A DNA stretch of 32,000 nt from Candidatus Thorarchaeota archaeon (GTDB taxonomy: Archaea; Asgardarchaeota; Heimdallarchaeia; Hodarchaeales; Hodarchaeaceae): contig JBHLRO010000016.1 in assembly GCA_048882505.1 (NCBI GenBank), positions 60,001 to 92,000 on the forward strand, written 5' to 3'. Within the stretch, counting starts at the first letter, position 1. The number at the start of each line of letters is the position of its first letter. Shown in pieces: positions 1 to 32,000 of this stretch. Under the pieces are notes generated by a model. The model made no database searches. It saw only the letters and a list, made by a program, of their open reading frames with translations, and had not been told where the DNA came from. Both the position numbers and the translations under genes were made by a program.

Positions 1-246
1 CCAAAGAAAAGGGAGCGTCTGATATTCCGAGATCCAACGACCAGTAGTTTGAGTACAGTACTTTTCAAGATAGATAGAGGCCGCCGTCACAAATTGATTC
101 CGGGTAGAGGGAACACGCACATCCACATGTTGCAAAAGGTTAATGAAATCCGCTACATATTGCTGGTGGGCGCCGTCATAATGAGGGACAAACTGTGGAA
201 GCCGCTCCACGAGCAACTGGAGCAGTCGCCACTTGCGATCCCGCAT
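1..246 (-). CDS. Partial CDS running off the left edge (>=82 aa), hypothetical, weak cyclin/TFB-fold-like helix
   Basis: Manual translation: ATG at 246 (in-frame GTG at 255) opens a stop-free frame to base 1, MRDRKWRLLQLLVERLPQFVPHYDGAHQQYVADFINLLQHVDVRVPSTRNQFVTAASIYLEKYCTQTTGRWISEYQTLPFLW. Absent from the ORF track because it is incomplete. Confidence 0.55.
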   Translation of the reverse strand, partial: MRDRKWRLLQLLVERLPQFVPHYDGAHQQYVADFINLLQHVDVRVPSTRNQFVTAASIYLEKYCTQTTGRWISEYQTLPFLW

Positions 247-576
247 TTTGGACACGAGGTGAACACCAGCTGTTAAGGGTAGTTTTAGTTAGGCCACGCC
301 CCAATTAAATAAGATTTTGTTCATTGAATGAAAAGGGAAGAGCGGAAAAAATAAACAAAAGCAAGATCTTTTCACAACATTCAGTTATGGAAAAAGAGGA
401 TGGTGAAATCCTAACCGAATTTCGATACATTCTTCATAACTCTGAATTGCAAATTGTTCAAAGTATGGATCATGGGATGAACCAGTCTTTTAAGCTCGTC
501 TTTCATTAATCGGACTCGTATTAGTTCATCTGTAATGTTGTGTTTCCAGGTGACCAGCCAGAGTTCCCCCACATCG

Positions 577-895
577 TCATACATGCTTTGTTGAAGCGAT
601 CACTTGGATTTTATTGCTACCCAGAAAAAACCATTCGCTATTTCCATAGAAAATTCTCCTGATCGCATTGTGTACCGAACATAAGCCGATCCTTATGATA
701 GATCTCGGCATGAAGTTCGAAATGATTTCCTAAAAATGCCTCCTGGTTCGCTTCAACTAGACTGAGGTAGGCCTTTTTCCCAGTTACAGTCCCGTAAGGA
801 CTGGTGTGTGTGAAAGTCTCTTCTTTAGGTATCTTCGCAAAGTCTCCTTCTTCCCATTTCTAAAATCACAATCGCACTAATTTCTTTAGTTCCAT
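577..895 (-). pseudogene. Disrupted SnoaL-like / NTF2-family protein
   Basis: ATG at 895, 9 nt after the mbf1 stop: MELKKLVRL*F*KWEEGDFAKIPKEETFTHTSPYGTVTGKKAYLSLVEANQEAFLGNHFELHAEIYHKDR. After a frameshift it reads YVRYTMRSGEFSMEI, after a second SEWFFLGSNKIQVIASTKHV*. Two in-frame stops (TGA 868-866, TAG 862-860) plus two frameshifts. The family call rests on my recognition of the HTSPYG..GK.AY / VRYT / SEW pattern. Confidence 0.7.
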
Positions 896-904
896 TGTGG
901 CCAC

Positions 905-1432
905 TTACTTCTTTTTACGTTTAATCTTGGCAATAGATCCAAGGGTAGTTGAACGGGGGATTAAATCGTCATCTGCGGTGCTTTCCTCTGAAATCTCCGT
1001 TTTCAATTCTATGTCTAGTTCGCGTTCAATTTTTTGAATAACGCGATCCGTTGGTAAAACCTTCTCCGTTTCGATCCGTGCAAGGAGGGTTTCTTTTTCC
1101 TTGATCATTTGAGCGAGTTCGCCTCGTCCGAGGCCACGAGTGCGACGAGCTTCTTGAATAAGTTCACCATAGCCATCGACCAGAATTTTATCATGAAGAA
1201 AGTCTTTTTCGGGAGGACGGGGATGTCTAGGTTGACGATACGGAGATTTATTCATATCACTAGGGCGTCCTGACGGGGTCCGTTGGGAAGATCGCCGTGG
1301 GGATCGTTTCGGAACTACTGGTTTTCCGAATCGGGCACACTTGGGGCATGCGTGCAATTGAACGTGATCAATTTCGACCAGCGTAACGGGTGCTTCAGCC
1401 CCGCACATTTCACATGGTTGTATCCTACTCAA
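905..1432 (-). CDS. mbf1: Archaeal multiprotein bridging factor 1 (Zn ribbon + HTH)
   Basis: N-terminal CEMCG...CPKC zinc ribbon and C-terminal HTH (YGELIQEARRTRGLGRGELA..IKEKETLLARIE). TTG start; divergent from pan, a known archaeal neighbourhood. Confidence 0.93.
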   Translation of the reverse strand: MSRIQPCEMCGAEAPVTLVEIDHVQLHACPKCARFGKPVVPKRSPRRSSQRTPSGRPSDMNKSPYRQPRHPRPPEKDFLHDKILVDGYGELIQEARRTRGLGRGELAQMIKEKETLLARIETEKVLPTDRVIQKIERELDIELKTEISEESTADDDLIPRSTTLGSIAKIKRKKK

Positions 1433-1840
1433 TTTAACAACATCCTATTCTCTGGGCGGGTATCACGATTCATGAGGGAATAATTACTCAATTCTTAAAT
1501 GAATTGACCAATTGGATCGATTTCCTTTTTATTGAGGTAAAGGGCCCTAGGAATTATAATTCTTGGCTGGCCGGTACCAAGCGATGTAGAGCCATTGGTA
1601 CTATTTCTAGGCACTATTGGTCAGAGGAGGTTTTTATTTTACGGGTTTTTTGACACAGCAACAAAAGATGATGAACCGTTACCCGAATTGAGAAAAGGCT
1701 GCAAAGTAAACCAGGCGTTTGTCAATAGATCTTGTGATTTAGCATAGGGAACCGAATAAAAACATTTTTGTTTTTTGGTGGATTTGGAGACCACAACAGA
1801 GAAATACCTATGGAATAGGTATACACGCCTTCATTATATC

Positions 1841-1847
1841 TTTAAAA
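1841..1847 (+). promoter_or_regulatory. Putative TATA box of pan
   Basis: TTTAAAA about 26 nt upstream of the pan ATG (1873), matching archaeal TATA spacing for a short or leaderless transcript. Confidence 0.45.
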
Positions 1848-1872
1848 TTAACCAATTCTACCAGGGAATACT

Positions 1873-3066
1873 ATGTCAGATCCAGTGGATAAGAAACGAT
1901 CGTATGATGATTTTCAAGACTCTTACACAAGAACTATGGAACGTCGGATTCGAGCTTTGGAAACAGAACGGCATTTACTCGAGATCCAACGGAATAAACT
2001 GGAGGAAGAGCGTGACAATCTCAAACTTGAATTAACTAAGTTAAGACAGCCACCTCTTTTCACTGGAACTGTACAAGAAGTTCTAGAGTCAGGAAAAGCC
2101 ATTGTCAAAAGTTCTACAGGCCCTTCATTTGTGGTCGTTGTTGATTCTTCAATAGCACGAGACTTACTAACCCCCGGTACCAGGGTAGCGCTTCATCAAC
2201 GCAATTTTGCTGTCTTGGAAGTTCTCCCCCAGAGTAGAGATCCTTTGGTTCGCTCAATGGAGATTCTTTCGAAACCATCAGAGACCTATACAGAAATTGG
2301 AGGGCTAAAAATCCAAATCCAAGAGTTGCGTGAAACGGTAGAATTACCTTTATTACAGCCTGATTTGTTTGAAAAAGTAGGAATCGAACCCCCGAAAGGT
2401 GTACTTCTCCACGGCCCACCAGGATCCGGAAAAACACTTATGGTTAAAGCGGTAGCTCACGAAACCAAAGCTCAATTCATTCGAGTTATTGGCTCTGAGC
2501 TGGTACAAAAATATATCGGTGAGGGAGCCCGCCTCGTCCGCGAAGTTTTTTCTTTTGCACGAGAAAACTCGCCGAGTATACTTTTCATTGACGAATTAGA
2601 TGCTATCGGAAGTAAACGATTAGACATTGCCACCAGTGGGGATCGGGAGGTTCAGCGAACTTTGATGCAATTACTTAGCGAATTGGACGGATTCTCCCCT
2701 CGTGGTGATGTCAAGATCATTGGAGCCACAAATCGGGTAGACATTCTAGATCCTGCACTCCTACGACCAGGGAGATTTGATCGACATATTGAGGTACCGC
2801 TCCCCAATCTGGAGGAACGATTAGAGATTTTTAAGATCCATAGTCGTTTCATGAATGTGAGTAAATCCGTTAGGTACGATTTTTTGGCCAATGAGACCGC
2901 TGATGCTTCAGGGGCGGATATTCGTGCTATAACCCAAGAAGCAGGGATGTATGCAATCCGAGAGAGGCGGACCATTGTGAATTTTGAGGATTTCAAGGAT
3001 GCTATCGATAAGGTCTTATCAAAAAGGCATGGTGAAATTCTCGCATCTAGGAACGAATATTTCTAA
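1873..3066 (+). CDS. pan: Proteasome-activating nucleotidase (AAA+ ATPase)
   Basis: N-terminal coiled coil, OB domain, Walker A GPPGSGKT, Walker B FIDELD, pore loop KYIGEG, SRH LDPALLRPGRFDR. The C-terminal EYF is compatible with an HbYX motif. Confidence 0.97.
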   Translation: MSDPVDKKRSYDDFQDSYTRTMERRIRALETERHLLEIQRNKLEEERDNLKLELTKLRQPPLFTGTVQEVLESGKAIVKSSTGPSFVVVVDSSIARDLLTPGTRVALHQRNFAVLEVLPQSRDPLVRSMEILSKPSETYTEIGGLKIQIQELRETVELPLLQPDLFEKVGIEPPKGVLLHGPPGSGKTLMVKAVAHETKAQFIRVIGSELVQKYIGEGARLVREVFSFARENSPSILFIDELDAIGSKRLDIATSGDREVQRTLMQLLSELDGFSPRGDVKIIGATNRVDILDPALLRPGRFDRHIEVPLPNLEERLEIFKIHSRFMNVSKSVRYDFLANETADASGADIRAITQEAGMYAIRERRTIVNFEDFKDAIDKVLSKRHGEILASRNEYF

Positions 3067-3099
3067 CTCCTTCGTTCTACTTTCATTTAAAGGGGAATC

Positions 3100-3591
3100 C
3101 TATTCATCCGAGAGAAGAGTGGAATGCTTGGTTTGGAATAAGACGTCTAGCAGGTTTTTGAATGCATTAACGGCAACTAGGTGTTCTTCACGAGGGTGAT
3201 GGAGTAGTTCTGGTTTCAACTGGGAAACAAGGGGGGTAACGAATTCATCCAAACTCACTGAACCATGTATCCAAAAGAAGAGAATCAATGCTTCAACACG
3301 ATCAGCCACAAAGTCCTTTCTCCCGCGTAATCCCAATGTCTCCAGCCATAATGATTTTCGGTATGCTTCGGATAGTATTGAGTCCGAGACTTTAGTTCCA
3401 GTTGTCTTCTTAAGTACCAGACTTTTTGCGATAGAGTAAATTAGGTTAACTAATGCATCTCCGAGTTTGGCGTTACCTCGGTCGAGAATAAACCCAGTTA
3501 AATCCCTATGCTCGCGCGAAGATAAAGTAATATTGCCGAGAGTGGCCCTATGTTCTTGAAGATCTGTGAATGTTGCCACCCTCGACTCCAA
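3100..3591 (-). CDS. Archaeal ribonuclease III-like (mini-RNase III domain) protein
   Basis: AKLGDALVNLIYS...KVSD..L...ADRVEALI matches the RNase III signature (GD...N, AD..EA). Lies directly downstream of rpoL. Confidence 0.8.
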   Translation of the reverse strand: MESRVATFTDLQEHRATLGNITLSSREHRDLTGFILDRGNAKLGDALVNLIYSIAKSLVLKKTTGTKVSDSILSEAYRKSLWLETLGLRGRKDFVADRVEALILFFWIHGSVSLDEFVTPLVSQLKPELLHHPREEHLVAVNAFKNLLDVLFQTKHSTLLSDE

Positions 3592-3602
3592 ACTTGGAAA
3601 TG

Positions 3603-3884
3603 TTAAGACTCGGAGATTTTGGTTTCAAAAACCTTCAATAGATCATCACATTTCCTAACGATCGCATCTGCGGCGTTTTGAAGAGCCACAACGGGATCTG
3701 TTCCAGCAGTTTGGAGATAAAAAATCGGATTCTCGAGGATGGGATGCGGTATACGATACGCGGCAAATAGAACCCCTGGCTGATCCTTTAAGGATTCGCG
3801 GAGCATACTCAGAAATGTGTGGTTTTCTCCTATTATTTCAAACTCTAATAAGCTCTCTTCTTTACGTAATATCTTTGTTTGCAT
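3603..3884 (-). CDS. rpoL: DNA-directed RNA polymerase subunit L (Rpo11)
   Basis: GENHTF..MLR..L...PGV.FAAYRIPHP motif. ATG at 3884 is preceded by a GAGGTG RBS (the track starts at the GTG at 3893). Confidence 0.96.
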   Translation of the reverse strand: MQTKILRKEESLLEFEIIGENHTFLSMLRESLKDQPGVLFAAYRIPHPILENPIFYLQTAGTDPVVALQNAADAIVRKCDDLLKVFETKISES

Positions 3885-4082
3885 AAAATTCACCTCGATC
3901 TTGATGCCCCGAAAGAATCACTGAAAGACCTTTTTGCTTGAATGATGGTTTTCGGAAGGAAACAGAGCTCATTCGGCTATTTTACGCAGTGTTTTGGATC
4001 TCTCTTTCAATTTTTTGGTGATTTTGATAATACATAGAGGGAAAACGCAGATGATAAGCCGCCGAGAGTAGCAAAGATTCTA

Positions 4083-5069
4083 TTAGAAATAATGCGTATT
4101 TCTATTTACAGATTGAGTTTCTACATTAAGAATTTGTCCTGCAATTGCTTTACTCAAATGAGGTGGAACACTCTCTCCTACCTGGTTAAAACAGGAGTCC
4201 AAATTTCCATAGAAACAAAAATCATCGGGATAGCTCATCAAACGAGCATGTTCGCGTACTGTACAAAGACGGGGTAAAAATGGATGGATAAAACGGGATT
4301 TTCCCATCACCGTAGGGCTAGGTTGGTCTAATAATAGGCGAATATAGTTTTTCAGATAGGTTCTATCCTGACTTCCCCTAAAATACACCAGAGCTCCGCC
4401 AGGAGGTGTTTTAGATATCTTACGTTCGAATGATGAAGGTGGAGGGACAAAATCATGGTTCGGGATTCTTCCTGTGGATTGGGGAAGTGACCAAAAAGCA
4501 TTGTTTACAGTTGAAACCTTGAAGCTCCTTTTGGCGGAAGGCGATCTGATCGGAACATTTGAAATAAAAACACGTTTTCGGTAACTCGGAATTCCAAATT
4601 CAACTGCCTCCAAAACATTGAATAAGATCTCATAACCCGAATGACCGAATTCATGTCGAATTAGGCTTTGCATCTCAAGTGAAGCGACATTAACAACGTT
4701 TTCTATTATAAAGAACGATGGGCTCAGATCCGAGATTATTCGGATGGCGTGTAGCATCAAACGACCACCTTCATCATTATACAGTTGGTTATAAGCTGAC
4801 TGTTTTCGGTCAGGATTGGCAGCGGAGAACGACTCGCATGGAGGAGAGGCTATTACAATATCAGGAGACTTGCCGTTTAATAGCTCTAGGATCTCTAGAG
4901 AGTGAAGTTCTTGAACATCGCTTTCGATGACTTCTTCGACAGGAATGTTTGCCTGATAGGTCTCCAATGCTCGATAATCATGATCAATGGCGATTTTGAT
5001 TTTCAATTTGGAGATTCCCTGTAGGAAACCGAATGAAAAGCCTCCGCATCCTGAAAAAAGATCAATCAA
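4083..5069 (-). CDS. C5-cytosine methyltransferase (Dcm-like), orphan
   Basis: Motif I DLFSGCGG, motif IV SPPC, motif VI ENV, motif VIII RKRVF, motifs IX/X TVREHARLMSYPD..QVGESVPP. TTG start overlaps the stop of the upstream gene. Confidence 0.92.
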   Translation of the reverse strand: MIDLFSGCGGFSFGFLQGISKLKIKIAIDHDYRALETYQANIPVEEVIESDVQELHSLEILELLNGKSPDIVIASPPCESFSAANPDRKQSAYNQLYNDEGGRLMLHAIRIISDLSPSFFIIENVVNVASLEMQSLIRHEFGHSGYEILFNVLEAVEFGIPSYRKRVFISNVPIRSPSAKRSFKVSTVNNAFWSLPQSTGRIPNHDFVPPPSSFERKISKTPPGGALVYFRGSQDRTYLKNYIRLLLDQPSPTVMGKSRFIHPFLPRLCTVREHARLMSYPDDFCFYGNLDSCFNQVGESVPPHLSKAIAGQILNVETQSVNRNTHYF

Positions 5070-5568
5070 ATCGACCTTCTTCGCTCTCCTGTTTATCCAA
5101 TAATCTTACTTTCTGAACTAATCCGTTTAAAAAAAGTGCCGTGAGCGCGATAGGATTAATATTAGAGCTGATCTCTTTCATATAAATACAGTCTCCTAAA
5201 TCTAATTCCCTTCGGGTAAGACCCGGCGAAGAACCACCAACAGCTACTAAAACCTTTTTAGTTTTTAAATTCGTGATAATCTGGTCATAAGGTACTGGTA
5301 TCTGACTATAACGAGGAGCTACAAGTAAATAAACAATCTGGGGATCCAATGTTTCGATGATATCCTCGATACTTGAGAAAAAAAGTAGGTTTCCTCCAGC
5401 AGAAAACACCGTTTTTTGGGCCTCTGGGATTCCAATTGAGGCAGCTGCCGCAGTAATTTTGCTGTAGACTATATTTTTGCAGGATAACCCAATACATGTG
5501 TCGGCAAAGTATTTGACCGCCCTACGACTATTTGAATTATGAAATGCCATGAACAAGTGCTTCAACAT
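5062..5568 (-). CDS. COG4080-type SpoU/SPOUT-like protein (historically annotated RecB-family nuclease)
   Basis: FHN..S......F.....GL....IV.SK...AAA..GIPEA.K pattern, and a C-terminal GGSSPGLTRRELDLG knot-like segment. GGAGG RBS upstream. Confidence 0.8.
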   Translation of the reverse strand: MLKHLFMAFHNSNSRRAVKYFADTCIGLSCKNIVYSKITAAAASIGIPEAQKTVFSAGGNLLFFSSIEDIIETLDPQIVYLLVAPRYSQIPVPYDQIITNLKTKKVLVAVGGSSPGLTRRELDLGDCIYMKEISSNINPIALTALFLNGLVQKVRLLDKQESEEGRFD

Positions 5569-5625
5569 CCTATGACCTCCGAAAAAACATAAGTTTGAGT
5601 TGGTTTATTAACACAGTTTTATGGC

Positions 5626-5637
5626 AAGAACTTTAAT
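5626..5637 (+). promoter_or_regulatory. Putative BRE-TATA promoter of tRNA-Ser
   Basis: AAGAACTTTAAT (purine-rich BRE plus TTTAAT), about 63 nt upstream of the tRNA. Very similar to AAAACCTTTAAT upstream of S12. Confidence 0.5.
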
Positions 5638-5699
5638 TTGGAAAGAAAAAGGAAAGAAAACCACTCAAAAGGCGACCTAGGGAACGCCTTCAACAAGAT

Positions 5700-5813
5700 G
5701 TCGGGATATCCAAGCCTGGTATGGAGCCAGCCTGCTAAGCTGGTGAGTTTAAATTCAATATGACTAATCGTATAGGAGAACATCTCTCGGGGGTTCAAAT
5801 CCCCCTCCCGACG
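5700..5813 (+). tRNA. tRNA-Ser(GCT) with a 31-nt intron in the variable arm; mature 83 nt, no encoded CCA
   Basis: Acceptor GTCGGGA/TCCCGAC, discriminator G, D-arm TCCA-AGCCTGGTA-TGGA, anticodon arm CCAGC-CT GCT AA-GCTGG (anticodon 5734-5736), T-arm GGGGG-TTCAAAT-CCCCC. Confidence 0.95.
5753..5783 (+). other. tRNA intron (variable arm) with strict bulge-helix-bulge motif
   Basis: Central helix GTTT(5747-50)/GAAC(5778-81), 3-nt bulges AAA and ATC, paired flanks on both sides. Removal gives the variable arm T-GAGT-TTA-ACTC-TC. Confidence 0.88.
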
Positions 5814-5914
5814 TCAATCATTTCAAATGTTCAAGCACCGATTTTTCATACTAAATCAATGACTGAAGAATGACAAGACGGGCCCGATGAGATTCGAACT
5901 CATGACCCCTGCGT

Positions 5915-5943
5915 ATCTCCAAGGCCAGATTTTCCGGCCATTT
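5915..5943 (-). other. tRNA-Arg intron at canonical 37/38 (29 nt)
   Basis: BHB geometry with central helix CTGC/GGAG (one G:G mismatch) and internal hairpin AA(T)GGCCGGA-AAA-TCTGGCCTT. Confidence 0.85.
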
Positions 5944-5960
5944 CCGCAGCGCAGTACTCT

Positions 5961-6007
5961 AACTGGGAATAAATACGGACGTACTGAAAAAATCACGCCG
6001 CATAAAT
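5961..6007 (-). other. tRNA-Arg intron in the D-loop at 20a/21 (47 nt)
   Basis: Central helix CTGG/CCAG, bulges AT|A and TT|A, inner stem ATGCGG/CCGTAT. Relaxed (BHL-like) motif. Removal restores the D-loop AGCCTGGATA. Confidence 0.82.
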
Positions 6008-6058
6008 ATCCAGGCTAAGCCACGGGCCCAGGTTCTGGGTATCACAAACTGGGATCAG

Positions 6059-6065
6059 ATTTAAG
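6059..6065 (-). promoter_or_regulatory. Putative TATA box of tRNA-Arg
   Basis: CTTAAAT on the minus strand, 30 nt upstream of tRNA position 1. Confidence 0.45.
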
Positions 6066-6117
6066 GATCTTACGACAACTTATGATTGATAAGCATTAAT
6101 CTTATGATTTCTTTGTT

Positions 6118-7440
6118 TCAGCTTAGATCATTTACAATTCCGACTGCTATTGTTTGCCCCGAGTATCTGAGGATAAGCCGCCCAAGTTCGGGAAAATCTG
6201 CAAATTTCTCAACCACTAGGGGATTTTCCAAGATGAGGTCGACATCTACGAGTTCGTGTTCAAAAGCGATTGTTAACCTCCCTTCAAATTCGCGCGCGAA
6301 ATTTTCATGTTGTGGATTTTTCCTAAGAATTTCATGAATCTTCGAGATCTGAGCAGGAGCATATGATGCGCCGCAATGCATGACTACAGAGGAGCCTGGA
6401 ACAAAAGTACCTTCTAAAATGAGCAATCGTGCGCGTACAGTATATTTCAAAGAATAATTTTGCCCTTGAGGGGCAAGAACTATCCCCTCTTCCAATTTAT
6501 CCTTGTCTGTGTATCTCAAAAGAATGGAACCATGCTCGCCTGGATGGAGAGAATCGGCTTTCGCAGTTTGGATCCAAATCTCCTTGATTTCATCATTCTC
6601 TCCAGATGGTAGGATCATTACGGGATCACCATTGCTTAACGTTGCGCCAATCATTTTTCCCATTAACAACGTGCCAAAACCATGACGTTCGTCAAGATCA
6701 TACACGATAAATCTCCCAGTGGAATTACTATTTGCAGCAATCCCTTCCAACGAGTTTAAGGCCTCGATCAGGGTAGGCCCCTTATACCATTGAAGGTTAT
6801 CTGATGGTTGAGTTAAATTGTCTCCTGAGAACCCACTGATGGGGACGATGGGGATCCTATCCAAATATTTTGTCCAAGGGGATTGAATTTCCAGTATAAA
6901 CTGCTTTATCTTTGTTGCTGCGTCTGTGAAGAGTTCTTCACGAAAATCCACGAGATCCATTTTGTTTATTGCCACAATCAACTGGCTTATCCCTAATACC
7001 GATGCCAAGATAGCGTGTTCACGAGTTTGGCCCCCGGGACTTTGATCCTCTCCTATCTTCAAACCAGATTTCAGGTCGTTCGGAACTGCGCTAACTACCA
7101 ATACACAAGCATCAGCTTGAACCGCGCCTCGAATCATATTTTTCACGAAATCACGATGCCCAGGGGCATCAATGAGCATAAATCTGCGTTCCGAAGTTTC
7201 AAAGGGGAAAAAAGCGATATCTGACGTAATCCCACGTTGTCTTTCTTCAGGAAGAGAATCTAGGACGTATGCCCATTGCCACGAGTCCATATGATATTGA
7301 GTGGCTTCTTCTTTCAGTTTTTCCACCAATCTAGCATCTATGACGCCAATTTGAGCTAACATATGACCTAGTGTTGTGGATTTTCCATGATCTACATGGC
7401 CAATCCAAACCAAAGAAATGGTGGGCTTTTTTTTTACCAT
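6118..7440 (-). CDS. EF-1alpha-family translational GTPase paralog (HBS1/eRF3-like candidate)
   Basis: G1 GHVDHGKST, G2 RGITSDI, G3 DAPGH, GQTREH, G4 NKMD, G5 SGFSG and a three-domain layout. Domain II is diverged (GRFIVYDLDERHGFGTLLMGKM). Confidence 0.85.
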   Translation of the reverse strand: MVKKKPTISLVWIGHVDHGKSTTLGHMLAQIGVIDARLVEKLKEEATQYHMDSWQWAYVLDSLPEERQRGITSDIAFFPFETSERRFMLIDAPGHRDFVKNMIRGAVQADACVLVVSAVPNDLKSGLKIGEDQSPGGQTREHAILASVLGISQLIVAINKMDLVDFREELFTDAATKIKQFILEIQSPWTKYLDRIPIVPISGFSGDNLTQPSDNLQWYKGPTLIEALNSLEGIAANSNSTGRFIVYDLDERHGFGTLLMGKMIGATLSNGDPVMILPSGENDEIKEIWIQTAKADSLHPGEHGSILLRYTDKDKLEEGIVLAPQGQNYSLKYTVRARLLILEGTFVPGSSVVMHCGASYAPAQISKIHEILRKNPQHENFAREFEGRLTIAFEHELVDVDLILENPLVVEKFADFPELGRLILRYSGQTIAVGIVNDLS

Positions 7441-7534
7441 AAAACATTACCGATTTGCTAGAGAAACGGTTCAAAAGTAGAAATCTAAATTATCCTAATG
7501 TAAAAAAAGGGAAAAAGGAACTGGGAAAATGGCG

Positions 7535-9064
7535 TCAGGAGGTGTATTTTCCTCTCTCTATTTTCTGTACTACGCCCACAGCAACGGTTTTTCCCGAGTC
7601 TCTTAAGGCAAAACGACCTAATGCAGGCGATTTTGCCAATGGTTCAACCACAAGTGGACTCAATGGAGTCATCCATATCATTCCTCGCTGCTGAGGAAGG
7701 AGCTGATCCGCTTCTTGGATTTGTGTCACACGACAGGCGACTTGAGCGGTGCCACAATGCACGACAGGAGAATAATTTGTATGTATTCCCCACGCAACTT
7801 CCCCTTTCTTCTTCGCTTTTCCAAGTCCCCGAACAACAAGGACAAGAGACAAAAATCCGTCAACATTGGGTCTTAAAGCTTGCGCTGGGTCATTAGGATC
7901 ACTAAGTACTGCACCACGAATTATGTCCTTGGCTCCAACATTCTTAGCTTTGATGCTAAAGCCAATGTTGTCACCAGGAATGGCCTGGGGAAGAGTCTTA
8001 TGAAATTCCTCGATAGTTTTAACGGAGATAGGTACTGGTTCTATCGACTGTTTTGTTGGTGAAACAACCATTTCTGTGTTTGGTTTTAAGACTCCACTCG
8101 AGACACGCCCAGTAAGAACCGTACCAACGCCACTTATGTTAAGAGTCTGCTGGATTGGTAATCTAACAGGCTGTTTCATCAAAGCTTCTTTTCTTACGGC
8201 AGGAGACTCTAGGAGATCAAGAGCATCCAATAATGCGGGGCCTTCATACCAAGATAACGCATCGAAACCCGCCTTAACATCCTCGATTTCCTTGTCAAGA
8301 GAAGCTATAAATTCCGCATCTCCACTTCCAGCCTTGGCAGCAGCAACATGGCCTTCTAGGTTTTTGAGTGTAGCTTCTTTCGAAAGGAGATTAACCCCAA
8401 CCAAACCGCTAGTAGGAACATAATTGATTGCGTCTAGGTAGCGTTCTTTGTTTTCGATCTGTAGGGCACCCATTAATGTGGAAAAAGTTTGATGGATCGC
8501 AGTTTTGATCTGTTTAAACCTTTCTTGATCCCAATTAACATCATCCATCTTGTTAATTGCAACTACTATGTTGGTCACTCCAAGGGAGGTGAGAAGGAGC
8601 ATATGCTCGGTAGTCATGCCAATAACGTTAGCGTATTTACCAGTTGCCTCTCCAGTTCTTTTTGTACCATCCTCAAATTCCCCTTTCCGGGCTGATACGA
8701 CCAGGATAGCAGCATCTGCTTGGGATGCACCTGTAATCATGTTCTTAATAAAGTCACTATGGCCTGGCGCATCGATGAGATTGTAAACGTATTTCTTGGT
8801 CTTGAATTCCTGGAAAGAGATGTTAATCGTGAGGCCCCGTTCCCGTTCATCCATCAGAGGATCCAAAATCCAGGCATACGACCAACTTGCCATTCCTTGG
8901 GTTCGACTATCCTTGTAGTATCTTTCTGCGATCCGCCAAGGTTGTCTTTTCTTTTTGGGATCATGGATCTGACCGAGTAAGAACAACATGTGGCCCAGAC
9001 CAGTTGATTTTCCATGGTCGACGTGTCCTGTGACCACCAAATTCATTCTTTCGAGATCTGCCAT
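7535..9064 (-). CDS. tuf: Elongation factor 1-alpha, divergent, with insertions (likely the elongation-competent copy)
   Basis: G1 GHVDHGKST, G2 RERGLTI, G3 DAPGH, FIKNMITGASQADAAILVVSA, G4 NKMD. Conserved domain II (PVRLPIQ..ISGVGTV.TGRV, PGDNIGF) and domain III (LGRFALRDSGKTVAVG). GGTGA RBS. Confidence 0.85.
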   Translation of the reverse strand: MADLERMNLVVTGHVDHGKSTGLGHMLFLLGQIHDPKKKRQPWRIAERYYKDSRTQGMASWSYAWILDPLMDERERGLTINISFQEFKTKKYVYNLIDAPGHSDFIKNMITGASQADAAILVVSARKGEFEDGTKRTGEATGKYANVIGMTTEHMLLLTSLGVTNIVVAINKMDDVNWDQERFKQIKTAIHQTFSTLMGALQIENKERYLDAINYVPTSGLVGVNLLSKEATLKNLEGHVAAAKAGSGDAEFIASLDKEIEDVKAGFDALSWYEGPALLDALDLLESPAVRKEALMKQPVRLPIQQTLNISGVGTVLTGRVSSGVLKPNTEMVVSPTKQSIEPVPISVKTIEEFHKTLPQAIPGDNIGFSIKAKNVGAKDIIRGAVLSDPNDPAQALRPNVDGFLSLVLVVRGLGKAKKKGEVAWGIHTNYSPVVHCGTAQVACRVTQIQEADQLLPQQRGMIWMTPLSPLVVEPLAKSPALGRFALRDSGKTVAVGVVQKIERGKYTS

Positions 9065-9190
9065 TAAAATTCACCAGATTACAACGCATTTTTCACAATT
9101 AGGATTAAATAAGATGATAAAGCCGGACTTTTCGCTTTAATCCCACGAAGGAGCAAGCAAGGAGAAGGTTTATCATTTTTTTCCGAGTGA

Positions 9191-9487
9191 TCAAATAGAT
9201 AAAACTGGATAAATGCCAATAATTTTATCCAAATGATTTGTTCCTCTGATAATGGATTCTTTGAACTTACGAAGTTCTCCAGCCATCAATTTCATACAAT
9301 GCCTTTCAGCGGAATCGGAACATGCCACATATTGAGTCGTTATAAAGTTGTTGACTATGTTGAAAGTAGCCCGAAAGTGATGGTCTGGCTTAAAACCATG
9401 ACCCTCACAGAGAAACTCCCATGTACCCCTGTTTAGGGATCTACTTGAAAGATCATTTTCGAGATGTTTATCGAGTAGAATCGTCAC
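9191..9487 (-). CDS. Hypothetical protein (98 aa)
   Basis: ORF fills the gap between the TFB-like gene and EF-1alpha on the same strand. GTG start, no recognisable motif. Confidence 0.35.
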   Translation of the reverse strand: MTILLDKHLENDLSSRSLNRGTWEFLCEGHGFKPDHHFRATFNIVNNFITTQYVACSDSAERHCMKLMAGELRKFKESIIRGTNHLDKIIGIYPVLSI

Positions 9488-9754
9488 GGATATTTTAAAA
9501 CTGGTAACTATGCTGCTTATTCTCTCTTACTGCTTTCTTGGATGGCACGATAAGGGAATTTTGATTACTTCTAAGAGTTTCACGATTTAATCTCTTTTTT
9601 AGATCATTCCCCGTCTTTATTTGATTATAAGCTAACAAATCATTAATCCCCCTGAAAACAGAGGTGAATGGCACCTATATCAGCCTCCAGCTCATCATTA
9701 GGTAAGGGGAGCGGTTTTTTTAAAGATCAGTCTGTCTTTATACTGGATGATAAT

Positions 9755-10786
9755 TCAACAAATTGCCAGATCAGTCTTGTTTTGTCCAGAAAAAGATTCC
9801 ATTAGGGGTTTTGCCATGACTAGGTAATGTTCTCGAAGTGTAAATTCCGCGATATCCAAGATTCTTGCGATATGCTTTTGTGTCAATATTCCTCTTCGCG
9901 ATTGTCGTGTGTAACATTGCGGAAAAAGAGAATGACGGGCCAGCAGGATATCCGATGCAACAATAATGGAAGCAGCGAGAATAAAGGGATTCCGGCCTCC
10001 CCGGGCTAGGAGAGGAAAATTCTGCAATAATTTTCTTGCACTTAGCCTCAAACATCTAAAATACTCACGTTGGTCTTTGATTCGCCTTGCAATTCGGCGA
10101 ATAATACTTGGATCTCGCTCGAGACGAGATACTATATTTTCCAAATATTCCTCCGATTTCACATGACCTACCCGAATATGCACATGTTGTCTGATTAAGG
10201 CGGCTGCCTTTATGATATTCTTTCCTCTAATCAAGTATCCCTGGTTCTGTATCGCTGAAATCAATCGTGCTAGCTCAATATTTTCCTTTCTCGAACGTAT
10301 TGCAAGGTATAATGAACCCAAAATAAGTTCTGAAAGCTTCAATTCCTTGTACAATGAAAGATGGACTTTTTGATAGAGAAATATTGCATCAGCTTTAGCA
10401 GCATCTGTTATTTGAAGAGCAATACACATTCGAGTTAGGAGTTGATATGCTCGATACTCTCTCTGTCTTCCTTGGAAATGAAGGTAAATATCATTTATAG
10501 ATTTTAATCTTCGAAAATATCGCTTTGCAGAGATCTTAAGATTTTCTCCCTTCGCATCGTTTCTTAAACGTTTGCGATAACTACCCACATAAGTTCCTAA
10601 CGTTTTCATGTTGCTTGGGCTTTCACTTATTGATGCATATTGGCTACCAAAGCTGTTTTCCGTATTTATTAACCGAATTGCTGGTTTTTCATATATCTGG
10701 TTTGCCACTAGCCCGCAGGCCATGCACACAACATCGGACTCGGTTTGTATGAGGTTTCCACCACATTCTAGGCATTTCGAGGTCAC
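9755..10786 (-). CDS. Divergent transcription factor B (TFB/TFIIB) paralog
   Basis: Zn ribbon CLEC-x12-CMAC, two cyclin-like repeats (LILGSLYLAIR; GRNPFILAASII) and a C-terminal HTH TQKHIARILDIAEFTLREHY. GTG at 10786 with GGTGA RBS preferred over the track start at 10849. Confidence 0.85.
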   Translation of the reverse strand: MTSKCLECGGNLIQTESDVVCMACGLVANQIYEKPAIRLINTENSFGSQYASISESPSNMKTLGTYVGSYRKRLRNDAKGENLKISAKRYFRRLKSINDIYLHFQGRQREYRAYQLLTRMCIALQITDAAKADAIFLYQKVHLSLYKELKLSELILGSLYLAIRSRKENIELARLISAIQNQGYLIRGKNIIKAAALIRQHVHIRVGHVKSEEYLENIVSRLERDPSIIRRIARRIKDQREYFRCLRLSARKLLQNFPLLARGGRNPFILAASIIVASDILLARHSLFPQCYTRQSRRGILTQKHIARILDIAEFTLREHYLVMAKPLMESFSGQNKTDLAIC

Positions 10787-11228
10787 AATTTTCACCAAAC
10801 ATACCAAAATCAAACTTATATCTAAATAAAATACAGAAAGTGAGACCAAAGTGAAAGCGACCGAAAAATGAAGTTGATATGAAAGAAAAAACCTGGTAAT
10901 ACAGAAGCCTAAATATCAAATACCATTACATACAGATATTAGAGAAATATTACTGTATTACATTCTTTTCAAACCTAAGAAAGTCCCATTCTCGCCCTAC
11001 AGATTACATTATCAAATTAACGGACAGTTTTTCATGTAAAGGGATGGTTCTGGGCTTGAAGAGAGTCTTATAGTAGGATAAGGTGAAAATCTGCATATTA
11101 ACAATTTGGATCTCTGTCCTGGAGGCATTTGGTTGTAGTAAAGCAAGACAAATTTAAAATGAAAATAAAGGATCTTGAGTAAAGCTTAAAATTGACTAAA
11201 TAGCCAGATTATAGACTGAGGCGTCTCA

Positions 11229-11855
11229 TTGACAAAAAAACGCGATGTCCAATCAAGACGAGGCCAAAAGAAAAAAACACAAAGGTACATTAACTATGGC
11301 GAATGTGTTGTAGTAGATTTTTATCCTCATGGAAAATCTTTAGGCCACGATCGGGTAGAAGAAGACAATCCATTAGCTGTGGTAATTACAAACAGATGGT
11401 TTCAATTGTTTGATGTAGTAGCCACATCTAATTTGAAATTAAAAGTTTTAGATCATCTTATACTGACAACAAAAAACAAAGAGATCATATTTTTTCGACA
11501 AATACCATTCAAACAACTCTCAAATTCCGCGTTGGCTGTGCTACCAAAAATCCTTAACGATATTGTCTTTCGCTCCGAATCACGCTTCGTCTCATTCTTT
11601 AACAAAGCCCAACCTCTAACAAGTCAGATGCACCAACTGCAGTTGTTGCCTGGAATCGGACAAAAAAGAATGTGGGCGATACTTGGGGCGAGAAAAAATA
11701 GATTTTTCACCTCTTTTGCTGATTTCACTAGTCGAACGGGGATTTCAGATCCAACTTCCATTCTTGTTGGTCGCGTTTTCGCTGAATTGGAGAATAAACC
11801 AAAGTACAGATTGTTTACAAAAGAATTTAAAGGGACAAGATCTGATTTAGGTTGA
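11229..11855 (+). CDS. DUF655 / COG1491 predicted RNA-binding protein (HhH)
   Basis: VVDFYPHG, FV.FFN.AQPLT..MHQLQLLPGIG.K.MW.IL..R...F.SF.D...R; upstream of ksgA as usual. Confidence 0.92.
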   Translation: MTKKRDVQSRRGQKKKTQRYINYGECVVVDFYPHGKSLGHDRVEEDNPLAVVITNRWFQLFDVVATSNLKLKVLDHLILTTKNKEIIFFRQIPFKQLSNSALAVLPKILNDIVFRSESRFVSFFNKAQPLTSQMHQLQLLPGIGQKRMWAILGARKNRFFTSFADFTSRTGISDPTSILVGRVFAELENKPKYRLFTKEFKGTRSDLG

Positions 11856-12727
11856 AATTCACAAAGATGTTAATAGAGGGAGACCTAAAAGGCTATACTA
11901 AAATGATGATAAGAAAATATGCTATCTCTCCCCAGAAAAAATTGTCACAAAACTTTGTAGTAAAAAAGAAAGTTATAGATGCAATTCTTGCAGGAGTAGC
12001 CTTGAAATCTTCAGATAAAGTCGTCGAGGTTGGAGGTGGACTGGGGACCCTAACCTACTTTCTTCTCAATGGGTGTACCGAGGTTCTAACTTATGAAATT
12101 GATCCTCTTCTTTCGACTATTATTGTAAAAAACTTTATAGATCAGGCAAAAAAGTTAACTGTTGTATCTAATGATTTTTTAAAACAAAAAATCCCCGTCT
12201 ATCCAAAACTAGTTGCCAATCTTCCATATAACATTTCTTCGCCGTTTATTAAGAAAATTACTACTTTAGATATCCCCCCACAGACCATTGCTGTTACAGT
12301 ACAGAATGAATTCGCAAGACATCTCTGTGCAAAAGCAGGGGATGCCCATTATAGTCGCATTTCAGTGCTTCCTTCTTTTTTCTATAACTTCGAAATAAGA
12401 GAAACTTTCAACTCAAATTGTTTCTACCCCCAACCCAAGGTTAAATCAAGTCTGGTAATAGGTAAACGTACAAAACATATCCCTCCTCAGGTAAAAGAAA
12501 CATCTTTTTTCACCTTTCTCACGAATCTATTTTGTCGGAAACATAAGAAAGTGAAAAACAATCTCTTGGTATACAAAAATTCGATTGATGATTCACAAAG
12601 GAAACAGTTCAAAAGTCAGCTCAAAAACCTAGAATTTTCGACTTTCCAAACCTTGAATCTCTCCCCAGAACAGATTTTAGGCCTTTATATACAATTCAAA
12701 GAGATGATGACCGAGCTTCAGAAATGA
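11852..12727 (+). CDS. rsmA: 16S rRNA (adenine-N6,N6)-dimethyltransferase KsgA/Dim1
   Basis: LSQNF, VEVGGGLGTLT, YEID, ANLPYNISS, F.PQPKV.S motifs. Confidence 0.95.
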   Translation: MKFTKMLIEGDLKGYTKMMIRKYAISPQKKLSQNFVVKKKVIDAILAGVALKSSDKVVEVGGGLGTLTYFLLNGCTEVLTYEIDPLLSTIIVKNFIDQAKKLTVVSNDFLKQKIPVYPKLVANLPYNISSPFIKKITTLDIPPQTIAVTVQNEFARHLCAKAGDAHYSRISVLPSFFYNFEIRETFNSNCFYPQPKVKSSLVIGKRTKHIPPQVKETSFFTFLTNLFCRKHKKVKNNLLVYKNSIDDSQRKQFKSQLKNLEFSTFQTLNLSPEQILGLYIQFKEMMTELQK

Positions 12728-12743
12728 ATTGGTTTCAAATTTT

Positions 12744-13100
12744 TCAGGGAATAAACGGGTAGATTAGAGGAAGATTTGCTAGAATAAAGGGGACTGTGAC
12801 CACAAGGAAAATGATTCCAGTTACCACCAAATTATACTCAAAATCCTTCTTATGACGTAATAATTTATCTCCAAGTTGGATAATGAACACTGTTAGAGAG
12901 ATGGCACGAACCAACCACGCCACCAGCACAAGAATTGTCCAAAAAAGAAGGTCACCTGATTCAAGTAATAATTGCCAGCCGTGGATATATTCCTCCCATT
13001 GGCTTGTGATAAAAAGAAAGTTCATCATTTCCGTAAAGAAATCCCTCAAATTGCTTTTATACTCCCTAGTAATCTCTAAAAAAGCAATCAAGACTAGCAA
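12744..13100 (-). CDS. Hypothetical membrane protein (2-3 TM)
   Basis: Hydrophobic segments LLFWTILVLVAWLVRAISLTVFII and LVVTGIIFLVVTVPFILANLPLIYPFI. Fills the gap between ksgA and rpoD. Confidence 0.65.
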   Translation of the reverse strand: MLVLIAFLEITREYKSNLRDFFTEMMNFLFITSQWEEYIHGWQLLLESGDLLFWTILVLVAWLVRAISLTVFIIQLGDKLLRHKKDFEYNLVVTGIIFLVVTVPFILANLPLIYPFIP

Positions 13101-13250
13101 AAAGATTTAAAGATAACTTCGGTGAGGGTAATTTGAGTAAAATTCCTCTCTAGTGGAATTTTTGATGAAATAAGAAGAAAATCTCTAATTTTTTAGAACA
13201 TAAACCGTTCTAATGAGAGAAAATTATATTGTATTATACGGTGATAATCT

Positions 13251-14048
13251 GTGGAACTAGAGATTATCGATCAGCATGAGAACTATCTTAAATTTGTACT
13301 TTCCGGCATTACTCCGACTTTTGCCAATACTTTACGTCGGATGGTTATGAGTAACGTTCCCACGATGGCAATTGATGAAGTAATTATTATTGAAAATACA
13401 ACACCTCTTTATGACGAAATAATCTCACACCGTTTGGGGCTTCTCCCTCTTAAAACGGATTTAGACAGTTATGTGGTCCCTGAAGAATGCACCTGTGGAG
13501 GGCAGGGGTGTACTTCGTGCGAAGTTTCTTTGACCCTTGAAAAATCTGGAGAACTAGAGGTAGAAACTGTCTATTCCAGTGATTTACTGTCCCAAGATCC
13601 GAAAATAGTTCCAGTTTATCCGAATATACCAATCCTCAAGATGGCCAAGGATCAAAAAATCTTTTTAGAGGCTATTGCGCGACTTGGTCACGGTTTACGT
13701 CATGCAAAATGGCAACCTGTATCCACTGTGGCATATAAATATTTTCCAAACGTTCGTTTTAATCTAAATTGCACTTATTGTAATGATTGTGTCATCGCTT
13801 GCCCCCCAAGAATAATAAAAATCGAAGATGAGAAAATTTTTGTTACAAATGAGCTTGAGTGTACGCTCTGCAATCAATGTGTTGACGTCTGCGAAGTAGA
13901 CGCTGTGACCGTCTCGACAACTGAAGAGGATTTTATTTTCACTATAGAGAGTACAGGTTCACTTGGTATCAAAAATATATTAAATAAATCTCTAGAATTG
14001 CTTAAAAAGAAAGCAGAAGAATTTAAAGTTCATGTTGATGAATTCTAA
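13251..14048 (+). CDS. rpoD: DNA-directed RNA polymerase subunit D (Rpo3) with ferredoxin-like Fe-S domain
   Basis: ANTLRR....VPTMAIDEV.I.EN...LYDE.I.HRLGLLPL, HAKWQP, CTYCNDCVIACP and CTLCNQCVDVC clusters. GTG start. Confidence 0.97.
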   Translation: MELEIIDQHENYLKFVLSGITPTFANTLRRMVMSNVPTMAIDEVIIIENTTPLYDEIISHRLGLLPLKTDLDSYVVPEECTCGGQGCTSCEVSLTLEKSGELEVETVYSSDLLSQDPKIVPVYPNIPILKMAKDQKIFLEAIARLGHGLRHAKWQPVSTVAYKYFPNVRFNLNCTYCNDCVIACPPRIIKIEDEKIFVTNELECTLCNQCVDVCEVDAVTVSTTEEDFIFTIESTGSLGIKNILNKSLELLKKKAEEFKVHVDEF

Positions 14049-14424
14049 GGCCGAGATATCATTGAAAAAATCCAATATGACAGATCCAAACCGTTTAGCC
14101 CTCATTCGTTATTTAAGGAAGTTAAGTCAGGAAAAAAGCGGCCGCATATGGGCGGTATTGGCATCTGAATTGTCTAAACCAAATAAAAGACGTATTACTG
14201 TGAATCTATCCCGTCTAAATAGGTTAACTTCCCCCGATGAAGTTGTATTGGTACCTGGTAAAGTCCTGGCAGGTGGAGCGCTTGAACACAAACTAGAAAT
14301 TGCTGCCGAATCATTTTCCTCAGCAGCACGAGAAAAAATCAGAGTAAACGGTGGCCAATGCCTTTCTATTATAGAACTGGTTAAAAGAAATCCAACTGGA
14401 TCTAGCGTTAGGATGGTTAAATAA
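14032..14424 (+). CDS. rpl18e: 50S ribosomal protein eL18
   Basis: IW..LA.ELSKP.KR...VNLSRLNR, VLVPGKVL.GG, FS..AREKI...GG. True start may be slightly downstream (14038 or 14062). Confidence 0.96.
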   Translation: MLMNSKAEISLKKSNMTDPNRLALIRYLRKLSQEKSGRIWAVLASELSKPNKRRITVNLSRLNRLTSPDEVVLVPGKVLAGGALEHKLEIAAESFSSAAREKIRVNGGQCLSIIELVKRNPTGSSVRMVK

Positions 14425-14446
14425 ACGCACGCGCGAGGTAATAGAA

Positions 14447-14884
14447 ATGAAGAATCTATTAGAAGAAAATGCTAGCATCATTAATGCGGAAAATACAGTT
14501 CTTGGTAGGTTGGCAAGCATCGTTGCAAAGCGATTGCTAAATGGTGAAAGAATTATTATTACTAACGCTGATAAAATCCTAATTTCTGGTAATCACAGGG
14601 CAAATGTCCAAAAATATCAGCAAAGACGCAAAATAAGAACCAAATCCAATCCCCTTCGCGGCCCTTTCTACCCTCGTCAAAGCGATCAGATCGTCAGGCG
14701 AACGATACGAGGGATGTTACCACACCAGAAAGGCCGAGGAAAGGATGCCTACAATCGATTGCTAGTGTTCAAAGATGTTCCTGCTGCCCTGAGCGAAAAT
14801 ACATTTGAAGAGATTCCTGAGGTAAAGAATTTTAACCCCAAATCTCCATACCTCACATTGAGAGAATTAAGTTCAAAAATCTGA
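14447..14884 (+). CDS. rpl13: 50S ribosomal protein uL13
   Basis: INAEN.VLGRLAS.VAKRLLNGE, GPFYPR.SD.IVRRTIRGMLP. Confidence 0.97.
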   Translation: MKNLLEENASIINAENTVLGRLASIVAKRLLNGERIIITNADKILISGNHRANVQKYQQRRKIRTKSNPLRGPFYPRQSDQIVRRTIRGMLPHQKGRGKDAYNRLLVFKDVPAALSENTFEEIPEVKNFNPKSPYLTLRELSSKI

Positions 14885-14895
14885 GGATTCTTGTT

Positions 14896-15297
14896 ATGAA
14901 AAGCATCTTAAGAAGTGGCAAACGGCGGACAGCAATTGCTCGGGCAATAATCAAATCAGGCACTGGTCGTATTTTGATAAATGGAACACCGATTGAGATT
15001 ATGGAGCCAGAAATTGTGCGTATGAAGCTGCAAGAACCTCTCTATTTTCTAGATACGAAAACGCGGGAGAGTTTCGATATCAAGGTGAAAATTCAGGGAG
15101 GCGGACTTATGGGACAAGCAGAAGCTGCGAGAACGGCGATTGCTCGGGTTCTTCTCTCATGGACTGAATCAGAGCAATTGCGCGAAGCCTATACTCAATA
15201 TGATCGTCATATGATTGTTGGTGATCCACGACGTCGGGAACCCAAGCATTTCGGGGGCCCAGGGGCTCGGGCAAAGTACACCAAAAGTTATCGATAG
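14896..15297 (+). CDS. rps9: 30S ribosomal protein uS9
   Basis: SGKRRTAIARA, GGGLMGQAEAARTAIAR, GDPRRREPKHFGGPGARAKYTKSYR. Confidence 0.98.
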   Translation: MKSILRSGKRRTAIARAIIKSGTGRILINGTPIEIMEPEIVRMKLQEPLYFLDTKTRESFDIKVKIQGGGLMGQAEAARTAIARVLLSWTESEQLREAYTQYDRHMIVGDPRRREPKHFGGPGARAKYTKSYR

Positions 15298-15406
15298 GAT
15301 TTCAAGGATAGTTGAAGGGAGTCTGTGCGTCAAAAGGCCGCCACATTGCATAAAACTTATTTACAATTGCAGAAACATGGCTTGGTGTTCAAAGATTTAA
15401 CAGTAA

Positions 15407-15511
15407 GGGCCCATGGCTTAGTCTAACGGGTTCGAGAACCCTTAGGAGAAGCCTGGTTAAAGCGCTCGGCTGATAACCGAGAGATCCCCGGTTCAAATCC
15501 GGGTGGGCCCA
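15407..15511 (+). tRNA. tRNA-Ile(GAT) with a 30-nt D-loop intron; mature 75 nt
   Basis: Acceptor GGGCCCA/TGGGCCC, D-stem GCTT/AAGC, anticodon arm CTCGG-CT GAT AA-CCGAG (anticodon 15472-15474), T-arm CCCGG-TTCAAAT-CCGGG, discriminator A. Confidence 0.95.
15422..15451 (+). other. tRNA-Ile intron in the D-loop (best fit 15/16)
   Basis: Hairpin CTAA(C)GGGTT...AACCCTTAG. Central helix GCTT/GAGA (3 of 4 pairs), bulges AG|T and AG|C. Removal restores the D-loop AGCCTGGTTA. Junction ambiguous by 1-2 nt. Confidence 0.8.
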
Positions 15512-15561
15512 TATATCTACTTTTTTTCAATGAAATATTTAATCCAAGCCAAAAACATGCC

Positions 15562-15621
15562 GCAGGAGTAGCCAAGCAAACTCGATTCCAATTTGATACG
15601 CATATAAGGCTTCTGCTTAAG
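15562..15621 (+). pseudogene. Possible degenerate tRNA-Leu(TAA)-like 5' fragment
   Basis: GCAGGAG-TA-GCC-AAGC ... AAGGC-TTCTG-CTTAAG resembles the 5' half of archaeal tRNA-Leu. It lacks the D-loop GG, T-arm and 3' acceptor strand. Confidence 0.3.
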
Positions 15622-15656
15622 GTGAGGTGGAAGGATCTTCAGAAATTCTTCATTTT

Positions 15657-17018
15657 CTACATTACTCTAAAAGGGGAAGATTCTTCATTTCTCGAGATTT
15701 CTTTGAGAAATATCAATTCGGAATTGGCAGTACTCGGTCCATTTTGGTTTTCAGATTCGTTGAATTGTAATTTGAATAGTTGAAGGGTCAGTGAAGTGAT
15801 CTGAGAGGAAGTTAATCTTGAAGATGAAAGTTGAGTTAATTGGGCGAAGATACAAATGAGTTGCTGGAGCGACAATTGGCGTTTTAGCTCGGAAAGTAGG
15901 TAGCTCTGCTTAGATCCATCCCTTTCTTCGATAATAGTCTCTAGGATCGAAAGGAAATTGGGACTACGCACTAATTTCAGACAAAACATGGATCTACGAT
16001 GACATTTCTTTATTCTTTCGTTTAAAGGAATTTCTGGAGATTTAGGAAGATTACACATTTCGGCACATATTTGATTCATCTTTTCTGCTGAAACGAGGTT
16101 CATTTCGTTAAGTATAGGTCGGGATAATTCATTTTGATCATCTTCGGGTACTTGACGATGACCAAGGGATTCCTGTTCTAAGGAAACTACCCCGTCTACT
16201 GTTGAATCTACTTTATGAGGAGTAAAATTATGACCAAGTTCTGAAGATGCCATCAATATTGTTCTAATATATTGGACACCTTTTTCAAAGCTGATTTTTG
16301 ATCCTTCATATACCAAATATCTCAACCTGAGCTTAACCAGCTCTGAAGGACTCAATATTGATTTTGTGTTGTATAATGCCGGATTAAAAGCTATTCTGCC
16401 AAGATACTCAAAGAAAGAACTGGCAGGAAACTTTGCAAGATGATAGATCTGAGTATTGCCCTTGTCTCCTTGATTAGTCTTAGACGATTGTGAAGAATCC
16501 GTGGAGTAGACTAATACGGTACTTGGAGAGTAATGTGATTCCTTTTCGTTTATTGACTCATATCGTGGTATTAAAAAAGAACCCCCCTCCTTAAGAAAAT
16601 GTCTCCCGCCGATCTTACAGATTTTTCTTGATTTGAGATCTCTAACGAGATCGCGCTCCGATTCAGGGCTGATGTCGGGAAAAATGGTATCTAAAATCGC
16701 TGAGTTGCTATTAATTCGGTCTATTAGCTCCCCGTAAGAACTTGCATACAGCATTAACCTGATGACCTTCTTGTCAGAGTTTATCTCGATGGTGAATATT
16801 TGGAGATGCTGTAATTGGCTTAACTCATTTAACTGAATTCCATCTAAGGAATAACTCACATAAAAGGCCATCCAAAGATTGTGTTTAGGGATGAAAACAA
16901 TCCCTCTTCCCCTTATGGAAAAATCAATGGAAAATGAACTTCTGATGAATATTTGGAGTATCTCATATAAGAGTAATCCAGAGAGGATCAACGCGGGGAT
17001 ATAATGGAGCGGATTCAT
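15657..17018 (-). CDS. Hypothetical protein, N-terminal TM anchor (453 aa)
   Basis: Long ORF; hydrophobic N-terminus YIPALILSGLLLYEILQIFI; GAGGAG RBS upstream; no recognised domain. Confidence 0.8.
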   Translation of the reverse strand: MNPLHYIPALILSGLLLYEILQIFIRSSFSIDFSIRGRGIVFIPKHNLWMAFYVSYSLDGIQLNELSQLQHLQIFTIEINSDKKVIRLMLYASSYGELIDRINSNSAILDTIFPDISPESERDLVRDLKSRKICKIGGRHFLKEGGSFLIPRYESINEKESHYSPSTVLVYSTDSSQSSKTNQGDKGNTQIYHLAKFPASSFFEYLGRIAFNPALYNTKSILSPSELVKLRLRYLVYEGSKISFEKGVQYIRTILMASSELGHNFTPHKVDSTVDGVVSLEQESLGHRQVPEDDQNELSRPILNEMNLVSAEKMNQICAEMCNLPKSPEIPLNERIKKCHRRSMFCLKLVRSPNFLSILETIIEERDGSKQSYLLSELKRQLSLQQLICIFAQLTQLSSSRLTSSQITSLTLQLFKLQFNESENQNGPSTANSELIFLKEISRNEESSPFRVM

Positions 17019-17067
17019 GAGATTTTTTCTCCTCTTAAAACACTTCGTAAATCCATACGGAAAGACA

Positions 17068-17083
17068 AAGGTTTTAAAACCTT
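17068..17083. promoter_or_regulatory. Perfect 16-bp palindrome (possible operator overlapping a TATA-like core)
   Basis: AAGGTTTTAAAACCTT equals its own reverse complement; 50 nt upstream of the 453-aa gene start. Confidence 0.4.
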
Positions 17084-17160
17084 GATTTGTATTTTAAGCT
17101 GCCAGTTAGCCACCATTTGGAGAATTCCCGCATCGATACCATTACTGGATTTGAAATCAT

Positions 17161-20100
17161 TTAGGTCTGTAGAATCGACATTCGTCTTCTTTTGATAAAA
17201 TTCATGAGGAAAAGCCCTCCTAGGATTAGTATAGTGATGATCGTCGGGGTGAGATATTCTAAATCCGTTAGAAGTGAAGATGGGTTATAAACCAAAAGTT
17301 CCATCAGGGTGTTGGTAATATTAACAGTGTTTATATTCCCCGCCCAGTCCATAGCTTTCAGACTAACGTTTTTAGAGAGAAAACTAGTTACTGGGATACT
17401 GAATACGTGGTAATTCGTGGTTAAGTTATTGGAAACCATTCTTCTACCGTTATCCATAACTGAGACGTTTCTAATCCCTGAAGCCCGCTCAGGTTCAAAT
17501 ACAAAGGTATTAATCCTAATAAATTCGTCTGAAGCTTCAATTGAATATTTCAACACCGGCATATATGGGTCTGTAATAGTGAAAGATTGTTCTCTGCTCC
17601 TGACAATGAACGTAGAGGAATACTCTACTTCTAATCTTATGGATACTGTTGAATTCCAATTTTGGGGAGGTAAATGGGCTTCCACAAGAGTAGATCCGTT
17701 TGAAAATGTTTTATAACTCGTATTGAAACAGTTTAGTGAGTAGTGGCCTAATGAATAAATTACGGAGTACGAAAAATCAAGCGGGGAATGGAACAACCAG
17801 CTTCCCTTAATGGTTTCATTGTAAAAATAATTTCCCTGAAACGATTCCAACACATTGACGTTTAGATCAGCTAAGTATCCTTCCATATAATAGTTAATTG
17901 GAAGGCCTCCAATGATGTTAAGTCGTGATATGGAAATTTGGGTACCTTTAATGTTGATGGAGGTGGTTGAGGTAATGTCTCGGCCTAAAGTATCAAGGAG
18001 AGAGAGATTTAGAGGGATAAATCCCAAAAAACTAAGATCTAGACTTATTGTAAAGTTATTTACAGTTATAACAGAATCTAAGCTGATTTCGACCCGGAAT
18101 TTCTCAGAAAATTCCACTAGGGAAATATATGCAGTAGGACTAGGTAGTTCGATTACCAGGATATCAGTTGAAGAAACATTTCCATCAAGATTCCAAGATA
18201 AAACGCCGCTTCTAGAGTTAACCCCTACTATATAGTAGTCTCTCAGAATGAAAGCTGTTTTCATTTTTAGACCATAGGATGGTAAAGGAGTATACCAGCT
18301 GGAATCATTTGTGGGATATTCAATGGCATAATAGACGAAGAAAGATCCGTTTGAACCAACAGGTGACCGAGACAGTTCATAAATGTCTGCACGGGTTCCA
18401 TTGGTTGATAAAGTACCATTTAGTATTGTAAAAATGATGGTTTGGAACTTCACGAGACTTTCTTCTAAAAACCCTCCTATTCCAACGTACAATCGGTCTT
18501 CGGTTATACCAAGGTTTGCTTTGAAATCGATATCTGCATATCCTGCGGAGTTTGTCTGTCTTTCGCATTCTACGGAATTATTAATCCAAATCTTCACAGT
18601 AAGCCCTTGCAATATCTGAAGAGTACCTCCTTCAGGAGGTTGAAGATATGAATAAAGCCTGAATACTACAGAATCATTAATGTAAATTCCAGTATTGAGA
18701 TTTTCAAAACTCCATACTATTGATGATGATAGAATTTCAAGATTGATTTGCTTCTTTGCGAAAAAATTGCTGGTATCTGACGCAAGAATAAAAACGCTTA
18801 TGTTTCCTGGCGCCCACATTATATTAGTGATGTTTAAGACAAAATCCTTACGAGGGGTTTGTGAAAAAAGGAGATTAGTGTTTCCTTTTGTTAAAAGAAC
18901 GAGAGAACTATTTGCTGTATATTTCACACTGCCCAAAAATAAACTCAAATTTATGAATAAAGGTTCATATTGGTATATGGTCACATTTTGTTGGGTATGG
19001 AGTACAATCATTGCAAATTCATTTGATTCATGAATGATGATGTCTTGCTTATAGAAACCAAATTCCCAATTGCTGGTCCAATTAACTTCTAGACGTAATA
19101 GACCAATTGGAAATACTTCTGTTATAGGGACGTCCGGAAATGAAAAGGATCCATTTATCATTGGAAGAGTGGATCGATTGTAAACGAAGGTATTGTTCAA
19201 AAGGTATAGATAGAGGGCACCTGCTAAAGGAAATATCAAATCCCCTTTTACACGAAGTATATCATCTGTATTGAGATCCGTTGGGGCAATTATTTTGACA
19301 AGATAGTTAGGAGCAAAAGCCTCAAGTACTGTCGGATCTAAATACTTCCCTTCAACACGGTATTGTTTCCCAGTCAGATACATGTTCAATGATTTTGTAA
19401 CATTGATACTGTACAATTGGGTGCTTGCGTTAAGAATGCGCGGATCAGTCCAATCTGTGGGAAGAAAAATCAGAATTTTATTTTTTATCAAGTTTTCACT
19501 GATATCTGGCATGCACATTCTCAGAAAAATCTTAACATGAGTGGAATTCCAGTATAAACCAGATGAAAAGGCAGGGCGGGTCTGGACTCGTGTTATTGTC
19601 ACATTTAGATAGGTTTCCAAACTCTTATTCCAGGGTGAATTATCTTGGACAGAGAATGTAAAGTTGCCAGATAATGGAGAAATTGCGACCGATCCATTAG
19701 TAGAAAATACTTCTGTAGTATCAATAAAATAACTGAGGGAGCCATTTAAAGGTAGATTCTCTGTGTAATATTCTAAATTATCGATATCTAGGGTGAATTG
19801 AGGTGATACAAGGGTGAACAGGAAAAGTGAAAGCTTGACTGCTTTAAGTTCAGAGAATAAAGGGTGTTTGCTTTTGGAAAAACAGGTGTTAATCATCCAT
19901 GAAATATTAATGGAAATATGTCGCCATGATGAAGGGAGCGACCCATTATATAAAATATAAAGAGAACTTGAAGCGTTTCTCAGAATAAGGGAGGGATCGG
20001 TTCCTATTGGTCTCGAAATGGTTTCATTAATTGGATCACCGGGAAGATTTCCCCCTTTTGATAAATAAAATGTGATTGAGGTACTATTAACGAATTCAAA

Positions 20101-20736
20101 CTCCAAGCTCAAGGTAGGAGGAGAATCCTGAAGATTCTGACCAACGAAGGGCATTCGATAATCAAAGGAGATAAAAGTTGGAAAATTAGATGGCGGTGGA
20201 ACTGTAGACATGTTGAATTTCACATTCTGGAGCCCTGCACTACTCTGATTATTAACCGTGAAATTTGCACGAAATGCCGTACCATTAAGGGTAGGAATCG
20301 TCGAGGTGACAACAGGACCATACCCGTTTACCCAATCCTGACTTTGATCCTCAGCATTAGAAATAATTTTATATGTAGAATTACTGATCTCCGATTCAAT
20401 AGAAACAGTGGTATTTGGAGGTGATTTAATCTGCCTTGTTTGGTTGGTATGCAAAGGGAACTGTGAAACCTGAAACATATCAAAAAGGATCGGATCAGCG
20501 TTACTCGCGCTTTGATTGCTGACTTGAAATACTGATGACGAAGAAGAAAGAGGGGAACTTTCGGAAGTGCGTGGCTTTTCTAGAAGAGGTATTGAGAGCT
20601 TCTCAAAATCATTACCATCTACACCCGTTTCTATGTCCATGTTAATAAAAATCGGGATAATTGAAAAAACAACTAATAATATAAGAGCGGTATTCCTTAT
20701 GGAGTGAAAATGTGAGGTAAATGCCCAGATGCCCAT
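17161..20736 (-). CDS. Large secreted, C-terminally membrane-anchored surface glycoprotein (S-layer/adhesin-like)
   Basis: N-terminal hydrophobic signal (ALILLVVFSIIPIFI), beta-rich S/T/N-rich body with over 40 N-x-S/T sequons counted by eye, and C-terminal TM (TIITILILGGLFLMNFI) followed by KRRR. Confidence 0.85.
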   Translation of the reverse strand: MGIWAFTSHFHSIRNTALILLVVFSIIPIFINMDIETGVDGNDFEKLSIPLLEKPRTSESSPLSSSSSVFQVSNQSASNADPILFDMFQVSQFPLHTNQTRQIKSPPNTTVSIESEISNSTYKIISNAEDQSQDWVNGYGPVVTSTIPTLNGTAFRANFTVNNQSSAGLQNVKFNMSTVPPPSNFPTFISFDYRMPFVGQNLQDSPPTLSLEFEFVNSTSITFYLSKGGNLPGDPINETISRPIGTDPSLILRNASSSLYILYNGSLPSSWRHISINISWMINTCFSKSKHPLFSELKAVKLSLFLFTLVSPQFTLDIDNLEYYTENLPLNGSLSYFIDTTEVFSTNGSVAISPLSGNFTFSVQDNSPWNKSLETYLNVTITRVQTRPAFSSGLYWNSTHVKIFLRMCMPDISENLIKNKILIFLPTDWTDPRILNASTQLYSINVTKSLNMYLTGKQYRVEGKYLDPTVLEAFAPNYLVKIIAPTDLNTDDILRVKGDLIFPLAGALYLYLLNNTFVYNRSTLPMINGSFSFPDVPITEVFPIGLLRLEVNWTSNWEFGFYKQDIIIHESNEFAMIVLHTQQNVTIYQYEPLFINLSLFLGSVKYTANSSLVLLTKGNTNLLFSQTPRKDFVLNITNIMWAPGNISVFILASDTSNFFAKKQINLEILSSSIVWSFENLNTGIYINDSVVFRLYSYLQPPEGGTLQILQGLTVKIWINNSVECERQTNSAGYADIDFKANLGITEDRLYVGIGGFLEESLVKFQTIIFTILNGTLSTNGTRADIYELSRSPVGSNGSFFVYYAIEYPTNDSSWYTPLPSYGLKMKTAFILRDYYIVGVNSRSGVLSWNLDGNVSSTDILVIELPSPTAYISLVEFSEKFRVEISLDSVITVNNFTISLDLSFLGFIPLNLSLLDTLGRDITSTTSINIKGTQISISRLNIIGGLPINYYMEGYLADLNVNVLESFQGNYFYNETIKGSWLFHSPLDFSYSVIYSLGHYSLNCFNTSYKTFSNGSTLVEAHLPPQNWNSTVSIRLEVEYSSTFIVRSREQSFTITDPYMPVLKYSIEASDEFIRINTFVFEPERASGIRNVSVMDNGRRMVSNNLTTNYHVFSIPVTSFLSKNVSLKAMDWAGNINTVNITNTLMELLVYNPSSLLTDLEYLTPTIITILILGGLFLMNFIKRRRMSILQT

Positions 20737-20794
20737 CTTGGTATCCCATTTCGACGGTTGATTCCTTCGCTGGCCTCTAAGTTTGTATCAAAGT

Positions 20795-20810
20795 GGTGTT
20801 AAATAACACC
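20795..20810. promoter_or_regulatory. Near-perfect 16-bp palindrome containing a TATA-like core
   Basis: GGTGTT-AAAT-AACACC. On the minus strand it reads GGTGTTATTTAACACC, about 60 nt upstream of the 1191-aa gene. Confidence 0.35.
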
Positions 20811-20872
20811 CCAAAACAAAGACCTTGAAGATGTATATGGATACCCAGGATCGTCCGGATTCGTGTTAATTT

Positions 20873-22405
20873 CTACACTAGTAGGTAATTACTGAGAAAA
20901 AATGTTCGGACAAGAAAGAAGATAACAAGAAAAAGGAAAACATGAAAACAAGCGATGATTCTGCCCATTGAAATTCGAATCTTTGTATGTGAGGTATTTA
21001 GAAAAGATCTTCGGCCGGGGAGAACACTCATGACTAATGCAATGGTAAGAAAAAGAATGTCAAAACTAGGATCAAGAGTTGGATTACTTAAATCCATGAA
21101 AGAATAGCTTAATGATGTTGAAACATAAAGAAAGAATGGACTGGCCCCCCCGATAATTGCAAGCGATATAATTGACAGTAATTGGATGATCCCGTTTTGA
21201 AGGTCAGCTGCTTTCCGTTTGGCTTCTCCTCTATTCAATATTTGACTTGTCCTGTTTAATTCCTCTGTTATAATCAATAATTTTTCTCCTGCTACATATG
21301 GATCAATCTTACTAAACTTTTGGGTCAGAGTAACAAGTTGAATCGCGCGTTCAGATAAGAATTCTCGTAGAAATCTGGACTTTTGATCACTCCCTTGGTT
21401 TCCTCTAAGTAGGAATTTATTGAAATTGTTTACCTCTTTATCTATCGATTTAGCGATATTCCCAGGTGGATAATAGCCACCCAGGTTTAATGCAGAATTA
21501 AGGCTTTTTTCAAAGCTATTCCCTTTCATCATATTTTCAGCAAGTATAAGGAGCATTTGTATGGATTCGGAATCATTGGATATGGCAATCCGATTTTTTT
21601 CAGAAAATAATATCAGATATCTGTTTGGACTAACAATAAATGAAACTAGAATTATTCCAAAGATTATAAGTGCTCCCCAAAAAAAGTTCATCAATCCAGT
21701 GATTAGTAATAAACATAAGAGTACAGGTGGGCTCAATAATGCTAATCCTGAGGATAAGGCCACCCAGGTATCGATTTTTTCTATTTCTTCTACCGCCTTT
21801 ACCGTAATTTGGTTGAGAATGTGTTTTTTTGAAAAATCCGCCAAGTTCCTACCACTTTCCCATATGGAAATTATGTTTGAAAATAAATGAAGAATATTAC
21901 CGCGTAATCGTTTTGTTATCTCCTTTTTCAGATTTACTTCAAGATTATCGCCAAAATGACTCTGTAAAAGCGCCTCTTCAAATATCTGTGAAAATACTGA
22001 GTAATTACCATGAATAATAAACATGCTGGCCTCCTTCAAGGATTTTGATGTTTCTAAAATCATTAAAAGCTCATTGACTACAAAATAGCCCAAAGTTTCG
22101 ATCATTGTACTGTGTTGTTTAAACTGGCTATATATAATGAAGTGTAGCAGGCGTAGGATGAAAACAGCAAGAGTAATTTCTAATAAAAGGAGTTCAATTG
22201 GCCGAGGATACAATATAAAGAACTGGAATGCAAGAATGACAGACAATGTGACAAAAAACAGTGTAATAATACCGTAAAAACTTGTTTTGTCCATTCTATA
22301 TCTGGATCTAAAGTATTCCTCAAAGCTATAATCGTCAAAAAAGGTATAATCTCCAAGGATAACGTTACCAATCATTTCCAGTAGTTGAACTGATACCTTT
22401 ACCAT
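20873..22405 (-). CDS. Type II secretion system F / TadB-TadC-like membrane platform protein (two repeats)
   Basis: Two units of TM pair, cytoplasmic helical domain (ELLMILETSKSLKEA; ILAENMMKGNSFEKSLN) and TM. This is the architecture of archaeal TadC/ArlJ-like proteins, and it lies divergent from a TadA-type ATPase. Confidence 0.75.
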   Translation of the reverse strand: MVKVSVQLLEMIGNVILGDYTFFDDYSFEEYFRSRYRMDKTSFYGIITLFFVTLSVILAFQFFILYPRPIELLLLEITLAVFILRLLHFIIYSQFKQHSTMIETLGYFVVNELLMILETSKSLKEASMFIIHGNYSVFSQIFEEALLQSHFGDNLEVNLKKEITKRLRGNILHLFSNIISIWESGRNLADFSKKHILNQITVKAVEEIEKIDTWVALSSGLALLSPPVLLCLLLITGLMNFFWGALIIFGIILVSFIVSPNRYLILFSEKNRIAISNDSESIQMLLILAENMMKGNSFEKSLNSALNLGGYYPPGNIAKSIDKEVNNFNKFLLRGNQGSDQKSRFLREFLSERAIQLVTLTQKFSKIDPYVAGEKLLIITEELNRTSQILNRGEAKRKAADLQNGIIQLLSIISLAIIGGASPFFLYVSTSLSYSFMDLSNPTLDPSFDILFLTIALVMSVLPGRRSFLNTSHTKIRISMGRIIACFHVFLFLVIFFLVRTFFLSNYLLV

Positions 22406-22739
22406 CTTCTCTCATTCCTCGGCAAATCTGGCTGAGACAAACAAATGGTAGGAAAGAACCCAATTTGGAAATTGCTGCTCTATACTTTTGCGTTGGAGTA
22501 CCATCGGAAATATCGATACAGATACGGGTTCTAGTGATTTATATTGCCTAGTTAAACCGCAGTTCTCATTGGAAGTCCGAACCTAAACATGAAAGTGGCA
22601 TTCATTTGATCAATTACCCTTATTTAATATAAAATCCCCAATTCTCTCTAGGGAGGTTTCCTGAGTTCTCAATTAGACGGGTGTAGTCAGAACTCAATTC
22701 TATATCATATCCTCTAAATCTAGGGTTTTTTTATTCTTT

Positions 22740-23078
22740 TTGCAGGAAATCTTGTTGGTTAGTGAATTGGCTTTCTTACAAACACAGAGAACCATAATTC
22801 AAGTAAAATGCATAGCTTGCGGAAAAAAGGAAACTATCGTGATAACTGAAGAAGAATTGGAATATGCAAAAAAGGAACATGCCCTTATTACAAAAGCCGT
22901 TGCCCACACTCAAGCTGGGCATGTTTTGACACTGTATATAGATGGTCAGGGGATAGTAAGAAGGAAATATTGTTTCGATATTGCAGAAAGTAAGCGCAAT
23001 CTTTTCACTAATTCGTTGTCAAAGGATTTGGACTCCATTTTCGAGCAGATGCTTAAAGATGCCATGAAAGCTCAATAG
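22740..23078 (+). CDS. Small putative Zn-binding protein (CxxC...H...H-x4-YID..G.VR)
   Basis: CIAC, then AVAHTQAGHVLTLYIDGQGIVRR. Directly upstream of and co-oriented with the ATPase. Confidence 0.75.
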   Translation: MQEILLVSELAFLQTQRTIIQVKCIACGKKETIVITEEELEYAKKEHALITKAVAHTQAGHVLTLYIDGQGIVRRKYCFDIAESKRNLFTNSLSKDLDSIFEQMLKDAMKAQ

Positions 23079-23120
23079 CGAAATAGTAGATATCCAAGAA
23101 CGACCATTTAACCGAGATTA

Positions 23121-24491
23121 TTGGTGAAGTCATTGGTTCCATCGATTCACTTGGCCCCCCATAATATTATTACCCAAATGGAACTTTTAGAGTCCTACAA
23201 ATTTCGAAGCTACGTGGTAGAAGTTAATCAGGAGAAATCGACGAAGACTCTTGAACCCCTGTACCAAGTAAAATATGATGAGACAACCTACAAGAGTTTG
23301 AAAGACTTCTATTTATATGAAAAACAAATTAAGATGGCCTTAGAAGAGTTTGTATCGCAAAACAAAGAATTTTGCACATTTAATCAACTTTTCAAATACC
23401 TAAACGAAATTATCCCTAACAAGGTTTACATTCCGAGTGGATTAATGGTTCCGATCTTTTTTCGGGTACTTGGGCTTGAAAAGATCGGACCCCTGTTAAT
23501 GGATGAGAATATTGACGAAATCTATATCGATTCGAGTCATAAAGCTATTTATATTGACCATAATCGACATGGGCGGTGTAACACCTTCATTAAGCTCTCC
23601 AAAAAGGAAATTGATACTTTTGTAAGCCGAATTGCCCTTGAAAACGATTTTTCATTAAGCCAAAGTAATCCTACAATGAAAGCGGATTTTACATCGCCCT
23701 TATTTCATACGAGGGTTACCGTTGATATCCCCCCACTTATTATTGAAGATGTACACATTGATATTAGGAAATTTCACGCAGAACAATTACGTTTACCAGA
23801 TCTAGTAGAGATTGGGAGTATTACGGGCGCACAGGCCGATTTTTTGAGGTATCTAATCCAAAACCAAACTTCACTCTCAATAATTGGACCACCCAATTCT
23901 GGGAAGACCACGCTACAAAACGCCTTAATTGAATATATTCCATCCCATTTACGACTTCTTTCAATAGAAGATGTCCTTGAGAGTACAAATTTAAGACACG
24001 GTAATGTTGTGCGATTTCGACTTGGGTACGACCCTCATGAGGGCCATTTAATCTCTAAGTCAATGGAAGTTCAAAAGATTTTACATAGAAGTCCTGATTT
24101 TATAAATCTAGGTGAATTATCCTTAAAAGATCATTTTACAGCCTTTCTTAATGTGTTGTCAGTCGGTATACCATCAATTCAAACTATTCATGGGAAAAAT
24201 CCCAATTTTCTTCTCCAACGACTAAAAGACATCTATCAAGTTCCTCTCGAAATCCTCCAAACCTCAATCCCCCATGTATTTATCGAACTCGACGTTTTTT
24301 GGAAAAGGAATAAGAAAAACCGAATGCTTGTTAAAATTGCTGAATTAAATGAACAAGGAGGTATTTCATCGATTTCTAATGAAGATATCAATCACTTTCT
24401 TACAAATGATCGCGAGAGTTCAAATATTTTCACGATTAGATACCTCCTGAACCGTAATCGTGCTGAAAACTGGCATAAAACAAATACCTAA
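23121..24491 (+). CDS. Type II/IV secretion ATPase, CpaF/TadA/VirB11 family
   Basis: DENIDEIYID, IDIRKF, Walker A GPPNSGKTT, Asp box SIEDVLE, Walker B PDFINLGEL, His box TIHG. Confidence 0.93.
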   Translation: MVKSLVPSIHLAPHNIITQMELLESYKFRSYVVEVNQEKSTKTLEPLYQVKYDETTYKSLKDFYLYEKQIKMALEEFVSQNKEFCTFNQLFKYLNEIIPNKVYIPSGLMVPIFFRVLGLEKIGPLLMDENIDEIYIDSSHKAIYIDHNRHGRCNTFIKLSKKEIDTFVSRIALENDFSLSQSNPTMKADFTSPLFHTRVTVDIPPLIIEDVHIDIRKFHAEQLRLPDLVEIGSITGAQADFLRYLIQNQTSLSIIGPPNSGKTTLQNALIEYIPSHLRLLSIEDVLESTNLRHGNVVRFRLGYDPHEGHLISKSMEVQKILHRSPDFINLGELSLKDHFTAFLNVLSVGIPSIQTIHGKNPNFLLQRLKDIYQVPLEILQTSIPHVFIELDVFWKRNKKNRMLVKIAELNEQGGISSISNEDINHFLTNDRESSNIFTIRYLLNRNRAENWHKTNT

Positions 24492-24602
24492 ATCACGACT
24501 CGTTCTTTGACGTATAATGATTGAATATTCTTCAATTCGGGTTTTTATAAGGTAAGCAGCATTAGAGCTATTGAACCAAAACAATGGTTTCATGGGATAG
24601 AC

Positions 24603-25118
24603 TTGCAGCTTCTTTCGTTCCTTTGTTCTATCCCAGGCAGTTCCTGGGGTGTTACGTTTTTTTCGTCTTTTATATTTGAAACGGCTCCAGATTCAAATAA
24701 CAACTTTATGATTCCTCTTTTCTCCGATTTATTAAGCGTAGCTATAATTATATTGAACATTTCACTGTTATACGGTGGTATAGTATATTTATTGGAATTT
24801 GACGGTCGAAATGGTAAAATAATGGTAATTAGGTCAGTTGTGGTGTTTCTATTGTTGATTTCTCTTTTTTCCCCCGCGTATGATCCTGTTACATTCAATT
24901 TCCGCTATTTGGACAACATTTTTCCCTTAATATCATACATACTTGCATATTTGCTGTTTATATTTGCAGCATCCGCATTAATTCTGTTCATTGGCAATTT
25001 AGGATTCTATCTTCTGTCCTCACACCCCAGAAAAGGCGAGGGCCTGAAACGATGTGGATTTTGTTTACTTTGTGTGCTCTTGCCGCTAGGGTTTCAATTT
25101 CCGAAATTCCCTTTGTGA
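24603..25118 (+). CDS. Membrane protein with two TM-hairpin repeats (VirB2/TrbC-pilin-like); likely start ATG 24708
   Basis: Two hairpins, each with a short basic loop: ILNISLLYGGIVYLLEFDGRNGKIMVIRSVVVFLLLI and ALILFIGNLGFYLLSSHPRKGEGLKRCGFCLLCVLL. Confidence 0.7.
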   Translation: MQLLSFLCSIPGSSWGVTFFSSFIFETAPDSNNNFMIPLFSDLLSVAIIILNISLLYGGIVYLLEFDGRNGKIMVIRSVVVFLLLISLFSPAYDPVTFNFRYLDNIFPLISYILAYLLFIFAASALILFIGNLGFYLLSSHPRKGEGLKRCGFCLLCVLLPLGFQFPKFPL

Positions 25119-25131
25119 ATGATGTGATCTG

Positions 25132-25359
25132 ATGTTCGACACGGTTCTTTGGCAGTTTATAACGACCCTATATCATCTTATATTATCTGTTCCATTCGGT
25201 GCCTTCCTCATTGTGATTGGTGCAATCATTTATGTTCCAACTGGGCACCGCTTAGGAAGATATTTTATTATCGTTGGACTTTTAATTTTCACCATCCAAA
25301 GCGGTATCATCTCAAGCGATCCGCTATGGAAGGAAGGCATCGTCTTACGATTTTTTTGA
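25132..25359 (+). CDS. Small 2-TM membrane protein (VirB2/CedA1-pilin-like)
   Basis: Helix, TM1 (ILSVPFGAFLIVIGAIIYV), basic loop (PTGHRLGR), TM2 (YFIIVGLLIFTI); 13 nt after the previous gene. Confidence 0.7.
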   Translation: MFDTVLWQFITTLYHLILSVPFGAFLIVIGAIIYVPTGHRLGRYFIIVGLLIFTIQSGIISSDPLWKEGIVLRFF

Positions 25360-25450
25360 GTAAAACAGTGAAAAATACATAAAGAAATCGTAGGTTTGCA
25401 TTATCTAAGTATTCTTCGTGATTCTTGTCGTTGCCTCGCCCTAAGTTTTC

Positions 25451-25457
25451 TTTATAA
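25451..25457 (+). promoter_or_regulatory. Putative TATA box of rpoA1
   Basis: TTTATAA about 25 nt before ATG 25482 and 55 nt before ATG 25512. Confidence 0.5.
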
Positions 25458-25481
25458 GCTGGCAATCCCGTTAACCTAATT

Positions 25482-28199
25482 ATGTGGAAATTGGCACTGG
25501 GAGAAAACATAATGTGGACACCAGAACTTAAGAAAATAAGCCAAATACAATTTGGAATCCTTTCACCTGATGAAATTCGAAAGATGGCTGTCACCAAAAT
25601 TATCACAGCCGACACATATAACGAGGATGGGACTCCCATTGAGGGAGGTCTCATAGACCGCCGTTTGGGGACAATTGAACCAGGTCAACGCTGCAAAACT
25701 TGTGGAAACCAGGTGGGAGATTGTCCGGGGCATTTCGGGATGATTGAGCTGGCTAGACCAGTTGTTCACGTTGGATATGCCAAAGCCATCATCTATAAGT
25801 TGTTACGATCCACCTGTAGAGCCTGCTCTCGTATTCTTTTAGATACTCATGCAATGAAGAAATACCAAAAACTACTCGATAAGGCTGCCGAAGAAGAAGA
25901 TCTGAAATCGTCCCAAGAAATCTACAAGGAAGTAGTTAAGGAAGCGCGTAAGAAAGGAGAATGCCCTCATTGCGAGAATCCACTTTTTAAGATCAAATAC
26001 GAAAAACCCACGAGTTTTTATGAAGAAACACCAGAGGGATCAGTTCGTATCACCCCCTCTGAAATCCAAAAGCGGTTTGAAGGGATTCCTACCCAGGATC
26101 TGGTGCTCCTTGGAATTGACCCGAACTATTCGCGTCCTGAATGGATGATCCTAACCGTTTTACCTGTTCCTCCTGTTTCTGTTCGGGCCTCTATTACGTT
26201 AGAATCAGGCGTACGAAGTGAAGATGATTTAACTCACAAACTCGTTGATATAATCCGCATTAACCAAAGATTACGGGAAAATGTTGAAGCTGGAGCACCA
26301 CAACTCATTGTGGAGGACTTATGGGAGTTATTACAATACCACGTTACTACTTTCATGGACAATGAGGTTGCAGGAATCCCTCCAGCACGACATCGTTCTG
26401 GACGGGCATTACGTACACTTACTCAACGATTACGAGGGAAAGAAGGACGGTTCCGAGGAAACCTCTCTGGAAAACGTGTTGATTTTTCAGCACGTACAGT
26501 GGTTTCCCCTGATCCTAATATCTCTATCAACGAAGTAGGTGTTCCTGAGCAAATAGCAAAAATTCTAACTGTTCCTGAACGCGTCACAGAGTGGAATATA
26601 GAAGAAATGAAAGAACTGGTGATGAATGGGCCAAATCCAGACAAAGAAGATAAAACAGGCGTGTCGAAAACCGGTTCAAACTATATAATACGCCCCGATG
26701 GCAAGCGAATCGACCTTCGTTTTGTCGGTGATTTGAATAACACCGCAGAGATGATTGATCAAGGTTTCATTGTAGAGCGTCATCTTAGGGATGGGGATAT
26801 GGTTCTCTTCAATCGTCAACCATCGCTCCATCGTATGTCTATTATGGCCCACGAAGTTCGTGTGATGCCCTACAAGACCTTTAGATTACATTTATGTGTC
26901 TGTACTCCCTACAATGCGGATTTTGACGGTGACGAGATGAATCTGCACGTCCCCCAGAGCGAGGAAGCGCGGGCTGAAACCCGAGTTTTGATGCGCGTAC
27001 AGGAACAGATTCTATCTCCTCGTTATGGTGGCCCTATTATTGGGGCATTGCATGATTATGTATCTGCCGCGTTCTTGTTAACTCGAAAGAAAACATTAAT
27101 CTCGAAAGAAGATGTTTGGCAATTGCTCCTCGCTGGAAACTACGAGGGGGAGCTCCCACCACCAGCAATCACTCATCCAACAGAATTGTGGACTGGCAAA
27201 CAGGTTTTTAGCCTCTTGTTGCCACCTGACGTCAATGTAACCACCAAATCCCGTACATGCCGAAAAAACGATGTGTGCAAGGGGGAACTGTGTGAAAATG
27301 ATAGTTACGTTTACATCCGTGGAGGACAGCTACTTTCTGGAGTTATAGACAGACGTGCAATTGGCGCTGATGAATCTGAAAGTGTTCTACATGTTGTAGT
27401 CAAAGATCATGGCAGCGATAGGGCCAGAGATTTCTTGGATTCTTTAACTCAAATGCTTTTAGAATTCCTCTCGCACGAAGGATTCAGCTTGGGATATTCA
27501 AATGTTAACATGCCCGAAGAGGGGAAAAAACGGATCAAGACCTTGATTGAAAATAATGAAAAACGGGCAAGCGAAATGATAGAATCTTATAGAAGGGGAG
27601 AACTGGAACCGCTACCTGGAAAATCCCCAGAAGAGACCCTTGAAATGAGGATTATGAGTGTGTTGGCAACAGCAAGAGATAGTGCAGGCAACGTTGCAAA
27701 CGATTATATGGGCATTTCAAATTCAGCGGTCGTTATGGCGTCAACAGGTGCAAAGGGAACAACTCTCAACATTGCTCAGATGGCTGCGTGTGTTGGGCAA
27801 CAATCTATTCGCGGAGAGCGAATTTTGCGCGGATATCGTCAGCGTTCTCTGCCACATTTTCAAAAAAATGATATAGGTCCAGTTGCCAGAGGTTTTGTAA
27901 GATCTAATTATCGAATAGGATTATCACCAACTGAATTCTTTTTCCATGCTCAGGGTGGCCGGGAAGGTCTTGTAGATACTGCGGTACGCACCTCTACAAG
28001 TGGGTATCTTCAACGAAGGTTGGTAAATGCACTCCAAGATCTTCATGTGAATTACGATATCATTGTTCGCACAACAGAGGGAGATGTGGTTCAATTACGC
28101 TATGGAGAGGATGGAGTTGACCCGATGAAGTCGTACCATGGCAGACCAGTCGATATCGAAGCCATTATAGAGGAAGTCATTTCCTCAGAAGAGAATTAA
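25482..28199 (+). CDS. rpoA1: DNA-directed RNA polymerase subunit A' (Rpo1N); alternative start 25512
   Basis: FGILSPDEIR, C-x2-C-x6-CPGHFG zinc site, GKEGRFRGNLSGKRVDFSARTV, catalytic NADFDGD, GREGLVDTAVRT. Confidence 0.99.
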   Translation: MWKLALGENIMWTPELKKISQIQFGILSPDEIRKMAVTKIITADTYNEDGTPIEGGLIDRRLGTIEPGQRCKTCGNQVGDCPGHFGMIELARPVVHVGYAKAIIYKLLRSTCRACSRILLDTHAMKKYQKLLDKAAEEEDLKSSQEIYKEVVKEARKKGECPHCENPLFKIKYEKPTSFYEETPEGSVRITPSEIQKRFEGIPTQDLVLLGIDPNYSRPEWMILTVLPVPPVSVRASITLESGVRSEDDLTHKLVDIIRINQRLRENVEAGAPQLIVEDLWELLQYHVTTFMDNEVAGIPPARHRSGRALRTLTQRLRGKEGRFRGNLSGKRVDFSARTVVSPDPNISINEVGVPEQIAKILTVPERVTEWNIEEMKELVMNGPNPDKEDKTGVSKTGSNYIIRPDGKRIDLRFVGDLNNTAEMIDQGFIVERHLRDGDMVLFNRQPSLHRMSIMAHEVRVMPYKTFRLHLCVCTPYNADFDGDEMNLHVPQSEEARAETRVLMRVQEQILSPRYGGPIIGALHDYVSAAFLLTRKKTLISKEDVWQLLLAGNYEGELPPPAITHPTELWTGKQVFSLLLPPDVNVTTKSRTCRKNDVCKGELCENDSYVYIRGGQLLSGVIDRRAIGADESESVLHVVVKDHGSDRARDFLDSLTQMLLEFLSHEGFSLGYSNVNMPEEGKKRIKTLIENNEKRASEMIESYRRGELEPLPGKSPEETLEMRIMSVLATARDSAGNVANDYMGISNSAVVMASTGAKGTTLNIAQMAACVGQQSIRGERILRGYRQRSLPHFQKNDIGPVARGFVRSNYRIGLSPTEFFFHAQGGREGLVDTAVRTSTSGYLQRRLVNALQDLHVNYDIIVRTTEGDVVQLRYGEDGVDPMKSYHGRPVDIEAIIEEVISSEEN

Positions 28200-29719
<1,520 letters not shown>

Positions 29720-29733
29720 GGGGAAGGCGTCGG

Positions 29734-30174
29734 TTGTCAAATATACGCATGTCTCAAGAAGAACTGCGGTTCATTTCCATGCTTGAAGGATTGACTGGAG
29801 CCTTAGCTTTGGACTGTATCTGGGACAAAACAGAGAGTCGTGTGATTTTTGTTGTGAGACGGCATGATACAGGCAAAGTTATTGGCCGTGGGGGAACCAC
29901 TATCCGTCGGTTACGAGAACATTTCCAGAAACAGGTGGATGTTGTTGAATATTCTGAACAGCTCGAAAAATTTGCTTCAAACACCCTTGCCCCTGCAAAA
30001 ACGCAGAATGTTGAATTACATGAAAAGTCGGGTAAGAAAACAGTTGTAATTACCGTAATACCTCAGGAAAAAGGAAAAGCTATTGGTAAAAACGGAAGAA
30101 ATATTCAAAAGTCTCGTTTGTTACTTAAACGCCATTTTGGTGTTAATAATGTTATAATCCAAACACCTACGTAG
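29734..30174 (+). CDS. nusA: Archaeal NusA-like KH-domain transcription factor
   Basis: Two KH motifs (GKVIGRGG; GKAIGKNGRNI), VDVVEYS; canonical position after L30e. Confidence 0.96.
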   Translation: MSNIRMSQEELRFISMLEGLTGALALDCIWDKTESRVIFVVRRHDTGKVIGRGGTTIRRLREHFQKQVDVVEYSEQLEKFASNTLAPAKTQNVELHEKSGKKTVVITVIPQEKGKAIGKNGRNIQKSRLLLKRHFGVNNVIIQTPT

Positions 30175-30265
30175 CACATTCTGCCAATAATTACCCCATC
30201 CCTATATTATTATACCCTCTGCAAAACAAGCTCTTGGAGTTACCAACGATTGATCGGATAGTTCT

Positions 30266-30277
30266 AAAACCTTTAAT
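30266..30277 (+). promoter_or_regulatory. Putative BRE-TATA promoter of rps12
   Basis: AAAACCTTTAAT 40 nt upstream of the S12 ATG. Confidence 0.5.
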
Positions 30278-30316
30278 TCCGACCTTTCGGCTGGTATTTG
30301 AATTTAGTGGTTAAAG

Positions 30317-30760
30317 ATGACTGGTTTAAAATCACCACGTGGAGAGTTTGCGGCACATAAACTAGTTAGGAAGCGCAAAAAATTCCAGTGGAAAAGCACG
30401 ACGTACAAACGTAAGGTTCTTCGCCTTAAAGAGAAGTTTGATCCTTTAGAAGGTGCCCCTCAAGCTCGAGGAATCGTGATAGAGAAGGTTGGGATTGAAT
30501 CCAAACAACCAAATTCCGCGATTCGAAAGTGTGTTCGTGTACAGTTAATCAAAAACGGTAAACAAGTTACTGCTTTTGTTCCTGGTGACGGAGGGCTATT
30601 GTTTATTGATGAACACGATGAAATAACCATTGAAGGGATTGGCGGTGCTAAAGGAAGAGCTATTGGAGATTTACCTGGCGTAAGATACAAGGTCATCCTT
30701 GTAAATGGGGTCAGTCTCGAAGCCATGCTTTCGGGCAAACGTGAGAAAGCCATGCGTTGA
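30317..30760 (+). CDS. rps12: 30S ribosomal protein uS12
   Basis: [47 protein letters not shown]. Confidence 0.99.
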
Positions 30761-30889
30761 CTTCGAAGATACCGAAAAGGTCAGGGAATATTCCAAAGTC
30801 CTTTCCAGCTTTATTCCAAGTGTCTTGATGAAACTTCATGGTTATATGAAGAGCCCACGGAGACGAATTTATGGTGAATTTTTCCCTTT

Positions 30890-32000
30890 CTACCTTTCTA
30901 GAGGATTAAACCATAATTCTCGATATTTCTCGCGCAATCGTGCGTAAAATGGGGTGTTCTTGAGAGAATTGAGAACATGGGATCGTTGAACCTCAAAGGT
31001 AAAATTATTGGTTTGGAGTAATGTTACCTTACCGTTAACTGAAAGAATACAACGTTGTCCAGTTGGCTCGATTTTTAGAAGGCTTCGAAGTTGTTCATAA
31101 TCGGTTTTGCTCAAACCTAGAAGGTTAGAGATGGCGTAAGAATCATAATTGGTAAAAAAAATGACCAAAATACCTGTATTGGTTAGGATTGCCTGATCTA
31201 TAATAGGGTCGGTACCCACGAATATCATCGATACATCATAAGCGCGCAGGGTCCATGGCCCACGACCAATCATGGAAGTTGGAGGTAGAGATCGATGATT
31301 ATTAGTAGGAATGAGTTTCTGGGCCTCATCTAGGACAATCACGTTTTTTGGGAGGGAATCTTCTTTGTAAGGTAACCGAGAAGTTCTGATAAAATAATAA
31401 AGGAATTGAAAAACCACTTCAAGAAAGATTTGCCTACCTAATTGATCCTCCATTGCCTCAAAGCCTGAAAGATCAATGATAGAATTCTTTTCCAATAGAT
31501 CCCCGAGCTCAAAGGTTGTTTCACGAACTGTGAAACAACGTCCTGTGTTACCAAAGAAGAGTTTTTCAACACGGTTGATTATACCTGCCGATGTGTTCTC
31601 CAGATACGCCCCTTGAATACCTAGATCCTTAGGTGATTGAACCAATGAAACAAAGTGGTTGAAATCTCCACGATGTTTTACTGTTTCAATCACAGCCTGG
31701 TGCAGTACTCGACGCATCTGTGGCGAAACATTGTCACTATTTGCAAAAATATGTTCTAGAATGGAAACAACGAAAAGGATATGATCTTCCATAGGAATAA
31801 GGTCATCTCCTCTATTATCTTTCGGGATCTGAAAGATGTTTATTCCCCAGGGAAAAGTAGTAGATCCTGGTTTTATATAAATGAAATCCTCACAGAAAGA
31901 TTTAACAGGCTGAATATATTCTCCTTTTGGGTCAAAAATGAGAAATTTGACCTTCTGACGGTAAAATTCCTTTATCACCCCATATATGAAGCGGCTTTTT
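30890..32000 (-). CDS. HerA/VirB4-like (DUF87-type) ATPase, 5' end beyond the window
   Basis: The frame stays open to the window edge and reads ...KSRFIYGVIKEF, i.e. the end of Walker A. Then IFDPKGEY, INIF, Walker B IVLDEAQ and LRAYDV.MIF. Confidence 0.85.
   Translation of the reverse strand, partial: KSRFIYGVIKEFYRQKVKFLIFDPKGEYIQPVKSFCEDFIYIKPGSTTFPWGINIFQIPKDNRGDDLIPMEDHILFVVSILEHIFANSDNVSPQMRRVLHQAVIETVKHRGDFNHFVSLVQSPKDLGIQGAYLENTSAGIINRVEKLFFGNTGRCFTVRETTFELGDLLEKNSIIDLSGFEAMEDQLGRQIFLEVVFQFLYYFIRTSRLPYKEDSLPKNVIVLDEAQKLIPTNNHRSLPPTSMIGRGPWTLRAYDVSMIFVGTDPIIDQAILTNTGILVIFFTNYDSYAISNLLGLSKTDYEQLRSLLKIEPTGQRCILSVNGKVTLLQTNNFTFEVQRSHVLNSLKNTPFYARLREKYRELWFNPLER

Follow-up and report, generated by a model that had tools for sequence, protein, structure and literature searches.

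A predicted bulge–helix–bulge intron in the long variable arm of tRNA-Ser(GCU) from a Heimdall-group Asgard archaeon

The archaeal DNA analysed here, a 32,000-nt window whose positions are used throughout, carries what is very probably a single-copy tRNA-Ser(GCU) gene with a predicted 31-nt bulge–helix–bulge (BHB) intron atop its long variable arm, in a Heimdall-group member of the Asgard archaea. The Asgard archaea are the closest prokaryotic relatives of eukaryotes, and seryl-tRNA synthetase recognizes its tRNA chiefly by the long variable arm. Variable-region introns of Crenarchaeota and non-canonical Asgard tRNA introns have already been published; hence, we regard this as a new example rather than a new mechanism, and our understanding of the splicing of these introns stays as it was. 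Its particular features are its place within a class II tRNA's long arm, the strict form of the motif, and the six intron states found at one locus within one genus. As an instance of a BHB that is built on such an arm, it is clean and strict in its motif, and the single locus in six states, together with a 75%-identical relative that keeps the intron, constitutes a natural series for the gain and loss of archaeal tRNA introns.

The tRNA gene and its bulge–helix–bulge motif

The gene occupies 5700–5813 on the forward strand as a 114-nt precursor body that does not encode the CCA end, and is identified by a match over the full length of the Rfam tRNA model RF00005 (53.1 bits, E 7e-9) and by its paired cloverleaf stems. 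These are a 7-bp acceptor stem (5700–5706/5806–5812), a D stem (5709–5712/5722–5725), a 5-bp anticodon stem (5727–5731/5739–5743) closing the 7-nt loop CTGCTAA, and a 5-bp T stem (5789–5793/5801–5805), with every pair in all four being standard. The anticodon GCT (5734–5736) lies at the center of the loop and reads the AGY serine codons, while the discriminator base is a G (G5813, i.e., G73). The Rfam alignment places a 43-nt insertion in the variable region, which spans 5744–5788 and thus measures 45 nt as compared to the 14 nt of intron-less orthologues. The proposal of the first-pass annotation that this is a tRNA-Ser(GCT) gene with a variable region of 45 rather than about 14 nt is therefore borne out by both the match and the measured lengths. 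The anticodon, the G at 5813 and the 14-nt variable region with a 4-bp stem that is left upon excision together mark the product as a class II tRNA-Ser. The assembly, which is 94.5% complete, yielded no second tRNA with the anticodon GCU; hence, the decoding of AGY codons should rest on this gene.

The enlarged variable region harbors the motif that delimits the predicted intron. Archaeal BHB introns are cleaved after the second base of each bulge, and this cutting rule sets the 3′ border of exon 1 at 5752. Exon 1 (5700–5752, 53 nt) comprises the 5′ strand of the acceptor stem, the D and anticodon arms, and the 5′ strand, loop and first 3′-strand base of the variable arm; the predicted intron (5753–5783, 31 nt) is followed by exon 2 (5784–5813, 30 nt), which holds the remainder of the variable-stem 3′ strand, the T arm, the 3′ strand of the acceptor stem and G5813. 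The outer helix pairs 5745–5746 with 5785–5786 (G5745–C5786 and A5746–T5785) and also forms the base of the mature variable stem. The central helix joins 5747–5750 of the exon to the GAAC at 5778–5781 of the intron (G5747–C5781, T5748–A5780, T5749–A5779 and T5750–G5778). It is bracketed by the 5′ bulge AAA (5751–5753, predicted cut 5752/5753) and the 3′ bulge ATC (5782–5784, predicted cut 5783/5784), which lie on opposite strands exactly four pairs apart, i.e., in the strict hBHBh′ form. The inner helix (5754–5756/5775–5777, with T5754–A5777, T5755–G5776 and C5756–G5775) is extended in the minimum-free-energy fold by an A·A mismatch (5757/5774) and then a 6-bp hairpin (5758–5763/5768–5773) with the loop CTAA. 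The segment thereby displays the full motif of a BHB tRNA intron, namely a central 4-bp helix, two 3-nt bulges, and flanking helices of 2 bp on the outer and 3(+6) bp on the inner side.

The helix–bulge–helix–bulge–helix described at first pass (GA/TC, GTTT/GAAC and TTC/GGA with bulges AAA and ATC) consists, on inspection of each named pair, of standard or G–U pairs throughout. Likewise, cutting after the second bulge base removes 5753–5783 and leaves a 4-bp variable arm, as had been claimed: the minimum-free-energy structure of the 83-nt product is a class II cloverleaf bearing the variable stem GAGT/ACTC and its loop TTA. The predicted junction A5752/C5784 comes after the first 3′-strand base of the mature variable stem, of whose four pairs two form only across it. 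The exact borders given earlier agree with the orthologues, but the junction sits where the loop meets the 3′ strand and not in mid-loop.

How far the motif can be trusted by itself was gauged by shuffling, folding and scanning. Dinucleotide shuffles of the intron gave an equally strict motif at the same border in 90 of 20,000 cases, and shuffles of the whole variable region gave a strict 31-nt excision in 51 of 20,000. In terms of folding energy, the cloverleaf with the BHB reaches −36.2 kcal/mol, one with a mature-like stem −40.0 kcal/mol and the unconstrained fold −43.3 kcal/mol, so that other folds are preferred over the BHB; bulges of three bases always carry an energetic cost in such models. 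The unconstrained fold recovers the inner hairpin and misses the central helix, which means that free energy alone neither detects nor backs the BHB. Moreover, the outer helix of the BHB is only 2 bp long, and a loose scan admitting 2-bp flanks at any position returns three matches within 5700–5813 and many false ones in the orthologues, several per tRNA. Given these false matches, the motif alone is weak without comparative data, and we instead relied on borders constrained by comparison.

Orthologues across the genus and the choice of excision

A DNA search of 40 relatives showed that most genomes of the genus possess this tRNA. As in the window, the gene directly upstream of it codes for a DUF2122 protein in 14 other members of the genus, indicating that the tRNA-Ser(GCU) loci are orthologous. 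The minus-strand tRNA neighbor described below adjoins the gene only in the genome G016 and the metagenome contig L043; hence, synteny on the downstream side is unusable across the genus. Exon 1 up to 5745 is 98–100% identical to its orthologues, and 5786–5813 is identical (100%) in at least 15 genomes of the genus. Four species (G005, G006, G007 and G009) possess an uninterrupted 83-nt gene at the same locus, in which the 14-nt variable region is composed of a T, the stem GCTC/GAGC, a loop of TAT or TGC, and a terminal TC. In length and layout, the product expected from splicing (T, 4 bp, 3-nt loop, TC) matches these intron-less orthologues, and at stem pairs 2–4 both sides differ between the two with pairing kept.

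The remaining orthologues bear introns at other positions: eight genomes have a 30-nt intron in the D-loop, three (G002, G014 and G017) have an 18-nt intron at position 37/38, G004 has both a D-loop and a 37/38 intron, and G010 has a 30-nt intron in the T-loop. The single orthologous locus (L003–L019 and the window) thus exists within one genus in six states, namely without an intron and with introns in the D-loop, at 37/38, at both of these, in the variable arm or in the T-loop. When applied to these orthologues, the cutting rule picks a border permitted by the comparison in each intron class and is therefore calibrated within the tRNA-Ser(GCU) family. Expressed as central/outer/inner pairs, the motif scores 4/5/3 for the T-loop intron of G010, 3/6/4 for the 37/38 introns of G002, G014 and G017, 3–4/1/0–4 for the D-loop introns and 4/2/3 for the variable-arm intron, which is among the cleanest of the locus. 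The D-loop introns show a relaxed motif with an outer helix of only 1 bp.

These comparisons bear directly on the question of whether the intron might be cut at other sites via a relaxed motif, leaving a variable region of 15–16 rather than 14 nt. Candidates in which three of four central pairs form do exist, e.g., at gene positions 55–83 (3/3/2) and 54–82 (3/2/2), and variable-region insertions in Asgard archaea often lack the canonical motif (bioRxiv 10.64898/2026.10.13.758758, section 2.4). However, of the excisions confined to the variable region and leaving 11–21 nt there, solely that of 5753–5783 combines 4/4 central pairs with any flanking helix, and it has both; only this excision yields the 14-nt region with a 4-bp stem and a 3-nt loop that 13 of the 16 orthologues outside the G000/G016 lineage possess. 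Further, the bulges and the predicted cut sites are invariant in L043. We accordingly consider cutting at other sites highly improbable and retain 5753–5783 as the predicted intron.

The comparison with the other species also offers a glimpse of how the intron might have arisen. The 40 nt at 5746–5785 occupy the place of 9 nt in the other species, and all three distal stem pairs differ. A BLAST search of the genome for another copy of the intron with its flanks found none, so that transposition from another locus of the genome is not supported. Local duplication likewise lacks support, as the similarity between the intron and its own exons is not significant, with the best local alignment (GTATAGGAG versus GTATGGAG) being equalled or beaten in 1090 of 2000 shuffles. 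As a tentative and rather doubtful scenario, we suggest that the variable-arm state did not come from a clean insertion and that BHB introns could be acquired when a local segment is replaced by one carrying its own helix-forming flanks. Were this to be the case, segment replacement would offer a clue to the route by which archaeal introns are gained.

Conservation, splicing enzymes and the fate of the insert

The insert is shared by relatives under differing degrees of divergence. G016, a separate species representative, matches the window at 92% identity across 1634 nt; the 63-nt spacer directly downstream of the gene holds about ten differences, yet the tRNA gene itself is identical at 114 of 114 positions. 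The syntenic JGI contig L043, which was retrieved by a pattern scan of metagenome contigs, is 75% identical over 1733 nt with common neighboring genes, and its exons match at 82 of 83 positions, the sole change turning a G–C pair of the anticodon stem into G–U. It keeps the same 31-nt intron with five changes, of which four fall at helix positions, one in the hairpin loop (A5766 to G) and none in the bulges. C5781 to T changes a G–C pair of the central helix to G–U; T5755 to C and G5770 to A each convert a G–U pair to a Watson–Crick pair; and A5757 to T turns the A·A mismatch into a U–A pair, giving an inner helix of 10 continuous bp. No helix position is unpaired by these changes. They are all one-sided, i.e., transitions or mismatch repair, with no double compensatory change inside the intron between L043 and the window, and on this account the support from conservation is moderate. 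A pattern for the variable-arm insertion in this tRNA matched only G000 and G016 among 83 genomes of the class, a count that is a lower bound since the pattern needs an uninterrupted anticodon arm and specific bases; this suggests that the intron is confined to this lineage.

The genome codes for two EndA paralogues of 182 and 213 aa. The 182-aa protein bears the greatest similarity to the catalytic subunit of the Aeropyrum pernix two-subunit enzyme (3P1Z_B, E 1e-41); it retains the histidine that is an alanine in the entry 3AJV, and its alignment runs ungapped across the lysine-rich loop region around residues 30–45. The 213-aa protein aligns best with single-domain EndAs and has a gap at the position of the histidine of the Methanocaldococcus jannaschii EndA, as would fit a structural subunit. 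By similarity to the A. pernix EndA, we infer that the two together would form a two-subunit endonuclease of the broad-specificity type. Non-canonical introns are cut only by two-subunit and epsilon-type EndAs (PMC5829648). An RtcB ligase is also present (541 bits).

We propose the following course of processing. Before splicing, the variable stem's two basal pairs would serve as the outer helix, while the exonic GTTT would pair with the GAAC at the 3′ end of the intron as the 4-bp central helix, and the rest of the intron would fold into a 3+6-bp hairpin, such that the two 3-nt bulges are displayed on opposite strands. An EndA composed of α and β subunits would then cut after the second bulge base at 5752/5753 and 5783/5784, whereupon RtcB would join the exons and probably circularize the intron. 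The bulge bases A5752 and C5784 would thereby end up in the mature 4-bp stem GAGT/ACTC with the loop TTA, and the outcome would be an 83-nt class II tRNA with G73 that seryl-tRNA synthetase could recognize. The gene, its motif, the unique excision, the agreement with orthologues, the conservation and the enzyme genes are seen in the sequences, while cleavage and ligation in the cell, the order of these steps and any delay of charging until after splicing are inferred.

As the splicing is a prediction from sequence, one may ask if the 31 nt are instead never removed, the gene being either a decaying pseudogene or a tRNA with a giant 45-nt variable arm, the more so as ARAGORN in its default mode does not call it. 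Against this, it is the only GCU tRNA found, and its exons are preserved at 83 of 83 positions in G016 and 82 of 83 in L043 even though the flanks have diverged by 8% and 25%, respectively. The changes within the insert keep its pairing, and it bears exactly the signal recognized by the type of EndA that the genome appears to encode. To our knowledge, there is no functional tRNA with a 45-nt variable region, which counts further against retention of the insert. Accordingly, we attach very little probability to this reading and hold to a functional gene from which the intron is predicted to be removed.

It could also be asked if the insert is an artefact of assembly or binning, given that the DNA stems from a draft metagenome-assembled genome that comprises 83 contigs and has 3.7% contamination. 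However, the insert recurs in the G016 genome and in the JGI contig L043, and contigs from several public runs of three studies (X1–X4) contain the gene and its flanks with the insert; in these DNA contigs we found no intron-less allele, no joint skipping the insert and no variant within the gene. An artefact is therefore hardly credible. Two other identities for the element were discarded: a tRNA-Sec, as the anticodon is GCU and not UCA and the 7-bp acceptor and 5-bp T stems depart from the 13-bp geometry, and a self-splicing group I or II intron, as the insert has 31 nt versus hundreds of bases and Rfam gives only tRNA matches in the window.

Known variable-region introns, annotation and genome context

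The crenarchaeal variable-region introns named below interrupt class I tRNAs, in which the variable loop is short. In contrast, the intron described here lies inside the long-arm hairpin of a class II tRNA in an Asgard host, with the consequence that its BHB is built from the stem and loop of the arm itself. A variable-loop intron in Thermofilum pendens is on record through the citation of Kjems et al. 1989 in PMC3978253, a variable-region intron occurs in the tRNA-Lys of A. pernix, whose tRNA set has been confirmed experimentally (PMC4307357), and the intron position 45/46 is listed in a review (PMC4090602). Like the crenarchaeal variable-region BHB introns, which are handled by a broad-specificity two-subunit EndA, the present one is predicted to depend on such an enzyme; unlike the experimentally confirmed A. 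pernix cases, it is known from its sequence.

Asgard tRNA genes are heavily interrupted (Valentin-Alvarado et al. 2024, PMC11291895), and a census of them counts variable-region insertions and mentions those in class II variable arms without showing them (Goswami et al. 2026, bioRxiv 10.64898/2026.10.13.758758). According to the latter study, most Asgard genomes also have two EndA paralogues, and introns have been gained recently and more than once. The present case has in common with these published introns an Asgard host, a non-canonical position, two EndA paralogues, and a patchy spread among close relatives suggestive of recent gain. It differs in that both studies focus on Atabeyarchaeia and Jordiarchaeia, with several lineages of Heimdallarchaeia having fewer than one insertion per gene, and in that the canonical motif is found in only 21% of the variable-region insertions of the census that the annotator had missed, whereas the intron here is strict.

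Our metagenome scan further uncovered variable-arm inserts in the tRNA-Ser(GCU) of two more uncultured lineages, one comprising L045, L047, L050 and L053 and the other L044, L049, L051 and L052. The former group interrupts the same tRNA and arm as in the window with a 28-nt insert that has a strict 4/3/8 motif and leaves a 5-bp stem; here, too, the predicted junction comes after the first 3′-strand base of the variable stem. The hairpin of this insert varies between contigs. In the latter group, the motif is discernible in only two of the four sequences and is incomplete in each (4/1/3 and 4/2/0). In both groups, the intron sequences are unrelated to that of the window, the tRNA bodies differ and CCA is encoded. 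The initial characterization of variable-arm introns as rare and known mainly from Thermoproteales hence needs qualification on two counts: the host is a Heimdall-group Asgard archaeon, and, with the published crenarchaeal cases, the Asgard census and two more lineages from this work, the example is less exotic than that description implied.

The insert also poses a hazard for annotation. ARAGORN misses 5700–5813 by default and, when introns are allowed, miscalls it as a tRNA-SeC(tca) with a 22-nt intron. This call is an artefact caused by the insert and could mislead one into assuming selenocysteine decoding. With the gene apparently being the only AGY decoder, its omission or mislabelling skews the predicted tRNA set. 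Across the genome, 9 of the 27 Rfam tRNA matches are at least 94 nt long, indicating that the organism has many interrupted tRNA genes. Ordinary variable arms were seen in the three further class II tRNAs of the genome that were inspected, Leu(CAG), Leu(UAG) and Leu(CAA).

Another tRNA gene with interruptions is found on the opposite strand (5879–6029), 66 nt downstream of tRNA-Ser(GCU). It displays the acceptor stem GGGCCCG/CGGGCCC and the T arm ATGAG-TTCGAAT-CTCAT, apparently has the anticodon GCG (Arg), and has one insert each in the D-loop and the anticodon loop, both of which differ between G016 and the window. Rfam gives no match there even at E 1, and ARAGORN labels it a tRNA-Gln with a 1318-nt intron. 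Farther along, ARAGORN predicts a tRNA-Ile(GAT) at 15436–15511 on the forward strand, for which the Rfam match is partial (model positions 9–63, 33.8 bits) with the D-arm region aligning poorly. On the minus strand upstream of tRNA-Ser(GCU), a C-5 cytosine DNA methylase gene (4083–5069) overlaps by 8 nt the end of the DUF2122 (RecB-family nuclease) gene (5062–5568). Beyond this interrupted neighbor of tRNA-Ser(GCU), and also on the minus strand, are two adjacent genes for GTPases of the EF-Tu/EF1A family (6118–7440 and 7535–9064) that code for proteins of 440 and 509 aa with the Pfam domains GTP_EFTU and GTP-eEF1A_C.

Follow-up and report, generated by a model that had tools for sequence, protein, structure and literature searches.

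A two-intron tRNA-Arg(GCG) gene of a Hodarchaeales archaeon and its probable copying into a sibling tRNA-Arg(CCG) gene

Introduction

Asgard archaeal tRNA genes carrying multiple introns, including introns located in the D-arm, have been described (Valentin-Alvarado et al. 2024, PMC11291895; Goswami et al. 2026, bioRxiv 10.64898/2026.10.13.758758), with Jordi-, Frey- and Atabeyarchaeia as focal families. The tRNA-Arg(GCG) gene that we analyze here belongs to a member of the Hodarchaeales and shares the published features: two introns, of which the D-arm one is missed by standard annotation, a relaxed splice motif and an alpha/beta EndA. In itself, this gene is thus an ordinary and expected Asgard multi-intron tRNA and belongs to a known type. 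What is new is its apparent copying over a sibling Arg gene, tRNA-Arg(CCG), with both intron sites carried along.

Copying of introns between tRNAs has been reported to be rare in Asgard archaea, concerning 1.5% of introns when at least 80% identity is required, and the route by which introns arrive was left open (bioRxiv 10.64898/2026.10.13.758758). Compared with the events of this census, the one proposed here is syntenic and supported by the exons, while its introns are about 66% identical and hence fall below the 80% threshold. Intron transposition is also known in Thermoproteales (Fujishima et al. 2010, as relayed in PMC4090602 and PMC4033280) where the intron moves and the tRNA bodies stay distinct. 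The present case is similar in having related introns in different tRNAs of one genome, multi-intron genes and an (alpha-beta)2 EndA, but differs in that the exons appear to have moved along with the two intron positions and the body of the intron, and with a change of anticodon. Indeed, instead of a shared intron in unrelated bodies, the exons of the two Arg genes show 7 differences.

Comparing tRNAs within genomes, Yona et al. (2013, PMC3868979) found anticodon switching in 1 of 40 archaeal species. The present case resembles anticodon switching and isoacceptor remolding (PMC3868979, PMC4981973 and PMC3923123), since the CCG gene is closer to another anticodon class and the change concerns position 34, the commonest site. 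Unlike the cases of Yona et al., it would represent the in-place replacement of a single-copy gene, in which position 34 is part of a splice helix. In the literature searched, which was not exhaustive, no archaeal case was found in which an isoacceptor gene had been overwritten in place and had received introns in this way.

Structure of the tRNA-Arg(GCG) gene

The window, i.e., the whole stretch of 32,000 nucleotides that was analyzed, contains on its minus strand (6029..5879) a tRNA-Arg(GCG) gene composed of exons of 22, 17 and 36 nt separated by introns of 47 and 29 nt. Its features are as follows (window coordinates).

6059..6065, minus strand: CTTAAAT, a putative TATA-like box of archaeal type, 30-36 nt before the start of the mature tRNA, a function suggested by its sequence
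6008..6029, minus strand: exon 1, 22 nt, positions 1-20a (5' strands of the acceptor stem and D-stem, and D-loop); recognized by ARAGORN once the exons are joined
5961..6007, minus strand: D-loop intron, 47 nt, at position 20a/21, with a relaxed hBH/BHL-type motif and an internal hairpin
5966-5963, minus strand: CCAG of the D-loop intron, partner of C17-G19
5944..5960, minus strand: exon 2, 17 nt, positions 21-37, with the anticodon GCG at 5947-5945
5915..5943, minus strand: anticodon intron, 29 nt, at the canonical position 37/38, with a GC-rich internal hairpin
5920-5917, minus strand: GGAG of the 29-nt intron, opposite positions 35-32, with G34:G at 5947/5919
5879..5914, minus strand: exon 3, 36 nt, positions 38-73, with the G73 discriminator; CCA is unencoded

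The joined exons form a sequence of 75 nt identified by ARAGORN as tRNA-Arg(gcg) with a complete cloverleaf; the interrupted gene was missed by default ARAGORN and by Rfam. At low threshold, where the ARAGORN output is mostly noise, the locus was called Arg(ccg) with a 66-nt intron, a candidate that we rejected as this CCG lies inside the intron hairpin and lacks U33. The two-intron organization, with a 47-nt D-loop intron and a 29-nt intron at 37/38, had been proposed in an earlier note made from the sequence and was borne out, this gene being the only GCG gene found in the genome. The note had named another, intronless Arg(GCG) gene as the observation that would speak against it; such a gene was looked for, and no second copy, intronless copy or exon piece was found in the assembly, which is 94.6% complete and may therefore miss one.

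Regarding the anticodon intron, removal of the insertion at 37/38 restores an anticodon loop of 7 nt. The central helix comprises C32-G, U33-A, G34:G and C35-G, i.e., three pairs out of four, with G34 (5947) facing a G (5919) as the note had described. Two 3-nt bulges (G36-G37-A and A-U-A38) are flanked by the anticodon stem and the intron hairpin, although the energy model favors pairing of G36 and G37 with UU, which closes the 5' bulge. With G34 unpaired, the intron is not a strict four-pair BHB but is of the relaxed class (three of four pairs), which the Asgard census treats as permissive (bioRxiv 10.64898/2026.10.13.758758).

In the D-loop intron, the central helix formed by C17-U17a-G18-G19 with CCAG is perfect over its four pairs, and no intron helix stands directly beside the 5' bulge. 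This 4-bp helix, a single 3-nt bulge and a second site located in a loop correspond to the relaxed hBH/BHL type, and the BHL-like layout announced for this intron was recovered in the predicted fold. The whole precursor folds better than shuffled sequences (z = -3.0), and the fold containing both splice motifs (-58.4 kcal/mol) lies 0.4 kcal/mol from the free minimum (-58.8 kcal/mol).

Several neighboring features deserve mention. A tRNA-Ser(GCU) gene with an insert in its variable arm (window 5700-5813, plus strand) is convergent with the Arg gene across a 65-nt gap. Directly upstream of tRNA-Arg(GCG), tandem genes (window 6118-9064, minus strand) encode EF-Tu/EF1A-like GTPases of 440 and 509 aa, which are possibly CysN-like paralogues. 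Further away, tRNA-Ile(GAU) (window 15407-15511, plus strand) contains a 30-nt D-arm intron; its true start is 15407, the ARAGORN start at 15436 being wrong. Separately, an aEF-2 model gave no match at E 1e-150 in 24 Hodarchaeales genomes, with four control archaea passing, which reflects either a divergent EF-2 or a threshold effect.

The splicing machinery

Asgard archaea possess an (alpha-beta)2 EndA with a CSL/L1 loop, whose lysine K44 confers cleavage of relaxed motifs (Kaneta et al. 2018, PMC5829648). The genome studied (hereafter G000, G016 being its sister species, G022 the outgroup and other labels congeners unless stated) encodes two EndA genes, alpha (182 aa, C18:41065-41613) and beta (213 aa, C18:72020-72661), as well as RtcB. 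The alpha subunit aligns with A. pernix 3p1z_B (E 1e-41), retains the triad Y120/H128/K159 and has K39 matching the CSL residue K44, whereas beta lacks the catalytic His. As in the A. pernix (3p1z/3ajv) and S. tokodaii (2cv8) enzymes, we thus find the Tyr/His/Lys triad, the Arg/Trp recognition residues, a lysine aligned with K44 and a separate His-less second subunit, from which homology points to a comparable assembly in Hodarchaeales. The relatives of the catalytic subunit at 73-95% identity are mostly Heimdallarchaeota/Hodarchaeota records, including Ca. Hodarchaeum mangrovi, which places the host among the Hodarchaeales, as a Hodarchaeum-like archaeon.

At the gene level, a catalytic alpha subunit with triad and loop lysine together with a separate non-catalytic beta subunit is the signature of an (alpha-beta)2 EndA, and by analogy the enzyme is probably a heterotetramer of broad specificity. 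The subunit typing that the note had proposed as a check hence gave an alpha/beta pair with triad and CSL lysine in alpha. Its expectation that processing needs a broad-specificity endonuclease holds in so far as genes of this type are encoded, the specificity itself being assigned by homology. Such an (alpha-beta)2 EndA, with its crenarchaeal-type L1/CSL loop, would cut the precursor at both motifs and RtcB would ligate the exons.

Conservation among congeners and functional status

The mature Arg(GCG) 75-mer is identical across six species (G000, G016, G003, G013, G001 and G020) while the introns diverge, and all four pairs of the D-loop intron central helix are kept in the nine orthologues possessing this intron (9/9). 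Invariant exons, diverging introns and retained helix pairs are the pattern expected of a spliced and selected tRNA, and the gene is, on this comparative evidence, almost certainly functional. A pseudogene or an assembly error might be suspected from the metagenomic origin of the assembly, but the sole copy found has exons that do not vary between species, four other genomes also have a G facing position 34 and both helices are otherwise conserved, making this explanation extremely improbable.

Among the 19 congeneric GCG genes recovered, 16 have an intron of 27-30 nt at 37/38, two have one at 36/37 and one has none; we infer vertical descent of the 37/38 intron within the genus. Regarding the D-arm, the other congeners have a different intron near positions 13-15, or none. 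From incomplete assemblies, Arg(GCG) was not recovered in G018, G006 and G004, nor Arg(CCG) in G019, G020, G014 and G006.

Three particular situations were observed. In G002 and G007, the GCG anticodon intron has apparently shifted to 36/37 and its central helix is fully paired, including G34:C. In G000 and G016, Arg(GCG) is relocated, the neighbors that it has in other species mapping to C16 at ~6.4 kb and 48 kb, as several inversions beside the tRNA could explain. Finally, G010 has an intronless Arg(GCG) (C12 ~343219, minus strand) of which positions 1-16 and 45-72 are identical to its own tRNA-Ile(GAU); this identity in the acceptor stem and T-arm suggests a chimeric tRNA gene.

The mismatch opposite position 34

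Experimentally mapped splice sites of S. tokodaii include central-helix mismatches (PMC4307357). In 16 orthologous 37/38 introns, the base opposite G34 is G (5), A (5), U (3) or C (3), with at least five changes on the tree, while pairs 32, 33 and 35 are Watson-Crick in all of them (16/16). Moreover, half of the 14 canonical introns found in G000, an incomplete inventory for which three pairs were required, contain one non-pair in the central helix (7/14), including another G:G in Ser(UGA). The occurrence of all four bases, together with these mismatches, indicates that G34:G is ordinary drift and not a marker of recent import. The comparison shows the base opposite G34 to be unconstrained across these species, and the mismatch is very probably neutral. 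The register of the splice sites would be held by pairs 32, 33 and 35 and by the flanking stems, G34:G being tolerated.

A selected mismatch was also considered, which would slow down splicing, tune the supply of Arg(GCG) or block mispairing of the CUGCG sequence, repeated at 27-31 and 32-36, with a perfect intron partner. That 13 of the 16 orthologues are not G:C at position 34, and that the modeled occupancy of the central helix drops from 0.99 with C to 0.48 with G and 0.03 with A, would fit this proposal. However, all four bases are seen, the perfect pair exists in three species with the same anticodon arm and mismatches affect half of the canonical introns found in G000, so that selection on the mismatch appears highly unlikely.

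In the 14 canonical introns of G000, a small and filtered sample, position 32 is paired in every case (14/14) and position 35 is the least constrained (5 mismatches), which is reminiscent of the eukaryotic reliance on the A-I pair. The fixed C32:intron-G pair lies at the position of this A-I pair, a pair named in PMC4090602. For the neutral mismatch favored here, the orthologues constitute a natural four-base series opposite G34 in a background of three invariant pairs, and hence a ready test of how Asgard EndA reads its sites.

Relationship with the tRNA-Arg(CCG) gene

The earlier note had suggested searching the genome for an Arg(CCG) tRNA with a similar intron, and such a gene was found outside the window.

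C15:6762-6875, minus strand (locus L029): tRNA-Arg(CCG) of G000, whose counterpart in G016 is locus L048

Its introns occupy the same two positions as in the GCG gene and measure 10 and 29 nt. The 29-nt intron forms a perfect helix with C34:G, has the same GGAG partner and shares 19/29 positions with the GCG intron (about 66%). The D-loop intron of just 10 nt is identical in G000 and G016 and has a minimal hairpin-type splice motif; this is very short for an archaeal tRNA intron.

The gene occupies the third slot of a UCU-CCU-CCG cluster whose flanking genes are the same across congeners. At this slot, 14 other species have a CCG gene with a different body, the one usual among congeners, and no intron at 37/38 or 20a/21, and a search with the CCG pattern matched G016 only, the CCG stem of other species being different. 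The CCG exons of G000 and G016 differ from GCG at 7/75 positions. For G000, there are 13 differences from the outgroup CCG, 17-23 from the CCG exons of 13 other congeners and 25 from the neighboring CCU. The gene is thus closer to another anticodon class (7) than to its syntenic orthologues (17-23), as in remolding. A tandem-duplication origin of the Arg trio does not fit CCG, given the 25 differences from its CCU neighbor.

Outside the anticodon, the CCG gene of G000 agrees with GCG at 11 of 12 diagnostic columns, among them T25, A26 and A49, which are absent from both genes of the outgroup G022; five of these 11 columns also correspond to the state of both outgroup genes. It keeps the CCG-type A44 and C34. 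The CCG intron body matches the GCG intron of G000 at 13/22 and 14/22 positions (shuffle p 0.0008 and 0.00015) and matches none of 14 GCG introns from species other than G000 and G016 (p > 0.06), several of which the GCG intron of G000 still resembles (p 0.003-0.014). This 22-nt match ranks first among 91 within-genome pairs, without being significant after correction for 91, and the CCG intron is also weakly similar to the CCU intron (11/22, p 0.012).

Exons, intron positions and intron body together argue for copying from GCG to CCG, and, judging from these comparisons, Arg(CCG) of G000 and G016 was probably overwritten in place by a GCG copy. The scenario would be as follows. In the stem lineage of G000 and G016, a DNA copy of the GCG gene would have replaced Arg(CCG) in place, by gene conversion or copy-and-replace, with position 34 becoming or staying C. 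The recipient would thereby have gained both intron positions. A G already present in the intron would have formed a perfect pair with C34 in place of the mismatch, and the D-loop intron that came with the copy would have shrunk to 10 nt.

The note had read G34:G the other way round, as a hint that the intron moved in from another tRNA, the G being a fit for a CCG anticodon. A recent import of the 37/38 intron, or of its 3' end, from Arg(CCG) or another tRNA would account for a CCG intron of the same length in the same genome, with 19/29 identity and the same GGAG partner, and the 3' end of the intron may have been back-converted after the overwrite. Yet the presence of this intron in 16/19 congeneric GCG genes indicates that its arrival was not recent. 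Moreover, a G faces G34 in four other species, three of which (G008, G012 and G021) have a recovered CCG gene devoid of a 37/38 intron, and the sister species G016 has a U at this place in its GCG intron while having a G in its CCG intron. With all four bases occurring, the mismatch does not stand as a hint of import, and the recent-import reading is largely refuted and improbable. A related, intron-bearing CCG gene does exist, as had been anticipated, but the direction of transfer was probably the reverse of the one suggested, from GCG to CCG.

The note had also envisaged a change of anticodon after intron gain. As a recent footprint of CCG, this idea does not hold. In an ancient version, an intron-bearing CCG ancestor would have given GCG by a C34-to-G change, leaving G34:G as a relic; G000 and G016 would keep the ancestral CCG, and the other species would have remodeled theirs and lost the introns. 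This possibility agrees with G as the Fitch parsimony root state opposite position 34, and with GCG exons of the genus about equally close to the CCG (14-19 differences) and GCG (16-22) genes of G022. It is also compatible with the trees: three-gene RNA polymerase trees were used to root the genus and do not fix the root placement; three ML trees nest G000 and G016, one puts the pair basal (bootstrap 56), and an AU test does not reject the basal position (p 0.23), the exon tree being itself poorly supported. However, the ancient switch requires that two introns were lost and that the CCG genes of the other species went back from T25, A26 and A49 to what the outgroup has. It further predicts that the CCG intron of G000 should resemble the GCG intron of its own genome no more than those of others, the opposite of what was found, and is at odds with a GCG-type G31:C39 in G022 too and with G022 genes devoid of introns. 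We therefore regard it as unlikely. The preferred explanation as a whole, combining a functional two-intron gene, a neutral mismatch and an overwrite from GCG to CCG, is in our view rather probable.

Recurrence in Hodarchaeales

Overwriting between Arg isoacceptors appears to recur in Hodarchaeales. At the syntenic site of another congener, G010, the CCG gene looks derived from a different sibling.

C13:170994 (locus L295, ~2995-3125): tRNA-Arg(CCG) of G010, which looks derived from Arg(CCU)

Its exons differ at 8 positions from the CCU gene of the same genome, against 16-17 for the usual CCG genes, and it has introns at the two places where CCU has them (37/38 and T-loop), so that it looks like a CCU-to-CCG overwrite with two introns carried along. 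In G023, a further genome of this order (loci L273 and L274), Arg(CCG) and Arg(GCG) share their anticodon arm and an intron at 20a/21, possibly a third case of homogenization.

We lean towards the view that single-copy tRNA genes are repeatedly overwritten in place by the copy of an isoacceptor, followed by an anticodon switch, with introns hitch-hiking. What would permit such repeated overwriting is the tolerance of the splice helix, in which any base may stand opposite position 34. As overwriting moves only introns that already exist, it probably does not account for intron arrival in general. If true, overwriting would nevertheless be a concrete route by which introns arrive in Asgard tRNAs, and one that is missed by the 80% identity test of the 2026 census. 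The probable overwrite of Arg(CCG) would hence offer, among close relatives of eukaryotes, a traceable example of the way in which introns reach a further tRNA gene.

What the first reader, a model, noticed from the sequence alone, without database searches (positions are those of the whole stretch)
15657..25359. Candidate hybrid Tad / T4SS-like envelope system embedded among core genes
Seen: a divergent locus with a TadA/VirB11-type ATPase with intact motifs, a double T2SS-F platform, two co-oriented genes giving three TM-hairpin units, a Zn-motif protein, a 1191-aa anchored glycoprotein and a TM-anchored orphan. A VirB4/HerA-like ATPase lies 5.5 kb away. Established: type IV/Tad pili use class III signal-peptide prepilins, whereas conjugative T4SS and crenarchaeal Ced/Ted DNA-import systems use VirB2-like hairpin pilins with a VirB4-like ATPase. 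No class III prepilin or prepilin peptidase is visible here. Inference: a mosaic, domesticated machine for cell contact, secretion or DNA exchange, with no relaxase or integrase in view.
Basis: partly seen in the sequence, partly recalled or inferred. Interest (0 to 1): 0.78.

Follow-up and report, generated by a model that had tools for sequence, protein, structure and literature searches.

The report
Asgard Tad/Flp pilus module, split
This is the Hodarchaeales version of a pilus-assembly gene set shared by many Asgard archaea: its small pilin is encoded about 15 kb away rather than missing, and it carries conserved two-helix membrane proteins of unknown role that elsewhere sit beside a HerA-type ATPase.

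Summary
The seven genes are real and keep the same order, between rps9 and rpoA1, in 16 genus-mates, so this is not a mobile element. The ATPase is an archaeal TadA/GspE2-type secretion ATPase of a distinct Asgard paralog ("clade B"). The 510-aa protein is a fusion of the TadB-like and TadC-like platform genes that are separate in other Asgards.

The claim of no class III pilin holds only inside the window. A Flp-like prepilin (KKRA|SPLVEEG) lies about 14.9 kb away across a contig gap, and an A24 prepilin peptidase is on contig C18. In at least 30 other Heimdallarchaeia genomes this pilin lies within 7.3 kb of the clade-B ATPase.

A divergent TFB paralog inside the window (9755-10849) also belongs to the set.

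The 171-aa protein belongs to an Asgard-wide hairpin family. Elsewhere that family is adjacent to the Flp pilin, fused to it, or next to HerA-type ATPases. Its likeness to VirB2/CedA1 is weak and unresolved.

The HerA-like gene is 5.5 kb away only in this lineage, but its subfamily shares an operon with hairpin and pilin genes in two other contigs.

Best reading: a Tad/Flp-type pilus machine, possibly coupled to DNA transfer. This scan had already found the module in Thorarchaeota.

The parts
9755..10849 (-). Divergent TFB (TFIIB) paralog, the module's probable private transcription factor
   Evidence: Pfam TFIIB is only weak, 1.7e-3. It is the G000 best match (E 1e-38 to 1e-44) of the TFB genes next to clade-B ATPases in L038, L060 and L019; other G000 TFBs score 1e-8 to 1e-14. 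It stays about 5 kb from the cassette in 18 of 21 genus-mates.
15657..17018 (-). 453-aa protein with an N-terminal hydrophobic helix, function unknown (orph453)
   Evidence: No family hit. Conserved at 23-31 % identity in the same place in genus-mates. A weak relative (607 aa, E 2e-8) lies beside hairpin genes in another Hodarchaeota contig, L095.
17161..20736 (-). 1191-aa sequon-rich surface protein with an N-terminal helix and a C-terminal membrane anchor plus basic tail (gly1191)
   Evidence: 47 sequons against 18.7 in shuffles, and conserved termini. Weakly similar to the 948-aa anchored protein of the related locus L018. A comparable 976-aa protein follows the ATPase in L060.
20873..22405 (-). 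Platform protein, a TadB-like plus TadC-like fusion (T2SSF type)
   Evidence: hhalign 97.8 % and 97.9 % to the separate Asgard TadB-like and TadC-like genes. Bridged to Pfam T2SSF through L019. Fold hits PilC, SpoIIIAB and EpsF at Z 6.7-7.2. Present in 18 of 20 genus-mates.
22406..22739 (.). 334-bp divergent intergenic region between the two operons, presumed to hold the promoters
   Evidence: Gene layout only. Promoters were not tested.
22740..23078 (+). 112-aa Cys/His-motif protein 43 bp upstream of the ATPase (zn112)
   Evidence: Invariant C24, C27, H47, H56, H61, C78 and the GHxLTLYIDGxG.VRRKYCF block. Homologs are found only in Hodarchaeales records. Atlas look-alikes in Asgard have no family.
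23121..24491 (+). TadA/GspE2-type secretion ATPase, Asgard clade B
   Evidence: The bit-score matrix separates clade B from the canonical clade A paralog at G000:C15. The two clades score bimodally across the class. Motifs are shown.
24603..25118 (+). Four-helix membrane protein made of two fused hairpin units (tm171); an alternative ATG start is at 24708
   Evidence: The N-half matches the Asgard-wide type 1 hairpin family (33-42 bits). The C-half matches type 2 hairpin genes (12-22 bits). Only 17 relatives exist among 1.84 billion representatives. The family profile hits 147 of 400 Asgard genomes.
25132..25359 (+). Small two-helix membrane protein (tm75; 61-62 aa in about half of the genus-mates)
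   Evidence: Conserved after tm171 in genus-mates. The AlphaFold model is a helical hairpin, pLDDT 88. It shares the G-x-I-x-Y...G-[KR] motif in alignment A6 but is not significant against the hairpin HMMs.
30890..32000 (-). HerA-superfamily ATPase without membrane helices (717 aa; runs past the window to G000:C16:93043), a possible associated motor
   Evidence: DUF87 1.2e-15. CedD 1e-7 but far below its cut-off. 27 % identical over 250 aa (residues 135-372) to the HerA-like gene in the hairpin/pilin operon of L054, and 29 % to the membrane-anchored HerA of L059. Its position is not conserved in the genus.

Best explanation
The locus is the Hodarchaeales form of an Asgard-wide, vertically inherited Tad/Flp-type type IV filament module.

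Shown here:
- A clade-B secretion ATPase and a fused TadB-TadC platform are encoded divergently.
- Their cognate Flp-like class III prepilin is encoded in trans. It lies 8.8-15 kb away in the genus and usually within 7.3 kb in other Heimdallarchaeia.
- The genome has one A24 prepilin peptidase.
- A dedicated TFB paralog lies 4.8 kb upstream of the cassette.

Inferred mechanism:
- The TFB paralog switches the genes on.
- The peptidase removes the basic leader of the pilin.
- The hexameric ATPase docks on the platform and lifts the roughly 53-aa pilins out of the membrane into a thin filament used for adhesion or cell-cell contact.
- The hairpin proteins tm171 and tm75 are membrane partners of the pilin or platform. 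Their family is adjacent to the Flp pilin, or fused to it, in other lineages.
- gly1191 is an anchored surface glycoprotein, acting as an adhesin or sheath.
- zn112 is a cytoplasmic accessory of the ATPase.
- The HerA-type ATPase may add a DNA-translocation step. This is the least certain part.
For: ATPase family and motifs.

Two ATPase paralog clades.

Platform fusion.

Synteny in 16 genus-mates between rps9 and rpoA1, with cassette proteins at 23-65 % identity against 90-93 % for RpoA1 in all but the closest relative (81-94 % there).

Pilin and peptidase:
- Flp-like pilin at G000:C34:23512-23748, homologous to pilins adjacent to clade-B ATPases in L018, L019 and L038.
- The pilin is found in 21 of 21 genus-mates and 73 of 83 genomes of the class.
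- Pilin and clade-B ATPase share a contig, no more than 7.3 kb apart, in at least 30 genomes of four other families (searches compared).
- In family f7, all 8 genomes with clade B have the pilin. Of the 4 without clade B, none has a clear pilin hit; one has a weak match (E 1e-3).
- Contig C16 joins C34, placing the pilin 14.9 kb from tm75, as in G280.
- A24 peptidase at C18.

TFB paralog orthology and position.

Hairpin family next to the pilin or TadB/C (L055, L058) or near them (L060, L076), and fused to the pilin in L062.

A KaiC-like ATPase sits beside the pilin. KaiC-family ATPases are T4P-associated according to PMC4858521.
Against: No filament, expression or processing data exist, and no RNA runs were found.

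In the genus the pilin is separated from the machine by the rpoA1-rps12 block, so the link rests on comparative genomics.

The genome's other T4P locus (C15) has its own pilins, but cross-use cannot be excluded.

The Arg after Walker B is lost in clade B, so the ATPase mechanism may differ.

The closest literature analogue, subclade 4D, was suspected by its authors not to be a pilus at all.

The roles of five of the seven cassette genes are inferred from position only.
Confidence: 0.68

Rival explanations
1. Composite pilus plus conduit. Besides, or instead of, the Flp filament, the hairpin proteins are VirB2/CedA1-like subunits. With the HerA/VirB4-like ATPase they form a T4SS-like DNA conduit, making the whole an Asgard counterpart of Ups pili plus Ced.
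For: - A hairpin gene lies directly upstream of HerA-type ATPases in L051/L054 (order: tm171-like, Flp, hairpin 2, HerA-like) and in L059. It lies about 3 kb from a membrane-anchored HerA in 10 loci of family f11.
- The window HerA shares its N-domain with the L054 ATPase.
- Sub-threshold hits to TrbC/VirB2, DUF4134, Maff2 and T4SS_pilin. TedC 8dft scores E 2.8. CedA1 8dfu is tied top at Z 5.8 over 74 of 84 residues.
- The topology inferred from the Flp-hairpin fusion and the basic loop (termini outside, loop inside) is that of F-pilin; the F-pilin topology is recalled from general knowledge, not from a tool.
- The precedent of Ups plus Ced is described in PMC11868833.
Against: - No hit reaches significance. 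Unrelated families (Serinc, DUF308) score alike, and rmsd is 7.8 Å.
- Pfam TrbC over 400 Asgard genomes gave one hit above cut-off, at a locus not among the listed hairpin hits.
- No VirB6/CedA-like channel, coupling protein or relaxase was seen.
- HerA is not kept beside the locus in genus-mates.
- In family f7 the hairpin sits by the canonical HerA-Mre11-Rad50 repair operon.
- 12 of 30 hairpin loci have no such neighbour.
- Family f3 has the pilin and ATPase but almost no hairpins.
Confidence: 0.17
2. Not a filament machine. The ATPase and platform have been re-used, as was suspected for subclade 4D, for export or membrane insertion of the large glycoprotein gly1191, or for a transcription-linked function beside RNA polymerase genes.
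For: - gly1191 and comparable anchored giants recur next to clade-B ATPases.
- The locus lies between RNA polymerase and ribosomal operons, with a TFB paralog nearby.
- The authors of PMC4858521 suggested a non-pilus, transcription-related role for 4D systems.
Against: The Flp-like pilin is tightly linked to clade B across the class, and the pilin is highly conserved (77-96 % identity within the genus). Both argue for a working pilin substrate. Large anchored proteins are common T4P neighbours.
Confidence: 0.1
3. An integrated conjugative or other mobile element, or an assembly artefact.
For: G+C is lower in the cassette (0.36-0.38) than in the flanking core genes (0.42-0.45).
Against: - The genes hold the same place and order in 16 genus-mates, including a single-contig genome.
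- No integrase, relaxase or repeats were seen.
- The same low G+C covers nearby core genes at 9-14 kb.
Confidence: 0.02

Closest known systems
Bacterial Tad/Flp pilus (CpaF/TadA, TadB, TadC, Flp, TadV) and archaeal type IV pili
   Same: It has a secretion ATPase of the T2SSE family (CpaF 1.8e-15, afGspE 9e-27). The platform has two T2SSF-type halves. The class III prepilin is very small, with Glu at +5. An A24 peptidase is present. As is common in archaea, the pilin is encoded away from the motor.
   Different: TadB and TadC are fused. There are no outer-membrane parts. The Arg after Walker B is missing. Extra conserved hairpin membrane proteins, a Cys/His protein and a private TFB are present. 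The genes are interleaved with RNA polymerase and ribosomal operons.
Archaeal T4P-like 'subclade 4D' of Pyrobaculum/Thermoproteus (Makarova, Koonin and Albers 2016, PMC4858521)
   Same: A divergent ATPase is followed by a 4-5-helix membrane protein of no known family. A dedicated TFIIB homolog is present. The locus is next to an RNA polymerase subunit gene, and no pilin lies in the locus.
   Different: Here a recognisable TadB-TadC platform and a linked Flp-like pilin exist. Sequence kinship with arCOG05558 and arCOG05557 could not be tested with the tools at hand.
Ups pili plus the Ced DNA importer of Sulfolobales (CedA, A1, A2, B, D) and Ted of Thermoproteales
   Same: A type IV pilus set co-occurs with two-helix membrane proteins and HerA/VirB4-class ATPases, under a TFB paralog (TFB3 in Sulfolobales). 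CedA1 is an unprocessed two-helix pilin.
   Different: No CedA/VirB6-like channel was found. The HerA-like ATPase scores only 31 bits against CedD, whose cut-off is 600. Hairpin-VirB2 homology is unproven. No DNA-transfer function is known in Asgard archaea.

Membership tests
Type IV filament superfamily, Tad/Flp type | Secretion ATPase of the T2SSE/TadA family with Walker A, Asp box, Walker B and His box | tested here: met
   Pfam T2SSE 63 bits against a cut-off of 24.9. PDB relatives afGspE, FlaI and CpaF. Motifs shown; one conserved Arg is replaced.
Type IV filament superfamily, Tad/Flp type | Polytopic platform of the T2SSF/TadB-TadC family | tested here: met
   Not met by direct Pfam scan. 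Met through profile links to Asgard TadB-like and TadC-like proteins (97.8 % and 97.9 %), one of which passes Pfam T2SSF. The fold matches PilC and EpsF at Z 6.7-7.2.
Type IV filament superfamily, Tad/Flp type | Class III (prepilin) signal peptide substrate linked to the motor | tested here: met
   None lies in the window. A Flp-like prepilin is at G000:C34:23512-23748, 14.9 kb away by the G280 layout. It is adjacent to the same ATPase clade in other families. That this motor assembles it is inferred.
Type IV filament superfamily, Tad/Flp type | A24 prepilin peptidase in the genome | tested here: met
   G000:C18:13117-13953, 278 aa. Arc_PepC_II 1.3e-10; Peptidase_A24 26.8 bits in the genome scan.
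Type IV filament superfamily, Tad/Flp type | An assembled filament | not testable with these tools
   Needs microscopy or proteomics.
T4SS / Ced-Ted DNA-transfer systems | VirB2/CedA1/TedC-type two-helix pilin | tested here: inconclusive
   Hairpin topology is present. Pfam TrbC matched 4 of 37 members, best 0.003 and below cut-off, among unrelated families. TedC scores E 2.8. CedA1 scores Z 5.8 at rmsd 7.8 Å, tied with unrelated chains. Foldseek gave nothing.
T4SS / Ced-Ted DNA-transfer systems | VirB4/CedB/CedD-type ATPase encoded with the system | tested here: inconclusive
   A HerA-superfamily ATPase lies 5.5 kb away (DUF87 1.2e-15). CedD scores 31 bits against a cut-off of 600. It is operonic with hairpin and pilin genes in L054 and L059. 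It is not kept beside the locus in genus-mates.
T4SS / Ced-Ted DNA-transfer systems | VirB6/CedA-like channel, coupling protein or relaxase | tested here: not met
   No such family appeared in the Pfam and NCBIfam scans of the window's ORFs. The only large polytopic protein is the T2SSF-type platform.
Archaeal T4P-like subclade 4D (PMC4858521) | arCOG05558 ATPase with an arCOG05557 or arCOG13890 membrane protein | not testable with these tools
   No arCOG profiles or Thermoproteales sequences were at hand. tm171 (four helices, directly after the ATPase) fits the description only.
Archaeal T4P-like subclade 4D (PMC4858521) | Dedicated TFIIB homolog with the ATPase, and no pilin in the locus | tested here: inconclusive
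   A TFB paralog is present but 4.8 kb away. It is adjacent to the ATPase in L038 and near it in L060 and L019. Unlike 4D, a pilin is linked in most Asgard lineages.

The most novel reading that the evidence does not exclude
Asgard archaea, including the Hodarchaeales, carry a conserved composite surface machine. It would combine a Flp-type pilus motor, VirB2/CedA1-like hairpin subunits, a HerA/VirB4-class DNA pump and a private TFB, and would mediate chromosomal DNA exchange between cells. That would make it an Asgard counterpart of the Ups plus Ced system of Sulfolobales.
Probability: 0.17. Interest if true: 0.85.

Novelty: new variant of a known kind. Interest (0 to 1): 0.6.

Why it matters
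Almost nothing is known about how Asgard archaea, the closest prokaryotic relatives of eukaryotes, touch one another or exchange material. This work defines a chromosomal gene set that is old, conserved and testable. It comprises a motor, platform, pilin, peptidase, private transcription factor, hairpin proteins and an associated HerA-type ATPase.

The work also shows that a locus that appears to lack a pilin has its pilin in trans. That may equally explain the puzzling pilin-less 'subclade 4D' systems of Thermoproteales.

The hairpin family, and its fusion to the pilin in one genus, give concrete targets for structural work in the Asgard strains now in culture.

Tried and rejected
- Complex prediction of zn112 with the ATPase: no verdict, score 0.00.
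- Foldseek of the tm75 model against the PDB: no match with E below 1; the top rows were GldL/PorL hairpins.
- NCBIfam scan of the hairpins: nothing relevant.
- Pfam TrbC over 400 Asgard genomes: one hit above cut-off, at a locus not among the listed hairpin hits.
- Platform profile against PDB sequences: nothing. The platform model had low overall confidence (pLDDT 51), so only residues 30-190 were usable.
- Atlas search for orph453: no usable hit.
- zn112 HMM against the N-terminal extensions of the longer clade-B ATPases: no hit.
- Hairpin HMM against the N-terminal membrane segments of the long HerA proteins: no hit.
- Full-length HerA against the PDB: only weak HerA hits, best E 0.002.
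- Rejected by eye: class III signals at the N-termini of gly1191 and orph453, and tm171 as a prepilin peptidase (no GxGD motif).
- Rejected: a mobile-element origin.
- tm75 could not be tied significantly to the hairpin family.
Full report
**What is in the window**

The window is G000:C16:60001-92000 of a Hodarchaeales-type Asgard genome. The protein names say Hodarchaeota, Hodarchaeales or Heimdallarchaeota.

The left flank holds rpoD, L18e, L13, S9 and a tRNA-Ile. The right flank holds rpoA1, rpoA2, a 100-aa ORF not scanned, a NusA-like KH protein and a gene I take to be S12 (itself not scanned).

Between them lie seven genes in two divergent groups:
- orph453, 15657-17018, minus strand
- gly1191, 17161-20736, minus strand
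- plat510, 20873-22405, minus strand
- zn112, 22740-23078, plus strand
- atp456, 23121-24491, plus strand
- tm171, 24603-25118, plus strand
- tm75, 25132-25359, plus strand

Only the ATPase has a direct family hit (T2SSE 2.4e-17). Its nearest solved relatives are archaeal GspE2 (2oap, 9e-27), FlaI and CpaF; VirB11 is far weaker. All four nucleotide-binding motifs are intact. The Arg that normally follows Walker B (GE[IV]R) is Ser here and Gln in related Asgard ATPases.

**Conservation**

The platform has only 14 close relatives in 5.8 billion clusters, and it is present in 18 of 20 genus-mates. In 16 genus-mates with enough contig, the cassette genes visible on the contig keep the same order, and every flank that is visible is rps9 or rpoA1. 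All seven genes are visible in most of these genomes.

Apart from the closest relative G280 (81-94 %), the cassette proteins are 23-65 % identical, while RpoA1 is 90-93 % identical. This is a fast-evolving but vertically inherited block, not a mobile element. No integrase or relaxase was seen.

**The platform**

Weak profile hits outside the genus lead to separate genes of about 280 aa and about 240 aa next to related ATPases. One of them passes Pfam T2SSF.

hhalign places residues 28-254 of plat510 on the TadB-like gene and residues 275-500 on the TadC-like gene, at 97.8 % and 97.9 %.

The AlphaFold model is poor overall (pLDDT 51). Its confident part (residues 102-196) has as its four best matches among 48,161 chains the PilC N-domain, SpoIIIAB, PilC again and EpsF, at Z 6.7-7.2. 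The 'double T2SS-F platform' is therefore confirmed, and it is a gene fusion.

**The pilin is in trans, not missing**

The genome has two T2SSE paralogs:
- Clade A, at C15, sits with two T2SSF genes and several class III pilins.
- Clade B is the window ATPase. Its relatives are in L018, L019, L022, L038 and L040.

Outside the genus, clade-B loci carry a tiny Flp-like prepilin with the site K-x-(A/G)|SPL(V/I)EEG.

A genome-wide scan for class III signals found the same gene at G000:C34:23512-23748. The contig of the closest relative, G280, shows that the end of C16 joins the end of C34. This places the pilin 14.9 kb from tm75. In most other genus-mates the distance is about 8.8 to 10.6 kb, just beyond the rpoA1-S12 block.

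The pilin is present in 21 of 21 genus-mates and in 73 of 83 genomes of the class. A class-wide search with clade-B ATPases gives a bimodal score: 229 bits or more for clade B, 187 or less for clade A.

Comparing, pilin and clade-B ATPase share a contig no more than 7.3 kb apart in at least 30 genomes of four other families. In family f7 all 8 genomes with clade B have the pilin. None of the 4 genomes without clade B has a clear pilin hit; one has a weak match (E 1e-3).

An A24 prepilin peptidase lies on C18.

**A private TFB**

The 364-aa gene at 9755-10849 is a divergent TFB. It is the best G000 match (1e-38 to 1e-44) of the TFB genes beside clade-B ATPases in L038, L060 and L019; the other G000 TFBs score 1e-8 to 1e-14. 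It stays about 5 kb from the cassette in 18 of 21 genus-mates.

The closest description in the literature is 'subclade 4D' of Thermoproteales. That system has a divergent ATPase, a 4-5-helix membrane protein, a dedicated TFIIB, no pilins and an RNA polymerase subunit gene as neighbour, and its function is unknown (PMC4858521). Kinship by sequence could not be tested.

**The hairpin proteins**

A profile of tm171 finds only 17 relatives among 1.84 billion representatives. A broadened profile hits 147 of 400 Asgard genomes, mostly genes of 83-118 aa with the motif G-x-I-x-[WY]-x-[TS]-x-x-[DN]-E-x-x-G-K-[KG] between two hydrophobic helices.

tm171 is a fusion. Its N-half matches this type 1 family at 33-42 bits. 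Its C-half matches a second type at 12-22 bits; that second type is a separate gene in L051, L054 and L095. tm75 shares the motif in the alignment but is not significant against either model.

Thirty hairpin loci outside the genus were examined:
- In L055 and L058 the gene follows the Flp pilin.
- In L062 it is fused to the pilin. Open frames of similar length over the hairpin hit in two further genomes of that genus suggest the same fusion there; these were not inspected.
- In L060, L070 and L076 it lies within 8 kb of a clade-B ATPase (with TadB/C-like genes in L060 and L076). In L055 and L062 it is followed by two-helix genes of TadB/C size that no HMM or Pfam scan confirmed.
- In 13 loci it lies within 6 kb of a HerA-type ATPase.
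- In 12 loci it has none of these neighbours.

In L051 and L054 the order is tm171-like, Flp pilin, type 2 hairpin, HerA-like ATPase.

Evidence for VirB2/CedA1 kinship stays below any threshold:
- Pfam TrbC matched 4 of 37 members, DUF4134 4 and Maff2 3, beside Serinc 5 and DUF308 4.
- TedC scores E 2.8.
- CedA1 scores Z 5.8 at rmsd 7.8 Å, tied with unrelated helical chains.
- Foldseek gave nothing.

I call this unresolved.

**The HerA-like ATPase**

It is 717 aa, has DUF87, no membrane helix, and only weak PDB relatives.

It belongs to the subfamily found in the L054 operon (27 % identity over 250 aa, its residues 135-372, which include the N-domain) and to that of the membrane-anchored L059 protein (29 %). 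It is not the canonical HerA.

In the genus it is present in 20 of 21 genomes in one or two copies (three matching places in two genomes), but it lies beside S12 only in G000 and G280. Elsewhere S12 is followed directly by the Rio/KH genes and the pilin, and HerA is 19-55 kb away or on other contigs. Position therefore does not co-vary, although the family-level link across Asgard lineages is real.

**Other parts**

- gly1191 has 47 sequons against 18.7 expected, and conserved terminal anchors. Comparable anchored giants sit in L018 and L060.
- zn112 has invariant Cys and His residues and is confined to Hodarchaeales. The complex test with the ATPase gave no verdict.
- orph453 has a weak relative beside hairpin genes in L095.

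**Verdict**

This is best read as a Tad/Flp-type pilus module of a distinct Asgard clade. Its parts are spread over about 40 kb and interleaved with core transcription and translation genes, with the pilin supplied in trans.

A coupled hairpin plus HerA DNA-transfer function, like Ups plus Ced (PMC11868833; PMC9905601), remains possible at roughly one in six.

Earlier reports of this scan described the same module in Thorarchaeota. The new points here are:
- the Hodarchaeales layout
- the TadB-TadC fusion
- the hairpin family with its fusion to the pilin
- the proof that the pilin lies across a contig gap.

Noticed in passing
G000:C16 end (about 93.2-94.5 kb) and G000:C34 end: The two contigs are neighbours, with C34 reversed. 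In G280 the same genes run uninterrupted across the junction. The stretch at the junction gives only spurious ORFs that are 99-100 % identical between the two genomes; I take it to be an rRNA gene, but this was not tested.
   Followed up: partly
L062:7744-8199 (G095); also G072:C139 and G042:C143: In L062 the Flp-like prepilin and a type 1 hairpin are one 151-aa open frame. In the related genome G105 they are two genes that overlap by 8 nt. G072 and G042 have open frames of 149-150 aa over their hairpin hits, which may be the same fusion; these were not inspected.
   Followed up: partly
L056:7979-14392 and L057:2059-8441 (Heimdallarchaeia family f7): A type 1 hairpin gene sits directly upstream of a canonical HerA (HAS barrel plus DUF87). 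Two genes with Mre11-like and Rad50-like N-terminal motifs follow on the same strand; their identity is by eye, they were not scanned.
   Followed up: no
G000:C34:23862-27044, and the same place in genus-mates: The Flp pilin is divergent from a conserved operon: Ras-like GTPase, KaiC-like ATPase, a 155-aa protein and a 472-aa protein. In L095 the equivalents hit AF0774 and FIST. This may be a regulatory module.
   Followed up: partly
window 23121-24491 and relatives: Clade-B ATPases replace the conserved Arg of GE[IV]R(G/D) after Walker B with Gln, or with Ser in Hodarchaeales. Clade A keeps it.
   Followed up: no
window 4083-5568: A C-5 cytosine DNA methyltransferase gene overlaps a RecB-family nuclease (DUF2122) gene on the minus strand. 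This may be a restriction-modification pair.
   Followed up: no
window 6118-9064: Two EF1A-family GTPase genes lie in tandem. Another report of this scan has already followed them up.
   Followed up: no
L028 (G208:C18:66400-78500): In this genus-mate the locus looks rearranged. rpoA1 lies on the other side, and tm171 is split into a 79-aa piece and a second piece about 7 kb away.
   Followed up: no
G217 and G241 (genus-mates, 70-71 % complete): Both lack the platform, hairpin, TFB paralog and clade-B ATPase with these queries but keep the Flp pilin. This is either true loss or incompleteness.
   Followed up: no
   Followed up: no
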